Origin: a virus | DNA length: 64,000 nucleotides | Virus record (IMG/VR): IMGVR_UViG_3300028840_006907 | Span: 128,001 to 192,000 of that record | Reading direction: 5' to 3' (one strand) | Shown here: positions 1-64,000 of the stretch, piece after piece | Layout: every line of letters starts with the position of its first letter | Numbering within the stretch: the stretch's first letter is position 1 | Made by a program: the position numbers and the translations under genes | Notes under the pieces: generated by a model | The model's input: the letters and a program-made list of their open reading frames with translations, nothing else | Told to the model about the DNA's origin: nothing | Databases searched by the model: none

Positions 1-66
1 ACCTTTTTCAGCTTCTTTGGCTACTGATTCAGGAGGTTTAAAATTGATATGTTCATATTTTTTCAT
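1..66 (-). CDS. hypothetical protein, N-terminal fragment (gene runs off window start)
   Basis: Reverse complement of 1-66 reads MKKYEHINFKPPESVAKEAEKG from ATG at 64-66, open to the window edge. Confidence 0.25.
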   Translation of the reverse strand, partial: MKKYEHINFKPPESVAKEAEKG

Positions 67-116
67 AATAAATAACTCCTTATTATGTTTTTATATATTT
101 ATAGATAATTATTTTT

Positions 117-202
117 GGAGGATATCCGAATTGGTTTAGGGGCTCGGTTGGAAACCGAGTGGGCTCAATGCCTTGCAGGTTCGATCCCTGTGTCCTCCGC
201 CA
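117..202 (+). tRNA. tRNA-Ser (anticodon GGA)
   Basis: Acceptor GGAGGAT/GTCCTCC, anticodon stem CTCGG/CCGAG with loop TTGGAAA, long variable arm, T-loop TTCGATC, encoded CCA. Confidence 0.8.
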
Positions 203-282
203 CTTTTTCAAAAAAACTTCCGAACAATTCTTGTTCTCATGTCGTATCATATATAGGGGCTGTTTTTTATGAAAGGTAAGAT

Positions 283-624
283 ATGGGTCGATACCAAATA
301 GCACTGGAGAAAAAACCTAAAAAGATCGAGTTAAATAAATCCGATACTAAGAAAATTGATATTTCTAATAAATCTGAATTAAAACAATCATATTTCACCG
401 ATCTTAAAGTGATGATGGAGTTTATGGCTGAAAAGGGTGGTAATTGGATACCAGAAAAAGATCTTTATTTTGAAGAGATCCCTTTAGTAGCCTATAAATC
501 TGATAACGAAATGGTTGTCATTACTGCAAAGGATATGCATCTTACGGAAAAGAATATAACGGAAATGGACAGAAAATCTTTTAGATCTGAGAAACCTCTT
601 CGATTTAAAAAGTTTTTTGAGTAG
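283..624 (+). CDS. small protein, MGRY-IAL N-terminal motif family (paralog 1 of 6)
   Basis: ORF track; N-terminus MGRYQIALEKK; shares internal EFM...W-x-P motif with paralogs; ends TAG. Confidence 0.5.
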   Translation: MGRYQIALEKKPKKIELNKSDTKKIDISNKSELKQSYFTDLKVMMEFMAEKGGNWIPEKDLYFEEIPLVAYKSDNEMVVITAKDMHLTEKNITEMDRKSFRSEKPLRFKKFFE

Positions 625-636
625 GATAGGAATCAT

Positions 637-945
637 ATGAGCCGGTATCGTATCATAGTTGATGAAAAAAAAGAAGAAGAACAGATCCATTTAAGACAGG
701 AACGAAATAAAGAAGAGAATAATCGCATATTTGACGATGTAAAAAAGATGAGTGACTTTATGTCCCTATTAAATTCAGTATGGGTTCCTACTCATTTTGG
801 GTTCATTATGAAATACAGGGAATTTGAAGGAGTGATAACAGTTATTATAAGTACTGCAGAGTATAATAAAACAAAAGATCTTTTACCCAAAGAATTGTTA
901 ATACAATTCGAAGCTCATGGAGTGGTAGTTTTTAAAAAATCATGA
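637..945 (+). CDS. small protein, MSRY N-terminal motif family (paralog 2)
   Basis: ORF track; N-terminus MSRYRIIVDEKK; AGGA upstream of ATG; C-terminal YNKTK motif. Confidence 0.5.
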   Translation: MSRYRIIVDEKKEEEQIHLRQERNKEENNRIFDDVKKMSDFMSLLNSVWVPTHFGFIMKYREFEGVITVIISTAEYNKTKDLLPKELLIQFEAHGVVVFKKS

Positions 946-1262
946 GTAGATACAAAATAGCATTAAATAAGGGAAAGTCTCCCGAAGATAAAGAATTAAA
1001 TGAGTATTTTGCAAATAAACCAGAACATAGTATTTCGTTTATAAGTGCTGTAGATGTTTATAATTTTTTATCTGAAGAAAGTGATAAATGGTTCCCAGAT
1101 TCTGGGACACCTTTGATAATAAGTTATGTAAATAAAGATAAAAATAGATCGTTTATGATAACTCAATATAACTGGAATAAGACAAAGCATTTTATACCAG
1201 TATCTATTTTGAGATCCATTGAAGAAAGAGCACCGTTTTTCGTATCAAAAAAGAGAGTATGA
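942..1262 (+). CDS. small protein, MSRY N-terminal motif family (paralog 3)
   Basis: ORF track; N-terminus MSRYKIALNKGK; YNWNKTK motif; ATGA overlap with upstream gene. Confidence 0.5.
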   Translation: MSRYKIALNKGKSPEDKELNEYFANKPEHSISFISAVDVYNFLSEESDKWFPDSGTPLIISYVNKDKNRSFMITQYNWNKTKHFIPVSILRSIEERAPFFVSKKRV

Positions 1263-1263
1263 A

Positions 1264-1788
1264 ATGGGACAAGAAATTTGGTTGTACCCAGATCCGGTTC
1301 AGATACCTAAGGTAAAAGAGTACGTTAAACTTTTAGGTAAGAGGGTGGATGATTATAATTACATCGATGGACCGGATTTTGATGGTTGGGAAATGAATTG
1401 TTGGATTGAATGGACAACAGTGGATCCCGAATGGGAGAGTGATACAGAAGAATACAGTTTTGAAGGTATGGATGAATTCTTAGAAATAGGTTATCAATCT
1501 CATCACTATAAGGGTGATTTCGCAGAATGTATTGCCTGGGAAATTAAAAAACGATTTACAATACTTAAAGTTGGTTGGGATTCAATTGGATGGTCCACTC
1601 AGTTCTGGGATAATGAGCCTTTTGATTTTCAGATAAAGATGAGACAAAAAACATTGAAAAAAGATTTGAGTGATGAAATGCGAAGGGATTTCGAAGAAGA
1701 AATAGTTATGATAAAAAAGATAAAAGAAGGCTGTATGGGTTTTGCCAAAGAGCTGTTCTTAAAAGCTGATCAATTACTAAAAAATTAA
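1264..1788 (+). CDS. hypothetical protein
   Basis: ORF track frame; start moved to ATG at 1264 (MGQEIWLYPD) to avoid overlap with upstream gene. Confidence 0.4.
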   Translation: MGQEIWLYPDPVQIPKVKEYVKLLGKRVDDYNYIDGPDFDGWEMNCWIEWTTVDPEWESDTEEYSFEGMDEFLEIGYQSHHYKGDFAECIAWEIKKRFTILKVGWDSIGWSTQFWDNEPFDFQIKMRQKTLKKDLSDEMRRDFEEEIVMIKKIKEGCMGFAKELFLKADQLLKN

Positions 1789-1790
1789 AT

Positions 1791-1946
1791 ATGGGTAGAT
1801 ACGAGATAGCACTAGATAAGCAACCGAAGAGAGTTTTAAATTTGAATCATTTTAAACAACAAGCCCAAACTGTTATATCAAGCTGGCCTAAATGGAAAAG
1901 ACAGGGAGCGGGTAAAGAGGAAACAGCTCCAATTAAAAGAAAATGA
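1791..1946 (+). CDS. small protein, MGRY-IAL N-terminal motif family (short paralog 4, 51 aa)
   Basis: Translated by eye: MGRYEIALDKQPKRVLNLNHFKQQAQTVISSWPKWKRQGAGKEETAPIKRK; below the track length cut-off. Confidence 0.4.
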   Translation: MGRYEIALDKQPKRVLNLNHFKQQAQTVISSWPKWKRQGAGKEETAPIKRK

Positions 1947-1964
1947 GTTATTAAGGGATACAGT

Positions 1965-2318
1965 ATGAGTCGTTTTGATATTGCCTTGGGTAAAGAACTC
2001 CCAAAGGTAAAAAAGACCAAAAATTCTAAGAAAAGTAAGAAGGCTAAAAAGAAGGTTATTTCTCCGTATGATTTAAAGAGTAATGTAACTGTATTTACGA
2101 ATGCTCGTAAGATGTATGAGTTTATGGGTTTGGCAATAGGTTCTTGGCATCCTGTTATTTCTGACCCACCGGTGATTGGTTATCATAACCCGGCTTGGGA
2201 AGGGATCTCGGTTACAATTAGTGTTGAAGATTACAACAAAACAAAAAGTCCAATTAAGGGTATTAAGATGCCTGTTATGAGTCCTGTTGAAATTGTAGGA
2301 AATTTGTTTAGAAAATAA
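1965..2318 (+). CDS. small protein, MSRF-IAL N-terminal motif family (paralog 5)
   Basis: ORF track; N-terminus MSRFDIALGKE; EFM...SWHPV and YNKTK motifs. Confidence 0.5.
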   Translation: MSRFDIALGKELPKVKKTKNSKKSKKAKKKVISPYDLKSNVTVFTNARKMYEFMGLAIGSWHPVISDPPVIGYHNPAWEGISVTISVEDYNKTKSPIKGIKMPVMSPVEIVGNLFRK

Positions 2319-2420
2319 ATGGCAGTGTAGCATAGTAGATTAATGCATTCGGCTCATATCCGGGAGATCGGAGGTTTAATTCCTCTCACTGCCACCAATT
2401 TACATAAAGAAAGAAGTAGT

Positions 2421-2621
2421 ATGACATATGAATTAGAATTTGATCCTGAATATGAAGAACAAATTCGTGAGGCAGAATTACTTGCTAGTGATATATGCCC
2501 TACGTGCCTTGGTTCAGGTAAGGTCTATGGTAAATGGAATACAAAAAAACGGTGTACTGACTGTGATGGTACAGGAAAACACCCGGATAATCATAAAGAA
2601 GAAAAGGAGCTTCCTTATTAA
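2421..2621 (+). CDS. small zinc-finger protein (DnaJ-type CXXCXGXG repeats)
   Basis: CPTCLGSGK...CTDCDGTGK in translation; start placed at internal ATG 2421 behind AAGAAG. Confidence 0.4.
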   Translation: MTYELEFDPEYEEQIREAELLASDICPTCLGSGKVYGKWNTKKRCTDCDGTGKHPDNHKEEKELPY

Positions 2622-2900
2622 TGGCAACAAACAACCAGACTACAACGCGCTGGGATCCTAATGGTGAAATCGTGAAAAACTATGGTTGTTTGAGCGATTG
2701 TGACGGTGCGATAATCCGATGACGGTGGACTCCGTAGCTGAAGCTCCATATCAGCTTCTATGGGTAACAATGGAGATAACCCATAGCGCAGGGCTGTCAT
2801 AGCTTTAGAGTGTCATATAAGGAAGTATCCTTATATAAATTTATTAACCCTTTACAAAGGAGGTAGATATGCTATAACACAATAAACAAGGAGTTATAGT

Positions 2901-3137
2901 ATGTCTAGAAGTTACAGAAAGCCGTATGTAAAAGACGGCTATGGATCAAAGGGCAAAAGATTCATGAAGAATTATGCCAATCGGGTGGTAAGGCATTCTA
3001 AGGATGTTCCGAATGGCAGAGCCTATAAGAAATTATTTTGTTCTTATGATATTTGTGATTATTATTTCTACGTGGAAGTAAAGAGAAAGGATGATCCTTA
3101 TTTTGAACCAGAGTTCTGGAAATACGCCAGAAAATGA
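2901..3137 (+). CDS. hypothetical protein
   Basis: ORF track; GGAG upstream of ATG. Confidence 0.4.
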   Translation: MSRSYRKPYVKDGYGSKGKRFMKNYANRVVRHSKDVPNGRAYKKLFCSYDICDYYFYVEVKRKDDPYFEPEFWKYARK

Positions 3138-3162
3138 AATAAAAGTACAAGCTACAAGGATA

Positions 3163-3309
3163 ATGCAGGAATTACTTAAACGCATCTTAGACAATTCTGC
3201 AGAGGTAGGACGACCAGACCCAGACATAAGATATGGCTCTTCTCTTCATGTTTTAAGTAAATCCATTGGGCAAGTCATGGCGGAGGAATTGGAGAAATTG
3301 AAGAAATGA
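3163..3309 (+). CDS. hypothetical small protein
   Basis: ORF track frame 3091..3309 trimmed to ATG 3163 behind AAGGA. Confidence 0.3.
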   Translation: MQELLKRILDNSAEVGRPDPDIRYGSSLHVLSKSIGQVMAEELEKLKK

Positions 3310-3503
3310 AAGTTTCATTCCATTTTTTATGGTATGACTTCTGGGTCGGGTTCTTTTGGGATCAAAAGAAACGAATTTTGTACTTTTGCCCATTACCATG
3401 TGCCGTTATTAAAATGAAATTCAGGAAAAGGAAAATTGATAAAGGTTTTCGACATCCAAAATTAAGCTTCTTTTATAAAGTTTTTAAAGGGAAAAAAGAA
3501 TAA
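3306..3503 (+). CDS. hypothetical small protein
   Basis: ORF track only. Confidence 0.25.
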   Translation: MKVSFHFLWYDFWVGFFWDQKKRILYFCPLPCAVIKMKFRKRKIDKGFRHPKLSFFYKVFKGKKE

Positions 3504-3557
3504 CTATTTGTGCTGTAATAAAGATGGGATTTTAATTGTAGAAAAAGTTATAGGATT

Positions 3558-4142
3558 ATGATGAGTGAAGCTCGTAAAAGTTATGCTAAACGTTCATTTA
3601 TTATAGGTAAATTTAAATATATCTTTAAAATATATGTTACTGAAGAACTAATATTTTCATCAGAGGATCTATTCCCTTTAAGGGATAAGACTATGATAAC
3701 ATTTTTTAGAACGAATTCTTATATTGAAACAGCAAAACAAATGAATATCTCAATTCCTGAATTAAAGAAAAAGATCTTAAATACTATAGAATTACTTGGA
3801 GAAGTTAGATCATTCTATTTAACGAAAAAACTTGTTAGGCATAATAAAAAAAGTAAAGATTGTAATTTAGGAACTTATAGAACAAAAAGAATAAGAGTAA
3901 GTGAATATAAAAAACCATTAGTTGAAGAATTCAGATGTAATATTAAGAGGTATCAAAATATAATGGGTAAATTTTTGAGCCCTTTAAAAAAGGATGTTAT
4001 GGAATTAATATTGAAAAACGGCTCTTATTTAAAAACAGCTAAAAGATTGAATATAACACCCAAAAAAGTCAGAAATGAGCTTGTGGGAATAGTTAAATTA
4101 CTTAAAAAGGTGAAAAAGACTGATTGGATTATTCCATCATAG
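3558..4142 (+). CDS. putative DNA-binding protein with two HTH-like segments
   Basis: Two similar segments (TAKQMNISIPELKKKIL and TAKRLNITPKKVRNELV) resembling helix-turn-helix / sigma region-4-like motifs; ends TAG. Confidence 0.4.
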   Translation: MMSEARKSYAKRSFIIGKFKYIFKIYVTEELIFSSEDLFPLRDKTMITFFRTNSYIETAKQMNISIPELKKKILNTIELLGEVRSFYLTKKLVRHNKKSKDCNLGTYRTKRIRVSEYKKPLVEEFRCNIKRYQNIMGKFLSPLKKDVMELILKNGSYLKTAKRLNITPKKVRNELVGIVKLLKKVKKTDWIIPS

Positions 4143-4154
4143 AAAAGAGATATT

Positions 4155-4322
4155 ATGACCATATGTCCTTATTGTAATGAACAAAGAAGTTTAGAGCATG
4201 ATAATTCATGTGTTCTCTGGAAACGAAGAATATACATAGGTTTTACGAATGCCCTGATGTGCCTTTTCGGGATACTTTTAATATTTGGTCTAATGTTTCT
4301 TGTAATAAAGTATGGTTGAAAG
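4155..4322 (+). CDS. small membrane protein with CxxC motif (55 aa)
   Basis: Translated by eye: MTICPYCNEQRSLEHDNSCVLWKRRIYIGFTNALMCLFGILLIFGLMFLVIKYG; in frame with the upstream ORF across a TAG. Confidence 0.3.
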
Positions 4323-4328
4323 ATTTAT

Positions 4329-4410
4329 GGCCGAGTGGCAGAATTGGCAGACGCGCTAGATTTAGGATCTAGTTTCGAAAGAATTGGAGGTTCGATCCCT
4401 CTCTCGGCTA
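4329..4410 (+). tRNA. tRNA-Leu (anticodon TAG)
   Basis: Acceptor GGCCGAG/CTCGGCT, anticodon stem CTAGA/TCTAG with loop TTTAGGA, long variable arm, T-loop TTCGATC, A73; no encoded CCA. Confidence 0.8.
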
Positions 4411-4438
4411 TTTAAAGAATTCTTTAAAGGTAAATAAG

Positions 4439-4741
4439 ATGAGAACTTATGGACAAATAGTAGATGATGTAAAAAAGGTTTCAGGGCCTCAATTAGTGGC
4501 TTTGTTCTGCGTCATAGCAGGTGAGTGTATAAAAAAGAAATGTTTCAATCCTGGTGGGATGAAAACAACTATTGCCAGAATAGAAAACAGAATTGCTGAA
4601 GAAATGGGTAAAGAAGAACCTAAACCTAAGATAGCGGAATTAACGTGTGGAAGTTGTGGAGCCACTTACACTTTAGATACGAATTATATACATCGTACAT
4701 GTGGCTTACGGGGCTGTAAAGGTAAGTTACATAAATTATAA
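4439..4741 (+). CDS. hypothetical Cys-containing protein
   Basis: ORF track; CGSCG...C..C residues. Confidence 0.4.
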   Translation: MRTYGQIVDDVKKVSGPQLVALFCVIAGECIKKKCFNPGGMKTTIARIENRIAEEMGKEEPKPKIAELTCGSCGATYTLDTNYIHRTCGLRGCKGKLHKL

Positions 4742-4749
4742 ATAAAAAT

Positions 4750-4833
4750 GATCGGGTGGAGGAATTGGGATACTCAGCAAATTTAAGCTTTGCTGTCCTT
4801 TGTGACATGCGGGTTCGATTCCCGCCCCGATTA
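4750..4833 (+). tRNA. tRNA-Leu (anticodon TAA)
   Basis: Acceptor GATCGGG/CCCGATT, anticodon stem GCAAA/TTTGC with loop TTTAAGC, long variable arm, T-arm GCGGG-TTCGATT-CCCGC, A73. Confidence 0.75.
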
Positions 4834-4846
4834 TTATATAATAATT

Positions 4847-5323
4847 ATGGTTTACAAAAATTGTAGAACATACGGCCCTTATGAAGGTAAAGATGGTAGA
4901 CTAAGAGTATGTGTAGTTTACCCTGATTTGAGTAAAAGAACAGTATCATATCCTAAATATCTTATGGAGAAACATTTGAATAGATATTTAGAAAAGAATG
5001 AAACAATAGATCATAAAGATGAAAATCCTTTAAATAATAAATTAAGTAATTTGAATATTCTTATTAAAGGTGATCATTGCCGTAAACATGCTAAGAGATT
5101 GTTACCTAGAAGTTTTAGCTGCCCTCAATGTAAGAAACCGTTTGTTTTATCAGGACGAAGATTACATGATGCTATACAAAACAGAAAAAGAGGTAAAGTG
5201 GGTCCTTTTTGTAATAAAAGATGTGGGGGAATATACGGAACAGATGTTCAAAATAAAAGAATAGAAGTTTTAGATGTGATTCAAATACCTGTTGAATATG
5301 AGCCTAAAATAAAAGAGATATAG
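4847..5323 (+). CDS. HNH endonuclease
   Basis: DHKDENPLNNKLSNL...GDHCRKH motif; track ORF starts inside tRNA-Leu, so start moved to ATG 4847. Confidence 0.55.
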   Translation: MVYKNCRTYGPYEGKDGRLRVCVVYPDLSKRTVSYPKYLMEKHLNRYLEKNETIDHKDENPLNNKLSNLNILIKGDHCRKHAKRLLPRSFSCPQCKKPFVLSGRRLHDAIQNRKRGKVGPFCNKRCGGIYGTDVQNKRIEVLDVIQIPVEYEPKIKEI

Positions 5324-5325
5324 AC

Positions 5326-5637
5326 ATGAATTTATATTGTCCAAAATGCAAGGAGCGTCGTGTTGCCCAAGTAGGTGCAGGGGCTTCTATAATGGTAAAT
5401 GGTAAACCTGCTGATTATAGCATTTTAAAAGGAATTATGAGATGCGGTGAGTGTGGTAGCTCATTGGTAGCAGAAGAAGATTTAATAGAATACAATCCTC
5501 ATAAATGTTTACCTGTTGGGTTTTCTTTTTGTGAAGGGTTTTGTCCACAGAAGACAGAAGATGGTAAATGCGGGTTTGATAAGTATGAGTTGTTAAGTTG
5601 TCCTTATGATTTAGGTAATCGTAATTGTAATTGTTAA
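5326..5637 (+). CDS. Cys-rich zinc-ribbon protein
   Basis: CPKCK...CGECG...multiple Cys in translation. Confidence 0.4.
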   Translation: MNLYCPKCKERRVAQVGAGASIMVNGKPADYSILKGIMRCGECGSSLVAEEDLIEYNPHKCLPVGFSFCEGFCPQKTEDGKCGFDKYELLSCPYDLGNRNCNC

Positions 5638-5644
5638 TAAATAA

Positions 5645-5727
5645 GGCCGGATGTTGGAATTGGTATACAAGGACGGCTCAAACCCGTTCGCCTTTACGGT
5701 ATGGGAGTTCGATTCTCCCTCCGGCTA
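5645..5727 (+). tRNA. tRNA-Leu (anticodon CAA)
   Basis: Acceptor GGCCGGA/TCCGGCT, anticodon stem GACGG/CCGTT with loop CTCAAAC, long variable arm, T-arm GGGAG-TTCGATT-CTCCC. Confidence 0.8.
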
Positions 5728-5741
5728 AATAAAGGATTCTT

Positions 5742-6035
5742 ATGAATAAAAGGTGCTTTTATACGTCAATAGTGCAAAGCCGGTATCATATCAGAGGCAC
5801 TAAGCCACAGGAACCTTATATTCATTATATAGATCCTTATCTTCGGAAGGTATTGAGATATCCTCGGTGGTTAAGATCTGATCTTAAATTTGAAGTACAA
5901 GAGCCCGTTTTATCGAAAAAAGAATATTTAAAAATAAAAATGAAAATTATAGCTAAAATTGCAAAAAAAGCTACAGAGCAAATTCAAGCTGAAGAAGATA
6001 GACGCATTATCAAATTTTTAAAGAAAGTTGCATAA
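5742..6035 (+). CDS. hypothetical protein
   Basis: ORF track. Confidence 0.35.
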   Translation: MNKRCFYTSIVQSRYHIRGTKPQEPYIHYIDPYLRKVLRYPRWLRSDLKFEVQEPVLSKKEYLKIKMKIIAKIAKKATEQIQAEEDRRIIKFLKKVA

Positions 6036-6376
6036 TGGAAAATAAAGAAATTACTCTTAGGGAAATTGGTGAATTAGCCAATAAACTAGAAGATGAAATC
6101 GGAATAAATCTGGATGCTGTGATGAATAAGTTGACTCAGGAGGTTGGAGAGTTCAATGATGCCATCCAAAAGCACAGAGGTATTCACAGCCGGTCATGGG
6201 TACCTTTGGTTAAAGTGATAGATGAGCTAGGTGATGTCCTTGTGAATTTAATATCGATAGCTTATAGGCTTGAAATTAATCCAGATGCCTTTCCTGGTAT
6301 AGCTGAGAAGACTCTTAATAAGTTCAAAGAGCGTAAGAATGATTACATAGAAAATAAGGGGATTGATAATGTATAG
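6035..6376 (+). CDS. MazG-like nucleotide pyrophosphohydrolase
   Basis: LTQEVGEFNDAI and ELGDVLVNLISIAYRL resemble the MazG/HisE all-alpha NTP-PPase EExxE/D motifs. Confidence 0.5.
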   Translation: MENKEITLREIGELANKLEDEIGINLDAVMNKLTQEVGEFNDAIQKHRGIHSRSWVPLVKVIDELGDVLVNLISIAYRLEINPDAFPGIAEKTLNKFKERKNDYIENKGIDNV

Positions 6377-6557
6377 TTCGATTCAAACTGATTTAGTGAC
6401 CAGACGTGTCCTTATAAATGATTATGAGGTAAAGGATTATGAGGGAATTGTAAGAGCCGTCTTTCATGATGGTAAATATTTAAAAGCCATAGTGGAAAAA
6501 GAAGGTGGTGAATTAGAACAGTGTAATGTTGTAGAGATGAAAATTATTAGAAAATAA
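6363..6557 (+). CDS. hypothetical small protein
   Basis: ORF track; overlaps upstream stop. Confidence 0.3.
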   Translation: MIMYSSIQTDLVTRRVLINDYEVKDYEGIVRAVFHDGKYLKAIVEKEGGELEQCNVVEMKIIRK

Positions 6558-6563
6558 ATATAC

Positions 6564-6642
6564 GCCCTGTTAGCTCAGTTGGATCTAGAGCAAGGCCCTT
6601 CTAAGGCTTAGGTCGGGGGTTCGAGTCCCTCACAGGGTGCCA
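6564..6642 (+). tRNA. tRNA-Arg (anticodon TCT)
   Basis: Acceptor GCCCTGT/ACAGGGT, D-stem GCTC/GAGC, anticodon stem AGGCC/GGCTT with loop CTTCTAA, T-loop TTCGAGT, encoded GCCA. Confidence 0.8.
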
Positions 6643-6867
6643 TTTTAATAATGCTCTAATAGCGCATTTTTAATAAATGCGAATGGAGGATTATTATGGA
6701 CGAGAACAAGAAGCATTTAATTGAAATGGCTACACTTAAGTACGGAGAAATTTATCCCACTAGTGAATGTAATTCCCTCTTAGAATGATTTACTGTAGTG
6801 GGAGGTAAGTTGTACCTCTGGTTTAATTTAAAGGATGGGAATACAAGAGTCCTGTCACGGGAGATAA

Positions 6868-7443
6868 ATGATGGGGATAAGGATTGATATTGAACATGTC
6901 CGGAAGATCCAGGAAGAACGGAAAAGAATTAATTCTATACCATTAGAACAAATTGAATGGTACGAAGATGGGATAAAATTGGAAATTCATCCCGATTTAA
7001 TAAGAGAATTTTTATTTACAGGATTAGATAATACTGACTTCATAATAAGTGAAATGTACAAAGATAAAGGTCCTTACAGAGTTTTTAAAGATTCTGAATG
7101 TGGTAGATTATTTGATGAGAAGCAAATTGTCGGGCAGAAAATGTGCTATTTAGGTGATGTTGGTTGTGGCTCAACCGGTATAGGACCTAGACCTATATTT
7201 GTTGATGCTGAAGAGTTTGTGAAAAGAGTAAGTACTTTACGATCAGAAGGTATGACAAAAGAACAGTGTAAAGAGTTTGTCTTTAAGAAACTGGAAAAGA
7301 AAGGGTGTGGTTATAATTTTAGTGGATCCTGGATTGAATGGGATAGTCTTATAGAAGCAGTTTTCGGTAATTTAGAAACTGATAACACGAATCCAGTTGT
7401 CCGGAACGTAATTGAAATAATGAAACGTGATAAGTCCCTGTAG
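6868..7443 (+). CDS. hypothetical protein
   Basis: ORF track; stop TAG overlaps the start of tRNA-Arg(CCT). Confidence 0.4.
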   Translation: MMGIRIDIEHVRKIQEERKRINSIPLEQIEWYEDGIKLEIHPDLIREFLFTGLDNTDFIISEMYKDKGPYRVFKDSECGRLFDEKQIVGQKMCYLGDVGCGSTGIGPRPIFVDAEEFVKRVSTLRSEGMTKEQCKEFVFKKLEKKGCGYNFSGSWIEWDSLIEAVFGNLETDNTNPVVRNVIEIMKRDKSL

Positions 7444-7509
7444 TTCAACAGGATAGAACATAGGTTTCCTAAACCTAGTATTGGGGTTCGAGTCCCTACA
7501 GGGATACCA
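7434..7509 (+). tRNA. tRNA-Arg (anticodon CCT)
   Basis: Acceptor GTCCCTG/CAGGGAT, D-stem GTTC/GAAC, anticodon stem TAGGT/ACCTA with loop TTCCTAA, T-loop TTCGAGT, encoded CCA. Confidence 0.8.
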
Positions 7510-7640
7510 TAAATTCATAATAGAAAGGAACATCAGAGTGCAGAAAAACATGTTGAAGGTGTTTAGCATTTTGCCCCATTATTACATACAATATGACACT
7601 CGAAATGTATAATTAAAAATGAGAGGAGGATGATGTAGCT

Positions 7641-8192
7641 ATGAACAACTATAAGACATTAGTATTAGCAGGTGGAGTACCTATTGACGTGGAAAGCTGG
7701 CAAAAATCATTAACAAAATGTATATCGGGAAAGGCCATAGCAATCAAGAATAGGAAAGAAATTGCCTTTGAGACTAATGGAGTAGTTACATACATACCTT
7801 CGATCATTGTAATCTTAAATACCTATTTTATGGGTAGATTAAGGTTTGTAAATACGGTTCCTCTTAATAGGCGTAATTTGTGGCTTAGGGATAAAGGTCA
7901 TTGTATGTATTGTAATAGTAAAATAACGACAGAAGAAGTGACTTTTGATCATGTCATTCCTCAAAGTAAAGGCGGTAAAACAACTTGGACGAACGTTGTC
8001 TGCTCGTGTTCTATTTGTAATAATAAAAAAGACAATAGAACTCCAAAACAGGCTAGGATGACTTTGGTAAAAGCACCAACGGTTCCTAAACTTAGTAAAA
8101 AGGTTGTCCAAAGAATGATAAAAAAGTTGGGAACTATTTCTATTAATGAGGATTCTTGGAAAGGTTATTGGGACGTGACTTTATTGTCGTAA
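7641..8192 (+). CDS. HNH endonuclease
   Basis: CMYCNSK...FDHVIPQSKGG...NVVCSCSICNNKK HNH motif; GAGGAGG upstream. Confidence 0.6.
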   Translation: MNNYKTLVLAGGVPIDVESWQKSLTKCISGKAIAIKNRKEIAFETNGVVTYIPSIIVILNTYFMGRLRFVNTVPLNRRNLWLRDKGHCMYCNSKITTEEVTFDHVIPQSKGGKTTWTNVVCSCSICNNKKDNRTPKQARMTLVKAPTVPKLSKKVVQRMIKKLGTISINEDSWKGYWDVTLLS

Positions 8193-8193
8193 G

Positions 8194-8224
8194 AAAAAGG
8201 GAGTATTTTTACTCCCTTTTTTTA
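8194..8224 (+). terminator. rho-independent terminator-like hairpin
   Basis: AAAAAGGGAGTA-TTTT-TACTCCCTTTTT perfect stem followed by a T-run, directly after the HNH stop. Confidence 0.55.
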
Positions 8225-8253
8225 TATTTAAAATTATAAAAGGAGAAAAAATT

Positions 8254-8514
8254 TTGAAAGCTGTATGCACATGGGGTGATGGACCCGATGTAATCTTATG
8301 TTTAGATGGAACACCTTTGGTTTTACTCGAAAATCCTGATTTAAATAATGGCCAATCAGTTCATGGTGTTGTAACTAAAGGTGATGTAGATTTAACTGCT
8401 GATCAGGCTTATAAATTGGGTTTTCAATTAATAAATGCCGCTCAACAGGCCAAAAAATTGTATGAAGGGATTAGGGGACAGGATGAGAAAAGAAATTCAG
8501 GAAATGATAGATAA
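8254..8514 (+). CDS. hypothetical protein (possible TTG start)
   Basis: ORF track; AAAGGAG upstream of TTG. Confidence 0.3.
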   Translation: MKAVCTWGDGPDVILCLDGTPLVLLENPDLNNGQSVHGVVTKGDVDLTADQAYKLGFQLINAAQQAKKLYEGIRGQDEKRNSGNDR

Positions 8515-8662
8515 AATTGATCGTGGTGAACACATGCCTTATAAAGTTATTAAAGGGCGGGTGCCTATAACAAACGGTGAAGAAGACTGGGACCAAGCAG
8601 AATTTACATCAACCGAGGAGAGGGTATTATGTCCAGAGACAGCGAATGCGAAGAATCATTAA
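8483..8662 (+). CDS. hypothetical small protein
   Basis: Track frame 8435..8662 trimmed to ATG 8483 behind AGGGGA. Confidence 0.3.
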   Translation: MRKEIQEMIDKIDRGEHMPYKVIKGRVPITNGEEDWDQAEFTSTEERVLCPETANAKNH

Positions 8663-8841
8663 GGTACCATACCTGCCAGGGACCTCTGCATAAAGTTATA
8701 GATAATGGTGAATCCAGAGTTATTTGTATGGGTGCTATAAAAACTTTAATATTAAAAGGCCATGAAATAGATATAGAGGAAAATGTTCCCAGGAAGTTTA
8801 AGAAGGAGTTGTCCAGTATTGTTATAATCGATAATTCATAA
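8629..8841 (+). CDS. hypothetical small protein
   Basis: ORF track; GGAGAGGG upstream of ATG. Confidence 0.35.
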   Translation: MSRDSECEESLRYHTCQGPLHKVIDNGESRVICMGAIKTLILKGHEIDIEENVPRKFKKELSSIVIIDNS

Positions 8842-8868
8842 TAATTCATTAATATCGATTTAAATAGT

Positions 8869-9246
8869 ATGGCAAAGAAAAAAATATTCGAAATCGATAA
8901 AGACAGTATTGTTAAAGCAACTAAAGAGGGTTATCTATATTGTTGTACTATACCACCTCATGGAGAAATCCGTGGGGATAGAAATAAGCGTTATATTTAT
9001 TACCATAGAGCTTTAATGGAACAAAAATTAGGTCGTTTTCTTAAATCTTGGGAAGAGGTTGACCATAAAAATGGGGATAAAACTGATAACCGCCTATCAA
9101 ATCTTGTTTTAAAGGTACATGGAGAGCATCAACGTGATCATGCCAATAATGGTAATAGCTTCTGGAAAAAGAGTCCTCTGAATAAACCTGGTGCGAAACG
9201 AAAGGCTCATAGAGTAATAGCTAAGTTTTTGGGAGAAATGTGTTAA
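8869..9246 (+). CDS. HNH homing-endonuclease-like protein
   Basis: VDHKNGDKTDNRLSNL...HGEHQRDH motif. Confidence 0.55.
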   Translation: MAKKKIFEIDKDSIVKATKEGYLYCCTIPPHGEIRGDRNKRYIYYHRALMEQKLGRFLKSWEEVDHKNGDKTDNRLSNLVLKVHGEHQRDHANNGNSFWKKSPLNKPGAKRKAHRVIAKFLGEMC

Positions 9247-9478
9247 AGAATACTTTTTCGGCTTCTTGTGGAGTATACTTTTTAAATAAGAGTGATATCT
9301 TTTTTCCTTCAATATCTAAAATTCTTTCTACATAAGGTTGCCCTATTTCAGGTATAAATTTATTTGCAAATTTATTATTTTTCTGTATTTTCAATGAATG
9401 GTGATATCTTAATTTTGAAGGAATATCTTTTATTCTTTTTTTAGGTTTTTTCTCTAAAATTATCTCATATCTACCCAT
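9221..9478 (-). CDS. small protein, MGRY N-terminal motif family (paralog 6)
   Basis: N-terminus MGRYEIILEKKPKK, near-identical to paralog 1 N-terminus but on the opposite strand about 9 kb away. Confidence 0.45.
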   Translation of the reverse strand: MGRYEIILEKKPKKRIKDIPSKLRYHHSLKIQKNNKFANKFIPEIGQPYVERILDIEGKKISLLFKKYTPQEAEKVFFNTFLPKT

Positions 9479-9481
9479 GAT

Positions 9482-9985
9482 TTAAAAAGTTTTCCATGAA
9501 GTCCCTTCTGAATTACCTGCTCCGGGTCCAGCAGTAAAACCGCAGGTCTTACAAGTAGGGTACTGCCAGCATGTGGTACCATTTCCTTCATAAGTCCGAC
9601 AACAACGACAGTTTGTATATGTATATTTTATATCAATTCCCCCACATTTGGGGCATGGGTCTTGTCCGTTTCTTAGAATACCTTTTTCATCAAATAACTT
9701 TTTCAGTCGTCTTTTTTCTTTGTATAGGTTCTCAATCTTTTTATCTATTTTTTCAATCATTTTAGTAAAGATAGGATTAGCCTTGTTCCAAGCAATTCGG
9801 ATTGATTCATATTCTGCTCCTAAAGCACAAATACTTACCTTTACTGTATTATTACATTTTTTATTTGAGCACCGGGCCTCACCGGGATTAAAGGTTGTAT
9901 AACCGCAATGCCCAGCCAAGATTCCTTTGGTACCACATTTTAAACAGGGGTTAACCTTTTTATTAATAGGAGTTTTTAGTTCCAT
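9482..9985 (-). CDS. Cys-rich protein (multiple CxxC)
   Basis: ORF track; CLKCG, CPKCGG, CKTCG and other CxxC pairs. Confidence 0.4.
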   Translation of the reverse strand: MELKTPINKKVNPCLKCGTKGILAGHCGYTTFNPGEARCSNKKCNNTVKVSICALGAEYESIRIAWNKANPIFTKMIEKIDKKIENLYKEKRRLKKLFDEKGILRNGQDPCPKCGGIDIKYTYTNCRCCRTYEGNGTTCWQYPTCKTCGFTAGPGAGNSEGTSWKTF

Positions 9986-10164
9986 TTAAGTCTCTTTCTG
10001 TTTAAAGCAATCACGCCAATTATCACCGAAATGTTCTTGTGCAAATTTAATTGTAATAACTCTGACTGAATTACAATTATCACAAGGTCTATCCATACTA
10101 TCCTGCTCATGACCACATTCTGAACATACATAATTCATTTTATTGCCTCCCTCAGGTTTATATA

Positions 10165-10566
10165 TTATCTACAAGCTCCTGCACAACTCTTACCACAGTG
10201 CTTCCAAAATTCATCCCATTTCTTTTTACTGGCATTTTTCTTAGGTAACCGGGCAATGGGGCCTATCCATCTTACATCATCTGACCCACATTTACACATA
10301 CGTACTACACCAGAACGTTTAAGTACAAAATAATCAGGCCATACATAAATTTTATGGCATTCGTAACATATTACTTTATAGGAAGCTCGGGTAGTTTCTG
10401 TCCTTTCACAATAAACTTCCCCTTTCCTAGGTTTATTTTTTCGTAAAGGTTTAAGGGGTGTTTGTTTATATACCTTTGCTCTTATAGTTTTAAGAAATTT
10501 CTGGAATATCCTTTGTCTTTCCTCACCATTAATAGCATCTCTTAATTCTTGGCCTAACGTTTTCAT
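10165..10566 (-). CDS. Cys-rich hypothetical protein
   Basis: ORF track; CYECH...CKCGSDD...CGKSCAGAC. Confidence 0.4.
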   Translation of the reverse strand: MKTLGQELRDAINGEERQRIFQKFLKTIRAKVYKQTPLKPLRKNKPRKGEVYCERTETTRASYKVICYECHKIYVWPDYFVLKRSGVVRMCKCGSDDVRWIGPIARLPKKNASKKKWDEFWKHCGKSCAGACR

Positions 10567-10612
10567 GTAAATATTCCTCTTAAAATTGTGCCTTGAAAAC
10601 TTGCACCGTTTT

Positions 10613-10915
10613 TTAAATATTTTGATTTATGATTTTGCCTTTATATTCCTTAAGCATCTCATCCATATTGGTGATCCGAATTTTTTTATTGAACTGCTTT
10701 GCCATTCCCCTGGGACTTTTTAAAATTAGTCCAGTATCATCTAATTCGAAATATTCCCATTCCCGACGTTGATATCCAAGAGATTTAACAATACGCATAC
10801 CGTAACCTCCCCCTTCATTTTTATGTACTGCATTAGATTGACAGCCCATAACATTGTAACTGGCTAAATATTTTAGGAGGGGAAATTCCTCATATTTGAT
10901 TTCTTTGACTTTCAT
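10613..10915 (-). CDS. hypothetical protein
   Basis: ORF track. Confidence 0.35.
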   Translation of the reverse strand: MKVKEIKYEEFPLLKYLASYNVMGCQSNAVHKNEGGGYGMRIVKSLGYQRREWEYFELDDTGLILKSPRGMAKQFNKKIRITNMDEMLKEYKGKIINQNI

Positions 10916-11277
10916 TTTTTACTGTAACCTTTTTTACGTTTATATTCTACTCTTGTTAACCATCCACTAAAAGAAATTAATGCTCTTCTTTTTAATCTGG
11001 GCTTTGAATAAAAGCGTGATTTATAGTGCTTCCTTTGAAATGATAACTTTCTTCTGAGTTTGATTAATTCAGGATCAATCGGTTTTAAATGATACTCTTC
11101 TTGTTTTTCAGGTTCAGGCTCTCCCGTAAAAGTACCCATGGCAACTGGAGTCCTACCTACAAAAACAATAGTACAAGTCCATGTGCAATTAGCACAACAA
11201 GTAGAAGTTAATCCCCATCCTTGAGGGCATTGATTATAATAAGTTCCTCCAGTGCCTGTGCAAGAGATATCTATCAT
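10912..11277 (-). CDS. hypothetical Cys-rich protein
   Basis: ORF track; ATGA-type overlaps with neighbours. Confidence 0.35.
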   Translation of the reverse strand: MIDISCTGTGGTYYNQCPQGWGLTSTCCANCTWTCTIVFVGRTPVAMGTFTGEPEPEKQEEYHLKPIDPELIKLRRKLSFQRKHYKSRFYSKPRLKRRALISFSGWLTRVEYKRKKGYSKK

Positions 11278-12089
11278 TTGTCAGGTATCTCCTGGAATTT
11301 GTTACTGTATTTCCATTTAAATCCACCACCTGTTCTATTTGTAAAAAATTTTTTTCCAGACGGATCATTTCTATTCCTATCTTTTCGGTTCCTGGCTACT
11401 GCTGTTATTTTAGACTTATCTACACCTGTTACAAAAGAAGCTTCTTTAATACTGCTGTATGTGCATATTAAGTTTACTCCCTTTTTATCCCATTGTTCTA
11501 CAGGTCTTTCAAATTTTTTGCACCATTGTTCTTTGGTTATTATTTCAAGGTTGTCTAATGCATATGGTTTATTTGTATCAATTCGGGTTATATATGGTGT
11601 TAAACCTTTATTTTGTTTATCTTGTACCCATATCCGAAACATTTTGAAAAATTTATATTGATCGGAGATCCATCCTAAAAACTCATCGAATGAATAAGAA
11701 AGATCTTCTCCTTTTTTTCTTGAAAGTGCCTTATGACGATTGTAAACTTTATTTAGAAAATCATTAACATAATTGAGCCTTTTTTTCTTCCAAATTTTAT
11801 GACAGTCTTTGCATATGTTGAAATTTTTACGAGCTTTATTTTTATCAGTTAATTCAACTCTACATTTACAACATACTTTTTGGTTATCATGTTCATAATT
11901 TTCTGCATATTTCCAGATGTAACCTCCACAACTTTTAGATTTACCAACAACACAATTATTTATAGTTTGTCGATGTAATTTATTCTTTCTTGCAGCCATG
12001 GATATTGAAGGGTAAGTCTTTATGGCTCTACCGGTTTCCATTGAATATTTTGTAACTGCTCTCCATCGAGTCTTTGGTATATTAATCAT
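11274..12089 (-). CDS. putative DNA-binding protein with two repeated homing-endonuclease-associated-like modules
   Basis: N- and C-terminal segments repeat the pattern GxxYxSIxEA/MAxxxGxxxxxIxxxxxxK...GGYxWKY; CxxC pairs in the middle. Confidence 0.35.
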   Translation of the reverse strand: MINIPKTRWRAVTKYSMETGRAIKTYPSISMAARKNKLHRQTINNCVVGKSKSCGGYIWKYAENYEHDNQKVCCKCRVELTDKNKARKNFNICKDCHKIWKKKRLNYVNDFLNKVYNRHKALSRKKGEDLSYSFDEFLGWISDQYKFFKMFRIWVQDKQNKGLTPYITRIDTNKPYALDNLEIITKEQWCKKFERPVEQWDKKGVNLICTYSSIKEASFVTGVDKSKITAVARNRKDRNRNDPSGKKFFTNRTGGGFKWKYSNKFQEIPDK

Positions 12090-13297
12090 GGTTTTTTACA
12101 GAAATGATAAAGTTTACGTTTTTCTGGAAAAGATTTACCTATCCGGGATTCTCCTAATAACTTATAATAATTAAATCCGACATCTCTGAAAATAGTTACA
12201 ACATCTCCGTCCGAGTCATGAGGCTCAAGAAATACATGTCGAAAAAGTGATAAATATTTAAGTAGTCTCTTTTTCTTTTTAATCCATCGTAAAAAACTGA
12301 AACAAAAAACTACGTCATAATCATATCCAAGGATGTTTTCATATTCTGAATTATCAAGATCTATTTGAATAATTCTCATCTTATCAGTAGGAATTCGAAA
12401 AGCATTTTTTACTATCTGTGTAGCTTGTAGATGAACCGAATTAAAATCAATTGCAGTAGCTGAATCTATCCCACAATATTTGAAGAGATAGGCAGGGACA
12501 AGTCCCATACAGGTACCTAGATCAAGTACTTTGAGCCCTTCCCAGCAAATTTCATTTTTAAATTTAGTCCATCTTAAATTCCAATTTCTTTCCCCTTCAT
12601 AATACTTCCCATTTATGGTAACGTTATAATAGGGTTTAAAATTCATACCACCCGTGGAATAAGACCAGGCTTTTTCTATAAGAGGAATATCGATTCCAGA
12701 ACGTTCGATAGTAATTGTTTCATTATATAAATTCTTTAGAAATTCATAATAGTCAACTGGGATGCATTGTAAGTGGTATAAAGGGATCTTTATAAAATCT
12801 CTGATATTTGCTATTGATTCAAGATCGATTATACCGTATTCATATCCATTATCAGTTACATTTGATTGGACTAAGTCATAAAAGAAGAACCCAGTTTTTC
12901 GGGCATTTTCGGTTAAAGTTTTAAAGAATCGTTTATACTTGTCGTTCTGTTTATTTACATTTTCAAAAGTACTAAATTCATGCTTATTTTTATACCGTTG
13001 AATATCCCCGTATAGTTTACCATCTATTTCCTTCATGGGACAAGAGACATATCCCATGCTGTACCCTATACAAGAGCCGTTATCAGAAAGAATAACTTCT
13101 TTGATGTCAGCAAGACCATTATAAAATCCTGCATTTACAGCTTGTAGAAATAGACTTCCTATATGTCGTTCCCAAAGGACATAGTCTTCTTTCCAAAGTT
13201 TGTAATATGTTTTATTTAAAGGGTCGTAAAATAATCTGTTTTCTTTTACAATTTCTAGTGCACAGAAGTCAATAGTATCTATATATGTAAATTTCAT
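12086..13297 (-). CDS. protein with C-terminal class I SAM-dependent methyltransferase-like domain
   Basis: VLDLGTCMGLVPAYL (motif I-like), IIQIDLD, DVVFCFSFL in translation. Confidence 0.4.
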   Translation of the reverse strand: MKFTYIDTIDFCALEIVKENRLFYDPLNKTYYKLWKEDYVLWERHIGSLFLQAVNAGFYNGLADIKEVILSDNGSCIGYSMGYVSCPMKEIDGKLYGDIQRYKNKHEFSTFENVNKQNDKYKRFFKTLTENARKTGFFFYDLVQSNVTDNGYEYGIIDLESIANIRDFIKIPLYHLQCIPVDYYEFLKNLYNETITIERSGIDIPLIEKAWSYSTGGMNFKPYYNVTINGKYYEGERNWNLRWTKFKNEICWEGLKVLDLGTCMGLVPAYLFKYCGIDSATAIDFNSVHLQATQIVKNAFRIPTDKMRIIQIDLDNSEYENILGYDYDVVFCFSFLRWIKKKKRLLKYLSLFRHVFLEPHDSDGDVVTIFRDVGFNYYKLLGESRIGKSFPEKRKLYHFCKKP

Positions 13298-13306
13298 TAA
13301 TTCTCC

Positions 13307-13804
13307 TTAATCTGATATAAGAATAAATTCACTTTCATGAACATTAAATTTGTCAGGATCCCATGTTGATACGATAATTTGGATTAATTCATTGGCTTTG
13401 TTTTTTGTCGCATCAATTCCTTGAAGACCGCATTTTACATTATTTTTAATATTACTAGCACCTGAAATTGTGACCATATCATCATTTTTGGAAATTGTAT
13501 TTAAGATACGGCCCATTGTATCCATGGAAAGAAGTTGTACATCTTTAAAGATAAAACGAAATAGAGAATATTTTTTTTCTTCGTAATGTCTTTTCTGTAT
13601 ATCAGGCCAACAAATATTATGGAATTTTTTAATTTCTTTTTTAATACTGTTTATGTCTTCAATCACTTCTTTCCATTCATTAGAGATGGTATAATTAGGG
13701 ATAGAAATTTCATGAGCCGTTTCAATTCCGGCTTCAATTAGTAAAGTCGTTCTTAATATTCTTGTTTTCTGATAATATTCGAGATAATTTTTTATTTGAC
13801 CCAT
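13307..13804 (-). CDS. hypothetical protein
   Basis: ORF track; GAGGA upstream of ATG. Confidence 0.4.
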   Translation of the reverse strand: MGQIKNYLEYYQKTRILRTTLLIEAGIETAHEISIPNYTISNEWKEVIEDINSIKKEIKKFHNICWPDIQKRHYEEKKYSLFRFIFKDVQLLSMDTMGRILNTISKNDDMVTISGASNIKNNVKCGLQGIDATKNKANELIQIIVSTWDPDKFNVHESEFILISD

Positions 13805-14084
13805 TTTTTATTTCCTCTTCTTTTTTCTTAATATCAAATGAAATCATCCCTATTATATAAATTATAAAAGTTGCAGTAAAAATTATAATAGGAGGTAAGA
13901 TTTTAAACCCTAACCATAGGATAATACTGACAACATAAATAATAATAATAATAATCCATGTAATAATGAATCTGTTAGGTGGCTCATAAAAACATTTCAA
14001 TTCTTCATAAGTACTATTTTTCATATGGTAATTTTTTCTCCCACTGCTTTCCACAAATTTTACATTCCATAGTGACTTTACCAT
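13734..14084 (-). CDS. hypothetical membrane protein (start uncertain)
   Basis: ORF track; hydrophobic segments IITWIIIIIIYVVSIILWLGF; overlaps both neighbours by about 70 nt. Confidence 0.25.
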   Translation of the reverse strand: MVKSLWNVKFVESSGRKNYHMKNSTYEELKCFYEPPNRFIITWIIIIIIYVVSIILWLGFKILPPIIIFTATFIIYIIGMISFDIKKKEEEIKNGSNKKLSRILSENKNIKNDFTN

Positions 14085-14382
14085 CTCTTTTGCTATTCGG
14101 GATTTCTCTACTTTCAGTATGTATCCAACGTATATCTTCAGAATCCCTGTCTTGTGTATAAGGGTAATCAGGTGTACATTTTTCTATAGTCTTTTTTAAC
14201 TTTTTCAGTCTTTCTCTAATTTTTTCTTGCCTCTTTCCGAATTCTGGGTCACATTTTTCCATGTGCTCACTCCAGTGGCCCCGTTTTATTCTTTTATGGC
14301 ATATTTGACAAGTAAAACAACATGCAATAGTGTGTTTGATGCTTTTATTGTCATGGCATTTACAGTGGCATTCTTCAGTCAA
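14014..14382 (-). CDS. zinc-finger protein
   Basis: CHCKCH...CCFTCQICHK...CKICGK. Confidence 0.4.
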   Translation of the reverse strand: MTEECHCKCHDNKSIKHTIACCFTCQICHKRIKRGHWSEHMEKCDPEFGKRQEKIRERLKKLKKTIEKCTPDYPYTQDRDSEDIRWIHTESREIPNSKRDGKVTMECKICGKQWEKKLPYEK

Positions 14383-14401
14383 TTTTATATCTCCCCTTTA
14401 A

Positions 14402-15571
14402 TTATCCAAAATTAGACTTTCGGGTCAGAGGTATCTTTTTTGCAGTATCCGCAAATAGTTTTAACCCTTTCCATGAATCAATGTGGTAGGAAGTAATATA
14501 AGGTGCCTTAGGAGGTGGGCAACCACAATGCCCGTTAACTCTAACTGATCTTTTACCCTCTTTATTGGCATACATCTCCTTAGCATCTTTTAAAGGCATA
14601 TTCCCATCGACCATCCAGTAAGTCCATGCTCTTTCAAAGGTGAAACCCGGGAGTTCTCCAGAGATAGAGAAAGGAACTTCTCCGTCACCTTTTTTAGATA
14701 CAATATCAATACCGGCTAGATCAAGTTCAAGTCTGATGTAATGATCACAAGCTACCTCTCCAGCAAGATTCCCCATTGTATAACTTTCTCCATTATTGGC
14801 TAGATGCGTTTCGCATTTCTTTTTGATTTTTTTCTGATAACATTCTTCGTGGAAATATTTCCATTTTTCATAAAGAACTTCATCATTTTCTTCAATGACA
14901 TAATTTTCATCTATATTTTTTCTGCCATTTTTGTTTTTCTCATAACCATATTCTTTATCAATAGTCAGGTCAATGAGCCCCCTATTGAAAATAGTATGAT
15001 GAAATATATAGACAGTATTTTTGTCTGTGTTTCGAAGCTCTTTTTCAATTTCTGTTAAAGTTTTCCCGACGTATTTGGAGTTTATCTCAAATTGGTTAGA
15101 GTACCGTAATCTTTTGGTTTTATGGCAATACTCTACTTCCCATCCTTTATTACAGTGGGAACATTTTACATAAGCGGGAGGTAAATCATTGCCCATTGAG
15201 AATGAGATACTTATAGGATACGGCCTTTTGTTTTTTGCCCAATCAAAATCTTCTGCATCCATCTCTTCTCGGGTTAATATATTAGGGATATTTTCTTTAC
15301 TCCATCTTTCAATAAAATCCCAAAATTCTGTCTTTGTAAAAACTTTTCCTACAGGAAAATTGAAAATTTTCTCTACCGGAATAAAACCTGTCGCAGTACC
15401 TAAATTACCACACGTATCGAGATAATATCGACCTAAGACATAATATTCGTATAGTCTTTCATCACGTTTGTAACCTGCTTCGTGTCTTTCATTGATCATT
15501 TCCCAAAATGTGTTGTAAGATTTAAGTGACTTTTCGATTCCTTTAATTGTGTTATAGTCTTGTTTTTTCAT
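14402..15571 (-). CDS. hypothetical protein (389 aa)
   Basis: Long uninterrupted ORF in the track. Confidence 0.5.
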   Translation of the reverse strand: MKKQDYNTIKGIEKSLKSYNTFWEMINERHEAGYKRDERLYEYYVLGRYYLDTCGNLGTATGFIPVEKIFNFPVGKVFTKTEFWDFIERWSKENIPNILTREEMDAEDFDWAKNKRPYPISISFSMGNDLPPAYVKCSHCNKGWEVEYCHKTKRLRYSNQFEINSKYVGKTLTEIEKELRNTDKNTVYIFHHTIFNRGLIDLTIDKEYGYEKNKNGRKNIDENYVIEENDEVLYEKWKYFHEECYQKKIKKKCETHLANNGESYTMGNLAGEVACDHYIRLELDLAGIDIVSKKGDGEVPFSISGELPGFTFERAWTYWMVDGNMPLKDAKEMYANKEGKRSVRVNGHCGCPPPKAPYITSYHIDSWKGLKLFADTAKKIPLTRKSNFG

Positions 15572-16599
15572 TTTACCACATGTTTAGAAGTGATTGTTTC
15601 TGCGAATTCTGGCCCCCTATCATAGTCATCAATCCATATGTTATCACAGTGCCGATTTCCTTTTTTCTCACTGCCGTACCATTGTGTCCTCCAATGTGCC
15701 TCAACTCTTATCTTATGATCCAGTTTCCATTTTCCGACACCTCCAGCTTGTTTGATACGAGTTATATCGTTATTCTTATCCTTTATATTTGAACCAACAA
15801 TAATAAATCTTTTGTTGGTAGCTTTTTCTTTCCTTTGTTCCAGTTTTCTTTTCTTGGTTTTATTTTTAATATTTTTTAATCTTGCATCAAAATCTAGTGG
15901 ATCATGGTTTTTTAAATCAGGTTTTTTGCTTGTGATATATAAAAGAGTGTTAAATACAAATTTTGCGAATTCTTCTAAATGATCAACATTTTTATATAAA
16001 TCATATTTATCTACTTCTTCCTTTTTTCTTTTTGTCTCATTTTCAATATAAATCTTTAATTGATCCTGAATTTTTCCAGGTTGCATTTCTATGTGGAAAT
16101 AAAAGGTGGTATCATTAAATGGTATGTCTGGTGTAGGTTTTAATAATGAACATGCCATTACTCTAATATGCTTTTCAGTATTGAAATCTCGAAGATAAAC
16201 GTAAAAACCATTTACAGGATGTTTACTTCCATCTATATCATTTATAGAAAAAAGACCTGGATCTATCTGTATAAAAATTTCTCTAAACGGGGATCTTAAG
16301 AAATAAGCATCAGTATTACAATTTGTTTGGGCTAGTCTTGCTGAAAGTTCTGGTGTTATATAGTATATCTGATCAGCATTATTTTTCATTTGATACATAT
16401 GAAAATATGTATTGTAAAAATGACTTATTCTTGCTGGTGAATCAAATTCAGTAAAAATAGAAGAAGTAGCATTACAAAATTGTTTGAATGTAGGATCAAA
16501 ACCAATATCGAGCATATTTTGTACTAGTATAGTTGGGGCTACTGTCTCTAGATGTTTAATAGCCAGTTCATAATGAGTTTTTGTGAAATACTTCTCCAT
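15568..16599 (-). CDS. hypothetical protein (343 aa)
   Basis: Long uninterrupted ORF; ATGA overlap with downstream gene. Confidence 0.5.
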   Translation of the reverse strand: MEKYFTKTHYELAIKHLETVAPTILVQNMLDIGFDPTFKQFCNATSSIFTEFDSPARISHFYNTYFHMYQMKNNADQIYYITPELSARLAQTNCNTDAYFLRSPFREIFIQIDPGLFSINDIDGSKHPVNGFYVYLRDFNTEKHIRVMACSLLKPTPDIPFNDTTFYFHIEMQPGKIQDQLKIYIENETKRKKEEVDKYDLYKNVDHLEEFAKFVFNTLLYITSKKPDLKNHDPLDFDARLKNIKNKTKKRKLEQRKEKATNKRFIIVGSNIKDKNNDITRIKQAGGVGKWKLDHKIRVEAHWRTQWYGSEKKGNRHCDNIWIDDYDRGPEFAETITSKHVVK

Positions 16600-16763
16600 A
16601 ATAATTATACAAAGTTTATAAGGTGTTTCAATAAGAAAAAAATGATTTAATTTCTATTTAATCGTTTAATCAGCGATTATCTATTAATATAATTACCGTA
16701 TATAGAAAGTAATGTACTATAAAAATAAAGTGAAATACCATAAAAGCAAACAGAAATGATAAA

Positions 16764-17390
16764 ATGATTGAGACACTTTTTTATTTTTGCTATTATTCTT
16801 ATTTACTAGGTGACTTAAAAAGTACTGAGATGTACTATTCTCTATTGAGAAAAGAATTCAAAGAACATGGCCGAAAAGATTCATTAGAATCTCACCAATA
16901 CCGAGAATTGAAAAAAGTTAAAGATGCTCTTGATTCTGGAACCATATCCAAGAAGGAATGGGTAGCTGATAAAGTTATTGTACCCAAGATTAATTCAGAG
17001 ATAAAAATAAAACAAGATGAATTGGTCCGGAAGATCCATATGGAGGGGCTAGAACAGCTTAAAGTTATCTTGGATGATTGTGTGCAGATATATAATATTG
17101 AGCATCCTTGTGGCTCCTACGGGGCTGTAGATATGGTTTATAAAGGATTGAATACGATCTATCCGGTGGAAGTGAAACGAAGTCGGGGAGAACATGATTT
17201 AATTGGACAAATAGGAAAGTATGATTTATATCATCGTTTAAGGCTCCATTACAAACATTATAAACATGTTCAACCGGTAACGATATGTCATTCTTATCAG
17301 AAATTTGCTTTAAATGAGTTAAGACAAATGAGGGTTTTGACCTTAATTTATACCATAATTAATAAGAAAATTACTCTAAATGTAATATAA
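16764..17390 (+). CDS. hypothetical protein
   Basis: ORF track; first + strand gene after the divergent intergenic region 16600-16763. Confidence 0.4.
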   Translation: MIETLFYFCYYSYLLGDLKSTEMYYSLLRKEFKEHGRKDSLESHQYRELKKVKDALDSGTISKKEWVADKVIVPKINSEIKIKQDELVRKIHMEGLEQLKVILDDCVQIYNIEHPCGSYGAVDMVYKGLNTIYPVEVKRSRGEHDLIGQIGKYDLYHRLRLHYKHYKHVQPVTICHSYQKFALNELRQMRVLTLIYTIINKKITLNVI

Positions 17391-17487
17391 ATTACTTTTC
17401 TATTGACTTTAAGATCATTTAGGGGTATATTTAAATTAAATTACCTTTTGTTAGAAAACGATAATTTCTAAAGAGTGTGTCAAAGAA

Positions 17488-17565
17488 ATGCTGAGAATGA
17501 CTTTTAATAGTAACCCAAATCCACAACCAAAGAATTTGCTATTCGTTGGGGTTGTTATGATATAG
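17488..17565 (+). CDS. small peptide ORF (25 aa), copy A of a repeated peptide-plus-hairpin unit
   Basis: Translated by eye: MLRMTFNSNPNPQPKNLLFVGVVMI; similar to the peptide at 18036..18110. Confidence 0.25.
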   Translation: MLRMTFNSNPNPQPKNLLFVGVVMI

Positions 17566-17589
17566 TCATAATCTCTACCTTGGATCAGG

Positions 17590-17629
17590 AAAAGCCCCGG
17601 CAAATGAGAGTTCTCCGGGGCTTTTCTTA
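17590..17629 (+). terminator. terminator-like hairpin with conserved loop AATGAGAGTTC (copy A)
   Basis: Stem AAAAGCCCCGG / CCGGGGCTTTT, 14 nt loop CAAATGAGAGTTCT, then T-rich tail. Confidence 0.45.
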
Positions 17630-17646
17630 TTTAATAATGTACTAAT

Positions 17647-17979
17647 ATGAAATTCGGTTCTATCACAGGTTTTTATAAGGGAAGGATAGAACTTATGAAT
17701 AAAGTATCTTGGGATGAGTATAATAGTATGGTAAATTCAGCAATTGATAGTGGGTATCCTTATGCTAGTGGTATTTTAATAGCTGAATTAGAATCCATAG
17801 CTAAGAATCTAACTCATCAAAATAAAAAGATAGAGGAAACATTAGTAAAAGAAGATAAGGATAAATTGGAAATTAGATTGGAATCAGTAAAGTCATGGAA
17901 TAAAGATACTATTGAGGGTATCGAAAGAGCTATTAAAAAAGCTGATGAAGCAGTAAAAAAATTAAGTGTTGACATTTAA
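17647..17979 (+). CDS. hypothetical protein
   Basis: ORF track. Confidence 0.4.
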   Translation: MKFGSITGFYKGRIELMNKVSWDEYNSMVNSAIDSGYPYASGILIAELESIAKNLTHQNKKIEETLVKEDKDKLEIRLESVKSWNKDTIEGIERAIKKADEAVKKLSVDI

Positions 17980-18035
17980 TACAATTTGTGGTATCTTTAA
18001 ATTTACATAGTTTTTATTATAAGGAAAGTTTTAAA

Positions 18036-18110
18036 ATGTTGTTTACAAAAATACTCAATAATAACCCGCAACCTAATCAACCAACGAATATTTATTTGTC
18101 GGGGGCCTGA
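18036..18110 (+). CDS. small peptide ORF (24 aa), copy B of the repeated unit
   Basis: Translated by eye: MLFTKILNNNPQPNQPTNIYLSGA; AAGGAAAG upstream. Confidence 0.25.
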   Translation: MLFTKILNNNPQPNQPTNIYLSGA

Positions 18111-18140
18111 GTATTGTCCAAAAGTTAAACTGAAATCACA

Positions 18141-18175
18141 ACCCCCGGCGAATGAGAGTTCACCGGGGGTTTTTA
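18141..18175 (+). terminator. terminator-like hairpin with conserved loop AATGAGAGTTC (copy B)
   Basis: Stem ACCCCCGG / CCGGGGGT, loop CGAATGAGAGTTCA, then TTTTT. Confidence 0.45.
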
Positions 18176-18179
18176 TTTT

Positions 18180-18255
18180 TGGGATGTCGCCTAACGGTAT
18201 GGCACCTGACTCTGGCTCAGGAATAATCAGGGTTCAAGTCCTTGCATCCCAGCCA
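18180..18255 (+). tRNA. tRNA-Gln (anticodon CTG)
   Basis: Acceptor TGGGATG/CATCCCA with U1-A72 (typical of bacterial tRNA-Gln), anticodon stem CCTGA/TCAGG with loop CTCTGGC, T-loop TTCAAGT, encoded GCCA. Confidence 0.75.
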
Positions 18256-18279
18256 ATTAACTTTAGGAAACAACAATAA

Positions 18280-18353
18280 CGGGGTGTGGCCTAGTCTGGT
18301 AAGGCGTCTGCTTCGGGAGTAGAAAATCGGAGGTTCAAATCCTCTCATCCCGA
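18280..18353 (+). tRNA. tRNA-Pro (anticodon CGG)
   Basis: Acceptor CGGGGTG/CATCCCG with C1-G72, D-stem GCCT/AGGC, anticodon stem TCTGC/GTAGA with loop TTCGGGA, T-loop TTCAAAT. Confidence 0.75.
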
Positions 18354-18371
18354 TTAATAAAGGTAAAAATT

Positions 18372-18926
18372 ATGAGACCCATGATATATCCTAAAAAGAA
18401 TAGGAAAATAAAAAGACCACGAAGATCGAGACCATTAAAAAGATGTGTTCATATTGATGGAAAAGAATGGAGGTGGGAAACAACAGGTCACTGGGATAGT
18501 GATGCAGGTAGTTATGGTTGTTTAACTGATCAGAGCGTTAAAATACTTTCTCCTGATAATAAATTTTTTTCTATACGTGCTCATGAAGTAATGAAATGTG
18601 AACCGATAAGATGGGAATGTTGTGTTGGTGAAAAATTAATAACAGTTTTACCGGGGAAAGTAAAACAGTATATAATAGATAATTTAATTGATCATGATAT
18701 TTCAAGATCGTTAAGGAGACGCATTCATATAGATGGTAGAGAATGGGGTTGGCAGTTTAGTAAAGGAAATCCTGCATATCAGCTCTGTGGAGTATCTGTC
18801 CGTTCTCCTGATAATCGGTATTTATGGATTTATGCAAAAGAGTTAGGATACGAGATTAAACCATCAGTAATTAAAAAGTATATAATTGATAATTTATTAT
18901 ATCGGGGTATAGCGCAGCCTGGTTAG
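18372..18926 (+). CDS. hypothetical protein with internal tandem duplication
   Basis: Two repeated halves (HIDGKEWRWETTGHW...SPDNKFFSIRAHEV / HIDGREWGWQFSKGN...SPDNRYLWIYAKEL; KQYIIDNLIDH / KKYIIDNLLYR); 3' end overlaps tRNA-Pro(GGG). Confidence 0.4.
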   Translation: MRPMIYPKKNRKIKRPRRSRPLKRCVHIDGKEWRWETTGHWDSDAGSYGCLTDQSVKILSPDNKFFSIRAHEVMKCEPIRWECCVGEKLITVLPGKVKQYIIDNLIDHDISRSLRRRIHIDGREWGWQFSKGNPAYQLCGVSVRSPDNRYLWIYAKELGYEIKPSVIKKYIIDNLLYRGIAQPG

Positions 18927-18980
18927 CGCGTCTGAATGGGGTTCAGAAGGTCGCCAGTTCAACTCTGGCTACCCCGACCA
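18903..18980 (+). tRNA. tRNA-Pro (anticodon GGG)
   Basis: Acceptor CGGGGTA/TACCCCG, D-stem GCGC/GCGC, anticodon stem TCTGA/TCAGA with loop ATGGGGT, T-arm GCCAG-TTCAACT-CTGGC, encoded ACCA. Confidence 0.8.
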
Positions 18981-19008
18981 AAGTTCTTTGAAAATTATGG
19001 GGGTGTGG

Positions 19009-19274
19009 CAGAAGGGATATGCAGTCCTCAAAAAGTAGACAGGTCTGGGTAAAACCGGGTCATTACAGGAAGTTTGTATTCGCTACTGAAACGAAACAAA
19101 GGGAAGGTAGTGTAACGCTTACGGACTGGTGCTTGCAAGGGTTTACGGAAGACACTGACACGTTGCCTGGGATCTGGAGACAGCCCAGGAGGGTTTGTAA
19201 ATAACGGCAGGAAGTCCTTTTTCCCAATAGTGAGCTTTGGATGACTTATGCCGGTTCGAATCCGGTCACCTCCA
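19009..19274 (+). ncRNA. tRNA-Ala-like element with about 190 nt insertion (interrupted tRNA or other tRNA-like RNA; identity unresolved)
   Basis: 3' end is a canonical T-arm GCCGG-TTCGAAT-CCGGT followed by CACCTCC-A; the only complementary 5' strand is GGGGGTG at 19009, giving a 7 bp acceptor helix with a G3-U70 wobble (the tRNA-Ala/tmRNA identity pair); no group I motifs and no tag-like ORF inside. Confidence 0.3.
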
Positions 19275-19360
19275 TCAAAATAAATTAAATAGATAGATAG
19301 GCAAACTGGCAAGCCATTTGGTTGTAATAGAAAATGTGTAGCAAGATCATAAAGACATAC

Positions 19361-19632
19361 TGGAGTGTAGCTCAGTGGCAGAGCGGGTGGCTGTCTTGGT
19401 TGGCAGCTCTTATAGGAAACTGTAAGATGAAAACTCGGTGAATTCAGGGAAACCTAAGTCTTAAACAGATATGGCAATCCTGAGCGAAGCCTTGAGAAAG
19501 GAACGTGCAGAGACTTATAGCGCCGAGCACCTAAGGTGAAAACTATGGTGATGAGATAGTCCAGGCCCTTGGGAAATCAGGGGAATTACTGTAACCACTT
19601 GGTCGGGGGTTCAAATCCCTCCACTCCAGCCA
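19361..19632 (+). tRNA. tRNA-Asn (anticodon GTT), interrupted by a group I intron in the anticodon loop
   Basis: Exons join to TGGAGTG-TA-GCTC-AGTGGCA-GAGC-G-GGTGG-CTGTTAA-CCACT-TGGTC-GGGGG-TTCAAAT-CCCTC-CACTCCA-G-CCA; U1-A72 and loop CUGUUAA match E. coli tRNA-Asn. Confidence 0.7.
19395..19591 (+). ncRNA. group I self-splicing intron (in tRNA-Asn anticodon loop, between positions 35 and 36)
   Basis: Contains group I core motifs TCAGGGAAACC, GGCAATCCTGAGC, GTGCAGAGACT (R-like) and GAGATAGTCC (S-like); 5' exon ends in U paired to G in putative guide GCAGC (P1 GCTGT/GCAGC); intron ends in G. Confidence 0.65.
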
Positions 19633-19683
19633 ATTTTAAAGGGTCCTAGAGGAATTTACTTTAAAGAAAAGGAGAAAAATTAA

Positions 19684-19884
19684 ATGAGTAAAGATGAGAA
19701 ACCTGATTATTCGAAAGATTTCGATACATGTCCTTGGTGTAATAAAATACCAAAAGTATCGAAACATTTCAGATATGATGAATGGCAACTGATCCATCGT
19801 TGTGATAAATTACTTACTGTAATTAGTATGGATTGGACTGAATTAGATAGTCTTAAAAATCGATGGAATCGACCTAAGAAATGA
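19684..19884 (+). CDS. hypothetical small protein
   Basis: ORF track; AAGGAGAAAAA upstream; CPWCNK in translation. Confidence 0.4.
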   Translation: MSKDEKPDYSKDFDTCPWCNKIPKVSKHFRYDEWQLIHRCDKLLTVISMDWTELDSLKNRWNRPKK

Positions 19885-20156
19885 CAGAATGTACTATATG
19901 TGAAAGAGAAACTCCTGAGAAATATGTGGAGAAACATCACTTGACTCCTTGTAGCCGAGGAGGAAAGGATAAGGAGAAAACACTTACTTGTATTGATTGC
20001 GGAGATCAGGTACATCGATTATTTACGAATAAAGAATTGGAGAGAGACTATTATACACTCGAAAAATTATTAGCTCATCCTAAAATCCAGAAATGGAAGA
20101 AATGGGTTAAGAATAAGAGATTCGGGATATGTATGAAACGAAAAAAGAAGAGATAA
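19881..20156 (+). CDS. zinc-binding small protein
   Basis: ORF track; CTICERE...CIDCGDQVH; ATGA overlap with upstream gene. Confidence 0.4.
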   Translation: MTECTICERETPEKYVEKHHLTPCSRGGKDKEKTLTCIDCGDQVHRLFTNKELERDYYTLEKLLAHPKIQKWKKWVKNKRFGICMKRKKKR

Positions 20157-20163
20157 TATATAA

Positions 20164-20239
20164 CGGGCGGTCGCCTAATCTGGTATGGCACCACATTTGG
20201 GATGTGGAATAACTGGAAGTTCAAATCTTCTCCGCCCGA
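20164..20239 (+). tRNA. tRNA-Pro (anticodon TGG)
   Basis: Acceptor CGGGCGG/CCGCCCG with C1-G72, anticodon stem CCACA/TGTGG with loop TTTGGGA, T-arm GGAAG-TTCAAAT-CTTCT, A73; variable region slightly long. Confidence 0.65.
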
Positions 20240-20263
20240 TATATTTTTAAATCAATAAGTTAC

Positions 20264-20339
20264 TGGGATGTAGTTCAGTTGAAAGAACACCGGAATTTGG
20301 ATCCGGGGGTCGCAGGTTTGAGCCCTGCCATCCCAGCCA
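20264..20339 (+). tRNA. tRNA-Gln (anticodon TTG)
   Basis: Acceptor TGGGATG/CATCCCA with U1-A72, D-stem GTTC/GAAC, anticodon stem CCGGA/TCCGG with loop ATTTGGA, T-arm GCAGG-TTTGAGC-CCTGC, encoded GCCA. Confidence 0.8.
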
Positions 20340-20537
20340 TTTAATTTTTTTATCAATATATTTACCACAAAGACGTATATTATTTATACAACTTAAAAAT
20401 AGGAATAATATATGACATAGATAAAAATACCACCCTAGATCCTCAAAATATTCAAACCTCCTTAAAACACGGTTATTATACCAAATGGTGTTATACCAAA
20501 CAGTACAATATTCATTCATTTAAACAGGAGAATAACC

Positions 20538-20837
20538 GTGATCAAAAATAGAAAATTTTTAAAATTTGAATTAAAATTAGAAGCTCAAAAATTACGAAAA
20601 ATCAAGACTGATATTAAAACCAAGCAGAGAGCTGGCCAGTATGCCGGTCATGAACAGTCCGAATTATTGACTCTTAAATGGAATTACCGCCATCGATTTA
20701 TTGCTTATTGTATGATGCGGGGTAGAGAATATAAGCAAATCGAAAGAACATGTAGAGTTGAACCAAATCATGACTGGGTAAAGGAGATCATCAATGAATA
20801 CTCCCCGCAAAAAGAAACTATACGTGCTTCTGCGTAA
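20538..20837 (+). CDS. hypothetical protein
   Basis: ORF track; AGGAGAA upstream; GTG start. Confidence 0.35.
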   Translation: MIKNRKFLKFELKLEAQKLRKIKTDIKTKQRAGQYAGHEQSELLTLKWNYRHRFIAYCMMRGREYKQIERTCRVEPNHDWVKEIINEYSPQKETIRASA

Positions 20838-21108
20838 AGATTTGGATGAAACTTATCGATGTGTTCAAGGAGGCCATGCTATTGCTGAGTATTCTCTAAA
20901 GGATTACCAGTCATTTAAAGAATGGGCAAATGGAACTCTGATTTATCTTGGAGTACCTGATTTAAAAGCTTTGGAATTATGGTTGCTCAAATTGGAACGG
21001 AAAAATATTTTTCATATCAGGTTTCATGAACCCGATCTTGGGAATGAGTTAACATCGGTAGCTTGTATAAATACAGGGAAAATTTTTAAAAGTCTTCCTC
21101 TTGCTTAA
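20794..21108 (+). CDS. PTH2-family peptidyl-tRNA hydrolase-like protein
   Basis: LYVLLRKDL...QGGHAIAEY...IYLGVPDLKAL...TGKI lines up with the PTH2 pattern (VLVVRxDL...QxxHA...kvvlKv....L......G......DAG.T.i..G..T.lgiGP). Confidence 0.5.
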   Translation: MNTPRKKKLYVLLRKDLDETYRCVQGGHAIAEYSLKDYQSFKEWANGTLIYLGVPDLKALELWLLKLERKNIFHIRFHEPDLGNELTSVACINTGKIFKSLPLA

Positions 21109-21115
21109 AGTTACA

Positions 21116-21189
21116 GCGCCTGAGGCTCTGAGGTGAGCAACTTGGACTCTAAATCCAAGTTTTTCAGGGTTCGACTCCCTACAGGCGCA
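21116..21189 (+). tRNA. putative amber suppressor tRNA (anticodon CTA)
   Basis: Acceptor GCGCCTG/CAGGCGC, A73, D-stem GCTC/GAGC, anticodon arm ACTTGGA-CTCTAAA-TCCAAGT (loop has U33, CUA, A37), T-loop TTCGACT; non-canonical 7 bp anticodon stem or 3 nt D/anticodon linker and short D-loop. Confidence 0.5.
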
Positions 21190-21287
21190 TTATAACTATA
21201 ATCTTTCCAACATTTTAAATTTTTAGTTATCACAATCATCTCTCAATCTTGTATAATATATAAGGGAAAAATTTAAGGAGATATAAA

Positions 21288-22022
21288 GTGATAATAATTT
21301 CTAAATTCCATGATTATTACGATAGTGGAATGACATATGGTATTGATAAAGAATTGAGGTTTATAAGAAAAACTGAAAAAATAGATAAACAATTGGAGAT
21401 ACCTGAAAAGATTACTGAATTAATGAAAGATTTGCCTAAGGTTTATGATTATTATAGAAGTCAACAATTTACAGCTCAACCTTTTATAATAATTTTCTGT
21501 GGTCAGGTTCATCTGGGGTATCATTTTTTTAATTTGAAAGATCCTAAGGATAAGAACTATTATGTGCGTCATACAGATCCAGATATCTATACATATGATT
21601 TGCCTTCAGTAGAAAAAGTGATTCAGAAATACGAACCGGAGATGTTCAAAACGTTTCGTAATAAAGATACACTCTTTCACCGTATCCTACCTTCATTCAA
21701 ATATGACGTTCTGGAAAGAGCATTCAAAAAATTCGAAGACAAGAAAATGGATGTCGGGATTCATCTGGATGAAGAATCCCCGATCCTATATCTTGGATAT
21801 GATGACAGAGATTTTATTTACATAAAGAATCCTGTTCTTCGGAAACTTCAATTTTTTAAAAAGGTTAATTCATTTACAGCTTTCCAGAATATCTCAATGT
21901 TTATAGGAGGAATTTGTAGCAAGACTTTCCCTCCCACCGTGGAACTCAGTGAAAAAGACAGAATCGGAAAACAAGGATTTGACAAGTGGTCTTTCAGAAA
22001 GAAGGGGGAAAATTCAAAATGA
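21288..22022 (+). CDS. hypothetical protein (244 aa)
   Basis: ORF track; AAGGAGA upstream of GTG. Confidence 0.45.
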   Translation: MIIISKFHDYYDSGMTYGIDKELRFIRKTEKIDKQLEIPEKITELMKDLPKVYDYYRSQQFTAQPFIIIFCGQVHLGYHFFNLKDPKDKNYYVRHTDPDIYTYDLPSVEKVIQKYEPEMFKTFRNKDTLFHRILPSFKYDVLERAFKKFEDKKMDVGIHLDEESPILYLGYDDRDFIYIKNPVLRKLQFFKKVNSFTAFQNISMFIGGICSKTFPPTVELSEKDRIGKQGFDKWSFRKKGENSK

Positions 22023-22192
22023 ATTTATTAGTAGCAGTAACAGGAGGATTCAATTTGTTTCATTGAAAATGCTATGGAACATTGTAGTGTAGAAGATCGT
22101 AAGAATGTTTATTATAATAATGCAGATAAAATATTGGATGGGGTTTATTTAGATAGATAAAGAAGAGTTTTAAATACATATATTTGAAATTG

Positions 22193-22240
22193 AAATACCC
22201 ATATTCGAAATTCATGAATCTTGAATATGGGTATTTTAAT
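22193..22240 (+). terminator. terminator-like long hairpin
   Basis: AAATACCCATATTC ... GAATATGGGTATTT perfect 14 bp stem around a palindromic loop, followed by TTTAATTATTT. Confidence 0.45.
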
Positions 22241-22290
22241 TATTTATTGATATTTCCATTAATTATAAACCTTAACTAGGAAGATGTATT

Positions 22291-22563
22291 ATGGCCGATA
22301 AAAAAACCGAAAAGAAGAAGTTTAATTGTGAGGTATTATTAGCACTTGATGAGAAGATAGGCCGAGGCAATATAGTCAGGTTACAAGTAGTGCGTTGGAA
22401 TAATTATTCCCCGGTTCTGGAAAAACGGGAGTATTACCAGAAGGATGATGAAGAAAGAACTGGGAAAGCCAAAGGTTTTAATCATGAAGATTTTGAAATG
22501 ATCCTAGAAAATGCAGATAAAATTCAGAAACTCCTTGAAAAGGAGTTTAAAGATAAAAAATAA
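22291..22563 (+). CDS. hypothetical protein
   Basis: ORF track; AGGAAG upstream. Confidence 0.4.
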   Translation: MADKKTEKKKFNCEVLLALDEKIGRGNIVRLQVVRWNNYSPVLEKREYYQKDDEERTGKAKGFNHEDFEMILENADKIQKLLEKEFKDKK

Positions 22564-22580
22564 AATAAAGGTTAGTTTAT

Positions 22581-22763
22581 ATGAGTATCGAGATTGTCGT
22601 AGCTGAATTAACACAAGGACTCAAAACTTTTCAATCAATCCATGGAGTTGATGACGAAGCAATGGTTGATGTTCTTACAGAGTGTGCCGAAATGTATAAA
22701 CGTAAAAAATTAGCAAAGGAAATGATGAAAAATAAAGATATAGTGACTGAACCTATTACTTAG
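22581..22763 (+). CDS. hypothetical small protein
   Basis: ORF track; convergent with the following minus-strand block. Confidence 0.35.
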   Translation: MSIEIVVAELTQGLKTFQSIHGVDDEAMVDVLTECAEMYKRKKLAKEMMKNKDIVTEPIT

Positions 22764-23454
22764 ATTTCTTTTCTTTATATTTGCTAAAGAGACCCATAAA
22801 AAGCGTCCAGAGTAATTTCAAGGCGTTATTCCTGACGTATTTTATTATTAATTCAATACCTTTCTTTTCGATATATAATTCAAATTCCTTTTCAAAAGTT
22901 TCTGTTCTATCCTTTATTGATTTTTTCCATACTTCAACCATTTCATTCAGATTGGTTTTACGTTCTTCAATCTCTTCTCGAATAGAATCTATTACCTCTT
23001 CTTTTTTATTACCTATTTCACTCAACAGGTCACTTAAATTTTTATCAATATCATTTTTGACATTCTTTAAAGCATCCTCTAGGAAACCTTGACCTTCATC
23101 CAATATCTTTCTGAGATTGTTATAGACTTCTCCCAATTCCCCTGTCTTGGTATCAGTTTTTCCCAAGAATTCCTTAACATTCTGGAGCTTTTCATCCATA
23201 TTACCAAGGTTGAGCTTTTCCATTGATTTTCTAATTTTTTCTGCTTTATCTTCTTGAATAGCCATATATTCTGCTAAATAATCTACTATTTTGTTTATTT
23301 TAAGTTTTGATTCAGAAAAATCAGGTTTTAGTTTTTCAACTTCCTCTTGTAATTCTTCTAAAAACATTTCACGGATTTTCTGAAGGGCTCCTTCCATTGC
23401 CCCACCGTTTGATGAGACACTGTTAAGTAGGTTCTTAAATTTCTTTTTATTCAT
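22756..23454 (-). CDS. coiled-coil protein
   Basis: E/K-rich heptad-like sequence throughout (LEELQEEVEKLK..., EIEERKTNLNEMVE). Confidence 0.45.
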   Translation of the reverse strand: MNKKKFKNLLNSVSSNGGAMEGALQKIREMFLEELQEEVEKLKPDFSESKLKINKIVDYLAEYMAIQEDKAEKIRKSMEKLNLGNMDEKLQNVKEFLGKTDTKTGELGEVYNNLRKILDEGQGFLEDALKNVKNDIDKNLSDLLSEIGNKKEEVIDSIREEIEERKTNLNEMVEVWKKSIKDRTETFEKEFELYIEKKGIELIIKYVRNNALKLLWTLFMGLFSKYKEKKSK

Positions 23455-23726
23455 GATTTCCTTTCTATTATTGTTATTTTTCTTACTTTGAGTTTCGGTC
23501 CTGGTACAACTTTGGCTGGTATTGGTATTTGTTCATGATACCATTCTATAAATCTTTCATCGTTTATATCAAAAATAAGCCCATCAGAGATAACAATATC
23601 AGGTTTATTTGATTTACTATCTGAAGTACCAATATGGACAGGATGGGTATATTCTTTTTCTGATGTTTGAACTTTTTCAGTTACCCAATAATATCCGTTT
23701 TTTTCAGGAGCTTTCTTTGTCCACAT
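23451..23726 (-). CDS. hypothetical protein
   Basis: ORF track; ATGA overlap. Confidence 0.4.
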   Translation of the reverse strand: MWTKKAPEKNGYYWVTEKVQTSEKEYTHPVHIGTSDSKSNKPDIVISDGLIFDINDERFIEWYHEQIPIPAKVVPGPKLKVRKITIIERKS

Positions 23727-24029
23727 TTATAATATTTCTTTCACTTTGTTTTTTAATGTATCACATTTAGGATCAAATTCTGGCTCTTTTCCATCGTTCC
23801 ATGGTGACTTAATCCAGAAAAAGCATGAGTCAACACGACCCACTCTGATGTCTCCATTCATGTAATCCCTTTGTCCTTTAAAATAAGCCCTCTCAATGGC
23901 TTTAAAGTCGGTAGTGGCCTCTATACTAATGTATTGTATTTTATTGCTCTCAGGGGCAAATAACCGCCATGAGATAAGGAATAGTAAGTAAGCTCCTATT
24001 AAAATTATAAAACTATTAATTTTAAACAT
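23727..24029 (-). CDS. hypothetical membrane-anchored protein
   Basis: N-terminal hydrophobic segment FIILIGAYLLFLISW; stop TAA directly abuts downstream ATG. Confidence 0.4.
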   Translation of the reverse strand: MFKINSFIILIGAYLLFLISWRLFAPESNKIQYISIEATTDFKAIERAYFKGQRDYMNGDIRVGRVDSCFFWIKSPWNDGKEPEFDPKCDTLKNKVKEIL

Positions 24030-24897
24030 ATAAATTGTTCTCTTGTATAATACCAGCTATTAATGTGAGAAAAGGAGACTCCCTAAGATACTTTTCCCGA
24101 TCCTCCTTTAATTCTTTTCTGATATCTGTAGAGGATATCTTTGGTATTTTATTACCAGCATCAAAAAACTTATGTGGTTCTTTCATATACCAATTCACAT
24201 TTGGATCGCGCTTTTCTCCTTGTCTAGATACTACAATGAATGGTATCAATTTTTCAAGGTGTTCATAGTTAACCCATTTATCAAATGTATTGGCATTATC
24301 AAGTCCAATGACATAATTGAATCGGTATTCGTTTTTGGCAAAATCCTCTTCCATAAATTTATTAAGGAAATAATATGTCTCTCCAGCTAGTTCGTGAACA
24401 ATTTCATAATCGCATACTTTCATTCTCTTATCTACCTGTACATATTCTCGACACATGGCTAGCCGTAGTGATGCAGGAGCCATTTCTTTTCCATATAAAT
24501 GTCTGTAGCAGGGGATGTACCAAACTTCATCGAATAACCCTGCTTCATCGAGTAAGAATTTTCCTATAGCAAGATGGCCAGGATGGATGGGATCAAAAGC
24601 ACCCCCGATGAGCGCAACTGATACTTTCCTGCCAAGTTTACGGTATAAAGATCGGCTATTAATTTTGGTGATGTTCATTTCAACCAATTCATTAAAATCA
24701 TAACCGGCTTCATTAATCCATTGTATCAGTGTACCAAGTAGATCGCTCGTTTCATCTTTTAATCCCGTCATGGTCCTGGCTCTTGTCAATTCAAATGCTT
24801 CTTTAAGGATATCATTCAATCTGATATCAGTAGGAGTATTTCCAAAAGCTTCTGAATACGTTTTATTGATATTATTTAATAAATCTGATAAATTCAT
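24022..24897 (-). CDS. nadD: nicotinate/nicotinamide mononucleotide adenylyltransferase (NadD/NMNAT-like) with N-terminal extension
   Basis: GGAFDPIHPGHL (HxGH nucleotidyltransferase motif) and ISSTDIR near the C-terminus; about 100 aa N-terminal helical extension of unknown function. Confidence 0.6.
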   Translation of the reverse strand: MNLSDLLNNINKTYSEAFGNTPTDIRLNDILKEAFELTRARTMTGLKDETSDLLGTLIQWINEAGYDFNELVEMNITKINSRSLYRKLGRKVSVALIGGAFDPIHPGHLAIGKFLLDEAGLFDEVWYIPCYRHLYGKEMAPASLRLAMCREYVQVDKRMKVCDYEIVHELAGETYYFLNKFMEEDFAKNEYRFNYVIGLDNANTFDKWVNYEHLEKLIPFIVVSRQGEKRDPNVNWYMKEPHKFFDAGNKIPKISSTDIRKELKEDREKYLRESPFLTLIAGIIQENNLYV

Positions 24898-25078
24898 TTT
24901 TCAATTTCTTTTTAGGTAAATTTTTTATTATACAATCAATACAAATATCTTTACTTTTCCACTGCCCATTTTCTATAGTTCTTAATACCACCCTATAACT
25001 TTTATCTCTAATAAAGAGCCTGCTATCGTCAATATCCATTTGTTTTTTGCATATATCACATATTGTAATTTTAGCCAT
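24872..25078 (-). CDS. small zinc-ribbon protein
   Basis: CDICKK...CIDCIIK. Confidence 0.35.
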   Translation of the reverse strand: MAKITICDICKKQMDIDDSRLFIRDKSYRVVLRTIENGQWKSKDICIDCIIKNLPKKKLKNEFIRFIK

Positions 25079-25095
25079 TTTGTTTTAAATTACAT

Positions 25096-25887
25096 TTATA
25101 TATCTAAATGGCAAATACGAGGCATTTCCATTTTATGAGCATTCTTTTCATGTCGTTCTAGATATAATTCAAGAACTTTCATTTTTCTTTTTTCTATTGT
25201 TAACATAGATTTCATCGCTTCAAGTCCTTTGATAGTTTTTAAACCACCTAATTTTTTACAAAAATCCATAGCCCATTCCAATTCAGAATATGTAGCTCCA
25301 ATCTGATCTTCATCAGTTCTGCCATCTTCCCATAATCCATCAGTAGGTTTTGCTGTTAAAATATCTGAGTTCACTCCAAGATAGGCTCCCATACCATATA
25401 CCTCAGATTTGACTAGCTCTCCTATTGGACTTATATCAACACCACCATCACCGAATTTTGTAAAGAAACCAATTCCGAAATCTTCAACCATATTCCCAGT
25501 ACCAACAACATAATAATTATGGGTATTTGCGATAGCATAAAGAGCTACCATTCGAAGACGGGATCTGGTATTAACCATGGCAAATTCATTGTAATAATTA
25601 CTATGATTAAAATTATTAAAGACAACTGAAAGATCTTCCGTATGACTGGTAACATTGGTATAGTCTTTTTTTAATTTTTCAACATGTGCTTCTGCTCTGG
25701 GAAGAATATCTTGATTTATTGGCATATGGGCACATATAACAGGTTTATAAGTTCTGGCACATAAATTTGATACAACTGCTGAGTCAATTCCACCTGAAAC
25801 TCCAACTACACAGCCATCTACATGGGATTCCTTCATGTCTCTAATAATCCAATTTACAATATGATCTGAGACTTTTTTATAGTCCAA
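25096..25887 (-). CDS. nadE: NH3-dependent NAD+ synthetase
   Basis: PP-loop GVSGGIDS near N-terminus; length 263 aa typical of NadE. Confidence 0.65.
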   Translation of the reverse strand: MDYKKVSDHIVNWIIRDMKESHVDGCVVGVSGGIDSAVVSNLCARTYKPVICAHMPINQDILPRAEAHVEKLKKDYTNVTSHTEDLSVVFNNFNHSNYYNEFAMVNTRSRLRMVALYAIANTHNYYVVGTGNMVEDFGIGFFTKFGDGGVDISPIGELVKSEVYGMGAYLGVNSDILTAKPTDGLWEDGRTDEDQIGATYSELEWAMDFCKKLGGLKTIKGLEAMKSMLTIEKRKMKVLELYLERHEKNAHKMEMPRICHLDI

Positions 25888-25899
25888 ATTTATCCTCCT

Positions 25900-27624
25900 T
25901 TAATTCATGGCAATTGAGTATATTTTTTTATTGTCAACAAATAACACTTTCATATGTTCATGGTATAATCGCATAGATACATTAATCGGTGTATTCGTAA
26001 TATCCTTACTTCCTTTATTATTTTTAAATAGAGACATTTTATCATTATCGACAGAGATGCACATTCCAGTAGGTAATGTAATAAAATTAACTGGATGGTA
26101 ATCAATCATATCTTCCTGTTTAATATCATAGCTAGTATGGGTTTTATCAAAACAAATTGTATATTTAAAATAACTTCCCTGTTTTTCTGTGACCACTATA
26201 CAGATTCCTTTATCATACCGGGCATCAATGATTCTTTGGCCGTCCAATTCTTTTACATAAGTATTAATACATTTCCCTCTTTCGAAAGGAATAGCTAATC
26301 GTATCTTTGTGAAATCATCCTGTACAATAACACCTCGGAAAGACTTATATGATTTGCTTATTCTACATACAGTTTTAGTCGTATGAATAACTCTCTGGAA
26401 TTTTTCAAAATGATTCTCTATCAATCTTCCATTATTAATGGTGTAAATATACCCATTATACCCCATTATGTCTTCAGCTTTGATGTCGGATATTGATTTA
26501 TTATTTAAATCAAAGAACTCAGCTTTTAAATTCTTGAAATAAACTATTAAGGGATCCGCTCCATAAGCTTCACACATGCCTACTATGGTTGATTTTAAAG
26601 GTTTATGGAACTTAACCACTTTATCTTTATTCTGGTCATATATGGCTTTAGAAGTTATCACAAAGCGTTTATCATTAAAGAAGAAGATATTCCGAATCGG
26701 TTCATTTACTTCGAATACTTTTTCTACTATGAAATCACCTCTACTAGTTATAGTTCTGGCAACTGCTGCTACAACCACGACCTCGTCCGGTAATGGCGGG
26801 ATGGATCTCTCATTATTTTTAAATTCTGATACATACCATTCAAAATGTTTTTTAGGGATCACAGAATAATCTTGGCACATGGCCGGTAATGGCTTTGCTC
26901 CTTTATCAAAATTTGAGACTCCATCATCCATCCTTTTAATCCATTGTTTCGGTTTATAATCGATATGTCTACTTTTGTAAGGGTGAATACCCAGATACAT
27001 TTGATAAGTTACGACACCCCAGGAGAACCAGTCAGAGTACTCAGTAAATTGAGCATTCTTAACCTGTCGATCTCGAACACTATCCATAAGAGCATCTGCT
27101 GGGAAGCTTTTTGTTTTCCAGGCATCCACATCAATGTGATAAACGGTCTTTAAATCACCGCTAAGAAGGAAATTCATCTCATTATAATCAACTACTAGGA
27201 AGCCATTTTTATGGATGTATTGTAGGGCTTTCTGCATTTTAAGAACTAGGTCAGCTATATCTGTTGGACTTAAATGTTTATTGTCTCTGAAAGTCTTAGT
27301 AAATACTTGGCAGAGAAATTCAACTCCATCAACATATCTCATTGTAAACCCAATGGGTGTGTGGTTCCTCACTTCATATAAAGGTTCTATGGGTGACAGG
27401 ATATCATCTCGTTTTAATTCGGTCAATTCGTGTATTTTTGCTTCTGGTATCATATTTTTAGTATCATGATAAATTTTATATGCAATCCCATTTAGATAAA
27501 AAACTGTTCCAAAACCACCAGAAGCTTTATAATTATCATCAGTCAAAGTAACAATTTCTTTTGTTGTCTGAACTTTGAATGACTTCTTTATTATCGGGTT
27601 CATTTTTGTTTTCGGTAAAATCAT
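25900..27624 (-). CDS. Ser/Thr protein kinase-like protein with large C-terminal domain
   Basis: Gly-rich loop GGFGTVF, lysine in IAYKIY, catalytic-loop-like HKNGFLVVDYNEMNFLL, DVDAW, SDWFSWGVVTY; about 330 aa C-terminal region unassigned. Confidence 0.55.
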   Translation of the reverse strand: MILPKTKMNPIIKKSFKVQTTKEIVTLTDDNYKASGGFGTVFYLNGIAYKIYHDTKNMIPEAKIHELTELKRDDILSPIEPLYEVRNHTPIGFTMRYVDGVEFLCQVFTKTFRDNKHLSPTDIADLVLKMQKALQYIHKNGFLVVDYNEMNFLLSGDLKTVYHIDVDAWKTKSFPADALMDSVRDRQVKNAQFTEYSDWFSWGVVTYQMYLGIHPYKSRHIDYKPKQWIKRMDDGVSNFDKGAKPLPAMCQDYSVIPKKHFEWYVSEFKNNERSIPPLPDEVVVVAAVARTITSRGDFIVEKVFEVNEPIRNIFFFNDKRFVITSKAIYDQNKDKVVKFHKPLKSTIVGMCEAYGADPLIVYFKNLKAEFFDLNNKSISDIKAEDIMGYNGYIYTINNGRLIENHFEKFQRVIHTTKTVCRISKSYKSFRGVIVQDDFTKIRLAIPFERGKCINTYVKELDGQRIIDARYDKGICIVVTEKQGSYFKYTICFDKTHTSYDIKQEDMIDYHPVNFITLPTGMCISVDNDKMSLFKNNKGSKDITNTPINVSMRLYHEHMKVLFVDNKKIYSIAMN

Positions 27625-28487
27625 TAATATTCCTCATTTAAATAAATAGTAGCAGTACCAACGTCATCATAATGATGCCAATTATGTTTTTTAACTTTCT
27701 TACCAAAAAAGATCATGCGCTTTTTTACAAATTCACCGGTAGTGTTTTTAAATCCAATAAATTCGGGTATTGTAATATCTAATCCTATATCTTTTTTATA
27801 ACTATCTCTGTAGGTTGATATACCATCTGTACATATTGTAACAGATAAGAGTTTATCCTTCATAATATTGGAAATTTCTTCGGAATAGATTGTATCAAAA
27901 GGTAATGAAGATTCAAGAGGATTTTCTAGCCCCTTTTCTCCTGACAAAGTAATAATTTCCCGAAAGCATTGAGGATTATCTTCACCTTTAATAGCACAAT
28001 TTTTTAAATAGACTGTTCTATCACTTATTAGATAAAATGGGGCATTTAAGGAATAATCTATTTTCATTATTAGCTGATAATTACCGCCATCTTCTTTTCT
28101 ATAATTAGCTGTAATGACACCATCACCCCATGCAAATACCAATACTCTTGAAGACAATCTTATAGTTATTAATAATGTGGCTTCCAAAGCCTTAGGAGTA
28201 ATGGGGTATATCTTTCTTATTTCATCAGCTCTTTTGTGAATGCCGTTTCCGAGATAAAATGAGAGTTCTTTCAGATTTAATCGTTCGAATAATCCAGTTT
28301 GGATACAAAATTCAATATTATATTTAGCAACATGACATAATATTTGAGCACCTACTTCAGAATGATCCGCAGAAGAACATCCATCTGCAACGATGCCATA
28401 CTCAATTCCTTTAAAAGAGCCACTTAATGCATAGTCTTGACAGACTAAATGAGTGCTTCCTTTTTCATAATATGAGTCACAGCTCAC
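27624..28487 (-). CDS. PP2C-family protein phosphatase-like protein
   Basis: YGIVADGCSS, VFAWGDGVI, TICTDGIST, DDVGTATIYL resemble PP2C metal-binding motifs; GTG start behind AAAGGAGG. Confidence 0.5.
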   Translation of the reverse strand: MSCDSYYEKGSTHLVCQDYALSGSFKGIEYGIVADGCSSADHSEVGAQILCHVAKYNIEFCIQTGLFERLNLKELSFYLGNGIHKRADEIRKIYPITPKALEATLLITIRLSSRVLVFAWGDGVITANYRKEDGGNYQLIMKIDYSLNAPFYLISDRTVYLKNCAIKGEDNPQCFREIITLSGEKGLENPLESSLPFDTIYSEEISNIMKDKLLSVTICTDGISTYRDSYKKDIGLDITIPEFIGFKNTTGEFVKKRMIFFGKKVKKHNWHHYDDVGTATIYLNEEY

Positions 28488-28546
28488 AATTACCTCCTTT
28501 TAGTAAGCACAGAAGGCTCCATTACAGAGCCTTCCTGCAAAAATTC

Positions 28547-29314
28547 CTAGTTAAATTTGAAATCTTTAATTGGTTGTGAAGGTTGTCCGGTGCCGAGGGC
28601 ATCTGACTGTGAGCTAACACTCTGACTCATAAACTGGGCTAGTTTAGCTAATTTTGATTCAGAAACATCACCCATTGATATATATTCATCAAGTCCAGCT
28701 TCTTCTTTGAAATCCGTAAGTAATTTCTTTAAATCTTTTCTACCATCATTAACACCAATAAGAATGGTACGAACTGATTCCATCGCTTCATCTTCATCAT
28801 TCATACTGTCTAATGTTTCTTTTATCATTTGTGGAGTAACACCGAATTCGGGGCAATTATCTTCACCATCAGTAATTATGAAAACCATTCCATTAGCATT
28901 TACGATCCTTTCAGAATTATAGAGCTTATTTATATAATCTCTCATGACGTCCAAACCACAAAGAGTCGCTTGAAAAAGATTTGTAGCATTCGCTGGAAAG
29001 ATCACATCGTCGTAATTATCTAGTTCAATATCACTCAGAAGCATCCATCCATGAATTTCCTGGATACCTCCATTATTAAAAGCGATAACACGTAATAAAA
29101 GATTCAAAGCTCGTGGGGAGCCTTTACATGACCCTACACATGCTTTTATCATTTTTTCCAGACCTGTTTTAAACCCTTTCACTGAATAGGTTTTATCAAC
29201 GATTATAGTGACTGCTGTATATTCTGTAGCTCCAAGTCTATCAACTTTAACTTTTGTATAATCGAATTTATGGAGAGATACATCGGAATCACTTACATTC
29301 ATAAACTTAGGCAT
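28547..29314 (-). CDS. von Willebrand factor A (vWA) domain protein, TerY-like
   Basis: VFIITDGEDN and vWA-like alternation of hydrophobic strands; first gene of the vWA / PP2C / kinase triad. Confidence 0.5.
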   Translation of the reverse strand: MPKFMNVSDSDVSLHKFDYTKVKVDRLGATEYTAVTIIVDKTYSVKGFKTGLEKMIKACVGSCKGSPRALNLLLRVIAFNNGGIQEIHGWMLLSDIELDNYDDVIFPANATNLFQATLCGLDVMRDYINKLYNSERIVNANGMVFIITDGEDNCPEFGVTPQMIKETLDSMNDEDEAMESVRTILIGVNDGRKDLKKLLTDFKEEAGLDEYISMGDVSESKLAKLAQFMSQSVSSQSDALGTGQPSQPIKDFKFN

Positions 29315-29326
29315 AAGTTATCCTTT

Positions 29327-30154
29327 CTAGAAAAAGTCCACTGTTGTAGCAACCTGCATACCATAATCATCTGCAGTATACTTGTTAATAAAGTCTTCAC
29401 CATTTTGCTCACATCCAGGTACACTTGAAGTAGCATCTTTGAGTAAAACGAATTTTTTAACTTGGTCGGCACCTAAATATTCAAAGATATCTCTGAATGT
29501 AAAGGAATAGCAGTGTGAAAGAGCTTCACCAGCTCCAAGAATTATATCATATTCCTTGATTACATTGATAAAATCTTCGTTTAATCTGGTTCCTTCATCC
29601 TCTGGGTCAATCACGTCAGCCACTAATGCTGAATAGTGCTCAGTGAAAGGATTACTCCCTTTGGTGGTACGGGGAGCAATACCGTAATAAGTGGCTTCCC
29701 ATTCAGAGACCGCATTGAGAAATTCAGGCTCTAACATTTGTCCATCACTTCCGATAATACAATGTTCAGGCCATATCATTAATTGATATCTGTTATTAGC
29801 CTTTAATTGTTTCAAGTAGTCAACATAACGCTCTTGAAAGCCTGGATTGAAAGCACGGTATTCTCCATCTAAGACCATTTCTAAAGTTAAGTACGTAGGT
29901 ACAGTATTCCCTTTGTGAAGGAAAATAGGTGTGGGGTGGTTTCCCTCTCTGTCAATCCAAGATCGGCTGTGAGCCACGTGGAGCTTATAATGTGAGTCCA
30001 TCGTGATTTGGATTTCATCAATATCACCCCCGAATTTTCGAATCATTTTTGAAAGTCTTGCCATGTCTTCAACGGCACCAGGAACAGTGAGAGTTCCCCT
30101 TGTAAAGTCTTTTTGAGGGTCAATTACCACAAGGCACACTTTAGGTTTTTCCAT
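29327..30154 (-). CDS. pncA: isochorismatase-fold hydrolase, nicotinamidase (PncA)-like
   Basis: VIDPQKDF (catalytic Asp region), WPEHC (nicotinamidase-type motif), candidate catalytic Cys in ALSHCY. Confidence 0.5.
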   Translation of the reverse strand: MEKPKVCLVVIDPQKDFTRGTLTVPGAVEDMARLSKMIRKFGGDIDEIQITMDSHYKLHVAHSRSWIDREGNHPTPIFLHKGNTVPTYLTLEMVLDGEYRAFNPGFQERYVDYLKQLKANNRYQLMIWPEHCIIGSDGQMLEPEFLNAVSEWEATYYGIAPRTTKGSNPFTEHYSALVADVIDPEDEGTRLNEDFINVIKEYDIILGAGEALSHCYSFTFRDIFEYLGADQVKKFVLLKDATSSVPGCEQNGEDFINKYTADDYGMQVATTVDFF

Positions 30155-30201
30155 ATCTTATCCTCCTTTAAGATTTAGTATATGTTATCTGTTATTTATA
30201 A

Positions 30202-30444
30202 TTAAAGCAACCCTTTTATATCAGCCCTTTCAATATCAGTTCTGTTAAAAAAGTTCTTATTTCCTTTTTTTCTAGGTTCTGGTAATACCCCGCATTTTAT
30301 ACGACGGTATATAGTTTGTTTGGATATATTATATTCAGTACAAATATCTCTCAAACTAATTTCATCTCTATGATGTTTGTAAAGTATTTTAGCTACTTCT
30401 TCTGCTATAGCTTTTGCTAATTTTTTAATATCTGCATCATCCAT
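30202..30444 (-). CDS. small HTH DNA-binding protein
   Basis: ISLRDICTEYNISKQTIYRRIKCG helix-turn-helix-like segment. Confidence 0.4.
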   Translation of the reverse strand: MDDADIKKLAKAIAEEVAKILYKHHRDEISLRDICTEYNISKQTIYRRIKCGVLPEPRKKGNKNFFNRTDIERADIKGLL

Positions 30445-30451
30445 AATATAT

Positions 30452-31624
30452 TTATATCATTAAATCTTTTTTACAATGTACAATCATATCTTTATTACCA
30501 GTGTTCTTTCCTTCGTCATCTGATAACTTGACTGTGTCAATCCATCTGCCATTTATCATACAGGCTATCATTTTAATAACAATATTCAATGGTATGACAT
30601 CTACGTCATTTGTAAACCAGGTTCCAATTCCATATGCATCTCTGATCAAATTGATGCAAGCTTTATGGATAGATTTCACTTTATCTATACTGTTAATAGC
30701 ATCAGAGAATACCAATGTTTTAAGCATCGGATCAATTCTTAATTTTTGGTATTTACTTACTGATTTAGTAATGAAATCAAAAGGTGAACCACTATCTTGC
30801 CGGAGACCATCAAAAAGTTTCGCAAAAAATGTATTGAATGTTTTTAGGAATACATCAGTAGTAAATGTATCTGGAAGAGCAATTCCAAGATCTCCTTGAA
30901 ATATATCAGACCATATTTTCAGAGCCATCTCATTAGCCATACGAAATCCATACATAGCTGCATGGAATTGATACCATTCATGAGCTTTTGTTCCTATGGG
31001 AGTTAAATTGTATTTCTTTGCTAGATAAACATTACTAGGTCCAGAGAAACAACTACCTAGATATTGCTTTGCATCACGAACTACTTCATCATGATTCTTT
31101 AGAGAGTATCTTCTACGAGTACCAAATTCAGCGATGGGTACTCCGATTTCTTTAAGAGCCATAAATTTCAGACGATTTCTTTCTTTACGTTCCTTACGAA
31201 TCATCTTTGTCTTACCAGTTTTCTCAAAATAAAGTTGACTGATAGTAGCCATCAAAGGTACTTCCCAAAGAATCTTTCGGTACCAGGGTCCTATATACTT
31301 ACAATGAAAATTAGATCCTTCTTGTGTTAATATTATCTCATCTGGGTTATACCGGTACCCACTAAGAAGATCGATATAGGCAGGATTTAAATAATAACAT
31401 TTTTCTTTAAGAAAGTCTATATCATCTTTGCTTAATGTAAAACCACGAAATGTGTCTATAATTCTCCTTAATTCATCGGCAAAGCCATCTGGAAACTCTC
31501 TACCATCACGGTTTATAAATTGGTACATAGCGAGAGCATTGGGGTATTTCTGACATGCCCCACACTGCATAGTGAATTTATACACATCATTATCGAGTAT
31601 ACCAGCTACGTACTCATTCTCCAT
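30452..31624 (-). CDS. pncB: nicotinate phosphoribosyltransferase (PncB-like)
   Basis: DNDVYKFTM, EFGTRRRYS, GPSNV...GTKAHEW match the NAPRTase signature pattern. Confidence 0.65.
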   Translation of the reverse strand: MENEYVAGILDNDVYKFTMQCGACQKYPNALAMYQFINRDGREFPDGFADELRRIIDTFRGFTLSKDDIDFLKEKCYYLNPAYIDLLSGYRYNPDEIILTQEGSNFHCKYIGPWYRKILWEVPLMATISQLYFEKTGKTKMIRKERKERNRLKFMALKEIGVPIAEFGTRRRYSLKNHDEVVRDAKQYLGSCFSGPSNVYLAKKYNLTPIGTKAHEWYQFHAAMYGFRMANEMALKIWSDIFQGDLGIALPDTFTTDVFLKTFNTFFAKLFDGLRQDSGSPFDFITKSVSKYQKLRIDPMLKTLVFSDAINSIDKVKSIHKACINLIRDAYGIGTWFTNDVDVIPLNIVIKMIACMINGRWIDTVKLSDDEGKNTGNKDMIVHCKKDLMI

Positions 31625-31712
31625 ATATACCCTCCTTTTATTTTATCTATTTCCGTTCTTTTATTTCTAAAATCCTTTTTTTATATTCTTATAATGGAAA
31701 GGAACTATCATA

Positions 31713-31943
31713 TTGGAAACTGAAAAACATATAAAAACGATTATAGCTGAGATTTTATGCCTTAAAGAAGATGAAATAATACCGCAAGCATCTATCGTAG
31801 ATGATCTTGGTGCAGATTCACTAGATGAAATAGAAATTTTAATGGCTTTAGAGGATGAACTTGATATAGATATTCCTGAAAATGAAGCTCAGAGAATGAA
31901 AACAGTTAAGGATATCTTAAAATATATTGAAGAAATCACCTAA
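31713..31943 (+). CDS. acyl carrier protein
   Basis: DLGADSLDEIE phosphopantetheine-attachment motif; 76 aa acidic protein; lone + strand gene within a minus-strand block. Confidence 0.6.
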   Translation: METEKHIKTIIAEILCLKEDEIIPQASIVDDLGADSLDEIEILMALEDELDIDIPENEAQRMKTVKDILKYIEEIT

Positions 31944-32017
31944 CTAAATACATAACTCCTAAATAGAATAAAAGACCAAAAATAGCAAATAAACTTAAGA
32001 GTATAAAATATGCTTTA

Positions 32018-32548
32018 TCATCTTTGGTCCATTTCATCATTAAGCCCTAACTTTTCAGAATATTCCTCAAAAAGAAATCTATGTTTATCACTTTTTGATA
32101 AATTGTAGTCTTCCCAAATATCCTCTACTATAGATGTACCATAAAAACATATCCCTGCACAATTATTACTATTGTATTCGTTATAAATTTTCATACAATC
32201 CTCACTCCACTCTATCAAATGACATCCTGCAGGAGGGGGAGGGAATGTTTCTACGAATTTTTTATAGTATCTGGATATTATTGGTAGTTTATTATATTCT
32301 ACAATAATGTAGTCAAAAGTTGAAGCATGAATTAATCTTATCCATCCTGGAATTTTTTCATCTTTTACTGCATCCCATAATCGTTTATGATTTTTTTCAA
32401 TTAACCATGTATCAAGATCACCTTTCTTTAAATATTTATTCCATATTGAATTCCATATGTAAGCGAGACCTCCCCAGGCATCCCTATATTCTTGATAGGT
32501 CTCTACAAAGCCGTTTAATTCCGCTACTTTTAATTCTGTGTAACTCAT
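32018..32548 (-). CDS. hypothetical protein
   Basis: ORF track. Confidence 0.4.
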   Translation of the reverse strand: MSYTELKVAELNGFVETYQEYRDAWGGLAYIWNSIWNKYLKKGDLDTWLIEKNHKRLWDAVKDEKIPGWIRLIHASTFDYIIVEYNKLPIISRYYKKFVETFPPPPAGCHLIEWSEDCMKIYNEYNSNNCAGICFYGTSIVEDIWEDYNLSKSDKHRFLFEEYSEKLGLNDEMDQR

Positions 32549-32580
32549 ACTTTTATGCTACCTGGTTCATTTTGTAAATG

Positions 32581-32793
32581 TCATATTTTAGGATTTTTCC
32601 ATTCTTCCAGTTCTCTAATTTTTATTATTTGGTCAAGAGATAAATCTGTATATTCAGAAATACCAAATTTTTTCATATATTTTTTAACGACTTTGCCTCT
32701 GGCTTCTAAAATTTTCTCAGTTTCTTCAGCCGCTTCTTTAGAACTAGTTGTATAATGTGTCTCACCGAATGGCGTTTTAATAGGATAATTCAT
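32581..32793 (-). CDS. hypothetical small protein
   Basis: ORF track. Confidence 0.35.
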   Translation of the reverse strand: MNYPIKTPFGETHYTTSSKEAAEETEKILEARGKVVKKYMKKFGISEYTDLSLDQIIKIRELEEWKNPKI

Positions 32794-32799
32794 TATTTT

Positions 32800-33726
32800 T
32801 TACCTTTTATGTGTGAGTAATTTTACTTTTAGATTTTTAATATTTTCGTTTTTATTATCACTACTGATGATCTGTGATAATATATCGACAATACCTGGAT
32901 TCTCCAGTTCCTGAACCATCATTTTACTTATCATACCATCAATAGAGATACAGCTATTGATTGTCATTTTTTTCATATTCTTGATATTATTCGCGTTGAC
33001 CACTTCAACGATGGTATTTATTTCACGTTTTATCTCTTCTTCAATGGATTCAATAAGGGTACCTATGACAAAGGTGCGCTCATCAGATCTAGGATCATGG
33101 GGATCATCTGCTATTACAAAAACAGCCTTACATTCTTTGACATTTGCTTTATGCAGAATATCCAGATCAGTAGGCATTCCCCTAATGAAAGAAATTTCAG
33201 TTTTAATATCTTCCGGAAGCTCTTCTAATTTTTCAGTTATTAGTACCATTTTACATTTAGAATATTTGGAAGTATTTTTTATTTCGTGAATGAAATATTT
33301 AATTTTCTTTTCATTGGGATATCCACAAAGGATAACATGATTTTTAAAGGCTATATCCATTAAGCCTCTCCTTTTCCTATTAATAAGATCGATTAATATA
33401 CTGGTTATAACACCGATTAAAGAGCCTATAATACCTATCCCAAGTATCATACAGGCATATGAAATGACAAACCGTCCTATAAAGGTTTTTGCATAAAAAT
33501 CCCCGTATCCTACGGTAGTCATTGTTACAATAGCCCACCAGATTGAATCCAGTAAAGAAATGTCTTGAGAGTCCCTTTCAACAAAATAGAAAGTAACTCC
33601 GAAGAATAGATTTAATACGGCAGCCAAACCTATTACGTATATTAAATCTCTTTTAAAGAGACTCCCAAAACGTAAAAATAATCTGAATATATTCATAAAT
33701 TTTATAATAGACCGTGGGAGAAACAA
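32800..33726 (-). CDS. potassium channel with RCK/TrkA-like cytoplasmic domain
   Basis: Selectivity filter TVGYGD flanked by two hydrophobic helices; VILCGYPNEKK Rossmann-like start of an RCK domain. Confidence 0.6.
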   Translation of the reverse strand: MFLPRSIIKFMNIFRLFLRFGSLFKRDLIYVIGLAAVLNLFFGVTFYFVERDSQDISLLDSIWWAIVTMTTVGYGDFYAKTFIGRFVISYACMILGIGIIGSLIGVITSILIDLINRKRRGLMDIAFKNHVILCGYPNEKKIKYFIHEIKNTSKYSKCKMVLITEKLEELPEDIKTEISFIRGMPTDLDILHKANVKECKAVFVIADDPHDPRSDERTFVIGTLIESIEEEIKREINTIVEVVNANNIKNMKKMTINSCISIDGMISKMMVQELENPGIVDILSQIISSDNKNENIKNLKVKLLTHKR

Positions 33727-33800
33727 CTTTAACTTTATATTTTTAATATTTAGCTTCGTTTATACGAAGAAGGGTAGATCCCCCACGGCTATGTTATTGA

Positions 33801-34469
33801 TTATAAATCATCATACCCTGGTAGATCTTGGCCTAATGCTTTTTCTGTTTCAGCATCAAGACTACCAGTAGGATCGGCACTTTGTTCAACAAGAGCATCA
33901 GAAGCATCTAACTCAGCTTGCATTTTTGCTTCTCTTTCCTTGAATTTAGCAACTGCTGACATGGAACTATCAGTATTTATTGTAGCAATGGCATCATTGG
34001 ATTTTTTAACTTCTTCCATTGTCTTCATGCGATCTATCGCACGTTTCATCGTGTCCAAATTTCCAGATAATGTAGTTACATTGCTCTCTTGCTTTTTATA
34101 AATGTTTTGATACTGTTCAAGACTCTTTTCCAGTGTCTGTAATTCGTTATCAAGTTCTAATTTAATAGCATATTGTTGTTTAGCCAGATCTTCATGTCCC
34201 GCCGTTTTTAATTTTTTTACTTTATCTATGCGACTAACAATTTCTTCTTTTTTAGTACTCACTTTTCTCTGTAAGCCCATTATTGAAGCTTTAGTATTTG
34301 CTAATCCAACTCTTGCTTTTTGAAAGTCCTCTTGTGCCTCTTCAATGTCTTGTTTAGCAAAAGCAATTCGATTTCCATCTTCAATTTTTTCTTCCACTTC
34401 GTTCATCTTTGCTTTACCAAATTTGAATATTGTTCCAAATAAACCCATTATCTTATCCTCCAATTTCAC
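33801..34469 (-). CDS. pspA: PspA/IM30-family protein
   Basis: N-terminus MGLFGTIFKFGKAKMNEVEEKIED matches the PspA/Vipp1 start pattern; remainder coiled-coil. Confidence 0.5.
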   Translation of the reverse strand: MKLEDKIMGLFGTIFKFGKAKMNEVEEKIEDGNRIAFAKQDIEEAQEDFQKARVGLANTKASIMGLQRKVSTKKEEIVSRIDKVKKLKTAGHEDLAKQQYAIKLELDNELQTLEKSLEQYQNIYKKQESNVTTLSGNLDTMKRAIDRMKTMEEVKKSNDAIATINTDSSMSAVAKFKEREAKMQAELDASDALVEQSADPTGSLDAETEKALGQDLPGYDDL

Positions 34470-34857
34470 TAATTTTTTTGATATTTTGACTAACTGTTAA
34501 GACCATCGATACAATTGACGCCTGCAATTCGTTAGAATCAAGGTTTGCGATTTCCAAGACATCTTTAAAAATGATTTTACCTTTACTTGTGTCCCATCCG
34601 AACCCACCGTGAACTGCTTCATCAGCATTTAGCTTTAATAGCAACTCACCAAATTCTTGTGATACTCGTTCGGCTGGACAAATATCCATGAGGAAAATTA
34701 TTGTTGTTTCCTCAACGTCAATAATTACTTCGAGCCCGGTATCGGGTTCGGTTACCAAGAAGATATCATCGGTTTTTTGTTCCGTATCGAAATCTCCTAA
34801 TTCTGTCAACATTTCGAAAACTTTAATTCCGTTTTCAATTTCTTTTTGACTTGCCAT
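34453..34857 (-). CDS. YbjN-like hypothetical protein
   Basis: Weak resemblance only; acidic 134 aa protein. Confidence 0.3.
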   Translation of the reverse strand: MASQKEIENGIKVFEMLTELGDFDTEQKTDDIFLVTEPDTGLEVIIDVEETTIIFLMDICPAERVSQEFGELLLKLNADEAVHGGFGWDTSKGKIIFKDVLEIANLDSNELQASIVSMVLTVSQNIKKISEIGG

Positions 34858-34888
34858 GATTTTTTATTCCTTTTTTATTTGTTATTTG

Positions 34889-35455
34889 TTATCTCATTGA
34901 AAGAATACTTACTTCGTGTTCTTTCACTTGACATCCATACCATATTTCTAGATATTCGTCATCATCACTACCTGACCATTCCAGAAATGCTATTGGATTA
35001 TTAATTTCACTATTCGTACCATATTCACAGATATGTAATGGCTCTCCTTCTTCTCCATTAACTTCAATTTCAACACCGAAAATAGGGGAAGATTTTTGAA
35101 TCCATGTTATATCTTCACCATCAAGTGTAATCTCGAAGTCATGTTCAAAATCTTCTCCATCTTCATCAATAATAGCTCCATAATAATCTGAAGCATCACC
35201 TTCCTGATCCAGATAGAATAATAAGATGTCAGTTACATTATCTACTTTCCGGATCATCAGCATATATTTACGTTTATCCGGAGCTATGACGATATAAGCA
35301 GTATAAGTGAAAAGATCACTTGGTTCGTGATAAATACGTACCTCTTCGATTTTGAAATCCACTCCATCACTAGCTTTAAAAGTAGCAATGGTTTGTAAAT
35401 CGGAGAGGGTCATAATATCACCTTCTCTGTGACCTAGTAATTCTTTTATTTCCAT
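34889..35455 (-). CDS. hypothetical acidic protein
   Basis: ORF track. Confidence 0.4.
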   Translation of the reverse strand: MEIKELLGHREGDIMTLSDLQTIATFKASDGVDFKIEEVRIYHEPSDLFTYTAYIVIAPDKRKYMLMIRKVDNVTDILLFYLDQEGDASDYYGAIIDEDGEDFEHDFEITLDGEDITWIQKSSPIFGVEIEVNGEEGEPLHICEYGTNSEINNPIAFLEWSGSDDDEYLEIWYGCQVKEHEVSILSMR

Positions 35456-35456
35456 C

Positions 35457-36296
35457 TTAACTACCGCCCTTCATTTTAGTTATAATTACGCCAACTATTA
35501 CAGCGACAACTATAAATCCAATAAAAAGAAGAATGTACAGAACTATTTTTGCATCATTTTCATTTGTAGGTTTTCGATCTACATGTACGACTTGTGGTGT
35601 TTGTACATGTTGTACACGAGGAGTAGTTAAAGCAGTTAAAACGAGGGCATCAACAAGAAAATCATCATCGTCATAGACAACAAAAACCCCTGAGCTATTA
35701 CGATAACCGTATCTGCCATTATAAAAGTCAGTTTCATACCGTTGCCCGTTAATTTCACGGTATCTAGGAACATGATCTGGCATTACGTCAGGTTCTTTAT
35801 CATATGTTTGATTACTTAAAGATTTTCGATAAGCTGTTTCAGCTTCTTTTTTAGATTTAAAAGTTTTTCCTTTTAAAGCCTTGTGTTTTGACAGCTTTTT
35901 ATCAACAGCACTTTTCTGGGAAGCATTAAGTTTAGGAACAGTTGTAGTCTGATTTTTACTAGTTCCATCCTTTCCCTTTATAGTACTTGAACCGGTAGGT
36001 CGTGTTAAAGATGACTTGGTATTAGTACCTGTATTATTTTTTAATTCTGCAGCTTTTTTCTCAGCTTCTAATCGCTTTTTCTTTTCTGCTGCGGTTTCAA
36101 CTTTCTTCTTATCATCTTTTTTCTTTACTTTTGATGTCCCGGTAGGACGGGTAACTTGTTTCTTTTCTTGTTTCTTTTTGCTATCGCCACTCTTGCTACT
36201 ACCGGATTTTGATTTAGATTTTGCAGCATAAACATCATCAATTCCGGCACCAGAAACCAAAAGTGAAAGAAATAGAATTATAAAAATTCTTTTCAT
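35457..36296 (-). CDS. Lys-rich protein with N-terminal signal-like and C-terminal transmembrane segments
   Basis: N-terminal MKRIFIILFLSLLVSGAG, K/S/T-rich low-complexity middle, C-terminal IVLYILLFIGFIVVAVIVGVII. Confidence 0.45.
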   Translation of the reverse strand: MKRIFIILFLSLLVSGAGIDDVYAAKSKSKSGSSKSGDSKKKQEKKQVTRPTGTSKVKKKDDKKKVETAAEKKKRLEAEKKAAELKNNTGTNTKSSLTRPTGSSTIKGKDGTSKNQTTTVPKLNASQKSAVDKKLSKHKALKGKTFKSKKEAETAYRKSLSNQTYDKEPDVMPDHVPRYREINGQRYETDFYNGRYGYRNSSGVFVVYDDDDFLVDALVLTALTTPRVQHVQTPQVVHVDRKPTNENDAKIVLYILLFIGFIVVAVIVGVIITKMKGGS

Positions 36297-36304
36297 AATA
36301 ACCT

Positions 36305-36338
36305 TCCATTTAAAAGTGATGGGGGCTAATGAGCCCCC
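36305..36338 (-). terminator. terminator-like hairpin (minus strand)
   Basis: GGGGGCT-AATG-AGCCCCC stem-loop followed on the minus strand by a U-rich stretch, in the 47 nt gap after the flotillin gene. Confidence 0.35.
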
Positions 36339-36343
36339 TTTGC

Positions 36344-38209
36344 TTATGACGCTTCGACTTCTTCTATGAATTCTTGCTCTGCAGGTTCTGGAACTGGTTC
36401 TGTTACCTGTTCTTCGACCTGGGGAGATTCTTTAGGTTTTGTGGAAGTCATCATATTAGACACATTCTTCACTACATTTGGAAGATTATCACCTAATCCT
36501 GCTTCTTTTAATAATTGATCTACAACAGGAGCCTGAGCGCGATATCCAAGAAGTTGATCCAATAAAGATTGAGTAGAAAAACCTCCTGCAGACATTTTTG
36601 ACCCACCGTTACCATTACTATGGCCATTGCTACCGGTCAAACCTGATACGTTGATAACTTTGAAAGCTTCAATTTTTTCAAGGGGTTTTACACTGGATTC
36701 AATTACTGCTGATATGTGTTCAATTATTTGGAGTTTTACACGCATATCAACAATGTCTTTAGAGAGCCTGTTTTCAGCTTCATTGAGTTTTTCCTGACCT
36801 TCAGCTTCGACTTCGTATTTTCTTTCATCGGCATCAGCTTGAATTTTGATAGCCTCAGCTTTGGCTTTGGCTTCAATTTTGATAGCCTCAGCACGATCTT
36901 GAGCTGCTTCTTTTTCAGCCTGTGCAAGAACTTTAATTTTGGCTGCATCTGATCCGGCTACTTCTTCAGCTCTAATAATTGTAATTTCTCTGGCACGATT
37001 AGCAATTTCTTTTTCACGAGCGGTGGTTACTTTTTCCTCTGCAGAAATAGCGAGTGCTCTAGCTTCATTTGCTTCCTGATCAGCCAAAGAGGTTTCTTTA
37101 GATTTATTAGCAACTTCAATATCTCTTTCCTGTTCAGCAAGTTTTATTGCTTTCTGTTTTTCGATGGTAGCTGACTCTACTGCTTGTTCTTTAACAATAG
37201 TAGCTGATTCAATTGCTTGTTCTTTTTCAATATTGGCTTCTTGTAAAGCTTTTTCTTTTATAATATTTGCTTCGGCAATGGCTTGTTCTTTTCTAATATT
37301 CTGTTCTTCAAGAGCTTTGGTAGTTTCGATTGTTTTCTTTTTAACTTCTTTTTCAGATTCTATCCTTGCTTCTTGGGCTATCTTATTTTGTTCAGCATTA
37401 AATTTTTCTTTTGTGGCATTTTCTTCTGCTGTCCTAGTAGCAATTTCACGTTCTTGTTCAAGTCTAGAATACTCTTTTTCTTTATTAATTTTTAAAGTCT
37501 GTTGTTCAGCTTGAAGATTTTTTGTTTCAATTTTTACTAGATTATCTCTTTCAATCTCATTACGTTCTTTTCTACGCTCTTCGATGATTCTAGTTAATGC
37601 TGTCAATCCCTCAGCATCAAAAGCATTATTCTCATTGAAGTGCTCTCTACTGGTTTGATCAAAACCTGTAAGTGACACAGTTTCAAGCTCTAAGCCATTT
37701 TTCTTAAGGTCTTCCAGAACATTGTTTTGGACTTTTTGCACAAAATCAGCACGTTGCTCATGCAGTTCTCTCATTTGCATTTGAGCAGCAACAGCTCTTA
37801 AGGCGTCAACGAATTTACCTTCAATAAGTTCACGTAGTTTCTCTGGGTCAAGAGTGCGGTCACCAAGAGTTTGAGCGGCATTTGCTATGGAATCAGCTTC
37901 TGGTTGTACCCGCATATAAAACTCTACAAGAACGTCAACTCTCATACGATCTTTTGTAATTAATGCGTCCTTTTCATTTCTTCTTACCGGTAATTTTAAA
38001 GTACTAAGTTTTACCCAGGTTATTTGATGAAGTACAGGTAATACTACTGCTCCACCTTCTTTTATAACTTTTTTCTTGCCCATACCAGTACGGACAAAAG
38101 CCATATCAGATGAAGCTTTTACGTACATCCTAGCAATAATTAATCCTATAACAATTAGTGCCACTAGGATTATACCTGCCATAATTAAAATAGGCATAAG
38201 GTTTTCCAT
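36344..38209 (-). CDS. flotillin-like SPFH/band-7 protein
   Basis: N-terminal TM helix, SPFH-like region, then long E/A/K coiled-coil with repeats (EANIIKEKALQEANIEKEQAIESATIVKEQAVESATIEKQKAI). Confidence 0.55.
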   Translation of the reverse strand: MENLMPILIMAGIILVALIVIGLIIARMYVKASSDMAFVRTGMGKKKVIKEGGAVVLPVLHQITWVKLSTLKLPVRRNEKDALITKDRMRVDVLVEFYMRVQPEADSIANAAQTLGDRTLDPEKLRELIEGKFVDALRAVAAQMQMRELHEQRADFVQKVQNNVLEDLKKNGLELETVSLTGFDQTSREHFNENNAFDAEGLTALTRIIEERRKERNEIERDNLVKIETKNLQAEQQTLKINKEKEYSRLEQEREIATRTAEENATKEKFNAEQNKIAQEARIESEKEVKKKTIETTKALEEQNIRKEQAIAEANIIKEKALQEANIEKEQAIESATIVKEQAVESATIEKQKAIKLAEQERDIEVANKSKETSLADQEANEARALAISAEEKVTTAREKEIANRAREITIIRAEEVAGSDAAKIKVLAQAEKEAAQDRAEAIKIEAKAKAEAIKIQADADERKYEVEAEGQEKLNEAENRLSKDIVDMRVKLQIIEHISAVIESSVKPLEKIEAFKVINVSGLTGSNGHSNGNGGSKMSAGGFSTQSLLDQLLGYRAQAPVVDQLLKEAGLGDNLPNVVKNVSNMMTSTKPKESPQVEEQVTEPVPEPAEQEFIEEVEAS

Positions 38210-38244
38210 TTGTTAAATCCCTTTCAGTTGATTTTTTAATTTAA

Positions 38245-38949
38245 TTAAAGTTCATTTTCGATACATCTAAATGTACCGTCTTTCTCCTTTCGAATTATTA
38301 AGACCTCATCACCAGCTTTAAATTCAGCGTCATCTTCTTCGGGTTCCAGGTAAACAAGATGTTGCTGTCCGTGTTTATCTTTAAGCCGTGCTTCAGCTCT
38401 AAGACCTCTTTTTGTACTACCAACAGTAATAGTTGCAAGGGTTCCAATAAATTCATCAGATGAGACCGCAGTGCTCTCATCTTTGAATGCAATATGACTG
38501 CATAATTTTGATATATAACGTGATATCAAAATCGAAAGAACAAAAGAGGCTGGCACAATTATAAACCATGGAAAGTAATGACTAGTATATTTTTTTATAT
38601 AAAATTGACCTATTAGACCTATACCGGAGAATGAAGATAAAAATATGATGAAGTAAACGAGCATCGGTACTTTTCCTTTCACCCAAATAAATAGCTTGGA
38701 TAAAGCAGGAACACTTGCTCCTTCTCCTACATCAGCTTCTACATCTACATCTGCGTCAGCATCTATGTCAATTTCAATTTCAGGTACGTCTATATCTGGT
38801 ACATCTACGTCAGCATCAAAATCTGGAATTAATCCATCTAGGAAACCAGAGATCACTCCGGATGAGAGTACTTCTAATAAAAAAATTAATACTAACAATA
38901 CTAATGCTACTGAAAAGGCCGTATTTTCAGTAGAAAGAAAGAGTTCCAT
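38245..38949 (-). CDS. NfeD-like membrane protein
   Basis: TM segments, acidic DxDxD linker, C-terminal OB-like tail; trimmed to ATG behind AAGGAAG; lies next to the flotillin gene. Confidence 0.45.
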   Translation of the reverse strand: MELFLSTENTAFSVALVLLVLIFLLEVLSSGVISGFLDGLIPDFDADVDVPDIDVPEIEIDIDADADVDVEADVGEGASVPALSKLFIWVKGKVPMLVYFIIFLSSFSGIGLIGQFYIKKYTSHYFPWFIIVPASFVLSILISRYISKLCSHIAFKDESTAVSSDEFIGTLATITVGSTKRGLRAEARLKDKHGQQHLVYLEPEEDDAEFKAGDEVLIIRKEKDGTFRCIENEL

Positions 38950-39076
38950 TTTACTTCCTTCTTTGTAATTTGTAAATCTTATGGTTTTGGTTAATAGTGT
39001 ATTGAGACTTTTATGGTTAAAGGATTGGTTATTGCTATATTGTCCTCCTTTCAATTATTTAATTGAATATATTTAT

Positions 39077-39970
39077 TTAAGCAGCTCTACTCATATTATA
39101 TATGTTACCCATTTTTCTAAATTCTTCTTCGTCAATTTGAATCATGTTAAGGAATGCAATGACGTTATCAGTAGGTGGTATATTAGAATCTTTGATCCGT
39201 ACACAAACTTCCTCAATAATTTTTCCAGCTTTCCATACTCTGGTATGCGACCGGTTTCTATATACCTGATAGATTTTACCACTCTGCCCCTTTACCAGGA
39301 CAAAACCGTATTTGATGTATTTTCTAAATTCAGCTTCAGTGATCTCTTCGCGTAGGGTTTCGATTGCAATCTGTTCATTCTCAGGAATATTGCTTATAGG
39401 ATTGGCTCTTGATCTGATATTTATAGCTAAGTTTCTTCTGAAGTTATCTTTGATTTGCTGTCTCTTGATCTCTTTTTGTATTTCACTATAATTATCATCA
39501 CCTTTAAAGGTGAGAGTAGGCCAACTTATATAACCATCAATATTTGGATATTCTATAATGTACTTTGATGGATCGTAAGTATATTGAGCTGAATCTACAA
39601 CTCTTATTTCAGCCCCACTTGTTGCTGATCTTGTGGTAGGACTGTAATAAATTTCTGTTTTGGTAGCTGTACCTGTCCCTTGATAGACAGCATTGGTAGA
39701 CCCTGTGTCAAATATACAATTTCCAGATATTTTAATGGTAGATCCCGTGCTTCCACTATAGATATAATTAGCTGCTGATCCCGATGTAATATTGATCCTA
39801 GTAGTGTTAGCAGTACTACTTGTTGATACCAAGGCATCATATTCCGAGTATCTATCAGAGGTAATTGTACTGTTAGGGAAATAATCATTATTATTGTTTG
39901 CTCCACTTGGAGGATAATATAGGTATTTATCAGAAAATTCGAAAGTAGCTGGTGTAGCCATTATCAGCAA
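39077..39970 (-). CDS. hypothetical protein with S/T-rich N-terminal half
   Basis: ORF track. Confidence 0.4.
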   Translation of the reverse strand: MLIMATPATFEFSDKYLYYPPSGANNNNDYFPNSTITSDRYSEYDALVSTSSTANTTRINITSGSAANYIYSGSTGSTIKISGNCIFDTGSTNAVYQGTGTATKTEIYYSPTTRSATSGAEIRVVDSAQYTYDPSKYIIEYPNIDGYISWPTLTFKGDDNYSEIQKEIKRQQIKDNFRRNLAINIRSRANPISNIPENEQIAIETLREEITEAEFRKYIKYGFVLVKGQSGKIYQVYRNRSHTRVWKAGKIIEEVCVRIKDSNIPPTDNVIAFLNMIQIDEEEFRKMGNIYNMSRAA

Positions 39971-40260
39971 TCCTTTAAATGATTAATAAGTTTTTGTTTG
40001 ATACTACTACTGTTGTCAAGAAGGAATATGTTAAATTTACCTTGTTTTTTAATTAAACATAGACTGGTCTTAGTATTGCCTTGAATTTCTACCATGCCCT
40101 CTTTCTTTTTGAGTGCGTTAAAAGATTCCTCAACTTCCTTTTTTAAATCTTCCAAATCTAATTCAAATTTTATACTTCTGGAATCATCATGGAAATGGAT
40201 ATCTCCATTATTTACATGTATTCTTAGACCTGAAATTGTATCTTCGTTTGTACCACCCAT
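39964..40260 (-). CDS. hypothetical protein
   Basis: ORF track. Confidence 0.35.
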   Translation of the reverse strand: MGGTNEDTISGLRIHVNNGDIHFHDDSRSIKFELDLEDLKKEVEESFNALKKKEGMVEIQGNTKTSLCLIKKQGKFNIFLLDNSSSIKQKLINHLKDC

Positions 40261-40338
40261 AGTATTTTAATCCCTGTTTTATGGTCACCGGAGAAAGGTT
40301 GAAGCCCTCTCCGATGGTTCAAATTTATATAACTGCAA

Positions 40339-41160
40339 TTAAGCAGCCATGTTTTTTTGTTCTTCTAATTGATTTATTTTCATAAATATTTGTAAGGCTT
40401 TAGCGACTTCATCTATCCCCCAGAGTTCATAGTCCAGAAATTTAATCATGTCTGTTGGATCAGATCCGAGGATAGCAAAGGAATAAAGAATACCTGGCAT
40501 AATTGTCCCTATATCCCGAATGTAAAATTCCATGTTATTCTGACCATAGAATTCTCTTTTAATATCTGCTTCCATAACCCCTGTATCCATATATTTTGTA
40601 GCGCACCAAGCTACATGGTTGCCGTGTAATATATGTCTCATTTCCTCTGAATTAGCATTCTTTAAAGCAGCCGTTAACATATTTAAGACAGCTTTTTCAG
40701 TGTAGAGCACATCTTTTGAACCAAGAAAAGAGGAAATACTTTTAGCTAAAGACATAGTTGCTGTCTCGTTACTTATTCGGGCCTTTTCCGGTAAATCCTC
40801 AAATTTAACATAATTAGGATTCCACACTTTTTCTATTGGTTCAGCATCCGATTGAATACCTAAAGCTAACATCGCTTCTTTGGACAGATCTCTGACAAAA
40901 ACAGCATTTTTTTCTTTTCCTGTAAATGTGTAATCTCCCATTGGACCTCCTCCATACTCTATTCTGTACGTATCGCCAATTGGAAAAAAACCTCGGAAAG
41001 GATGATCTGGATTTTTTAAAAGTTTGGTTTGTCCTTCATACCATAATTGGTGAGGTAGGCGAGATGGTATGGCCATATTTTTGAGAAGATAGAGATAAAA
41101 GGCACTCCCACTTCCCGGAATACTACTCGCATTTTTTGTAGGATAATATCCCATAATCAC
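40339..41160 (-). CDS. hypothetical protein (273 aa)
   Basis: ORF track; no family recognised. Confidence 0.4.
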   Translation of the reverse strand: MIMGYYPTKNASSIPGSGSAFYLYLLKNMAIPSRLPHQLWYEGQTKLLKNPDHPFRGFFPIGDTYRIEYGGGPMGDYTFTGKEKNAVFVRDLSKEAMLALGIQSDAEPIEKVWNPNYVKFEDLPEKARISNETATMSLAKSISSFLGSKDVLYTEKAVLNMLTAALKNANSEEMRHILHGNHVAWCATKYMDTGVMEADIKREFYGQNNMEFYIRDIGTIMPGILYSFAILGSDPTDMIKFLDYELWGIDEVAKALQIFMKINQLEEQKNMAA

Positions 41161-41257
41161 ATACTCCTTTATGATTTAAATGTATGTTTATGTTATTTAT
41201 GACTAACTTTTTCCAAGCATCTCCTCTTCACACTTAGAAAAAAGTTGTTTTCTATTC

Positions 41258-41626
41258 TTAAAATACAGATTCCACTAGTTTAAAAAAGAATTGTGAACTC
41301 TGTTTTATATATTCAGACCCTTCCCGTAAAACGAAAGGCATTTTCTTCTCAAAATCTTCTAAAATATCTTTAGCTTTCTTTTTATCTTTCCCCATTACAG
41401 TGATCATAATATTATATGAATCACCATCAGGAGTTCTGACTATGCAATCTCTTTGGGATATTAAAACCATTAATGAATCTGAAGGTGTAGCTCCTTTTAC
41501 ACGTAAAGCGTATTTTTTTACTCCTGGAAATCCTAAAGAAAGTTCAAAGAAGTCATTGGAATAACGTTCTATGTGTTCTCTAATATCATCATTAACAGTA
41601 CCGACTTTTACAGCATTATCTTCCAT
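41258..41626 (-). CDS. hypothetical protein
   Basis: ORF track. Confidence 0.4.
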   Translation of the reverse strand: MEDNAVKVGTVNDDIREHIERYSNDFFELSLGFPGVKKYALRVKGATPSDSLMVLISQRDCIVRTPDGDSYNIMITVMGKDKKKAKDILEDFEKKMPFVLREGSEYIKQSSQFFFKLVESVF

Positions 41627-42002
41627 TCTGGCGTTCCTTTACAACTATTAATTTTGCTTCTTCCCAATTTTCCTGAAAGAATTCTCCAATACCTTTAAAA
41701 ATGAAATACAGAGATACTATAAGAGTCCCTATAGAAAGTATTTGCATTCCTAGAAAAGTACTTTGAAATAAGAAATGGTATCTAGGTAAAGAATCTACAG
41801 CCAATGCTATGAAATTATTTGAATAAACTAAATTGCTTGAATGAAGAAATCCGAGAATGATTGAACCTATAATAGTTGCCCCTATTAATACACTTAACAG
41901 AAATAAGGAAACGTATTTATACATTTTTACCGTTGCTTCACCAAAAAATAATTCTGTTATTTCTTGGAATTTCAATCTGAGAAATATTTGGAAGGTTCTC
42001 AT
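41616..42002 (-). CDS. hypothetical membrane protein
   Basis: Several hydrophobic helices (LFLLSVLIGATIIGSIILGFL etc.). Confidence 0.4.
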   Translation of the reverse strand: MRTFQIFLRLKFQEITELFFGEATVKMYKYVSLFLLSVLIGATIIGSIILGFLHSSNLVYSNNFIALAVDSLPRYHFLFQSTFLGMQILSIGTLIVSLYFIFKGIGEFFQENWEEAKLIVVKERQNGR

Positions 42003-42005
42003 ATT

Positions 42006-42422
42006 TTATCCTTTCGCGGTTTTGGGTACCATTAGAATTTCTTCGGCATCAACATCAAATTCAACAATTTTACGGTTTCTTTTACCATCCCTATCTACGC
42101 TATAAGCTTTCCATCCATCTTTTAACAATTGATTGAATCGTTCTTTAGCTTGTTTGGCTTCAATACCATCGTCTTTATCCCATACTATTCTTTCATCACC
42201 TTTTTGATTGAGGATTTTCATTTCATGCTTTTTAGTTACCTTTTTGGCTAGTACAACTATTTCTTCTAATGCTGGGTTAAATCTTTCGATAATAGCCGTT
42301 TTGCTTTCATTGGTAAATTGATAACCTTGTCTTTTATATCTCATAAACATAGTTTTGGCTTGATCGATTTGTTTTAAATGAGTTTTATCCCACATGATGC
42401 GAGTGTCTAAGACGAGTTCCAT
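42006..42422 (-). CDS. hypothetical protein
   Basis: ORF track. Confidence 0.4.
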   Translation of the reverse strand: MELVLDTRIMWDKTHLKQIDQAKTMFMRYKRQGYQFTNESKTAIIERFNPALEEIVVLAKKVTKKHEMKILNQKGDERIVWDKDDGIEAKQAKERFNQLLKDGWKAYSVDRDGKRNRKIVEFDVDAEEILMVPKTAKG

Positions 42423-42817
42423 TATTTACCTCCCTTTTTCTTGGTCTTCTTTGCGATGCCTATTATACTTTTTAGTTTAGCCATCATACTGAATTCTGGC
42501 CTCTCTAGTGAAATGACTATATCACCATCTTTACAGGTAAATATGAGTGTATCATTATCCCCTGAACCAGGAATTTTTTTAACATCATCTTCTTTAAGAG
42601 AATTCAGATCAAGTTCATTGATGGCATCTTCGAAAAGGTCACAATCTTTTTTAAAGAGGAGTTTACCATCAGTGATATGGACAACACCACGTTTGAAAAC
42701 TTTGTAAGTAAGGCCACTTATTTTTCCCTCTTCTACGACATTTTGCTCTCTAGATTTTTTAGAGACTTTTCTCTTCGATTTAAATTCGAGGACATTCTTT
42801 TTTTTATTCATAATCAA
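42422..42817 (-). CDS. hypothetical protein
   Basis: ORF track. Confidence 0.4.
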   Translation of the reverse strand: MIMNKKKNVLEFKSKRKVSKKSREQNVVEEGKISGLTYKVFKRGVVHITDGKLLFKKDCDLFEDAINELDLNSLKEDDVKKIPGSGDNDTLIFTCKDGDIVISLERPEFSMMAKLKSIIGIAKKTKKKGGK

Positions 42818-42885
42818 CCCTCATCAATAATAATTACTTTATGTATTAGCTTCATTACAATTACAATATCTATGTTTATTTATAA

Positions 42886-43299
42886 TCATGCTCTGAGAGA
42901 GAATTTTTCTTTCCATAACCGTCTCATAAATCCGTTAGCTGTCTGTAAATTATCTTCAGTTGTTTCTTCCTGATAATCCCGACATGATGCTAACATGGGC
43001 CGAAGATCATCTACAATAGGACTATTTTGGTTATCGAAAAATCTATCACCAGTAATTTCTCCATTCTCAATTTTCCTATAATGTATATGTCCACAGTTAG
43101 GGCAATGTACACGATGATTCCCATTCAAAGACATATTCATTTTGATATCAAAATATTTCCCACAGCTACTACAATAAAATTCTACCTTTTGACGCATCCC
43201 TTTTACCTTGTCTTGGCCCTTTTTGGTACAGTTTGTTATATATTTTACGAGATTAAGAACCCGTTTCATTAAGTAAATTTTTTTAAATTTTTTAGGCAA
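42886..43299 (-). CDS. zinc-ribbon protein
   Basis: CSSCGKYF...HCPNCGH. Confidence 0.4.
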   Translation of the reverse strand: MPKKFKKIYLMKRVLNLVKYITNCTKKGQDKVKGMRQKVEFYCSSCGKYFDIKMNMSLNGNHRVHCPNCGHIHYRKIENGEITGDRFFDNQNSPIVDDLRPMLASCRDYQEETTEDNLQTANGFMRRLWKEKFSLRA

Positions 43300-43329
43300 T
43301 CACTGTATCTTGTTATTTTAAAACCCCTT

Positions 43330-43602
43330 TCAGAAAATATTTTTTTTCGTTTTTTTATTAGGATCAGGTTTATTCTTATCTCCATATTCATGATCCATGA
43401 CAATATTTTTAATTTCATTCCAATACATATAAAGAGTCCCTTTTCCATCAGGAAATGGTATTCCGATTCTCAATGTCTCTTTTTCATATTCTGAGATTTC
43501 TATATTATATGTTCTATCCGATTGCTCTGATATATGCACTTCTGCAGATCCTGTGCCAATGTTAATTCGAGCTTCTTCATATGACTTTATTTTATTATTC
43601 AT
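43330..43602 (-). CDS. hypothetical protein
   Basis: ORF track. Confidence 0.4.
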   Translation of the reverse strand: MNNKIKSYEEARINIGTGSAEVHISEQSDRTYNIEISEYEKETLRIGIPFPDGKGTLYMYWNEIKNIVMDHEYGDKNKPDPNKKTKKNIF

Positions 43603-43711
43603 TGTAATTTTCTTCTAATATTGGTTTTATATTATGCTCTGTAATATTTATACATGTGTGCAGATGCAATTATCTCAATTTTTTTTATTTTTTTTATCAG
43701 GCTAAATTTTA

Positions 43712-44353
43712 ATGAAAAATTTGGGCAAAACAATTGATCGATTAATCTCAATTGACCAGGGTCTTGAAAAATCTTTAAAACCCATAAAAAACAAATGGAA
43801 ACGATGGCCTAAAAGAACTATGAACTATTGGGCTGAACTTCTGGAAGTTTTAAATTCGGATGATTTGATGGAGCATCCTGATCGTGATAAAATGAGTCAA
43901 GTTCTTAATGATGCCAAAAAAAGGAAACGTCCTAATTATTCTTTTGAAGTAATATCAATGCATGATAGGATTGTAGGTCCTTTAACAGGTCTTTTAGCTG
44001 ATAAAATAAGACGTTTGGATCTCAGATCAATAAAAATAGGAAGAGACCGTGCTGAGGCTAATATGACGCATAATTTAAAGATGCAGATTGATGTGGCACG
44101 AAGAGAGCAACTTTTAGAAATTGAAACCAAAAAAATATGGGTTGCTTTAAGAGATGAATTTAAATTATGGACAAAGCCTGGTTATTACAATATCAAAGTT
44201 TCAACTGAAAATAATATCCTTTATATGGTGGAACAACTCCCACAACCTCAGTTGGTCGGACCAGGTGTAATAAAGATGAATCCGGATATGTTAAAAAAAT
44301 TTTTTGATTTTATGGGGATGGATCCTCCCCCCGAACTTTTTGGAGGTAAATAG
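43712..44353 (+). CDS. hypothetical protein
   Basis: ORF track. Confidence 0.4.
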   Translation: MKNLGKTIDRLISIDQGLEKSLKPIKNKWKRWPKRTMNYWAELLEVLNSDDLMEHPDRDKMSQVLNDAKKRKRPNYSFEVISMHDRIVGPLTGLLADKIRRLDLRSIKIGRDRAEANMTHNLKMQIDVARREQLLEIETKKIWVALRDEFKLWTKPGYYNIKVSTENNILYMVEQLPQPQLVGPGVIKMNPDMLKKFFDFMGMDPPPELFGGK

Positions 44354-44889
44354 TGATCAGAGCATTAAGAGTAGTTGAAGCATATTTAAAAGAAGCCTAT
44401 GATTTCAGCTCAGTCCAGGCTGAATTTCCTGAGAAGATAGCCCAGGAGCTTCGGGATTGGGGGTATAAACATATTCCTGAAGAAGCTCTTTCTGGTGACG
44501 GGTTTGAAGATGATAAACATGTGACTATTAAGTACGGAATCCATATTAATGATTTTACTGAAATAAGAGATCTGTTTAAAGATGAAAAACCGATAGAGAT
44601 GGTCCTTGGTAAAATGACCCTTTTTACTTCAAGTCCTGATTTTGATGTATTGAAAATTGATATTAAATCACCGGCTCTGCATCGATTAAACAAAGCTGTA
44701 TCAAAAAATTTTGAAGTCACAGATACACATCCAGAATACCTACCCCATTGCACAATAGCATATGTGAAGAAAGGTGCTGCAGATCCCTTTAATGGCGATA
44801 CTACATTTGAGGGTCGTAAGGTAATATCAGATTTAATTCTTTTTTCAGGAAAAGATAATCGTCATACGGAATTTAAATTGGTTAAATAA
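44353..44889 (+). CDS. 2H phosphoesterase (LigT/ThpR-like, possibly Acb1-like)
   Basis: Two H-x-T-x motifs at the expected spacing (HVTIKYG and HCTIAYV); 178 aa. Confidence 0.55.
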   Translation: MIRALRVVEAYLKEAYDFSSVQAEFPEKIAQELRDWGYKHIPEEALSGDGFEDDKHVTIKYGIHINDFTEIRDLFKDEKPIEMVLGKMTLFTSSPDFDVLKIDIKSPALHRLNKAVSKNFEVTDTHPEYLPHCTIAYVKKGAADPFNGDTTFEGRKVISDLILFSGKDNRHTEFKLVK

Positions 44890-45681
44890 ATGAAATACGA
44901 TGTGATCATAATAATAGGTGGTGGTATTAATAAAGACGGTGACCTTCCTGAAGAGGCATCATTACGGGTCAAGGAAGGGGTAAAGAAGTATAATGATGGT
45001 ATTGCCCCGAAAATATTGATGTCAGGGCGTTGGGGTAAAGATATAGATTTTACTCCGAAGAAGAAAGAAGCAATAGCTATGAAAGAGATGGCTGTTGATT
45101 TAGGTGTACCATCCAAGGATATTTTAATTGAAACTAGGGCTATGGATACTTTAAGTAATGCTAAAGAATCTAAAAAAATTATTGATAATAGTGATTGGAA
45201 AAATATTCTTGTTGTAACCTTGGATTTTCATAAGGATCGGACTGAAAAAATATTTAGAGATATTTTCGGTGATTCTTATAATATAGATGTCTATGGAGGT
45301 AAGAGTAATTTAGAAGAGTCATTATATAAGAGACATCTGAAAATGGAAGATTTAAAAATGAAAAGATATGAGAGACAGAAAAAGTTTTCTTCTATAATAG
45401 ATACACTTGATCAAATTGCTGATGATATAGAATTACAGGATAAAAGAATTGCTCTGGCAATAGATATTGTCAGTGATCAAATAGAGAAGAGGGCTTTTTT
45501 CAATCAATCCACTTGGTTACCTGGGCGTTGTACAAGAACATATCCAAATAGGAATCAGAAATCTCATAGTAGATATGAGAAAAGAGCTACTTATATATGT
45601 ATTGCTTGTAATTTACGAAGATATTCGGCGAGTGAGTATTGCCCTCGATGCGGTCATTCTATGCAAAAGATCTTCTGCTAG
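44890..45681 (+). CDS. DUF218 (YdcF/SanA-like) domain protein with C-terminal zinc ribbon
   Basis: IIIGGGINKDG...ILMSGRWG...LVVTLDFHKDR resembles the DUF218 pattern; C-terminal CIACN...CPRCGH. Confidence 0.4.
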   Translation: MKYDVIIIIGGGINKDGDLPEEASLRVKEGVKKYNDGIAPKILMSGRWGKDIDFTPKKKEAIAMKEMAVDLGVPSKDILIETRAMDTLSNAKESKKIIDNSDWKNILVVTLDFHKDRTEKIFRDIFGDSYNIDVYGGKSNLEESLYKRHLKMEDLKMKRYERQKKFSSIIDTLDQIADDIELQDKRIALAIDIVSDQIEKRAFFNQSTWLPGRCTRTYPNRNQKSHSRYEKRATYICIACNLRRYSASEYCPRCGHSMQKIFC

Positions 45682-45937
45682 GTGTTCTTTTCCTAGCTTC
45701 ATTAATTTTTAGATTTCTACCACCTAATTCTCTGTTATTTAAGTTAGAGATAGCATCATCTGCTTCGCTATCCTTACTCATTTCGACAAAACCAAAACCT
45801 CGTGAACGGCCTGTATCACGATCTTTAATGATTTGAGCTGATACAACTGTACCAAAAGTACTGAAAAGTTCTTTTAATTCATCTTCTGTGGTTTTCCATT
45901 GAAGATTACCAACATAAATTTTCTTGTTTGGCAACAT
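45659..45937 (-). CDS. RRM-type RNA-binding protein
   Basis: RNP-2 IYVGNL and RNP-1 RGFGFVEM motifs. Confidence 0.65.
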   Translation of the reverse strand: MLPNKKIYVGNLQWKTTEDELKELFSTFGTVVSAQIIKDRDTGRSRGFGFVEMSKDSEADDAISNLNNRELGGRNLKINEARKRTPSRRSFA

Positions 45938-45982
45938 ATCCTCCGATTAATTTTAAATAAATTTAGTAGGCAGTAATATAAT

Positions 45983-46906
45983 TTAAATGCCTGTTTGTAG
46001 TCTATAACTGATTAAAACTCTTTTTTGTATTGTATTTCCATAAATTCTGTGATCGAAAGCATCTTTCCCTTTTGTCTTTACCCATAAAAAGCCGTCTTTA
46101 TATTTAACTAGTGCGAATTGGCCTTTTAATTTTTTTCCATTAAAATTGAGAATATACTTGGTATCTCCTTCGGAATAAATAAGATCGAAAGTACCTTTAT
46201 CCCAAATTTTAACTTTACCTGCACCATAACCATCTTTTATTTCACCTTCGAATTGGCCATAAGCTATGGGATGATCTTCAGTTTCAATCAGATATACTTT
46301 GTTCTTTCTGGTAGGAATTTCGCGCAGTTTATTAACGAAAGACCTGTATACTGTTCCTGGATCCTTTGATCCTTTACCTGTAGGTTCATTGGTTTGAGGT
46401 CTCTTTTTATCATAGTTTTTAAGGGATCTTTCTAGTGATTTTACGGGGAATTCAAGTCTAACATCCCAATGTTTTCCAGCTTTGTCAGCTTCATGATTAT
46501 GGATAACGAATTTACCTTTATAACCTTGTTTCATTTTTTCCAGGTCATATCCGGCTGTAATAGTTCTGACTATATGAGATTCACCATTTATGCTTCGATT
46601 TATGATTGATGCAATTTTTTTGGATAACTTTTTATATTCTTCTGCGAAGGCATCAAATTTTTGAATAGCTTTTTTGATCTCATATTCTTTTACACCAGAA
46701 AGTGCTATTACAATTTGAGAGTCTTTTCGGTTAATGGTAAAACCGTGTTTACTTGCTATTTTAAAAACTCTTTTAGAAGGTTCATTATTAAAAATAAAAG
46801 CCCAATGATTTTTATACCATCCTAAACTAGCGGGTTTTTCTGGTATTAGGGCTTCAGCAGCATTTATGAGAGGTCCCTCTAAATGTATATGAGCTATTTT
46901 ATCCAT
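45983..46906 (-). CDS. protein with LigD-type 3'-phosphoesterase domain
   Basis: KFVIHNHEADKAGKHWDVRLE and ETEDHPIAYGQFEGEI...YGAGKVKIWDKG match the LigD phosphoesterase signature. Confidence 0.55.
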   Translation of the reverse strand: MDKIAHIHLEGPLINAAEALIPEKPASLGWYKNHWAFIFNNEPSKRVFKIASKHGFTINRKDSQIVIALSGVKEYEIKKAIQKFDAFAEEYKKLSKKIASIINRSINGESHIVRTITAGYDLEKMKQGYKGKFVIHNHEADKAGKHWDVRLEFPVKSLERSLKNYDKKRPQTNEPTGKGSKDPGTVYRSFVNKLREIPTRKNKVYLIETEDHPIAYGQFEGEIKDGYGAGKVKIWDKGTFDLIYSEGDTKYILNFNGKKLKGQFALVKYKDGFLWVKTKGKDAFDHRIYGNTIQKRVLISYRLQTGI

Positions 46907-47768
46907 AAGTTTCTGTTAATACCGGTTTCTTACCTTTAAGTTTTAACCATTCATATTTCTTTTTGTTGTTTTTTAAATGGTTTAAATATTCTTCTGTAAC
47001 AGTGATTTCTTTAAATTCCCCATCTATAAATTCATTTATTACTTCTCCTACTTTAGGAAGGGGCTCTTCTGAAAGTGGGGTTGAAGGGATTGTTTCTCCT
47101 TTTTGATGTTGTTGCTCTCGTTTTCTTAACCTTTTTATTTTACTTACTTCTGCTGGTGAAAGGGGTTCACCATAAAGGCTTTCTTTTTTAAGATAAGCTG
47201 ATAATACTCTGTGGGCAGCTTCTTTATTTTTTGTATCCTCCATATTAATTGACGCTCCTTCTCTATATTTATTTATAACTTTCATAGCTTTCTTTTTTCG
47301 TTGTCTCCACATATTGAGACATTGAGCCACTGCTTCATCATGGTCTTTTTTCTCAACTTTTAATAATTGGTGCATACAAGCAGACATCCATTCTTTTTCA
47401 TTTTTAAATTTATTTGGATTAGGCATATCAATAACCTTTTTTAAAGATGTTTTTATTTTGATATCTGTAAAAGCTCTTTTAAGAATATCTTCAGTTTCTT
47501 CAATTCCTTCGAGATAGGATTTAAATTCCTCCGGTCTTAGATAGACGAGAAGACGTAGAAATTCCCCGGCATGAACAACTTCTTCTTCTGCGATATCTCT
47601 CAATACATTCTCAACTTTACTATCTTTTATAGAATCAGCCAATTGGGTATATAATTGAACCGCTTCATATTCTGCTGCAATTAAAAATCTAATCGCTCTT
47701 ATAATCTCTTCTTTATCTAAATTTCGGTCATTTCTCAATCCCGAAAAAGGTGTCCCAAAGTCAGGCAT
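46899..47768 (-). CDS. hypothetical protein with ferritin-like N-terminal segment
   Basis: AAEYEAVQLYTQLA...AEEEVVHAGEFLRL resembles a ferritin/rubrerythrin-like pair; weak. Confidence 0.3.
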   Translation of the reverse strand: MPDFGTPFSGLRNDRNLDKEEIIRAIRFLIAAEYEAVQLYTQLADSIKDSKVENVLRDIAEEEVVHAGEFLRLLVYLRPEEFKSYLEGIEETEDILKRAFTDIKIKTSLKKVIDMPNPNKFKNEKEWMSACMHQLLKVEKKDHDEAVAQCLNMWRQRKKKAMKVINKYREGASINMEDTKNKEAAHRVLSAYLKKESLYGEPLSPAEVSKIKRLRKREQQHQKGETIPSTPLSEEPLPKVGEVINEFIDGEFKEITVTEEYLNHLKNNKKKYEWLKLKGKKPVLTETYG

Positions 47769-47782
47769 AATATTATTTCTCC

Positions 47783-48076
47783 TTAAATTATTGGTATTGA
47801 AACCACATTTTGGTGAGGGTGAAAGAAAACTTTATGACCATGAATATCTATTTCTATAATTTTATCTTTTAAAGTAAAACGATAATAATTACGGCCTTTT
47901 TCAACTCCACTCACATTTGTTTTATTTATTACCTGATCAACTTTGTGCTTTTTAATAAATTCTTTTGTGTTTTTTGATAATTTTTTAAATTGATCATTTA
48001 AATTGTCATCATTAAAATCGATGGTAGCTTCATCACTAACAGCTCTTTTATATTCATTCCATGAAATCTTTTCCAT
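47783..48076 (-). CDS. hypothetical protein
   Basis: ORF track. Confidence 0.35.
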   Translation of the reverse strand: MEKISWNEYKRAVSDEATIDFNDDNLNDQFKKLSKNTKEFIKKHKVDQVINKTNVSGVEKGRNYYRFTLKDKIIEIDIHGHKVFFHPHQNVVSIPII

Positions 48077-48363
48077 TATTCTTCCTCTTTAAAAGCATCT
48101 GGAAAATACACCGATGTTTTATTCGGCGCTGTACCCAAAGAAATGGCTTCTTTGAGTATTATTCTCATATCGTAAGCAGAAATTACATCGTCTTTTTTAA
48201 GGATAACTTCTAAAGAATCTCCATCATATCTAATCATCTTTTCAATGTGGCCTCTTTCTTTTCCCAGATCTTTTTGAAGTTTAACTGGAAGATCCGATGT
48301 CTTTTTAATTTCGATTTCTTCTGAAACTGCCATTTTATAATCATTCCATTTAACTTTTTTCAT
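48076..48363 (-). CDS. hypothetical protein
   Basis: Track ORF begins at TTG; trimmed to first ATG (MKKVKWNDYK). Confidence 0.35.
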   Translation of the reverse strand: MKKVKWNDYKMAVSEEIEIKKTSDLPVKLQKDLGKERGHIEKMIRYDGDSLEVILKKDDVISAYDMRIILKEAISLGTAPNKTSVYFPDAFKEEE

Positions 48364-48375
48364 ATTTGATTCCAA

Positions 48376-48951
48376 TTAAGGTCCTGGTGGTATTGCTGGT
48401 TCTACATCTACATCTCTTTTAGCTTCTTCTTCCTGTCTTTTCTCTTCTGTTAATAGCTCATTTTCAGCCCATACAAAAACTTGAATGCCATCACTAGTCC
48501 AGGATAAATCTTTAAATAATTTTAAGTTTCGATCCATTCTATCAATAATATCAGGATCAATTATATCATTACGACGGATCATTACTTTATATAAAAACAT
48601 ATCACCGTCTTGTTCGTTTTCGAGAATTTGGACTTCATTTTTTTCGATTATATTATTTATACCTAATTTTTTTAAAGTAGGTAAAACCTGGTTGTAAAGA
48701 TACGAAACTTCATAAGGATTTTCTTGAGCTTTAATCAGATAAGCTGTTTCTCTTATTATGTTGGCAAGAAATGTATTTTTTTCAATTTTTTTTAATCTCT
48801 TTTCAATATTTTCCTTTTGTTTAAGAAGCCTTTTTCTCTCAGGAGTATCTACTTCCTTTTCCTTTTTTGTAGGATCATCAGGAATATTTGAAGGATTTGG
48901 GTTATTTGTTTTCCCTGGACTGGTAGTGAAATTTCTCTGTGTTATAGCCAT
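48376..48951 (-). CDS. hypothetical protein
   Basis: ORF track. Confidence 0.4.
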   Translation of the reverse strand: MAITQRNFTTSPGKTNNPNPSNIPDDPTKKEKEVDTPERKRLLKQKENIEKRLKKIEKNTFLANIIRETAYLIKAQENPYEVSYLYNQVLPTLKKLGINNIIEKNEVQILENEQDGDMFLYKVMIRRNDIIDPDIIDRMDRNLKLFKDLSWTSDGIQVFVWAENELLTEEKRQEEEAKRDVDVEPAIPPGP

Positions 48952-49013
48952 AAAGTGTATAATCCTTATCTAAAGTAAGAATTATACACTTCGTATTAAA
49001 AGATAATTAGCAA

Positions 49014-50534
49014 TTATGAATAGTTTTTTCTCCCTACAATGGTGAAGGAATTCTTTTCTTGATTATAATTTGAGTACATGATAATTAAATTATTCCCCAT
49101 ATCTTTTTTAACTTCATCAAAGAATTGTGGTACTCCACCCATCATCATATGAACGATAAAATATCCTCCAGGTCGTATAAGGCCCTTACAATTTTCATAA
49201 ACAGGTTTATTCTGTGGACTAAATCCATGTGGTCCTAGATAAAGTACAAATGGAAAACTCTCTCTTTTAAATTCGGTTCCAAGATCGTCTATATCTGGTT
49301 TAGCGAATTTATTGGTATCAACTGTAATAACATTATGATGTTTATAATAACCGGAAAAGAAACAAAGTCCTTTATCAGCAGAGAGCATATATTTGTCTAC
49401 TTCGGATAAGTCGGGAGTTATTAACATTTCTTTCATGTAATTAAAATGTTGCCCAGTGAATTTGATTTTTAAATGATCAATTGCCTGTAAAACGTCCTCA
49501 GGTCTCACCTGAGTGAAGCAAGGACTAGGGTGGCCTTTGACACAAGTTCTGAAATCATGCTTGTAGCAGGGGCTACAAACCACACTAGGATCCAATCCTA
49601 TAGCATTTTTAAAGTATCTCATTCTTACTTCACTTGGAAATGGCCCATAAAGTCCCACTAATGGTTTATCTAGTGCCCCAGCTACTTGTACCATGAATGT
49701 GTCAGGAGAGATCACCATATCGAATCTTGTGGCTAATATCATAACTTGTCTAACACTGTAGTTGGTGGCTAAATAGACATTATTATTGCCTCCTTTGAAA
49801 TAACTTCCTATTACGTTATGTTGTGGCATTCCTATTAGCACAATTTTAACTTTGTTCTCTCTTGCAAGTATATCAATGATAACTTTCATTTTTTCTTTAG
49901 GAAAATTACGTAATGGAGCAGAAGTTTCCATTTGGATTCCGATAACATATTCTTCGGATTTAATCCCTATAATTGCAAGTTCTTTTTCAAGCCAATCCAT
50001 TTCTTCTTTTACATAAAAGAGTTGTGGTTTTTTGTCCTCAGGAGGAAGATGGATGCTATCAATACTGAAATAACTAAAAAACATATCTACAGCGTGAGTT
50101 TTCTTTGATTGCTCACTAGAAGATTCTATGATACCTTGGAACATGAGATGGTAATCGACTTCTTCCAATAACTGAGCATCAAAAGGCATATCATAGAGTC
50201 CGTCTATTTCCGGAACGTTTTCAAGTGATTGCTTACATCCTGAAGCTACCCGTATGAAAGAAGTAGGATATTTTTTCTTAAGGTATCGGAGAACTGGACT
50301 AAGAAATAAGATATCACCAATACCACCAGTTCTCCAGCACATTAATTTTTTATTGGTTAAATCCTCACCTTTATATGGTCTGTATATGGTTTCAATAGGA
50401 TAAGACATTCCTATATTTTGAGGAAATAAATTACGGTATTGCCCTTCGATGTCTTCAGCCATAACATAACTATGATTGGCTTCAAGAGTTTTATCAGCAT
50501 GGGTAAATGTTTCAGATATTTCAACTTTTCTCAT
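49014..50534 (-). CDS. glycosyltransferase family 9 (heptosyltransferase-like) domain protein
   Basis: WRTGGIGDILFLSPVLRYLKKKYP and VISPDTFMVQVAGALDKPLVGLYGP resemble GT9 N- and C-terminal motifs; extra terminal regions. Confidence 0.45.
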   Translation of the reverse strand: MRKVEISETFTHADKTLEANHSYVMAEDIEGQYRNLFPQNIGMSYPIETIYRPYKGEDLTNKKLMCWRTGGIGDILFLSPVLRYLKKKYPTSFIRVASGCKQSLENVPEIDGLYDMPFDAQLLEEVDYHLMFQGIIESSSEQSKKTHAVDMFFSYFSIDSIHLPPEDKKPQLFYVKEEMDWLEKELAIIGIKSEEYVIGIQMETSAPLRNFPKEKMKVIIDILARENKVKIVLIGMPQHNVIGSYFKGGNNNVYLATNYSVRQVMILATRFDMVISPDTFMVQVAGALDKPLVGLYGPFPSEVRMRYFKNAIGLDPSVVCSPCYKHDFRTCVKGHPSPCFTQVRPEDVLQAIDHLKIKFTGQHFNYMKEMLITPDLSEVDKYMLSADKGLCFFSGYYKHHNVITVDTNKFAKPDIDDLGTEFKRESFPFVLYLGPHGFSPQNKPVYENCKGLIRPGGYFIVHMMMGGVPQFFDEVKKDMGNNLIIMYSNYNQEKNSFTIVGRKNYS

Positions 50535-50797
50535 TTTTTAACTCCTCCATCATAGAAATTGATTTTCAAGGATCCTTCCATGATCCCGTCTGGGCCTATG
50601 GCTCCTACATCATTTTTAAGAAAAAGAGGCCATCGTTTATCAAATTCTCCGGTAGCAAATATTCCTTTTTCTTCCATCATTTTAATTAGTAAGTTGATAC
50701 GTAAATCAATATTGTAGATATTCATCCGGTATTGATCTAAGATTTGATTTTGTTGAGCTGTTCTTAAACTTAGAAGCTCAGTACTCTCACCTGGCAT
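50531..50797 (-). CDS. hypothetical protein
   Basis: ORF track. Confidence 0.35.
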   Translation of the reverse strand: MPGESTELLSLRTAQQNQILDQYRMNIYNIDLRINLLIKMMEEKGIFATGEFDKRWPLFLKNDVGAIGPDGIMEGSLKINFYDGGVKK

Positions 50798-51723
50798 GGT
50801 GCCTCCTTTTCAAGTTGATATAATTTGTGATATAACAATTTTTCTTTTTCAGAAATTATTGAAGGTATTTTTATTTTAATAATTGCTTTAAAGTCCCCGA
50901 CTTCTTTTTTGTATGTTATTCCTTTGTTTTTGAATTCTATTTTCTGCCCGTATTGTGTCCCAGGAGGGATTTTTATGTTCACAGTTTTTTTGAAAACTTT
51001 AAGATTAAACGAATCTCCAAGTATTGCTTGAATAGGGCTAATGGTTATTTTTCCAATAATATCAAGGCCATTTACATAGTATCTGGGATCTTCTTTAATA
51101 ATTAGACTTACAATTAAATCGCCAGGAGATCCCCCAGGAATACAATTGCCAAGTTTAGGTATTCTTATGATTTCTAAAAGTGGGTTAAGGGTTATTGTAT
51201 GCTGAATTATCTCAGGCTGGAGAGCAGTTCCATTACATATCTTACATTGATCTCCTTCAGGAATTCTTCCCATACCTTTGCAATATGTACATTTCTTTTT
51301 AGATCCTAGTATCAGTGATAATCCCTGTAAGCCAGTGCCATTACAGTATACACATTTTTTTAATAGCCTCTCTGCTGAACCTGTGCCCGAGCAATCTTTG
51401 CATGGCCCTTTTCTTTTAATTACAATTAATTTATTTATACTTTGAATTAGGTCCATTCTGGTCACGTTTATAGAGACTTTTAAATTGCTTCCTTGTTTGA
51501 AACTTCTTTTCTTTACGAATTGGTTGTCATATTTTTTTCTTTTATTCTCATCTTTTAAAACTTCATAGGCATCTGTGGCTTCTCTGAATTTTTCTTCAGC
51601 AATTTTATCATCAGGGTTTTTGTCAGGATGATACTTTATAGCCAACTTTCGATAAGCGACTTTAATCTCTATATCTGTAGCATCTTCTGGTATATTTAAG
51701 ATCTTATAATAGTTCTTATTCAT
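50770..51723 (-). CDS. dnaJ: DnaJ-like chaperone (J domain plus CXXCXGXG zinc-finger repeats)
   Basis: J domain YYKILNIPEDAT...YHPDKN with HPD; four C-x-x-C-x-G-x-G repeats. Confidence 0.7.
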   Translation of the reverse strand: MNKNYYKILNIPEDATDIEIKVAYRKLAIKYHPDKNPDDKIAEEKFREATDAYEVLKDENKRKKYDNQFVKKRSFKQGSNLKVSINVTRMDLIQSINKLIVIKRKGPCKDCSGTGSAERLLKKCVYCNGTGLQGLSLILGSKKKCTYCKGMGRIPEGDQCKICNGTALQPEIIQHTITLNPLLEIIRIPKLGNCIPGGSPGDLIVSLIIKEDPRYYVNGLDIIGKITISPIQAILGDSFNLKVFKKTVNIKIPPGTQYGQKIEFKNKGITYKKEVGDFKAIIKIKIPSIISEKEKLLYHKLYQLEKEAPCQVRVLSF

Positions 51724-51819
51724 TTCAAAAAATAGAAAAAAGTTTCAAAAGATTATTAATGGGTTTAATAATTATACGATATCTGGAAGTGATCGCGATA
51801 AGTAAAAAATTTTTTATTT

Positions 51820-52230
51820 TTAGGTGTAGGTATAAAAGAAGCGAAAATTAGGTTCATCAATTCCGGATCTGGTAGTGACTTGTGAGTCTATCCATAGATA
51901 ATAGGACGAAGTGGTATCCCAATTAACTGAGACTCCGTTTGGAGAGGATGCCGTAGCATCAGGGACTTCTGTAAAGTGAGTAGATAATTTGTTACTCCCT
52001 GATTCTATCGAGGATTCGAAAGCTGAGGAGATATAATACCCAAATTCAGTATCTTTCCATGTCCCTTTGTTTTCAAGATAAACTTTGAAATCTGTTATAT
52101 TTTCATTGGAGAAGGCTCTTAAAACAATAGGTTTAACTGAGTGTTGATTTTGGATAATATCACCAAAATTTAAAGCACTGACTTGTTCAATGAGATCACC
52201 AGTAATATAATCATATGTTTCGAAATACAT
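51820..52230 (-). CDS. hypothetical protein
   Basis: ORF track. Confidence 0.4.
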   Translation of the reverse strand: MYFETYDYITGDLIEQVSALNFGDIIQNQHSVKPIVLRAFSNENITDFKVYLENKGTWKDTEFGYYISSAFESSIESGSNKLSTHFTEVPDATASSPNGVSVNWDTTSSYYLWIDSQVTTRSGIDEPNFRFFYTYT

Positions 52231-52363
52231 ACTAGTGAACGGAATATTAAAAGATAATCAAAAAAGGTAAAGGCTGAAGAGAGGCCAATCTCTTCAGCCT
52301 TTGGCTCATATAGTTTAAAGGAAAACAAATAGAAAATATTTAAAAAGAAAGGAATCGTGCCCT

Positions 52364-52561
52364 TTAATTTTTGACTGTTTTATAACGAAGGTTTCCTTCG
52401 GGATCACAAAACGAAGTGTAAACTTTTCCACCACCGATGCCGAGGAGAACTGTGATAAAGATATTAGACCAGATATTTAAATGACTGAAACAAAAGAGTA
52501 ATATCATAAGGACAGTTAATATTGAAAATATGATTGTTGCTACAGTTTTATTGGTTTTCAT
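52364..52561 (-). CDS. small membrane protein
   Basis: Two hydrophobic helices in 65 aa. Confidence 0.35.
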   Translation of the reverse strand: MKTNKTVATIIFSILTVLMILLFCFSHLNIWSNIFITVLLGIGGGKVYTSFCDPEGNLRYKTVKN

Positions 52562-52564
52562 TGG

Positions 52565-52966
52565 TTACCTCTTTCTCAAAGATGAAAAAATGGATTTTAA
52601 ACGAGCATCAGAAAGTAACTCTTCTTGTAAACGTTTCTGACAAGCTGTACATTTTTCTATATGTCCTGCAATAATTTCTTTTTGAATATTATTAAGATTG
52701 TCTATCCAATTATAATTGCTATCATTAATATCTTCTGTAAAAACATAGGCATTAATATGACCTTTTGGATCAAAAATTTCATGACGTAATAGGAACTCAT
52801 TACCACATTTATCACACTTACTAAGTTCATCCCAATGTTTCGGTTCGCTCCATCTCTTTTCTAAATAGGTTATATTATTAACGTCTGTAAGATTAGTACC
52901 ACATTTTTTGCAGTTAGTTTTTTTATCATCTAATTTAATAATCTGAATGCCTGTTGGTTTTTTCAT
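52565..52966 (-). CDS. zinc-ribbon protein
   Basis: CKKCGTN...CDKCGNE...CTACQKR. Confidence 0.4.
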   Translation of the reverse strand: MKKPTGIQIIKLDDKKTNCKKCGTNLTDVNNITYLEKRWSEPKHWDELSKCDKCGNEFLLRHEIFDPKGHINAYVFTEDINDSNYNWIDNLNNIQKEIIAGHIEKCTACQKRLQEELLSDARLKSIFSSLRKR

Positions 52967-52969
52967 TTT

Positions 52970-53518
52970 TTATTTTGCCTTTTCTCTGTATATCTTTGCT
53001 CTCTCTTTATTTTTTTCTCTACATTTTTTGCAAAGGGTGGTACTCCCATCTGCTATAGGATATTTACCACATCGACCACATAGACCTAATTGGTAACGGC
53101 GACGGTATGATTGAGAAATACATTTTTTGCAAGAAGTTTGTCCAGGAAGTCTTGGATTGGTTTCACAATACCCGCATAAACCTTTTTTAAGGAATTTATT
53201 TCTTCTCCTTCTTTTATATTCTTTAGCAAACATTTTACAAGTTGAACAAGCTTTGATGAATTTTCCTTTATTTTTTTCCATATCTTCTTTAGAAAGCTTA
53301 TTTCCACAAATAAAACATTGGCTTTTGTATGCTTTTCTTGTAATTCTGGTAATATTATATATTTGTGTAACTGTGACACCAAATATTTTAGCCACTATTT
53401 CAGCAGGGATTTTATCTTTGTTTCTGAAGGTGTAAACCTGTCTTTTTTCTTCAGTAGTCCACTCATAATTTTTCTTTTCTTTTACACCATCTAAATACCA
53501 AGAAGGTCTCTCAGCCAT
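52970..53518 (-). CDS. putative DNA-binding protein (HTH plus multiple zinc fingers)
   Basis: IPAEIVAKIFGVTVTQIYNI HTH-like segment followed by five CxxC pairs. Confidence 0.4.
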   Translation of the reverse strand: MAERPSWYLDGVKEKKNYEWTTEEKRQVYTFRNKDKIPAEIVAKIFGVTVTQIYNITRITRKAYKSQCFICGNKLSKEDMEKNKGKFIKACSTCKMFAKEYKRRRRNKFLKKGLCGYCETNPRLPGQTSCKKCISQSYRRRYQLGLCGRCGKYPIADGSTTLCKKCREKNKERAKIYREKAK

Positions 53519-53906
53519 TACATACCTCTTCTGTTAAACGTGTTTTTGAAGAGTACCAAATTTGTTCATCTATGCTGTATAATACACATGTGATGGTACC
53601 GTTCATTGGAGGTTTCTTCTCAGTAGAAGGGAAGGGAATTTTTATTTCATTTCTATCAATTTTCCCTACTACAACATATTTTTCTGGGCTTATATCAATT
53701 ATTCTTTCTATTTTAATCTGAAATGTTTTCTCTTTTATATTGTTTGCTTCATGATGTATCCTTTTACAATCAACTAAAAATTCTTCAGCTATTGAGATAA
53801 ATATCTTTTGTTTTTCTATGGGTAGGTTGAAAAACTCTTTCATTAAAAGGGTCTTGAACCATCTTTTATATTTATCAAATCGTTTTTCAATTTTGTTTAT
53901 GTTCAT
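53511..53906 (-). CDS. hypothetical protein
   Basis: ORF track. Confidence 0.4.
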   Translation of the reverse strand: MNINKIEKRFDKYKRWFKTLLMKEFFNLPIEKQKIFISIAEEFLVDCKRIHHEANNIKEKTFQIKIERIIDISPEKYVVVGKIDRNEIKIPFPSTEKKPPMNGTITCVLYSIDEQIWYSSKTRLTEEVCNG

Positions 53907-54012
53907 GCTGACTCCTTATAAATATTATACCAGTCTACAAAGGGAAAACTACCAACTTTTATTTAGGTTTTTTATAACCTAAATAGATATAAGGAGTTAT
54001 GACTAAAGAAAA

Positions 54013-54312
54013 TTAGTGTGGAATTCCCACAAGTTTCTTAGTTTTCTTTATTTTTGGGACAACTAATTTAAATTTATGTGGTTTTTTTGGTTTTCCAGGT
54101 TTAGTATGTTTTATTTTTTTAAACCAAGTTGGTTTATATCTCATGAACATTTTTCTATGTTTAAGAACACTTCCATGGGTTCGCATGTATCTACGTCTCT
54201 GTACTCGGATCTTACTTCGATTCTTTCTATAATATAAACGGGCTTTAAGTCTTTGAGAAGGACTTCTGCGAGTAGGAGGTTTAATTCTGAGTTTTACTGC
54301 GATTTTTTCCAT
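54013..54312 (-). CDS. highly basic small protein
   Basis: R/K-rich 99 aa sequence, likely nucleic-acid binding. Confidence 0.35.
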   Translation of the reverse strand: MEKIAVKLRIKPPTRRSPSQRLKARLYYRKNRSKIRVQRRRYMRTHGSVLKHRKMFMRYKPTWFKKIKHTKPGKPKKPHKFKLVVPKIKKTKKLVGIPH

Positions 54313-54316
54313 AATA

Positions 54317-54757
54317 TTAATGCTCGATTCCTTTTTCCATCTCTTCGAGTAAATCGTAATAGTTAGGTATCTCTGCTAAATGATCAAGAGCTATTTTAAG
54401 AGCTATTTTTTTATGAATCGTTTCTTGAAAAGAACTGTCTTTTTTGATGTGCTCTTTTTCTACTTTTATCCCTTTTTTTAGTTGTTTCTTATCTACATCT
54501 TTTTCTGTTATTTTTTTTTCTGTAGCTAAACCATTCGACATAAAAGATACAAATGCTGAGGCTAATTTATAGATCTCTTTTTCGAAGTCATGTATATCAT
54601 AATTATTTTTTTCTGCAAAAGAATGCACTTGAGAGTCACTAGGATTAGGATTCTCTTTTAAAAATGAGAAGACATCTTCTTCTATATTTTTGGCTATTTT
54701 TCTGGTGCACAATAAGGCTGCTACTCTTAATATAGATGAGATATTTATTTGTGACAT
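54317..54757 (-). CDS. hypothetical protein
   Basis: ORF track. Confidence 0.4.
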   Translation of the reverse strand: MSQINISSILRVAALLCTRKIAKNIEEDVFSFLKENPNPSDSQVHSFAEKNNYDIHDFEKEIYKLASAFVSFMSNGLATEKKITEKDVDKKQLKKGIKVEKEHIKKDSSFQETIHKKIALKIALDHLAEIPNYYDLLEEMEKGIEH

Positions 54758-55010
54758 ATTTATACTCCTTATTAGTTTTTAGAAGTAAGTAGAAATAAAT
54801 AGATTATTACAAATTCTTTTTAAGAGTTTTTTGATATGATTATATATAATTTGATTGAAAGAACTATCTTTTCTTTCCCACAATCACACTTACATTTCAA
54901 ATATATATGACGGTTTTTATCTCTTTTCTCAATTTTTAATACAGTTAATCTGCCAAATTTTTTATTGATTAAATTATCAGGTTTACCTATCATAATCGTT
55001 GGAAGGGTTT

Positions 55011-55538
55011 TTATAGATCGTGCATCTTTTTAAATTTATAAAGTCGGTATTCTGCAGATTTTTTTAATTTTTTTTCAATTTGTTCATATTCATTCAATAA
55101 TTCCTGAACTTTATTTGTAGTGAGATGGCCTCGGGCTATTTTCTTTTCAATCTCTTTCATTCTCTTCAAAGGTCGAGTTACTTTTCTGTACATATTATTT
55201 TGACCTTGCAGAGCAGATTGATTTTTTAACTTATGACAATTTTTACAATAGTATTTTTGTACTCTTGTAGCTAATTCGATGGGAGGGAGAAATAGTTTGC
55301 TACATCTTTTCTTACATTTAGGGCATTTAAAAAACCATCTATATCCTCCCAGATAATTCTCCATAGCTTCATATTCAAAAACCTGATCATTTACTGTGAA
55401 TTTATTTAATTCTTTTAAAGTTAAGTCATAGAATTCTTCCTGTGTGGATTCAGGATAGTCTCTATTAATAATCTTTTTTATAGTTTTTTGTAGAGTATTT
55501 ATGTCTACTGAACTACAATTTTCCACTGTGATTTGCAT
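55011..55538 (-). CDS. hypothetical protein with zinc ribbon
   Basis: CPKCKKRC...CKNCHK. Confidence 0.4.
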   Translation of the reverse strand: MQITVENCSSVDINTLQKTIKKIINRDYPESTQEEFYDLTLKELNKFTVNDQVFEYEAMENYLGGYRWFFKCPKCKKRCSKLFLPPIELATRVQKYYCKNCHKLKNQSALQGQNNMYRKVTRPLKRMKEIEKKIARGHLTTNKVQELLNEYEQIEKKLKKSAEYRLYKFKKMHDL

Positions 55539-55693
55539 TTATAACTGTCCTTCTAGAGTAAAAAAGTGTTTAATATAGATAAAATATCAAAAGATTATTA
55601 AAGATGACTTATAGTATATATAAAATAAATTGTTGAATATGGTTTTTAATTGGGTATAAATCATATTCTTAATGCTTTTTATATAATTTTACT

Positions 55694-55996
55694 TTATCCA
55701 GAAGTTTTTTTGTTATCGAATATATGTTGAGCTTCCTTTGAAAATTTGAAAAAAGGAGCTTGATATGATGGTATATCTACTGTTTCTCCTGTACGAGGGT
55801 TTCTTCCTATACGTTTGTTTCTTCTTTTCACACTAAAAGCTCCAAAGCCTCTGATTTCAATTCTGTTTTCCCTTGATAGATTTTCTAATACCTGATCAAG
55901 AAACAGTTCGACGACGGATTTTACGTCATTTACCGGTCTACCAAGTTTTTGTGCTATTTGGTTGCATATATCTAATTTTGTGGTATTTTTACTCAT
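55694..55996 (-). CDS. HU/IHF-family DNA-binding protein
   Basis: RGFGAFSVKRRNKRIGRNPRTGETVDIP matches the HU arm motif (GFGxF...R.GRNPxTGE). Confidence 0.65.
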   Translation of the reverse strand: MSKNTTKLDICNQIAQKLGRPVNDVKSVVELFLDQVLENLSRENRIEIRGFGAFSVKRRNKRIGRNPRTGETVDIPSYQAPFFKFSKEAQHIFDNKKTSG

Positions 55997-56019
55997 GCTA
56001 AACTCTCCTTAAAGACCTT

Positions 56020-56526
56020 TTATTTTTTTGGTTTAAATAAATTTATGTGGTAAAAGAATTTCCATAACCAACCGATGAATGGGATATCTGTTACAGGTTT
56101 TTCTAAAACCCATTCTAGAGCACAGATATCAGGATATTCTTTTTCTTTATATTTTTTGTCATTTAATCTCTCTTCGAATAATTGTTGAAGATCTTTTTTT
56201 GTATACCTATATACGAAAGCATTACAATTTTGACAATGGTGTATCTCTTGGCATATATCCAATAGATGGGGTTCAATCTTAGCATTTTCAGGATTTGGTG
56301 GTGGCCATATAAATCTTCCTTTTGGTAGATTTGATTCTGGCTGGTGAAGAAAACAAAGATTTATTACGGTAGATATTTTACCCTTTTTTAGATAATAAGG
56401 GTAATTATATCTACAATTCTCAGGTACTCTTTTAAGAAATTTCTTATAAAGTTTTACTAGATGGTAATATTTTACCTCTCTTAATTTTTTCCAAATTTTT
56501 CCAGTACTTTTCATTTTGGTTCCCAA
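56020..56526 (-). CDS. hypothetical protein
   Basis: ORF track. Confidence 0.4.
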   Translation of the reverse strand: MGTKMKSTGKIWKKLREVKYYHLVKLYKKFLKRVPENCRYNYPYYLKKGKISTVINLCFLHQPESNLPKGRFIWPPPNPENAKIEPHLLDICQEIHHCQNCNAFVYRYTKKDLQQLFEERLNDKKYKEKEYPDICALEWVLEKPVTDIPFIGWLWKFFYHINLFKPKK

Positions 56527-57179
56527 TTAAGTCCAAAAACCTTTACTTTAGGTTTTTTGTAAAAGAAATTTTCATCTATGAAATAGATTTTGTCCGCATA
56601 CGACTCTAAAGAAGAGTTGTAGCATTTTTTAAAGCTCCATATTTCTATCTGTTTATTTTTACTCTTTAAATACCGGCATAGATCAGTGAAATTCCCGTCT
56701 CCAGACATTAATATCCATTTAGAGTAATGGTTTATTTTATCCAAACAATCAATCACTATTTCTACATCATTATATGATTCTTTGTATATGGGTATATTAT
56801 ATGTCTGTTCATTCTGGACTGGTTTATTATATCCTGTTGTGGGTCGATTCTGCCTTTTAATTCTTACATTTTGTTTTTTTGCCTTCATAGACTTATTGTA
56901 AACGGGTTCATTCTGGACTAACCGGTTATGCCCTATTAAGGTCCGGTTTTGTTTTTTTGCCCTTATAGTGTATCCTATGGAAGTCAGTTTGGATTCAAAT
57001 CTGCTACTATCAAAATCATTTCCTCTGAACATATAAATACTTGCACCAATAAGAAATTCGGTTTCTCGACTATTAAAATATTCCCACACTTTTTCAAAAT
57101 CGATCTTTTCTTCTTTGTTTTTCATTTCATAAAAGAGATTTTGAAGATCTATTTGTAGGAATGTCGTAAAATTTTTCAT
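56511..57179 (-). CDS. hypothetical protein, possible NYN/LabA-like domain
   Basis: ILMSGDGNFTDL resembles the NYN pattern; internal basic repeats KAKKQN...; weak. Confidence 0.3.
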   Translation of the reverse strand: MKNFTTFLQIDLQNLFYEMKNKEEKIDFEKVWEYFNSRETEFLIGASIYMFRGNDFDSSRFESKLTSIGYTIRAKKQNRTLIGHNRLVQNEPVYNKSMKAKKQNVRIKRQNRPTTGYNKPVQNEQTYNIPIYKESYNDVEIVIDCLDKINHYSKWILMSGDGNFTDLCRYLKSKNKQIEIWSFKKCYNSSLESYADKIYFIDENFFYKKPKVKVFGLNWEPK

Positions 57180-57781
57180 TTAATTTTCTCCATGATAAGA
57201 CCGTTTTTTGATTCCTTCACTTTATATACTCGGTCTGCATCGTGTTTAAATTCTTTTTGATGGGTTACAAGAAGTATATCTATACCTATCTTTTTTGAGA
57301 GTTCACTTATTAATTTTGCTGTGTTAGAAATGTAAAGTTCTCCGACTGGTGCAAAGGTCTCATCTAAAAGCATCAATCGTGCGAGATCTTTTTTTAGTAC
57401 ACTGAGAATACGCATAAGAAAACTTTCTATAACAGCTACACTTCCTCCAAAAGATTTGAAATCACCTTCAATATCTCCATCTAAAGTTTTTAATTCAATA
57501 TTTATTTTTCCTGCTTTTTCTTTTTTGTCAGGTAAAAAAGTTAAATTCTGATCATCAAAGACACTTTTAAGACCGTAAGTGATAAGAGCTGCCATTCGGG
57601 TTATTTCATTTTTAACCATAATATCTAAAAGATGTTTTAATACCACACTAGCTTTTGAATCCCTTTCGATGTTTATCTTAAGGGATTCAATAGTATCTTT
57701 TAGTGACTGCTCTTGATTTAATAACGCCTTATAGAACCCATCAATCTGATCTGTTTGTCGTTGTAAAGCAGTAATATCCAT
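57176..57781 (-). CDS. SbcC/Rad50-like ATPase, C-terminal half (signature, Walker B, H-loop)
   Basis: SFGGSVAVIESF (signature-like), RLMLLDETFAPV (Walker B), ILLVTHQ (H-loop) after a short coiled-coil. Confidence 0.4.
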   Translation of the reverse strand: MDITALQRQTDQIDGFYKALLNQEQSLKDTIESLKINIERDSKASVVLKHLLDIMVKNEITRMAALITYGLKSVFDDQNLTFLPDKKEKAGKINIELKTLDGDIEGDFKSFGGSVAVIESFLMRILSVLKKDLARLMLLDETFAPVGELYISNTAKLISELSKKIGIDILLVTHQKEFKHDADRVYKVKESKNGLIMEKIK

Positions 57782-57783
57782 TT

Positions 57784-58938
57784 TTATACTTTCCTAGCTA
57801 GTGTTAATAAAGCTATCGCAGTAAAAGGTATTGTGATTGGATCTTTGTCTTTCTCTTCTATGATAATACTAGCTTCACTATAGATAGTGCATTTTCTCGC
57901 TTTTAAATAGAAATTGACATTTTTTGCCTGAAAGAGACTTAAAATGTTTTTAAATTTAGCACATTCTATAAGGAAATCAAGTTTATTATTTCCTGAAATT
58001 CTTTTACATTCCATATTTTCATATGAAGGTCGATCAGTCAAGGTTTTCATTTTAAGTATTTGATCTTCTCCGTAAGAAGAATCGATGGCTATATCTTCCC
58101 ATGAAGAAAGAGCTAAACGATTCAACTTTTTTGAGAAATCTGAACAGTTCACATTAAAACCGTCTGTGTCTGGGACTTCAGTGGTAATTGGTAATTTCGG
58201 TTTTCCCACAATTGATTGTCTAAAACCGAAATAATTAAGGTCGTCTTCTGAAGAAAATGTAATGTATTTTTCAGAAGATTTAATAGTGACTTCAGAAGAT
58301 TTTGTTTTATCAACAAAATTGATAATTGATGGAAGCATTGCTCTTCTTAAAGCCAGTTCCGGGATACTATTGAAATCATCACTCTTGAAAGCCCCTATTT
58401 TAGTATTACCATCTGATCCGTATAATGTACCTTCTTCAATAAACAGATTGGAGAACTTTTTATCCTTATCATCCTTAGGAAGAAAACCCTGGATAAATTT
58501 TACTCCTTTAAGAAAAACAACTGAATTGATTTTGCCCCTTAATTCTTGATTGGTTAAATCAAAATTAAGAAATTTTTCAGGTTCGAAAGAAGCAAAAGAA
58601 ATGTAAGCTTTTTTGTTATCAGATGCATACACATTCAGAGTTTTCTTTTCAGGGTCGTAGGAAAAAGAGATCTCTTCTGAATCTGAATTGTTAATAAGTA
58701 AAAGTATTCTTTTTGGATCTGCTGTAAATTCTGTTATATCCCCTTCAACAGATTTTAAAGGAAAATGAGATTGAGCAATTTTATCTTCGTCTGTGGCATA
58801 CAAAGAAACGTTTTCATTACTTTCATTAATTCTGAATAAAGTATGGCTACGGATGGTATTAGCCACATCACCCGTTGCCAGGGAGACTACTGATAGAGCA
58901 GTTTTTAATTCTTTAGTTGGAGCTGAAAAATTTATCAT
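57784..58938 (-). CDS. possible DNA polymerase sliding clamp (DnaN-like)
   Basis: N-terminus MINFSAPTKELKTALSVVSLAT resembles the beta-clamp start; length 384 aa; weak. Confidence 0.3.
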   Translation of the reverse strand: MINFSAPTKELKTALSVVSLATGDVANTIRSHTLFRINESNENVSLYATDEDKIAQSHFPLKSVEGDITEFTADPKRILLLINNSDSEEISFSYDPEKKTLNVYASDNKKAYISFASFEPEKFLNFDLTNQELRGKINSVVFLKGVKFIQGFLPKDDKDKKFSNLFIEEGTLYGSDGNTKIGAFKSDDFNSIPELALRRAMLPSIINFVDKTKSSEVTIKSSEKYITFSSEDDLNYFGFRQSIVGKPKLPITTEVPDTDGFNVNCSDFSKKLNRLALSSWEDIAIDSSYGEDQILKMKTLTDRPSYENMECKRISGNNKLDFLIECAKFKNILSLFQAKNVNFYLKARKCTIYSEASIIIEEKDKDPITIPFTAIALLTLARKV

Positions 58939-58941
58939 TTT

Positions 58942-59202
58942 TTATACCTCTATTAAGTTAAGTTTTTGTTTAGTTTCTTCTACTTCTTTTTCCAGATCTG
59001 TCAATAATTTCTGTAATTCATTTTCTTTCTCTTCTCTGATACTGGATAATTTTTTCGGATCATAACCTTTCTTTTTTATCTCCTTGAGGAGCTTTTCAAG
59101 ATTAATTTTTTCATTATTAAATCTCTCCTCCAGGCGGATTTTCTGATTAGAGATAGTATTCACATCTTCTTTGATTTTTTGATATCTTTCTGTTTCATTC
59201 AT
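58942..59202 (-). CDS. small coiled-coil protein
   Basis: E/K-rich heptad-like 86 aa. Confidence 0.35.
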   Translation of the reverse strand: MNETERYQKIKEDVNTISNQKIRLEERFNNEKINLEKLLKEIKKKGYDPKKLSSIREEKENELQKLLTDLEKEVEETKQKLNLIEV

Positions 59203-59217
59203 AACATTTACCTCATT

Positions 59218-60060
59218 TTAATCGAGACCGAATTCGATAACTTCACCATCGCTCTCTAGGTTTTCTATTTTAGAAGGTTTTGCCCGAGAAGCCTTATCTT
59301 TAAGACCCTCAAGACATTCGTTTGCATAGTTACAATATTTACAGGATTTGGAACTAGGTGTAGGAAGATATTTCTCTGTATTAACAATCTCTTTAATATC
59401 CAAAGATAGATTTGCTCTGAATTCGTTTAATAATTCCTGATCAATTGCTACAGGAATAAGAGTGTTAAAACGGTAATAGAAAAATCCTAGTTCCATTGGT
59501 AATCTTTTAAATTGGAAATAGTAAAGTAAAGCATAAAATAGGAGTTGATTATTATCAATATTTTTACCTATTTTAGTAGTCCCTTTTCCATCAAAGATAG
59601 ATTCTTCTGTTGTTTTTATAGGATTTTTATGTATAAAATCTAACCTTCCTTTTAAAATTAGAGAATTTTTTAATGTTACTTCTATCTGTATTTCTGACCG
59701 TGTATTAAGAAAATAATTTCTATTCGTTGATTCCATGATATGGCATACATCAGAATAAGCTGATGCTAGGATCTCCTCTTTAGACTCTTTACAGAAAAAT
59801 GCAGTCCAGTCAACGAGGCTATTTCTTAAAATCATTTTGTATAAAGTAATTAGTTTTTCTCTTATTTCTGAAGAAGTCAAGATAGGGTTGGTTTTACACC
59901 AAATATTACAATATAATTCAAAGAATTTTTCTACCAGTCTTCCATACAAAGTGAAATACTCATTAATAGGTACAGTAGGAGGATCTTCCTTTACATATTG
60001 TTTATAGAATTTTTTAGGGCATTCTTTAAATGCCTTCCAGGATTTAAAGGTTATGTTCAT
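59218..60060 (-). CDS. PD-(D/E)xK nuclease, Cas4/RecB-like with Cys cluster
   Basis: GRLDFIH...IFDGKGTTK nuclease-like core; one N-terminal Cys (KECPKK) and C-terminal CKYCNYANEC. Confidence 0.4.
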   Translation of the reverse strand: MNITFKSWKAFKECPKKFYKQYVKEDPPTVPINEYFTLYGRLVEKFFELYCNIWCKTNPILTSSEIREKLITLYKMILRNSLVDWTAFFCKESKEEILASAYSDVCHIMESTNRNYFLNTRSEIQIEVTLKNSLILKGRLDFIHKNPIKTTEESIFDGKGTTKIGKNIDNNQLLFYALLYYFQFKRLPMELGFFYYRFNTLIPVAIDQELLNEFRANLSLDIKEIVNTEKYLPTPSSKSCKYCNYANECLEGLKDKASRAKPSKIENLESDGEVIEFGLD

Positions 60061-61031
60061 TTAGAAGCCTCCTGGATAAAATAAAGCACTCTTTTCCGGA
60101 CAGCTTCAACCATATCCATTTTGTCTATCATATCATCAATTGTTTGGGATTTATCAGATGAATCAACTACAGCTTCAGTAGCTAATTTTTCCACAAATAA
60201 TTTTATTTCTTCTTTTTCCTGTTGTTCCTGTTTTTTCTTTTCAAGATCAAAAACCTCACTTGCAGGTTGAATTCTTAATCTTATAGGACGTACTAAATAC
60301 GATGGCTCACCGTTTTCTACCTGGATTTTTATGAAACCTATCTGAGGGTGATGGTCTATATCATCTTCTGATATAGCCCCGCGACTCATTGAGCCTATAT
60401 TTATAAAATATTTCCCGTTCTGTTTATAGATACCCTGGTCTATGTGATAATGCCCTATAACGAAAATGTCAGATGGGAGTTCACCTATCTCATCATACCC
60501 ATAAATTTTATTCTTAAAAAGCATAGTACTTTTTAAACCAGCATAAATGTGGAGAGCACATATCTGTGTAATACAATCACCTTTATCAGGTAGATTTAAA
60601 TTTGATAAATCAATATCTTCTGTAAATGGAATTCCTACAAGAGATATTTTCACATTATCCTTTTCAATTATCTCATGACGAAGTTGAATAAGGGTACCAT
60701 CAGCAAATAACACTCCCAGCGGTTGTTCAGAGATACTTTCCAATCGATCTGCTGAAAGATCATGATTTCCTTCTATCATATAGATGGGACAGGAAAATTT
60801 TTGAAATATTTTTATGAGTTCCCTGTTTAAGTTGTGGCTGTTTTTTGCCGGATTCTTAAGATTAAAAAGATCCCCTGCTATAATAGCAGCATCAGCATTT
60901 AATTTTCTACATGCCATGCCCATTTGGTCTATTTTATCAAGCATGGTTTTTTTAAAATCATCTGTCCTTGATCTGGGACCGTTATCACTAATATGGATAT
61001 CATTCGCTGTTATAATTGTAAATTCAGTCAT
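60057..61031 (-). CDS. sbcD: SbcD/Mre11-family nuclease
   Basis: Calcineurin-like phosphoesterase motifs DIHISD, AGDLFN, EGNHD, GHYH. Confidence 0.65.
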   Translation of the reverse strand: MTEFTIITANDIHISDNGPRSRTDDFKKTMLDKIDQMGMACRKLNADAAIIAGDLFNLKNPAKNSHNLNRELIKIFQKFSCPIYMIEGNHDLSADRLESISEQPLGVLFADGTLIQLRHEIIEKDNVKISLVGIPFTEDIDLSNLNLPDKGDCITQICALHIYAGLKSTMLFKNKIYGYDEIGELPSDIFVIGHYHIDQGIYKQNGKYFINIGSMSRGAISEDDIDHHPQIGFIKIQVENGEPSYLVRPIRLRIQPASEVFDLEKKKQEQQEKEEIKLFVEKLATEAVVDSSDKSQTIDDMIDKMDMVEAVRKRVLYFIQEASK

Positions 61032-62329
61032 AATGGCCTCTCACATAAAGGGCATACTTTAATTTCGTTCTTTTCTTTTTGTGCTTTTTCAAGCTCAGAG
61101 GTAGTTTTCTTTAAATCATCCCTTGTGGTTTTCAGGGATTTAACTAGTGCAAGAAATTCAATTTCTATGCTTTGCATATTTGTTAAATCTTTTAGCTTTA
61201 ATGAAACCTTATTTATAGCTTTTTGGATTTGATCGAAATTTAGAGATTGTAAAACATTCTTTTGTTTTCGTATGTTTTCAGAAGTAGTGATTAAAGAATC
61301 ATCCCATTTTTTAAGGGATAATACTTCATTTAGAGATAATTCTGTATCTTCAATTTTAGGTATCTTTATTTTTGATATACTTTTTAATTTGTTAACTATT
61401 GACGTTAATACTTTATACTTTTCACTCTTTTCTTGAATCCATTCAAATTCATCTAATATTTCTTTACCTTTGGTTTCATTAGGAATACTTATTTCGGGAA
61501 TGCTTTTTAATTTTTCTATGACCTCTATTGATTTTTTATATTTGCTATCTGTTTCTTGAAGCCATGGTAATTCAGATATAACTTTTTTACATTTAGAACT
61601 ATCAGGTATCTCGATATCTTTTATGGATTTAAGACGTTGTAATATGTCAGTGAGGGATTTTAACTGTCCTTCTAAATATCTGATGGTATGGATTTCTTCT
61701 TGAAGTTCTTTTGCCTTTTTATCTTTTTCAGCAAGTAATTTTACTGTTTCTTTTATTGTTTTGAAATCCTTATATTTCTCAAGATCAATTTGAAGTGCTT
61801 TGAGATCAGCTTCCCTGGTTTTTAATAACGATTTATCAGCTTTAATTGCTTTTTGGCATAAACTATCTGCAGTACTGAGAGTATCGATTTGATATAGATT
61901 TGCTAAAACCTCTGTGACGACAGGACCAGGTTTATTGATAAGAAAAAGAGGATCGAATTGAGATGCTATTAATGGTGATATCTTTTGATCCCCTATTACC
62001 ATTTTTCGAAATCCTGCCTTTGTTATAGGTTCGGGAATAGTTCCTTTTAATTTTGTAAACGGTTCATCATAACCTTTGATTTTATAAGAAGCTGTACTTT
62101 TTGTTTTTTCCCATTCAAAATTAAGGTCTTTATAATCGACAATGACTCTAGCTTTTTTCTTACCTTTCTTTATGAAACCACTTCCGGTCTGGTTATTTAA
62201 AGCTGCATCAATTGCTCTTATAATAGCACTTTTCCCAATATTGTTCTTACCAATAACAACAGTGAATCCTTCAATATCGAAATCAACTTTATTTATACTC
62301 TGGAAATTTTCAATTGATATTTTAGTCAT
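61028..62329 (-). CDS. SbcC/Rad50-like ATPase, N-terminal half (Walker A, coiled-coil, terminal CxxC hook)
   Basis: Walker A GKNNIGKS, long coiled-coil, ends in KVCPLCERPL (zinc-hook-like CxxC) immediately before the stop. Confidence 0.5.
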   Translation of the reverse strand: MTKISIENFQSINKVDFDIEGFTVVIGKNNIGKSAIIRAIDAALNNQTGSGFIKKGKKKARVIVDYKDLNFEWEKTKSTASYKIKGYDEPFTKLKGTIPEPITKAGFRKMVIGDQKISPLIASQFDPLFLINKPGPVVTEVLANLYQIDTLSTADSLCQKAIKADKSLLKTREADLKALQIDLEKYKDFKTIKETVKLLAEKDKKAKELQEEIHTIRYLEGQLKSLTDILQRLKSIKDIEIPDSSKCKKVISELPWLQETDSKYKKSIEVIEKLKSIPEISIPNETKGKEILDEFEWIQEKSEKYKVLTSIVNKLKSISKIKIPKIEDTELSLNEVLSLKKWDDSLITTSENIRKQKNVLQSLNFDQIQKAINKVSLKLKDLTNMQSIEIEFLALVKSLKTTRDDLKKTTSELEKAQKEKNEIKVCPLCERPL

Positions 62330-63538
62330 TTATTTTCTCTTTTTCTTTTCTTTTTCTTTTTTAACAAAACTATCTGCTACATTTTCCATTAAAGAATCAA
62401 AATCATCACCTTCATTTTCTGTATTCTGATATATTTCTTGAATCTCATTATCCTGATTGATTGTGAGACAGTCCTGAACTTTTTTAAATGCATCCATATC
62501 AGTATTAAGTTTTTTCCATAACTGCTCTTTTCCCTGTACTTTGAAAATGAGTTCCTTATTTAATGTAAAGCTATAAAAGGAACCTCCTTTAACAATGACT
62601 TTTGAATTAATTGCCAATTCCATAATAGATTTGATATTATCGAAGCCAATTCCAAAACGAATGTAAACTGGAGCAGATTTGTAAGGTTTATCGATTTTAT
62701 TTTTTACAACAGAAGCTTTAATAGTTACATTGGTAGGTTCCTTATCTTTTTTACCTGTTAATTTACTTGTAACATCAATTTTTTCTACAATACTTCTTTT
62801 TAGTGATATTCGAACAGATGAATAAAATTTCAATGCCCTACCACCACTAGATTCTTCATCTGGACCTGTCTCATATTTGCTCTTTTTAATAACAGTTCTT
62901 AACTGATTGGTAAAAAGAAGATTTGTATTACTGGCTTTAAGAAATTTGGTAATATAATTCAAAAATACAGACATTAATTGTGCTTGCAATCCAATACGAG
63001 CTGATTCATCAATATCTCCTTGAAGAAATTCTTTTGGAATCATGGCAGAGACACTATCAACAGCAATGATATAAGGTTTCATCATAAGCATATCGAATAT
63101 TTGTCTGGCTCCTTGCTGAAAATAATTTGGTTGAACTAGTATAAATTTATCCGGACTGAGGTCTACCCCTATTTTCTGGGCATAGTCAGGATGGAATGTT
63201 TGTTCAAAATCAACTAGGATACCAACACTACCTAATTCTTGAGCACATTTAATAGCACTTAAAACAAAGGTTGTTTTACCAGAAGATTCATCACCAAATA
63301 TTTCAACGATATGACCTCGGGGAAGTCCTCCCGGTTTACCTGTCATAGTACCGTCCCCGATAAGTGAATCGATTATCCAAGAACCGGTAGGGACGAAATC
63401 AATAGCTTGTCTATTTTTTAAATTGACAATAGTATGTGCATCTTCTTTATTTACTTTTCTTAGATACTCTTGAGCGCTTAGTGGCTTCTTGGCCTTTTTC
63501 AAATATTCTTCCGCTGTGAAGGCTTTCTTTTCCGCCAT
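62330..63538 (-). CDS. recA: RecA-family recombinase
   Basis: GLPRGHIVEIFGDESSGKTT (Walker A), IAVDSVSAM, LQAQLMS, FTNQLR, SGGRALKFYSSVRISL match RecA conserved blocks; GGGAGG upstream of ATG. Confidence 0.7.
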   Translation of the reverse strand: MAEKKAFTAEEYLKKAKKPLSAQEYLRKVNKEDAHTIVNLKNRQAIDFVPTGSWIIDSLIGDGTMTGKPGGLPRGHIVEIFGDESSGKTTFVLSAIKCAQELGSVGILVDFEQTFHPDYAQKIGVDLSPDKFILVQPNYFQQGARQIFDMLMMKPYIIAVDSVSAMIPKEFLQGDIDESARIGLQAQLMSVFLNYITKFLKASNTNLLFTNQLRTVIKKSKYETGPDEESSGGRALKFYSSVRISLKRSIVEKIDVTSKLTGKKDKEPTNVTIKASVVKNKIDKPYKSAPVYIRFGIGFDNIKSIMELAINSKVIVKGGSFYSFTLNKELIFKVQGKEQLWKKLNTDMDAFKKVQDCLTINQDNEIQEIYQNTENEGDDFDSLMENVADSFVKKEKEKKKRK

Positions 63539-64000
63539 TTGTAATTTCCTCCCTTATATTTATAGAATTTCTTTTCTGTTTTCTGTAATCAAAAAATTGA
63601 TCATTTTCCCGATATATTATTCCTGTATATTCGGTCAGACCTTTTTTGGCACCTCTTTTATATTTATGTTTACCACAGAAAAGTTTTTGTTCATATTCTG
63701 TTAATTCATCATCTTTGTATTTGTGTAAGAAGTACCATTGATAAAATTTTAATCCTATTTTTCCTACGAAATAAGCATCAGCTACATGTTCGGAGAATCT
63801 TCTCCCCATTAAACCAAGTTCTTTTTTGGCTTGGTGTGTGATATGATGTTTTGTTATTTCTTCCATTTTTACTTTAGGTAAAGCGTATCTTTTTAAGGTA
63901 TTTGGTTGAACATAGATTACAAAGATCTGTTCATCAAGAAAAGCTTCATGAATATGCTGGTTTAAAGCGAAGAGTAATTCAGTGTTATAATCTTGTAAAT
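63447..64000 (-). CDS. hypothetical protein, C-terminal part (gene continues beyond window end)
   Basis: Frame of track ORF 63447..63866 stays open on the minus strand to position 64000; overlaps the recA start by about 90 nt. Confidence 0.35.
   Translation of the reverse strand, partial: LQDYNTELLFALNQHIHEAFLDEQIFVIYVQPNTLKRYALPKVKMEEITKHHITHQAKKELGLMGRRFSEHVADAYFVGKIGLKFYQWYFLHKYKDDELTEYEQKLFCGKHKYKRGAKKGLTEYTGIIYRENDQFFDYRKQKRNSINIREEITNGGKESLHSGRIFEKGQEATKRSRVSKKSK

Follow-up and report, generated by a model that had tools for sequence, protein, structure and literature searches.

The intron-bearing tRNA types of bacteria were extended from the classical four to 21 by Williams (2020, bioRxiv 10.1101/2020.01.27.920355), and the type with an insertion at the 35/36 site is counted among these 21, being "Asn.4Ug" in the naming of Nakagawa et al. 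A survey of 4,934 complete genomes by the latter authors (mSystems 2026, PMC13011429) counted 28 such introns, of which 25 were typed as IA and four carry an HNH endonuclease gene, with an enrichment of 35/36 introns in Patescibacteria. Patescibacterial homologues located at 35/36 in tRNA-Asn self-splice in vitro in a GTP-dependent manner at exactly the same junction as described below, self-splicing being documented for tRNA-Asp introns as well, and an omega G-to-C mutant is blocked in exon ligation (Nakagawa et al. 2026, PMC13011429). In the case of phages, a 2014 review (PMC3984707) placed all the introns then known in protein-coding genes, despite the presence of many phage tRNA genes, and within the searchable limits of the literature no later report was found in which a phage tRNA gene is interrupted by a group I intron.

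The locus presented here is contained in a window of 64,000 nt from the IMG/VR record IMGVR_UViG_3300028840_006907, and all positions given are those of this window. With a probability of about 0.88, we consider the region 19361-19632 to be a tRNA-Asn(GUU) gene in the tRNA array of a probable large phage, with a compact group I ribozyme lacking any ORF inserted between U35 and U36. The observations bearing directly on this reading are the sequence itself, a covariance-model match, the helices, their covariation and the identity of the exons. All features discussed are on the + strand. The 5' exon (19361-19394, 34 nt) comprises the 5' strand of the acceptor stem, the D arm, the 5' strand of the anticodon stem and the loop residues C32, U33, G34 and U35, and the 3' exon (19592-19632, 41 nt) supplies U36, A37 and A38, the 3' strand of the anticodon stem, the variable loop, the T arm, the 3' strand of the acceptor stem, G73 and CCA. 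The two exons when joined are recognized by ARAGORN as a tRNA-Asn(gtt), which is 75 nt long and has a regular cloverleaf, an encoded CCA, U1-A72 and G73, and in a scan of the window the split gene was reported neither by ARAGORN in its default mode nor by the Rfam tRNA model. The group I intron occupies 19395-19591 (197 nt) and is matched by the Rfam model RF00028 Intron_gpI at 19385-19583 on the + strand with 92.8 bits (gathering score 50) and an E-value of 1.5e-22 for the 64-kb window. This match spans the full model (positions 1-253) and is the sole Intron_gpI match in the window, and an nhmmer profile built from related introns likewise detects a single copy, namely the tRNA-Asn intron. 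An ORF scan revealed no ORF of at least 30 aa within 19395-19591, hence no homing endonuclease gene is located inside, and the 197-nt intron lacks the intron-encoded endonuclease ORF by which a mobile group I intron is recognized. A 35-aa ORF at 19334-19441 merely overlaps the first 47 nt of the intron. An earlier note made from the sequence alone had read the 197-nt insert and both exons at these very coordinates, and its Asn(GUU) assignment, the canonical joined tRNA with U1-A72 and the loop CUGUUAA, the terminal G and the lack of an internal endonuclease ORF all agree with the present data, as do the four core motifs TCAGGGAAACC, GGCAATCCTGAGC, GTGCAGAGACT and GAGATAGTCC, all of which are present in the insert; the Intron_gpI search that it had proposed gave the match described above.

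Every canonical helix of a group I intron can be drawn, comprising P1, P2, P3, P4, P5, P6/P6a, P7, P8, P9 and P10. The P1 hairpin (19389-19408) pairs the exon sequence GGCUGU (19389-19394) with the intron sequence GCAGCU (19403-19408) over 6 bp, with the U35·G pair at the 5' splice site, and five of these six pairs, the inner ones, make up the GCUGU/GCAGC pairing with a U-G pair proposed earlier. The P1 loop is the P10 guide UGGUUG (19397-19402), located directly 5' of the P1 guide strand and complementary over 6 bp to UAACCA of the 3' exon; this P10 pairing is absent from the earlier note and was found in the follow-up. P2 (19409-19426) is the hairpin CUUAUAG-GAAA-CUGUAAG, whose GAAA tetraloop is shared with the P9 hairpin CCCUUGG-GAAA-UCAGGGG (19566-19583). 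The 5' strand of P3, CUCGGUG (19434-19440), has its partner CGCCGAG at 19521-19527, which is separated from P7 by the 5 nt UAUAG only, with no P7.1/P7.2 insert. The P4-P5-P6 domain (19444-19506) contains P4 (UCAGGG/UCCUGA), the P5 motif CCUAAG...UAUGG (19453-19458/19470-19474) and P6/P6a with a GAGA loop, and a second CCUAAG...UAUGG motif (19530-19535/19544-19548) is part of the P8 hairpin (19528-19550). Thus, the intron contains two GAAA tetraloops (L2 and L9) and two such motifs (P5 and P8). The guanosine-binding helix P7, which forms the pseudoknot, is composed of GAGACU (19510-19515) with a bulged A and AGUCC (19558-19562), and aligns to the Rfam consensus ..AGACUA / ..AUAGUCu. The terminal guanosine (omega G) at 19591 marks the 3' splice site. 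Minimum free energy (MFE) folding of 19389-19597 gave -63.1 kcal/mol with a z-score of -2.63, none of 200 shuffled sequences being as stable, and this fold independently recovers P1-P6, P8 and P9, the pseudoknotted P7 being absent from it.

Support for these helices comes from covariation in a MAFFT alignment of 17 short 35/36 introns taken from viral contigs and MAGs. In the structure as drawn, 75.8% of cells are paired as compared to 34-46% after a shift of the 3' partners by 1-3 columns, and the covariation score of 0.309 exceeds the shuffled mean of 0.131 and was reached by none of 500 shuffles. Compensatory changes are observed at all seven pairs of P2 (98% of cells paired), at 4/4 pairs of P6a and at five of the seven pairs of P9. 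P4, P5, P6 and P7, the latter with all five of its pairs, show no variation and are paired throughout, and the inner four pairs of P1 are also invariant. Since MAFFT mis-registers P3 and P8, with only 28.6% of P3 cells paired in the alignment, P3 was checked sequence by sequence, which revealed a helix of 5-8 bp with differing sequences in 17/17 introns; in the case of P8, the covariation is weak due to alignment shifts, and this hairpin is defined by its sequence and the MFE fold. The conserved P3-P9 core including the P3/P7 pseudoknot is hence present, with compensatory changes in P2, P3, P6a and P9.

As judged from homologues for which splicing was shown by experiment, self-splicing of the intron in the two steps usual for its class is most likely, and it is from these homologues that we infer splicing in vivo. 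The guide in the intron would pair with the last six exon bases (P1), presenting U35·G at the cleavage site, and a free guanosine held in P7 would attack after U35. Subsequently, the terminal G197 would take the same site, while the 3' exon would pair through its first six bases with the adjoining part of the guide (P10), and the freed 3'-OH of U35 would attack after G197, so that CUGU becomes joined to UAA in the anticodon loop CUGUUAA. Splicing is predicted to yield a normal tRNA-Asn whose CCA is encoded in the gene. The splicing mechanism itself holds nothing new. As an endonuclease gene is lacking, the intron by itself is not mobile at the DNA level, and its persistence is most likely due to the rarity of precise loss and to splicing, which would make the intron nearly neutral.

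The position of the insertion was addressed by a splice scan, in which all boundary pairs with U(-1) and omega G that give a tRNA were scored by P1+P10. The 35/36 boundary obtained the best score of 12 (6+6 bp) with the runner-up at 9, and is the sole boundary that unites U(-1)·G, omega G and P10, as judged from the DNA rather than from RNA. The claim of the earlier note that the insertion lies at 35/36 is thereby borne out, and the splitting of tRNA-Asn(GUU) between 35 and 36 is supported by the sequence comparisons. An intronless tRNA-Asn on another viral contig (L238) has a D arm and an anticodon arm identical to those of the split gene, and its sequence ...GTAGCTCAGTGGCAGAGCGGGTGGCTGT TAACCACT..., joined as GGGTGGCTGTTAACCACT, equals the predicted ligated junction.

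A competing reading of the same exons as tRNA-Thr(UGU), with an intron of the same length placed two bases upstream (33/34, printed as '32/33' by ARAGORN), appears highly improbable. It originates from the output of ARAGORN -i, which assigns 19361-19632 to tRNA-Thr(tgt) and places a 197-nt intron in it, and it is made feasible by the occurrence of TG at both junctions, giving a 7-nt loop under either reading; when the anticodon is masked, the tRNA body has 57 matches to Asn vs 54 to Thr by plain identity to a small reference set. However, with the Thr boundaries there would be no P10, the intron would end in C instead of G and U33 would pair with A without a U·G wobble, and the Thr(UGU) 33/34 boundaries were rejected for their failure to follow the group I splice-site rules. 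Furthermore, tRNA-Thr(UGU) genes in the fetched loci have G1 and U73, unlike the Asn-like U1-A72 and G73 of the split gene, a combination shared with every tRNA-Asn of Table S3 in PMC13011429. Relatives with ..AAAG instead of ..CTG at the end of the intron permit no second reading, and ARAGORN reports them as Asn(gtt). The same 2-nt mis-call by ARAGORN and tFind was recorded by Nakagawa et al. (PMC13011429), and sequencing of the spliced product of a homologue disproved the Thr assignment. The preferred tRNA-Asn reading could also be compromised if the intron were a decayed relic unable to splice, with the tRNA-Asn reduced to a pseudogene, and this we regard as improbable, if somewhat less so than the Thr reading. 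In its favour, the window lacks a second tRNA-Asn for comparison, and there are no close relatives from which conservation of this copy could be judged: the exact 34-nt 5' exon had 0 matches in a metagenome scan, and a second metagenome scan with the P10/P1 guide and core gave four, all by chance in unrelated sequence. Also, P1 and P10 would take up 2 + 3 nt of the anticodon stem, so that pairing of the exon stem and guide pairing compete. Against decay, all the core helices are intact, neither the U·G pair nor omega G nor P10 is missing, every position invariant among the 17 relatives (60 invariant columns) is retained, the Rfam score is far above the threshold and the exons form a perfect cloverleaf with CCA encoded. 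A functional tRNA-Asn would moreover be useful, since Asn accounts for 5.5% of the codons in the long ORFs of the window.

As regards the kind of genome that carries this intron-split tRNA-Asn, the window is very probably part of a large phage, an origin that we infer from its gene content. ARAGORN finds 13 tRNAs in the first 21 kb, which together with the split tRNA-Asn makes 14 tRNA genes among small ORFs, with redundant isoacceptors for Pro, Gln, Leu and Arg as well as a CUA (amber) suppressor. Several PHROG families are matched, including a UvsX/RecA-like recombinase (6e-61), for which an exact search of public assemblies gave no record and whose IMG/VR relatives have a best identity of 54%, and a DnaJ-like protein has its best matches in phages of 490-735 kb. 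Further ORFs encode SbcC-like and other nucleases, NAPRTase, proteins similar to a clamp and to flotillin, and many unknowns, and ribosomal and other housekeeping genes are absent among the ORFs tested. If the window came instead from a bacterium with a small genome, for instance a Patescibacterium, or from some other element, the intron would be one more example of the published bacterial class, a possibility to which we assign a small weight. It derives from the enrichment of 35/36 introns in Patescibacteria and their wide occurrence in MAGs, from the low GC content (~33%), many unannotated ORFs and the fact that neither structural phage genes, such as that of a capsid, nor a terminase gene were found in the window, and from the notion that 'viral' contigs of IMG/VR may include host tRNA genes at prophage ends; the tRNA array with its redundant isoacceptors and suppressor, the PHROG matches, the best matches of the DnaJ-like protein in huge phages and the lack of housekeeping genes among the ORFs tested argue against it. 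A megablast search with 17000-23000 against GenBank phages gave no match, and a promoter/terminator scan around the tRNA array yielded counts at chance level. Within the same array, a second candidate split tRNA at 18999-19277, called Gln(ttg) with a 207-nt intron by ARAGORN -i, gave no Intron_gpI signal up to E 10, has tmRNA-like ends with G3·U70 and A73, and was set aside as a split tRNA. A small free-standing HNH endonuclease gene is located at 19881-20156 (91 aa; Pfam HNH_5 PF14279, 31.1 bits with a cut-off of 27.5). It starts 249 nt downstream of the tRNA-Asn and overlaps the stop of a 66-aa Cys-rich ORF (19684-19884). The ORF-less intron and this gene might form a 'collaborative homing' pair, in which the nuclease would cut intronless tRNA-Asn alleles, at or close to the insertion site, in co-infecting phages, with the allele that contains the intron being protected by it, and intron and nuclease gene would be co-converted into the rival genome. 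Such a pairing, and with it any functional link between the HNH_5 gene and the intron, is unlikely in our judgement, although some features of related loci are in line with it. The HNH genes located within tRNA-Asn 35/36 introns of Patescibacteria belong to a second, different family, and members of this family are also found free-standing directly beside the intron-containing tRNA-Asn in two viral loci (L007 and L029) and beside the tRNA-Asn of the cultured Klebsiella phage Muenster (59% identity, E 2e-36), a suggestive pattern that is in accordance with collaborative homing. ORFs with a Zn-HNH motif occur within 1.5 kb in 3/10 viral Asn-intron loci vs 1/36 control windows, an enrichment resting on small counts. 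However, the HNH of the window has no detectable similarity to the Patescibacterial intron HNH or the Muenster HNH and no homologue beside any other intron locus, and free-standing HNH genes are common across phage genomes and tRNA arrays.

Intron-split tRNA genes are not restricted to this window among viral sequences. At least 22 further ones are present in IMG/VR contigs. Scans of the viral contigs of IMG/VR gave nine further tRNA-Asn and two tRNA-Asp introns at 35/36 and others in tRNA-Met(CAU) at 36/37, tRNA-Leu(UAA) at 34/35 and tRNA-Thr, and the cultured Klebsiella jumbo phage Muenster contains an unannotated intron-split tRNA(CAU). Concerning the search itself, the exact core pattern GGCAATCCTGAGC...GTGCAGAGACT was found at a minimum of 119 loci in IMG/VR, the majority of which have their intron in a protein gene. 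The intron mode of ARAGORN recovered a split tRNA in only 16/119 of these loci and also misplaces boundaries, and was replaced by the exhaustive U(-1)/G(omega) splice scan scored by P1+P10. A looser viral pattern, CTGT..GCAGC..TTCAGGGAA, gave mostly chance matches, with an intron in only 6 of ~118 new loci. When the tRNA together with its intron was compared by blastn with GenBank phages, only the P3-P7 core was matched, in introns of protein genes. The locus shows that tRNA introns occur in phage-like genomes, and taken together with the split tRNA genes of IMG/VR and Muenster it provides a plausible route for the horizontal spread of such introns. A broader proposal is that group I introns of phage tRNAs are a widespread undescribed class, spread between distant bacterial phyla by tRNA arrays and free-standing HNH genes of the Patescibacterial intron family, with the ORF-less intron of the window cooperating with its neighbouring HNH by collaborative homing; this is tentative and, as a whole, rather doubtful. 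The anticodon-loop introns that would fall into such a class are those of Asn/Asp/Tyr at 35/36, Met at 36/37 and Leu at 34/35. If true, a widespread phage-tRNA class would contradict the 2014 generalization that phage introns reside in protein genes only. Because tRNA finders miss the gene or label it as tRNA-Thr, phage tRNA repertoires and the codon-usage arguments derived from them are biased.

Compared with the described systems, the kind of intron found here is already published, and its phage setting and compact form are modestly new. The view expressed in the earlier note that a tRNA-Asn host and a 35/36 site would be unusual is outdated, this class having been published by Williams in 2020 and by Nakagawa et al. 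in 2026. A scan of GTDB species genomes adds at least 52 tRNA-Asn and at least ~23 tRNA-Tyr(GUA) 35/36 introns among the matches listed, in hosts including Omnitrophota, Nitrospirota, Binatia, Acidobacteriota, Planctomycetota, Patescibacteria, Clostridia and others. The window intron resembles the bacterial tRNA-Asn(GUU)/tRNA-Asp(GUC) 35/36 introns of Williams and Nakagawa et al. in its host tRNA, the insertion CUGU|UAA, the P1 guide GCAGC with U35·G and the terminal G, and it shares with the published class the core motifs, the usual absence of an endonuclease gene and the mis-call as Thr(UGU) by ARAGORN. However, the published examples reside in cellular genomes, measure 222-283 nt without an ORF and have an extra hairpin domain between P7 and P3', whereas the window intron has 197 nt, belongs to a probable phage tRNA array and contains only UAUAG at that place; most bacterial members are ~250 nt long with a P7-to-P7' gap of ~78 nt. 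With 6 bp, its P10 is also longer than those of 18 tabulated short relatives (0-4 bp). In core columns, the p-distance of the window intron is 0.32-0.47 from published 35/36 introns, 0.36-0.47 from Patescibacterial introns and 0.40 from two published IC3 introns, with the nearest relative at ~0.29 (182 core columns), and neither global pairwise identity nor p-distance cleanly separates Asn-type from Leu-type introns.

Concerning phage introns of protein genes, such as those of the T4 td type and those in DNA polymerase/primase genes of Vibrio, Salmonella and Pseudoalteromonas phages, the ribozyme class is the same and their P3-P7 core is 75-87% identical to that of the window intron over 60-90 nt. 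They are located in ORFs, usually contain P7.1/P7.2 and often carry or lie beside endonuclease genes, in contrast to the window intron with its position in a tRNA anticodon. A further comparison concerns the classical tRNA introns of subgroup IC3. The Azoarcus design is characterized by L2-P8 and L9-P5 contacts, and the GAAA loops of P2 and P9 together with the CCUAAG/UAUGG motifs of P5 and P8, which we take to be of the receptor type, resemble this design in the window intron. When crude nhmmer profiles made from published subgroup-labelled introns were applied, the answer for IA vs IC3 was split: at full length the IA/Asn profile scores 84.3 bits vs 69.7 for IC3, whereas the core only gives 62.6 bits for IC3 vs 50.3 for IA, and two compact viral Asn introns score clearly IC3-like with the same crude profiles (87 vs 40 bits in L007 and 77 vs 39 in L060). 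Thus, the closeness to the cyanobacterial tRNA-Leu(UAA) intron suggested in the earlier note is only partly borne out, with the core favouring IC3 and the full length IA, and the core motifs quoted as a sign of it, present as they are, are common to very many bacterial and phage introns, including those of protein genes. The Azoarcus tRNA-Ile(CAU) intron has a length of 205 nt (PMC13168695), and this intron and the cyanobacterial-plastid tRNA-Leu(UAA) IC3 introns share with the window intron a size of ~200 nt, a location in the anticodon loop and core motifs. They differ from it in residing in other tRNAs at other sites, with Leu at 34/35 according to Nakagawa et al. (PMC13011429) and Ile2 at 33/34 in the table of that paper, Williams' Ile2.5Ug corresponding to 36/37. 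In place of the 34/35 insertion by which IC3 introns of tRNA-Leu(UAA) are defined, the window intron interrupts tRNA-Asn at 35/36.

In group I intron-containing tRNAs, the insertion point between anticodon-loop positions 35 and 36 (35/36), used by the ORF-less intron in the tRNA-Asn(GUU) gene of the window, was found to host Tyr, Asn and Asp tRNAs, all with an anticodon starting with GU, and the P1 guide GCAG is common to the 35/36 introns of these three tRNAs. A tRNA-Tyr(GUA) with a group I intron at 35/36 is frequent in Omnitrophota and other MAGs, being represented among the matches listed by genome-contig loci L291, L295, L298, L303 and L350 and about 18 others. In IMG/VR viral contigs, tRNA-Asp(GUC) is interrupted at 35/36 at loci L215 and L241, and at locus L070, which contains a tRNA-Asn 35/36 intron, 15 tRNAs are present within 9.6 kb. 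Several further isoacceptors in such viral contigs also hold group I introns, several of them within dense tRNA arrays. These introns are located at 36/37 in tRNA-Met(CAU) (loci L031, L047, L114 and L115), at 34/35 in tRNA-Leu(UAA) (locus L079, with L022 and L109 likewise so read in the splice-site scan) and in tRNA-Thr(UGU) (loci L078 and L106).

Immediately 5' of the window's tRNA-Asn, on the plus strand, lies a tmRNA-like gene of 279 nt (18999-19277) with tRNA-like ends. GGGGGUG/CACCUCC forms the acceptor stem, which carries G3·U70 along with A73, and GCCGG-UUCGAAU-CCGGU forms the T arm. The Rfam tmRNA model gave only 11.7 bits, with the match confined to the tRNA-like ends, and ARAGORN made no tmRNA call at this position, its intron mode instead labelling the segment as tRNA-Gln(ttg) with a 207-nt intron. 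No group I signal was found in this segment, its RNA fold is without unusual stability (z -0.57) and no tag peptide was recognised. Further upstream, there is an ORF of 184 aa with an internal duplication (18372-18926, plus strand), whose duplicated units are HIDGKEW..SPDNKFF..KQYIIDNLI and HIDGREW..SPDNRYLW..KKYIIDNLL; it has no family match, and its 3' end overlaps tRNA-Pro(GGG) (18903-18980) by 24 nt.

On the 3' side of the intron-containing tRNA-Asn, at a distance of 52-249 nt and within the tRNA array, are located a Cys-rich ORF of 66 aa and an HNH_5 endonuclease gene of 91 aa (PF14279, 31.1 bits), which overlap by ATGA (19684-20156, plus strand). The array also contains a tRNA with the amber-suppressor anticodon CUA (21116-21189, plus strand; Rfam tRNA 38.1 bits), called by ARAGORN with the label 'Pyl'. 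Since TAG is still used as the stop codon of 9 of the 54 window ORFs of at least 150 aa, wholesale recoding of TAG is not evident, despite the presence of this tRNA. A near-perfect inverted repeat, AAATACCCATATTCGAA...TTGAATATGGGTATTT (22187-22244), looks like a bidirectional terminator-type hairpin and gave spurious microRNA-family matches on both strands.

In L372, the locus of Klebsiella phage Muenster (MT708547.1), a cultured 347-kb jumbo phage, the tRNA array holds a group I intron at 1426-1735 that scores 104.1 bits with Intron_gpI and lacks annotation. By eye, it interrupts a tRNA(CAU) at 36/37; ARAGORN made no call on the spliced form, in which the D loop measures 12 nt. The intron match recurs in Klebsiella phages KP13-7, RCIP0023 and phiKp_21 and in E. 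coli phages TH47 and Turkey5. Another group I intron (Intron_gpI, 96.1 bits) is present at 1476-1707 of L373, from the uncultured 735-kb phage LR756501.1, with flanks that do not resemble a tRNA. One HNH endonuclease family, whose genes reside inside Patescibacterial tRNA-Asn 35/36 introns, also occurs in several MAG loci (L305, L353, L309, L312 and L265) and adjoins intron-containing tRNA genes in viral contigs, with members at 5474-5707 of L007 (minus strand), 3340-3600 of L029 and 8581-8844 of L066 (both plus strand). In phage Muenster, a member of this family (L372, 1971-2516; 59% identity over 81 aa, E 2e-36) is free-standing and adjoins tRNA-Asn.

What the first reader, a model, noticed from the sequence alone, without database searches (positions are those of the whole stretch)
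21116..21189. Candidate amber suppressor tRNA (anticodon CUA) next to a PTH2-like peptidyl-tRNA hydrolase gene
A tRNA-like gene has the anticodon loop CUCUAAA (U33, CUA, A37), which would read UAG. Its acceptor stem (G1-C72, A73) differs from the two tRNA-Gln genes here (U1-A72, G73), so it is not an obvious Gln derivative. The fold is non-canonical: a 7 bp anticodon stem or an extra linker, and a short D-loop. This could indicate TAG stop-codon reassignment, as in some large gut phages, or a standalone suppressor. Most genes in this window end in TAA or TGA, but 283..624, 3558..4142, 6035..6376, 6868..7443, 18372..18926, 22581..22763, 43712..44353 and 44890..45681 end in TAG.
Basis: partly seen in the sequence, partly recalled or inferred. 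Interest (0 to 1): 0.7.

Follow-up and report, generated by a model that had tools for sequence, protein, structure and literature searches.

The report
Phage amber-suppressor tRNA with PTH2-like partner
A jumbo phage carries a real tRNA that reads the UAG stop codon, and it sits in a three-gene unit (small helical protein, divergent peptidyl-tRNA-hydrolase-fold protein, stop-codon-reading tRNA) that recurs in many large phages and that I did not find described in the papers I searched.

Summary
Window 21116..21189 (+) is a tRNA gene with anticodon CUA, called by ARAGORN and scoring 38.1 bits against Rfam tRNA (cut-off 29). It is not tRNA-Pyl and not Gln-like.

The gene 7 nt upstream (20794..21108) has a Pth2 fold, but its active-site loop diverges from Pth2.

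The main result is that this pairing is not local. I collected 54 dereplicated loci encoding this PTH2-like family, including Lak megaphages. In 50 of them a stop-codon-reading tRNA (mostly CUA, some UCA or UUA) lies within 3 kb on the same strand, usually as the first downstream tRNA. In 27 control loci the count was 1, and that locus also encodes the protein.

A ~100-aa helical protein just upstream (20538..20837) is a third frequent member of the unit.

Some relatives are clearly TAG-recoded. In the 84 kb I could read of this 388,651-bp phage contig, TAG behaves only as an ordinary minority stop codon (14 of 105 genes). Recoding of late genes elsewhere in the genome is therefore untested.

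The inserted amino acid and the role of the PTH2-like protein are inferred, not shown. I found no paper describing the linkage.

The parts
21116..21189 (+). tRNA with anticodon CUA (CTA at 21149..21151). It has G1-C72 and A73, a canonical T loop (TTCGACT) and GG in the D loop. The 3' CCA is not encoded. Two extra nt sit at the D/anticodon junction, and A8/U14 replaces U8/A14.
   Evidence: ARAGORN; Rfam RF00005 38.1 bits vs 29; fold z=-3.74. The sequence is identical in the JGI contig and a Logan assembly.
20794..21108 (+). 104-aa PTH2-fold protein from a divergent family. Q25, H28, F77, E79, P80, D81 and T87 are invariant. Tyr21 occupies the position of the Lys in the Pth2 GKGK loop. The gene ends 7 nt before the tRNA.
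   Evidence: AF2 model pLDDT 88.7. The top 14 Foldseek PDB hits are 13 chains of Pth2/Bit1 entries plus Atu0240 (2gax), TM 0.67-0.79. The family profile hits six PDB Pth2-family sequences, best E=5e-6. Pfam PTH2 is sub-threshold at 12.6 bits vs 23. phrog_3668 'hydrolase' E=5e-8.
20538..20837 (+). 99-aa helical protein whose 3' end overlaps the start of the PTH2-like gene by 44 nt. It is a third frequent member of the unit. Motifs: LKxELK...YRHxxIAYCxxRG..Y.QIE...PN...
   Evidence: A homologue lies directly upstream of the PTH2-like gene in 32 of 54 dereplicated loci, plus 11 more distant ones. The AF2 model has pLDDT 84.6 and shows a helical hairpin plus two short helices. No significant fold match. 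No Pfam or PHROG hit.
20451..20479 (+). Promoter-like site upstream of the three-gene unit. This is a weak consensus match only.
   Evidence: 9 of 12 matches. The number of sites found is no higher than in shuffled sequence. No promoter-like or terminator-like site lies between the PTH2-like gene and the tRNA.
117..21189 (+). Context: a same-strand tRNA array. It holds 13 ARAGORN tRNAs in the window plus one intron-split tRNA-Asn, and 13 more tRNAs in the 10 kb upstream of the window. The CUA tRNA is the last member.

Best explanation
The locus encodes a functional UAG-reading (amber suppressor) tRNA. It is made from a compact same-strand unit: small helical protein (20538..20837), divergent PTH2-fold protein (20794..21108), then tRNA(CUA) (21116..21189).

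This unit is a conserved accessory module of large and jumbo phages. The PTH2-like family is almost always encoded next to a stop-codon-reading tRNA, whereas suppressor tRNAs often occur without it. The protein therefore looks like an accessory factor of suppression.

The mechanism I think most likely is inferred, not shown. The tRNA is charged by a host synthetase. By E. coli identity rules recalled from memory, A73 plus U35 favour Lys or Gln. It then competes with RF1 at UAG. The PTH2-like protein acts on the ester-linked 3' end of tRNA that suppression puts at risk. It could hydrolyse peptidyl- or N-blocked aminoacyl-tRNA that drops off ribosomes pausing at stop codons. Alternatively it could set the acylation state of the suppressor itself. 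Either way the scarce suppressor and last-sense-codon tRNAs stay usable.

In this phage the tRNA would serve one of two purposes: decoding in-frame TAG codons in genes outside the 84 kb I could read, or partial read-through of host and phage UAG stops.
For: The tRNA is real.

Its A8/U14 swap of the U8-A14 tertiary pair recurs in an independent relative, L103.

Of 57 unique suppressor tRNAs from these loci, 56 keep 7 of 7 acceptor pairs despite very different sequences. The stop anticodon, A37 and A38 are retained. That argues for purifying selection on a working stop-codon reader.

The Pth2 fold and homology of the neighbour are shown.

Association: 392 relatives of the PTH2-like protein were found in IMG/VR. 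I collected 88 loci, which collapse to 54 clusters at 80% identity. ARAGORN finds a CUA, UCA or UUA tRNA in 48 clusters. Two more, L033 and L116, I found by eye.

Every ARAGORN-called suppressor tRNA in these loci is on the same strand as the gene. In 16 of the 54 cluster representatives the tRNA starts within 20 nt of the end of the protein match.

Control: 27 loci of large phages anchored on a different gene hold 48 tRNAs and 1 suppressor. That one locus, L025, also encodes the PTH2-like protein. Fisher p=6e-16.

Other neighbouring tRNAs and genes vary freely. Only the upstream helical protein is also conserved.

The linked tRNA changes anticodon (CUA, UCA, UUA) and sequence while the linkage persists.

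Reverse sample: of 73 IMG/VR tRNA(CUA) loci picked by a DNA pattern, 20 have the PTH2-like gene in reach, all on the same strand.

Several relatives are demonstrably TAG-recoded. In-frame TAG lies inside the PTH2-like gene itself in L042, L061, L062, L065, L076, L090 and L117/118. Lak loci show coding density 0.50-0.61 under code 11 versus 0.88 with TAG as sense.

The gap between gene and tRNA is 7 nt, with no promoter-like or terminator-like site in it.
Against: No in-frame TAG appears anywhere in the 84 kb read. TAG ends 14 of 105 genes. There is no excess of backup stops after TAG (p=0.65).

This copy of the tRNA is the least canonical in the window. It scores 38 bits against 46-63 for the others, has a 2-nt insertion and a C49.A65 mismatch, so its decoding efficiency is uncertain.

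The Lys that I recall as catalytic in Pth2 is Tyr in this family. Hydrolase activity is therefore not assured.

Phylogenetic non-independence inflates the association statistics.

In Lak phages and in L086, L104 and L107 the linked tRNA reads UAA or UGA while the recoded codon appears to be TAG. Simple 'recoding support' does not explain that.

The amino-acid identity is unresolved. Nearest-neighbour comparison was inconclusive.
Confidence: 0.5

Rival explanations
1. The tRNA is a standalone suppressor in a phage that uses the standard code throughout. It does not decode phage sense positions. It perturbs host translation or counters a host defence by reading through UAG stops. The PTH2-like protein cleans up the resulting stalled or dropped-off peptidyl-tRNA.
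For: In the 84 kb read, TAG is only a terminator. Jumbo phage XacN1 has two tRNA(CUA) genes in a standard-code genome, and no read-through targets were found (PMC5852040). All 51 high-quality Lak genomes examined carry a TAA-reading suppressor without evidence that TAA is recoded (PMC8346664). That is the anticodon of the tRNA next to the PTH2-like gene in the two Lak loci I read.
Against: The closest IMG/VR relative of the PTH2-like gene (L042, 56% identity) has an in-frame TAG inside that gene, as do several others. Recoding is therefore common in this neighbourhood of phage diversity. About 300 kb of this genome, presumably including the late genes, is unseen.
Confidence: 0.3
2. The PTH2-like protein is a brake rather than a helper. 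It deacylates the charged suppressor, or hydrolyses its peptidyl form, so that suppression is held off until a set stage of infection. This would be a timing switch for the change of code.
For: The protein depends almost completely on a nearby suppressor tRNA, while the reverse does not hold. The active-site loop is altered (Tyr in place of the Pth2 loop Lys), which fits a changed substrate. The linkage holds whichever stop codon the tRNA reads.
Against: Gene and tRNA appear to be co-transcribed (7-nt gap). That would produce brake and tRNA together. Aminoacyl-tRNA deacylase activity is not, to my knowledge, known for the Pth2 fold. Nothing here tests activity.
Confidence: 0.2
3. The adjacency is inherited synteny with no functional coupling. 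PTH2 would be a general ribosome-rescue or tRNA-recycling enzyme of jumbo phages that happens to sit in the tRNA array.
For: PTH2 has been noted across jumbo phages, with a proposed role in rescuing ribosomes after tRNA cleavage (PMC7824862). All loci are tRNA-rich. The relatives share ancestry.
Against: The other tRNAs and genes around the pair are not conserved: the best other neighbour occurs in 8 of 54 loci. The linked tRNA varies in sequence and anticodon but is a stop-codon reader in 50 of 54 clusters. In the representative loci suppressors are only 47 of 214 tRNAs. In controls they are 1 of 48, and that one co-occurs with the protein 6.9 kb away.
Confidence: 0.1
4. This particular copy is a decaying, non-functional tRNA.
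For: It has the lowest Rfam score among the window's tRNAs, and the whole-window scan missed it. It has a 2-nt insertion, a short D loop, A8, a C49.A65 mismatch and no encoded CCA, whereas 19 of the 26 tRNAs in the array encode CCA.
Against: The acceptor stem is a perfect 7 bp. The T loop is canonical, G18 G19 are present, and the anticodon loop is intact with U33 and A37. A8 is matched by U14. The sequence is identical in independent assemblies. Odd D arms are common among the conserved relatives, for example L033 and L116.
Confidence: 0.1
5. It is a pyrrolysine tRNA, as the ARAGORN label says.
For: The anticodon is CUA, the anticodon helix can be extended, and the D loop is small.
Against: It has G18 G19 and a TTCGA T loop. 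Two nt separate the acceptor and D stems, and the variable region is 5-6 nt. By the tRNA-Pyl features as I recall them, all of these are wrong for tRNA-Pyl. The Pfam listings I saw show no PylS-like family. These cover window 1..31108 and 50698..64000 plus the flanks. Most genes in 31109..50697 were not scanned. ARAGORN gives this label to any cta anticodon.
Confidence: 0.01

Closest known systems
Suppressor tRNA(CUA) of TAG-recoded phages (code 15: Lak megaphages, crAss-like and other gut phages)
   Same: It is a phage-encoded tRNA with anticodon CUA inside a tRNA array of a very large phage. Relatives that carry the same gene-tRNA unit have in-frame TAG codons.
   Different: No in-frame TAG appears in the 84 kb read here. 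The tRNA is not Gln-like: it has G1-C72 and A73, against U1-A72 and G73 in the phage's own tRNA-Gln genes. The papers I read on recoded phages (PMC8346664, PMC10607447, PMC10879173, PMC11210395, PMC13037316) do not mention a linked peptidyl-tRNA hydrolase.
Orphan suppressor tRNAs of standard-code jumbo phages (XacN1, two tRNA-CUA; Atu_ph07, tRNA-UCA)
   Same: The setting matches: a jumbo phage of about 385 kb, a large tRNA complement, TAG used as an ordinary stop, and no identifiable read-through target (PMC5852040, PMC6102473).
   Different: In XacN1 the peptidyl-tRNA hydrolase (ORF295) is listed separately from the tRNA genes, which lie in the terminal repeats. Neither XacN1 nor Atu_ph07 matched this PTH2-like family by tblastn. 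Here gene and tRNA are 7 nt apart.
Pth2 peptidyl-tRNA hydrolase (PF01981; archaeal and eukaryotic type, e.g. MJ0051 2zv3, AF2095 3erj, human Bit1 1q7s)
   Same: Same fold (TM 0.67-0.79) and detectable profile homology. The RxDL...Q..HA motif is shared.
   Different: The score is below Pfam's threshold. The GKGK loop is absent and Tyr sits where its Lys aligns. The family has its own invariant F.EPD...T motif. Activity is untested.
PTH2 of jumbo phages as noted by Iyer et al. 2021 (PMC7824862)
   Same: A PTH2-type rather than a Pth1-type hydrolase, encoded by jumbo phages.
   Different: That paper proposes ribosome rescue after tRNA cleavage and does not mention suppressor tRNAs (the word does not occur in it). 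I did not test whether its example protein belongs to the family studied here.

Membership tests
tRNA (Rfam RF00005) | Score at or above the curated gathering score, and a call by an independent tRNA predictor | tested here: met
   38.1 bits vs 29; ARAGORN call. The whole-window scan with default filters missed it.
tRNA (Rfam RF00005) | Canonical cloverleaf geometry: 5-bp anticodon stem, a single nt 26, and the U8-A14 pair | tested here: not met
   There is a 2-nt insertion after position 26, giving a potential 6-8 bp helix. A8/U14 is swapped, the D loop is 6 nt, and C49.A65 is mismatched.
tRNA-Pyl | As I recall the family: no G18G19 or T-psi-C motifs, 1 nt between the acceptor and D stems, a 3-nt variable loop, and pylS/pylBCD in the genome | tested here: not met
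   GG and TTCGA are present. The linker is 2 nt and the variable region 5-6 nt. No PylS-like family appears in the Pfam listings seen, which leave most genes in window 31109..50697 unscanned.
Code-15 (TAG to Gln) phage suppressor system | In-frame TAG codons in conserved genes of the same genome | tested here: inconclusive
   None in the window plus 10-kb flanks. About 300 kb of the contig, including any late genes, could not be read.
Code-15 (TAG to Gln) phage suppressor system | Gln-type tRNA body (U1-A72, G73) | tested here: not met
   The tRNA has G1-C72 and A73. The phage's own tRNA-Gln genes have U1-A72 and G73.
Pth2 (PF01981) | Pth2 fold | tested here: met
   AF2 model pLDDT 88.7. The top 14 Foldseek PDB hits are 13 chains of Pth2/Bit1 entries plus Atu0240 (2gax).
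Pth2 (PF01981) | Pfam gathering score | tested here: not met
   12.6 bits vs 23. Four of six family members match at E up to 10, and the best E-value is 0.006.
Pth2 (PF01981) | Conserved Lys of the GKGK loop and an acidic residue of the DAG motif. I recall these as catalytic K18 and D86 of S. solfataricus Pth2; this comes from memory and I could not check it in a paper. | tested here: not met
   Tyr21 aligns with the Lys, and the GK insertion is missing. An invariant E79-P80-D81 lies near the DAG position, but I did not establish residue-level equivalence.
PTH2-like / suppressor-tRNA module (defined here) | A PTH2-like gene and a stop-codon-reading tRNA on the same strand within a few kb, with the tRNA usually downstream | tested here: met
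   Window gap is 7 nt. The pattern holds in 50 of 54 dereplicated loci.
PTH2-like / suppressor-tRNA module (defined here) | A ~100-aa helical protein (YRHxHIAY motif) directly upstream | tested here: met
   Window 20538..20837. Present in 32 of 54 loci, plus 11 more distant members.

The most novel reading that the evidence does not exclude
The helical protein, the divergent PTH2-fold protein and the stop-codon-reading tRNA form a dedicated phage device for reprogramming termination. In this reading the PTH2-like enzyme acts specifically on its partner tRNA. It would hydrolyse or gate the tRNA's aminoacyl or peptidyl ester, possibly guided by the helical protein. That would control when and how strongly a stop codon is read through. 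This would be a previously undescribed protein layer of genetic-code switching. It would also explain the 'orphan' suppressors of standard-code jumbo phages and the universal TAA-reading tRNA of Lak phages.
Probability: 0.3. Interest if true: 0.85.

Novelty: new variant of a known kind. Interest (0 to 1): 0.7.

Why it matters
Phage suppressor tRNAs are the accepted instrument of stop-codon recoding. How suppression is timed, kept efficient against release factors, or used in phages that are not recoded remains open.

A protein family that is almost never found without a neighbouring suppressor tRNA gives that question a concrete handle. The family has about 500 clusters at 50% identity with E<=1e-10. 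It is about 100 aa long and has a predicted tRNA-ester hydrolase fold. One small protein, one tRNA and a UAG reporter would make a direct experiment.

The family could also mark suppressor tRNAs that predictors miss. I found two such tRNAs this way (L033 and L116).

It may also interest people who engineer orthogonal suppression systems.

Tried and rejected
- Nucleotide searches of the region and of the tRNA against INPHARED found nothing. The tRNA's 21-mer is absent from IMG/VR.

- The single metagenome-contig scan failed with a tool error and was still counted, so that collection was never searched.

- Single-sequence searches of the PTH2-like protein against Pfam and PDB gave nothing meaningful. 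Only profiles and the predicted structure showed the relationship.

- Assigning the tRNA's isotype by nearest neighbour among 308 phage tRNAs was inconclusive. Within the phage itself the best matches are weak: tRNA-Arg(CCU) for the T arm and 3' acceptor strand, and tRNA-Lys(UUU) for the anticodon arm, which is the same apart from one extra G-C pair.

- I considered TAG read-through fusions for 283..624+637..945 and 3558..4142+4155..4319 and rejected them. The first pair are tandem paralogues, each with its own RBS and ATG. The second downstream ORF is a separate small membrane protein.

- A test for extra backup stops after TAG was negative (p=0.65).

- The fold search for the upstream helical protein gave no significant match. 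The best hits (E>1) were generic coiled-coil hairpins such as the seryl-tRNA synthetase arm.

- Coding-density comparison in 6-kb loci is too noisy to classify most relatives as recoded or not.

- Walking further along the source contig was not possible under the look-up rules. The contigs for P0009 and P0011 ended before the tRNA position.

- The paper with the Pth2 active-site residues was not held.

Full report
**1. The observation**

Window 21116..21189 (+) reads GCGCCTGAGGCTCTGAGGTGAGCAACTTGGACTCTAAATCCAAGTTTTTCAGGGTTCGACTCCCTACAGGCGCA.

ARAGORN calls it a tRNA with anticodon cta. Its label 'tRNA-Pyl' is simply the name it gives that anticodon. Rfam's tRNA model scores it 38.1 bits (gathering score 29, E=6e-7) when the local region is scanned. 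The whole-window scan with default filters missed it. The cloverleaf fold has z=-3.74 against shuffled sequences.

- The anticodon loop is CUCUAAA.
- The tRNA has G1-C72 and A73, whereas both tRNA-Gln genes have U1-A72 and G73.
- The D loop is 6 nt.
- Two extra nt lie between the D and anticodon stems. They can pair with the start of the variable region to lengthen the anticodon helix.

I add three points. Position 8 is A and position 14 is U, a swap of the usual U8-A14 tertiary pair. The same swap occurs in a distant relative, L103. The T stem has a C49.A65 mismatch. The 3' CCA is not encoded, although 19 of the 26 tRNAs in the array encode it.

**2. The setting**

The window is a reversed part of a 388,651-bp JGI metagenome contig (3300017963, Ga0180437_10000019). 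Near-identical assemblies exist elsewhere, with contigs up to 469,617 bp. This is a jumbo phage with no nucleotide-level relative in INPHARED.

The tRNA is the last member of a same-strand array of at least 27 tRNAs.

The genes I could annotate in the window and in the 10-kb flanks are these:
- RecA/UvsX-like recombinase
- SbcCD-like nuclease
- sliding clamp
- DNA ligase
- RecD2-like helicase
- NAD salvage enzymes
- a Ser/Thr kinase and a PP2C phosphatase
- a flotillin-like protein
- DnaJ
- HNH endonucleases

I recognised no structural genes.

**3. Is TAG recoded here?**

Under code 11 a greedy ORF tiling covers 89.8% of the window with 105 genes. Their stops are TAA 70, TGA 21 and TAG 14. Treating TAG as sense gives 89.1%.

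Only two substantial ORF pairs are joined in frame by a TAG. Both are separate genes with their own starts. The flanks also tile under code 11. TAG-terminated genes show no excess of nearby backup stops (p=0.65).

In the 84 kb I could read, TAG is therefore an ordinary minority stop. The remaining roughly 300 kb, where late genes should lie, is untested. Published recoded phages concentrate in-frame TAG in structural and other signature genes (PMC10607447).

**4. The neighbour**

The 104-aa gene ending 7 nt upstream has no Pfam hit at threshold. Four lines of evidence tie it to Pth2:
- A profile of it and its relatives hits PDB Pth2 entries: 24bt at 5e-6, 2zv3 at 5.5e-5, then 1rzw/3erj, 1rlk, 1q7s and 1xty.
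- The AlphaFold model is confident (pLDDT 88.7).
- Its 14 significant Foldseek PDB matches are 13 chains of Pth2/Bit1 entries plus Atu0240 (2gax), with TM 0.67-0.79.
- The family keeps the RxDL...Q..HA motif.

It also differs from Pth2. It lacks the GKGK loop, and an almost invariant Tyr aligns with the loop Lys. It has its own invariant F.EPD...T motif.

It is thus a divergent Pth2-fold protein whose activity is unknown. An exhaustive profile search finds 506 cluster representatives (50% identity) at E<=1e-10. Most are single-domain proteins of about 100 aa.

**5. The linkage, which is the main result**

Relatives of the protein at 44-57% identity each have a tRNA(CUA) immediately downstream.

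In INPHARED the family occurs only in three groups of records:
- the 15 Lak megaphage records
- two huge uncultured phages
- two Stenotrophomonas jumbo phages

Lak phages have a tRNA(UUA) about 600-700 nt upstream of the gene. LR756500 has a tRNA(CUA) about 800 nt downstream.

An IMG/VR scan with the family alignment found 392 relatives, and I fetched the best 80 loci. Across all 88 loci (54 clusters at 80% identity), ARAGORN finds a CUA, UCA or UUA tRNA within the locus in 48 clusters. These tRNAs are always on the same strand and mostly the first downstream tRNA. In 16 of the 54 representatives the tRNA starts within 20 nt of the end of the protein match. Two more clusters (L033, L116) have a tRNA(CUA) with a degenerate D arm that both ARAGORN and Rfam miss. 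The total is 50 of 54.

As a control I used 27 loci of large phages fetched through the unrelated downstream gene (phrog_4243). They hold 48 tRNAs and a single suppressor. That locus, L025, also encodes the PTH2-like protein 6.9 kb away. Fisher p=6e-16, though shared ancestry among loci inflates this figure.

The other tRNAs and genes around the pair vary freely. The one exception is a ~100-aa helical protein directly upstream. It is present in 32 of 54 loci plus 11 more distant ones, and in the window at 20538..20837, where it overlaps the PTH2-like start. It has no significant fold match.

In the reverse direction, I sampled 73 IMG/VR tRNA(CUA) loci by a DNA pattern. Twenty have the PTH2-like gene within reach, all on the same strand.

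The dependence is asymmetric. The protein nearly always comes with a suppressor tRNA, but suppressor tRNAs often lack the protein.

**6. The linked tRNAs**

The 57 unique sequences are very diverse. Even so, 56 keep 7 of 7 acceptor pairs, 50 have A37-A38, and most have G1-C72 and A73. This is what selection on a working tRNA looks like.

Ten have C33 instead of the near-universal U33.

Several host phages are clearly TAG-recoded. In-frame TAG lies inside the PTH2-like gene itself in L042 (the closest IMG/VR relative at 56% identity), L061, L062, L065, L076, L090 and L117/118. Lak loci go from 0.50-0.61 to 0.88 coding density when TAG is sense.

In Lak phages and in L086, L104 and L107 the recoded codon appears to be TAG, but the linked tRNA reads UAA or UGA. 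Crisci et al. report that 51 of 51 Lak genomes carry a TAA-reading suppressor whose role they could not explain (PMC8346664).

**7. Mechanism**

Shown:
- The tRNA(CUA) gene is real.
- The neighbour has a Pth2 fold.
- The three-part unit is conserved.
- The PTH2-like gene and the tRNA are separated by only 7 nt, with no promoter- or terminator-like site between them.

Inferred:
- The tRNA is charged by a host enzyme. A73 with U35 suggests Lys or Gln by E. coli rules as I recall them. The anticodon arm equals the phage's tRNA-Lys(UUU) arm plus one G-C pair.
- The tRNA competes with RF1 at UAG.
- The PTH2-like protein acts on tRNA-ester species linked to suppression, either by recycling dropped-off peptidyl-tRNA or by setting the suppressor's acylation state.

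I cannot tell whether the protein helps or brakes suppression. I also cannot tell whether this phage uses the tRNA for recoded late genes or for read-through of ordinary stops.

**8. Comparison and novelty**

Suppressor tRNAs in recoded phages and in standard-code jumbo phages are known (PMC5852040, PMC6102473, PMC8346664, PMC10607447, PMC13037316). PTH2 in jumbo phages has been noted, with a ribosome-rescue rationale (PMC7824862).

None of the papers I searched or read links the two. The library lacks most subscription-journal papers, so an earlier description cannot be excluded.

I class the finding as a new variant of a known kind: a known element (a phage suppressor tRNA) embedded in a conserved protein-tRNA module that I did not find described.

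Noticed in passing
window 19361..19635 (+): A tRNA-Asn(GUU) gene is split in its anticodon loop by a 197-nt group I intron (19395..19591; Rfam RF00028, 92.8 bits). Joining the exons 19361..19394 and 19592..19635 in silico gives a clean ARAGORN tRNA-Asn. ARAGORN and Rfam both miss the unspliced gene.
   Followed up: yes
window 18999..19277 (+): A possible small, divergent tmRNA-like gene. Its ends form a tRNA-Ala-like acceptor stem (GGGGGUG/CACCUCC with G3:U70) plus a T arm. Rfam tmRNA aligns over its full length but scores only 11.2 bits (E=0.029), and ARAGORN does not call it. ARAGORN does call tmRNAs near the PTH2-like gene in L059 and L112.
   Followed up: partly
L047, L065, L081, L086, L097, L104, L108, L112, L114, L121 (suppressor tRNAs next to the PTH2-like gene): Ten of 57 unique module suppressor tRNAs have C33 instead of the near-universal U33 before the anticodon.
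   Followed up: no
L033 ~1996..2067 and L116 ~3304..3380: These are tRNA(CUA)-like genes with good acceptor, anticodon and T arms but degenerate D arms. ARAGORN and Rfam miss them. I found them only because they follow a PTH2-like gene.
   Followed up: partly
L086, L104, L107; L037, L038 (Lak-A1, Lak-B5): These phages look TAG-recoded, with long ORFs holding 1-11 in-frame TAG. Yet the tRNA linked to the PTH2-like gene reads UGA (anticodon UCA) or UAA (anticodon UUA), not the recoded codon.
   Followed up: partly
L040 3449..4300 (Stenotrophomonas phage RAS14, OP752703; annotated CDS 3515..4300): Here the PTH2-like domain is the C-terminal part of a longer annotated protein (CDS of 786 nt, about 260 aa). 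No suppressor tRNA lies within 4 kb. A gene annotated as valyl-tRNA synthetase lies about 1 kb downstream.
   Followed up: no
window 6868..7443 and 18372..18926 (+): Two ORFs run into the 5' part of tRNA genes (tRNA-Arg at 7434 and tRNA-Pro at 18903), and their TAG stops lie inside the tRNAs. HNH endonuclease genes are scattered through the array, for example 19881..20156.
   Followed up: no
window 24022..31624 (-) and 36344..38209 (-): A run of host-physiology genes: a CTP_transf_like nucleotidyltransferase, NAD synthase, a 574-aa protein kinase followed by a PP2C phosphatase, NAPRTase, and further on a 621-aa flotillin/SPFH protein.
   Followed up: no
window 15568..16599 (-): The 343-aa product carries a precomputed Pfam hit to PF26125 (AcrVA2-like, an anti-CRISPR family).
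   Followed up: no
L030 8070..9539: A relative encodes an RtcB RNA ligase that appears to be interrupted by an intein, about 1.7 kb downstream of its PTH2-like/tRNA(CUA) pair. I judged this by reading the translation only.
   Followed up: no

Follow-up and report, generated by a model that had tools for sequence, protein, structure and literature searches.

A predicted deamidating NAD+ salvage array interleaved with a vWA-PP2C-kinase triad in a probable huge phage

Genes resembling those of NAD+ salvage lie close together on the minus strand of the 64-kb stretch of DNA analysed here (the window). This raises the question of whether the locus encodes a whole route from nicotinamide to NAD+, and which role such a route could play in what is very probably a huge phage.

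Organization of the array

The locus consists of nine minus-strand genes that form a co-directional, operon-like array with intergenic gaps of -26 to 59 nt. In the direction of transcription, these are:

30452..31624, minus strand: pncB, nicotinate phosphoribosyltransferase, 390 aa, first gene of the array (HMMs)
30202..30444, minus strand: HTH protein, 80 aa, HTH_17/excisionase-like (PF12728, 6e-7; phrog_9834, 8e-8)
29327..30154, minus strand: long-form PncA-like nicotinamidase, 275 aa, isochorismatase fold (structure, conserved residues)
28547..29314, minus strand: vWA-domain protein, 255 aa, TerY-like, with intact MIDAS-type motif
27624..28487, minus strand: PP2C-type protein phosphatase, 287 aa (PF13672 PP2C_2, 4.5e-16)
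25900..27624, minus strand: Ser/Thr protein kinase (residues ~1-280) with C-terminal beta-propeller (~298-574) (PF00069, 5.6e-9)
25096..25887, minus strand: nadE, NAD+ synthetase, 263 aa, single-domain (HMMs)
24872..25078, minus strand: 68-aa ORF, CxxC...CxxC, zinc-ribbon-like (sequence only)
24022..24897, minus strand: fusion of a MazG-like domain (~1-90) with NadD, nicotinate-mononucleotide adenylyltransferase (~94-291)

The four salvage genes are co-directional and tightly spaced. They are not consecutive, however: five ORFs, encoding the HTH, vWA, PP2C, Ser/Thr kinase and 68-aa CxxC proteins, are interleaved with them, and the vWA-PP2C-kinase triad had been overlooked in an initial annotation of the sequence. 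The PP2C stop and the kinase start overlap by 1 nt, and the CxxC ORF shares 26 nt with the start of NadD. This ORF had no family match in profile searches and, among the related loci compared, is present in an identical contig only. The same holds for the HTH gene among 161 loci; its product is possibly a local regulator. Related loci often have an NrtR or Nudix gene adjoining PncA, with the HTH gene absent.

Four enzymes of a deamidating route

Every motif quoted in the initial annotation was recovered from the translated ORFs, and profile matches bear out three of the proposed identities. PncB (31624-30452; YKFTM, FGTRRR and GTKAHEW, with the His of the latter present) scores above the cutoffs of NF003704 (406 bits, cutoff 379) and TIGR01514 (364 bits, cutoff 270) and matches NAPRTase_N (1e-29) and NAPRTase (1e-49) in Pfam. 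NadE (25887-25096; GVSGGIDS) matches TIGR00552 (171 bits, cutoff 64), PF02540 (2.6e-45) and the phage family phrog_11189 'NAD synthetase' (2.7e-67), and is of the ammonia-dependent type, without a glutaminase domain. NadD (24897-24022; GGAFDPIHPGHL) matches PF01467 (1.4e-17) and falls slightly below the equivalog cutoff of TIGR00482 (102 bits, 3e-29; cutoff 112); its best PDB matches are exclusively NadD enzymes, from 1e-13.

The N-terminal extension of NadD, which had been described as about 100 aa long and unexplained, does exist. It measures about 90 residues, the CTP_transf_like domain beginning at residue 96. It contains a MazG-type ExxE...ExxD motif, made up of the invariant residues E33, E49 and D52 and of E36, whose conservation is 90% or more, and PF03819 (MazG) and PF01467 occur together in more than half of 120 NadD homologues. 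The extension is a MazG-like pyrophosphohydrolase domain, and its fusion to NadD is recurrent.

The PncA-like protein (30154-29327; VIDPQKDF, WPEHC, ALSHCY) is more divergent. It matched no Pfam family, Isochorismatase included, and NF008623 only weakly (8e-4); among the matches listed, PF00857 finds just 13 of 120 homologues. Its AF2 model (pLDDT 95.2) was compared with the PDB using Foldseek. The 12 best matches are all nicotinamidases (2wta first, 1.9e-15), which outrank other isochorismatase-fold enzymes. In sequence, the best PDB match is yeast Pnc1, with D12, D53/H55 and H131 aligned. Without exception, 97 homologues retain D12, K165 and C215 together with D53, H55 and H131, which bind the metal; WPxHC is invariant too. 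To our knowledge, a D-x-H...H metal site within the isochorismatase fold is specific to nicotinamidases. The modelled structure thus confirms the proposed identity, and the protein can be taken as a probable nicotinamidase.

HMM, PDB and structural evidence agree that all four enzymes leading from nicotinamide to nicotinate, NaMN, NaAD and NAD+ are encoded, as had been claimed, and the array is predicted to specify deamidating NAD+ salvage in full, with PncA feeding the Preiss-Handler pathway. The analysis establishes the gene identities, the fold, the conserved catalytic residues and the gene linkage, whereas enzymatic flux along this route is a prediction. The long-form nicotinamidase would convert nicotinamide to nicotinate and NH3, PncB would form NaMN from nicotinate, PRPP and ATP, the NadD domain would adenylate NaMN to NaAD, and the ammonia-dependent NadE would amidate NaAD to NAD+. 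Such a route recycles nicotinamide only, without ADP-ribose, at a cost of PRPP and at least 2 ATP. No PRPP synthetase gene was seen within the 64-kb window.

A nicotinamidase module conserved in phages and bacteria

The surroundings of the PncA-like gene were compared in 161 loci, 81 viral and 80 bacterial. Genes for vWA, PP2C and kinase follow it in 71-72 of the 81 viral loci; in the bacterial ones, the counts are 54/80 for vWA, 37/80 for PP2C and 41/80 for the kinase. The gap from PncA to vWA has a median of about 30 nt. When loci are anchored on the kinase, a PncA-like gene lies at most 8 kb away in 68 of 80, and PP2C stands alongside the kinase in 78 of 80. By tblastn, salvage genes were found within 10 kb of the PncA-like gene in fewer of the 81 viral loci (PncB 21, NadD 7, NadE 12). 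Clustering of neighbours in those 139 loci whose PncA-like ORF is intact gave PncB in 32, NadE in 20, NadD in 8 and a Nudix gene (NrtR or NadM-Nudix) in 51, together with PARP (14), ARH (12), NADAR (10) and Tpt1 (5). What is conserved beside the PncA-like gene is above all the triad, well ahead of PncB, NadD and NadE, and nicotinamidase, vWA, PP2C and kinase/beta-propeller make up a conserved module common to huge phages and many bacteria. In the literature, no description of this four-gene module was found.

The salvage genes nevertheless recur around the module. A 170-kb viral contig (L008; PncA 65% identical) carries PncB-PncA-vWA-PP2C-STK-NadE-NadD in the same order as here, and a 2.28-Mb Spirochaetota contig (L089) has pncB-nadE-pncA-vWA-PP2C-STK. 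In some bacterial loci (e.g., L087, L088, L124), pncB lies divergently upstream of the PncA-like gene. In triad-less loci, PncB often comes directly after PncA (L058, L059) or a few genes on (L044, L071, L073), and their PncA proteins cannot be told apart by sequence from those of triad-bearing loci.

The triad proteins themselves carry conserved functional residues. The vWA protein has no direct Pfam match, and 19 of its 38 homologues match PF00092 VWA (best 7e-9); D40, S44, T111 and D149 do not vary, and the C-terminal tail, which is rich in Ser and also conserved, has the consensus FVSxSISSQSQALGTGGPSQP. In the kinase, G36 G37, K50, E66, D146, N151 and D165 are invariant. The C-terminal half of its AF2 model (pLDDT 89.5) is made up of about 28 beta-strands, and its top fold match is LRRK2, a kinase and WD40 protein. 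PADLOC defence models did not match the vWA or PP2C proteins, and no TerY-P model matched the kinase, which had weak matches to non-TerY-P models only (PD-T4-6, mad6).

Possible roles of the array

The reading towards which we lean, by a modest degree, is that of a deamidating salvage operon with a module of nicotinamidase and phospho-switch at its core, which would rebuild the NAD+ of the phage-infected cell. The triad could act as a reversible phosphorylation switch sensing or gating this NAD+/nicotinamide branch, the Ser-rich vWA tail being a likely phospho-acceptor and the variable beta-propeller of the kinase a likely input domain; this assignment is speculative. During infection, the NAD+ pool might be kept or rebuilt after NAD+-cleaving defence effectors have freed nicotinamide, and the salvaged NAD+ might also supply NAD+-consuming enzymes of the phage itself. 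Counter-defence is a plausible, if speculative, role.

Alternatively, the array could be an ordinary auxiliary metabolic operon, providing NAD+ for phage replication and NAD+-consuming enzymes and unrelated to NAD-depleting immunity, with the triad as a mere regulator of expression or activity. This explanation is possible but doubtful. PMC11662467 argues exactly so for 'NAD-jumbo phages'. Moreover, bacterial chromosomes carry the module beside the housekeeping-type NAD regulator NrtR, and a gene for an NAD+-dependent DNA ligase (LigA) lies on the same contig, ~7-9 kb past the high-coordinate end of the window, a position equally compatible with simple NAD+ supply and with counter-defence. It should, however, be noted that LigA releases NMN, whereas SIR2, TIR and SEFIR NADases, PARPs and ARTs characteristically release nicotinamide. 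The nicotinamidase entry step is therefore unneeded for the demand of LigA. In addition, conflict-type NAD/ADPR genes (PARP, ARH, NADAR, Tpt1) are abundant in the neighbourhoods.

Since the PncA-like gene is linked mainly to the triad, and not to PncB, NadD or NadE, salvage may not be what the module primarily serves. It might chiefly remove nicotinamide or signal, PncB, NadE and NadD merely disposing of nicotinate; PARP, sirtuin and ART enzymes of phage or host could thereby be freed from inhibition by their product nicotinamide, or the NARP1/NARP2 pathways of competing phages starved of it, which would amount to superinfection exclusion or defence. The recurrent PARP, ARH and NADAR genes would agree with this, as would the report, in PMC11090510 citing Gao 2020, of TerY-P-type triads as stand-alone anti-phage systems. 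We nevertheless regard this as unlikely: a full or near-full Preiss-Handler set surrounds the module here and in L008, L089, L091 and L146, PncB stays close behind PncA where the triad is missing, sequence does not separate PncA proteins with and without the triad, and the PADLOC results do not point to a TerY-P system.

If the PncA-like protein were an isochorismatase-fold amidohydrolase whose substrate is not free nicotinamide but, for instance, a modified pyridine or a nucleoside-like amide, the operon would start from nicotinate and the complete route would be illusory. The lack of a Pfam match, the large insertions, the low identity (~18%) to known enzymes and an association with the triad that is unknown for canonical PncA could be so explained. 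The invariant D-x-H...H site and WPxHC, the exclusively nicotinamidase fold matches and the recurrent linkage to PncB and NrtR make this quite improbable.

The phage-like context that had been proposed is upheld. The window contains 13 tRNAs interspersed with small ORFs, PHROG matches to UvsX-like, SbcCD-like and clamp proteins, homing endonucleases and the phage-only family phrog_4243, which jumbo phages also have; no ribosomal or housekeeping gene was found in its 64 kb. Contigs of 388-470 kb encode exactly these proteins of the array; relatives occur on IMG/VR contigs of 200-485 kb and in the curated huge phages LR756511, LR745208 and LR756500, and the nearest PncA and kinase relatives also sit on IMG/VR contigs and in curated huge phages. 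Against these observations, an origin from a bacterial chromosome or another large element is very improbable, even though the 64-kb window holds no terminase or capsid gene, bacterial MAGs commonly carry the module and the IMG/VR matches did not include the window's own contig.

Comparison with known systems

Canonical PncA/Pnc1 enzymes (e.g., PDB 2wta, 2h0r, 1ilw, 3pl1) have the same fold as the phage PncA-like protein, the same catalytic Asp-Lys-Cys residues, the Asp-x-His...His site for the metal and WPxHC. The PncA-like proteins differ from them in length (260-280 aa versus 180-215 aa, ~60-90 residues more than solved nicotinamidases) and in the near-obligate linkage to the phospho-signalling triad. 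The latter resembles the TerY-P triad of TerY-like vWA, PP2C and Ser/Thr kinase (Anantharaman et al., 2012; Gao et al., 2020; summarized in PMC11090510) in its three domain types and their order, its tight co-directional linkage and its intact MIDAS motif. The phage kinase, however, ends in a beta-propeller, whereas that of TerY-P has a zinc ribbon (CoCoNuT type) or an OB fold (Gao type), and the phage triad is locked to a nicotinamidase and present in phages.

The route itself is not a new, third one, as had been suggested. According to two reports, the huge phage 5-SewaE has four enzymes leading from nicotinamide to NAD+, as here (PMC10747093, 2023), and jumbo phages such as Kuafu_71, called 'NAD-jumbo phages', carry pncB-nadD-nadE clusters (PMC11662467, 2024). 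These phages likewise exceed 200 kb and have clustered PncB, NadD and NadE genes, for which phage-driven NAD+ synthesis was proposed, as here. Their gene sets are KEGG-type annotations, and the portions available do not mention the vWA-PP2C-kinase triad, a MazG-NadD fusion or a divergent long PncA; in the present array, by comparison, the nicotinamidase escapes Pfam and the triad splits the salvage genes. What is new here is the linkage of the PncA-like gene to vWA, PP2C and kinase, the salvage route being already known. An experimental test of the deamidating route is contained in none of PMC10747093, PMC11662467 and PMC13464706.

With NARP1 (Adps and Namat), NARP2 (Nampt and Nmnat) and NARP3 (PnuC and NadR; PMC13464706, 2026), the present route would share the outcome, NAD+ rebuilt in the infected cell. 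It would start from nicotinamide like NARP1 and NARP2 and need PRPP and ATP like NARP2. It differs in being deamidated, via nicotinate, NaMN, NaAD and a final amidation, in using four enzymes instead of two, in not reusing ADP-ribose and in having no transporter. Counter-defence activity is demonstrated for NARP1-3, whereas for the present route it would be a prediction. KVP40-type salvage (NadV with NatV/NadM-Nudix) is also phage-encoded and starts from nicotinamide, but it is non-deamidating, passing through NMN to NAD+, and does not require PncA, PncB or NadE; in some related phages, NadM-Nudix genes adjoin the PncA-like module.

Layout of the NAD+ array and its four enzymes

All four enzymes of the deamidating route to NAD+ are encoded, with intact catalytic residues, in a single array of nine co-directional ORFs (window 24022-31624, minus strand), in which the spacing between ORFs ranges from -26 to +59 nt. 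In transcription order, the array reads as follows.

ORFs of the array, in transcription order
31624-30452, minus strand, pncB
30444-30202, minus strand, 80-aa HTH protein
30154-29327, minus strand, 275-aa PncA-like protein
29314-28547, minus strand, 255-aa vWA protein
28487-27624, minus strand, PP2C phosphatase
27624-25900, minus strand, 574-aa Ser/Thr kinase
25887-25096, minus strand, nadE
25078-24872, minus strand, 68-aa CxxC...CxxC ORF, zinc-ribbon-like, between nadE and the MazG-NadD gene
24897-24022, minus strand, 291-aa NadD-containing protein

The motifs quoted in the initial annotation are all found in these ORFs. The genes of the four enzymes do not directly follow one another, however; other ORFs are interleaved with them. 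The 68-aa CxxC ORF (24872-25078, minus strand) overlaps the start of the MazG-NadD gene by 26 nt and has no relative in any of the retrieved loci. A promoter and terminator scan of the 23.4-32.1 kb region was uninformative, because the counts were close to the shuffled expectation in this AT-rich DNA.

PncB scores above the curated cutoffs of two NCBIfam equivalogs (NF003704, 406 bits for a cutoff of 379; TIGR01514, 364 bits for a cutoff of 270) and matches both Pfam NAPRTase domains. It is therefore a nicotinate-type enzyme and not a Nampt. NadE reaches 171 bits with TIGR00552 (cutoff 64), matches the phage family phrog_11189 and, being single-domain, is therefore of the NH3-dependent type. 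In the last protein of the array, the NadD domain spans residues ~94-291 (PF01467, 1e-17) and conserves the HxGH and SSTxIR motifs. Its significant PDB matches are all NadD structures, plus one uncharacterised protein (3h05), and its TIGR00482 score of 102 bits lies just under the cutoff of 112. By family match, this domain is a predicted NaMN adenylyltransferase.

The same protein was correctly noted to carry an N-terminal extension, which had been left unexplained. PF03819 (MazG) precedes PF01467 in more than half of the 120 closest homologues, according to precomputed annotations; the window protein itself has no PF03819 match at E ≤ 0.01. Moreover, an alignment of 30 homologues contains an ExxE...ExxD motif with invariant E33, E49 and D52 and with E36 conserved to at least 90%, the metal-binding signature of MazG-type all-alpha NTP pyrophosphohydrolases. 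Taken together, the PF03819 matches of the homologues and the conserved motif indicate that the extension is a MazG-like domain with its motif intact, adjoining a PPi-releasing adenylyltransferase in one protein. The fusion is recurrent and is carried by many contigs of 200-470 kb; no mention of MazG-NadD fusions was found in the literature searched.

The identity of the PncA-like protein required structural arguments. This protein has no Pfam match, PF00857 included, and only a weak one to NF008623 (8e-4, 19 bits against a cutoff of 174); PF00857 is annotated in 13 of the 120 homologues listed. Its best PDB sequence matches are nicotinamidases, and yeast Pnc1 (E 1e-3) aligns with it at VIDPQKDF, D-x-H and WPxHC. 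An AlphaFold2 model built with 35 homologues as input is confident (pLDDT 95.2, pTM 0.92). When this model was compared with the PDB using Foldseek, ranks 1-12 were all nicotinamidases (E 1.9e-15 to 1.3e-9; from A. baumannii, yeast, P. horikoshii, Drosophila, Leishmania and S. pneumoniae), and other enzymes with an isochorismatase fold came after them. The initial assignment as a PncA-like hydrolase was thus strengthened by structure prediction, and the catalytic triad is present as well: in a sequence alignment of 97 family members, Asp-Lys-Cys (D12/K165/C215) is 100% conserved, as are the metal ligands D53/H55/H131. In the alignment to Pnc1, D12 falls on that enzyme's N-terminal catalytic Asp; D53/H55 and H131 match DWH and WPVHC of the yeast enzyme. 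The protein is thus very probably a nicotinamidase, as predicted from the model, and belongs to a divergent long form (260-280 aa, ~18% identity to solved nicotinamidases). As this large family is missed by standard Pfam, nicotinamide-based NAD+ salvage in phages is perhaps under-counted in AMG surveys.

Linkage of the PncA-like gene to a vWA-PP2C-kinase triad

The flanks of the PncA-like gene were searched in 80 viral and 80 bacterial retrieved loci. Same-strand vWA-like, PP2C and kinase genes lie 3' of the PncA-like gene in 71-72 of 81 viral loci; within 10 kb of it, PncB is found in 21 viral loci, NadE in 12 and NadD in 7. The family is also widespread in bacterial genomes, with at least 588 loci. 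Among the 80 bacterial loci examined, a vWA gene follows the PncA-like gene in 54, a PP2C gene was found in 37 and a kinase gene in 41, and these loci include Mb-sized contigs of Spirochaetota and Chthonomonadaceae. The gap between the PncA-like and vWA genes has a median of ~30 nt. Conversely, in a search anchored on the kinase, a PncA-like gene lies within 8 kb in 68 of 80 viral loci; the kinase loci lacking one nearby are mostly modules stretched by insertions or cut at contig ends. Linkage of the vWA, PP2C and Ser/Thr kinase (STK) genes holds in more than 100 loci.

The vWA assignment of the 255-aa protein was made because its homologues match Pfam (PF00092 in 19 of 38); a profile of its alignment gave nothing significant against PDB sequences. 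The MIDAS residues D40, S44, T111 and D149 are invariant, and conservation is also strong in a Ser-rich tail at the C-terminus (FVSxSISSQSQALGTGGPSQP). No catalytic residue is missing from the kinase, whose C-terminal half forms a beta-propeller of ~28 strands, the best fold match being LRRK2 (kinase plus WD40). PncA sequences cannot be told apart by whether their loci have the triad, and no triad-specific residue of the PncA-like protein was found, such as a phospho-site tied to the presence of the triad. This agrees with a role of the triad as an accessory or regulatory layer that leaves the action of the enzyme unchanged. In the literature searched, from which the founding TerY-P paper is excluded, nothing was found that connects a vWA-PP2C-kinase triad with a nicotinamidase. 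The nicotinamidase-vWA-PP2C-kinase-propeller module is conserved, common to huge phages and bacteria and, apparently, undescribed.

Two kinds of additional genes accompany the module. In phages, genes for LAGLIDADG-type homing endonucleases and small ORFs are repeatedly inserted beside or within it (e.g., L024, L027, L035 and L055; cluster c9, such as L027:9098-9955), stretching it to up to 10 kb with the gene order unbroken. In bacteria only, the kinase is followed in seven loci by a conserved 740-aa protein, which begins with a SAM methyltransferase domain and continues into a large C-terminal part that is uncharacterised; examples come from Pyrinomonadaceae/Blastocatellia (L098, L131, L134, L138 and L153; e.g., L098:14300-16522).

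Clustering took in every flanking ORF of 161 loci, of which 139 have an intact PncA-like ORF. After the triad, the next commonest neighbours are NAD/ADP-ribose genes.

NAD/ADP-ribose neighbours of the PncA-like gene
Nudix cluster, 51 loci: NrtR (Nudix + NrtR_WHD) in bacteria, NadM-like-Nudix fusion in phages
PncB, 32 loci
WGR-PARP, 14 loci
ADP-ribosylglycohydrolase, 12 loci
NADAR, 10 loci
NadE, short form in 11 loci, long form in 9 loci
NadD, 8 loci
Tpt1/KptA, 5 loci

Representatives of the WGR-PARP, ADP-ribosylglycohydrolase, NADAR, Tpt1/KptA, NrtR and NadM-like-Nudix genes occur, for instance, at L053:1594-2880, L106:6078-7010, L043:4137-4616, L119:9215-9778, L158:5102-5803 and L056:8949-9872. 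When the PARP, ARH, NADAR, Nudix, Tpt1 and macro-like neighbours were compared with the window by tblastn, none was present. The gene order of the window, PncB-PncA-vWA-PP2C-STK-NadE-NadD, is repeated in a 170-kb viral contig (L008, 65% PncA identity), and a 2.28-Mb Spirochaetota contig (L089) has the order pncB-nadE-pncA-vWA-PP2C-STK. In triad-less loci, PncB often comes directly after PncA (L058, L059) or a few genes further on (L044, L071, L073). Judged from gene content, these neighbours appear to tie the triad to NAD+ metabolism, and they lend independent support to a nicotinamide/NAD+ function of the PncA-like protein.

Probable viral origin and other contents of the window

The window is in all likelihood of phage origin. 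Thirteen tRNA genes are scattered among small ORFs (117-21189), PHROG matches include UvsX-like, SbcC/SbcD-like and clamp proteins, and homing-endonuclease-type and Cas4-like nucleases are present. A member of phrog_4243, which elsewhere occurs only in large or jumbo phages (such as LR756500, Ralstonia phage RsoM2USA and T4-like Rhizobium phages), is also encoded. Proteins identical to those of the window are encoded by contigs measuring 388,651 bp and up to 469,617 bp. In GenBank, the phages with the PncA-like family are only metagenomic huge phages of 462-595 kb and one fragment; in IMG/VR, 134 stretches encode the family, with contigs above 200 kb for 20 of the 80 retrieved, and the window's own contig is absent from these IMG/VR matches. 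The phage context proposed in the initial annotation is thus supported by the tRNAs, the PHROG matches and the jumbo-phage family; however, no phage structural gene, neither capsid nor terminase, was found within the 64 kb. The module also occurs together with PncB and NadE on several contigs of 300-400 kb that were assigned to bacterial MAGs (L146, 412,640 bp, 'Parcubacteria'; L092, 320,667 bp; L124, 319,214 bp). Their sizes are typical of huge phages and they may be mis-binned phage genomes.

One of the tRNAs (21116-21189; labelled 'Pyl' by ARAGORN) has the anticodon CTA of an amber suppressor. TAG is an ordinary stop in 13 of 97 long ORFs, the PncA-like and vWA ORFs among them, with a coding density of 88% under code 11. 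TAG recoding has been reported for some large phages, and the CTA tRNA alongside TAG stops could reflect a late-stage form of it. The CUA suppressor, together with the shared frame and TAG ends of the PncA-like and vWA ORFs, suggested amber read-through from one to the other. This idea was rejected: a TAA lies two codons past the TAG, and relatives conserve neither the frame nor the kind of stop codon.

Other cargo surrounds the array. Directly upstream of it lies a membrane-stress-type gene run (32800-39054, minus strand), which might protect the membrane during infection.

Genes of the membrane-stress-type run
32800-33726, minus strand, K+ channel with RCK/TrkA domain
33801-34469, minus strand, PspA/IM30
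within 32800-39054, minus strand, CesT-like chaperone
36344-38209, minus strand, flotillin/Band_7 protein
38245-39054, minus strand, YqiJ

A 76-aa acyl-carrier-protein-like gene (PP-binding; 31713-31943, plus strand) is divergent from pncB, with an 88-bp spacer. The minus-strand cargo at 45983-50534 and 59218-63538 includes a LigD-type 3'-phosphoesterase domain and rubrerythrin/ferritin-like and GT9 heptosyltransferase-like proteins, as well as a Cas4-like PD-(D/E)XK nuclease that adjoins SbcCD-like and UvsX/RecA-like genes. On the same contig, ~7-9 kb past the high-coordinate end of the window, a 653-aa LigA-type, NAD+-dependent DNA ligase (L242:1842-3803) is immediately followed by a RecD2-like helicase (L242:3806-6085). 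An NAD+-consuming replication enzyme is therefore among the phage's own gene products.

Possible role and comparison with known systems

NAD+ depletion is a major anti-phage strategy. From established knowledge of the Preiss-Handler pathway, it can be proposed that PncA would hydrolyse nicotinamide to nicotinate and NH3, that PncB would convert nicotinate to NaMN using PRPP and ATP, that NadD would form NaAD using ATP and that NadE would produce NAD+ using NH3 and ATP. The NH3 from nicotinamide hydrolysis would then be a co-substrate of the NadE step. More speculatively, the kinase and PP2C may add phosphate to, and remove it from, the Ser-rich tail of the vWA protein or else one of the enzymes, with the variable propeller as the input domain, so that an infection or NAD-stress signal would gate nicotinamide recycling.

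The purpose of the array could be counter-defence, since SIR2, TIR and related NADases release nicotinamide. Alternatively, it could be a plain supply of NAD+ for the phage's own NAD+ users; an NAD+-dependent ligase is encoded just beyond the window. Computation cannot separate the two. In its most complete form, our proposal is tentative and rather unlikely to hold in full: the long nicotinamidase, vWA, PP2C and kinase-propeller proteins would make up an undescribed four-gene phospho-signalling module, linked to NAD+/nicotinamide and common to diverse bacteria and huge phages, that responds to infection stress or to the cleavage of NAD+ by turning nicotinamide recycling on or off. In phages, with PncB, MazG-NadD and NadE, it would constitute a regulated fourth NAD+ reconstitution pathway, directed against NAD-depleting immunity.

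Three phage NAD+ reconstitution pathways are proven: NARP1 (Adps, PRPS-like, plus Namat, Nampt-like), NARP2 (Nampt plus Nmnat) and NARP3 (PnuC plus NadR; PMC13464706, August 2026). Neither the Adps and Namat families nor a PnuC plus NadR-like match is found among the nine cluster proteins. Unlike in NARP1, the phosphoribosyltransferase is a PncB equivalog; unlike in NARP2, PncB and NadD equivalog matches replace Nampt and Nmnat (NadM/NadR-type), and tblastn found no Nudix/NadM-like relative in the window. In the surveys of Iyer et al., the phage genes are limited to NadV, NadM and NadR (PMC7824862, PMC9503650). A huge phage whose four enzymes lead from nicotinamide to NAD+ was reported in 2023 (PMC10747093), and pncB-nadD-nadE clusters were described in 2024 along with 174 'NAD-jumbo phages' (PMC11662467). 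The complete Preiss-Handler route, put forward in the initial annotation as a new third phage route, thus has a published precedent at the annotation level, so its novelty is not supported, and the third place is now occupied by NARP3. In the literature searched, no experiment was found that tests whether phages evade defence by the deamidating route. In phages this route has so far only been annotated, and the present locus offers a compact and complete test case.

The more useful result is the association, in more than 100 loci of phages and bacteria, of the nicotinamidase step with a kinase-phosphatase-vWA switch. The TerY-P triad was reportedly defined by Anantharaman et al. in 2012. In a PADLOC scan, the vWA and PP2C proteins match neither TerY-P nor any other defence model; for the kinase, the only matches are weak ones to PD-T4-6 (1e-5) and mad6. 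As in the TerY-P systems presented in PMC11090510, TerY-like vWA, PP2C and STK genes are adjacent in the window; however, the kinases described there end in a zinc ribbon or an OB fold, whereas the window kinase ends in a propeller. Should this link prove functional, a TerY-P-like device would control NAD+ salvage post-translationally, and a poorly understood triad would gain a metabolic context.
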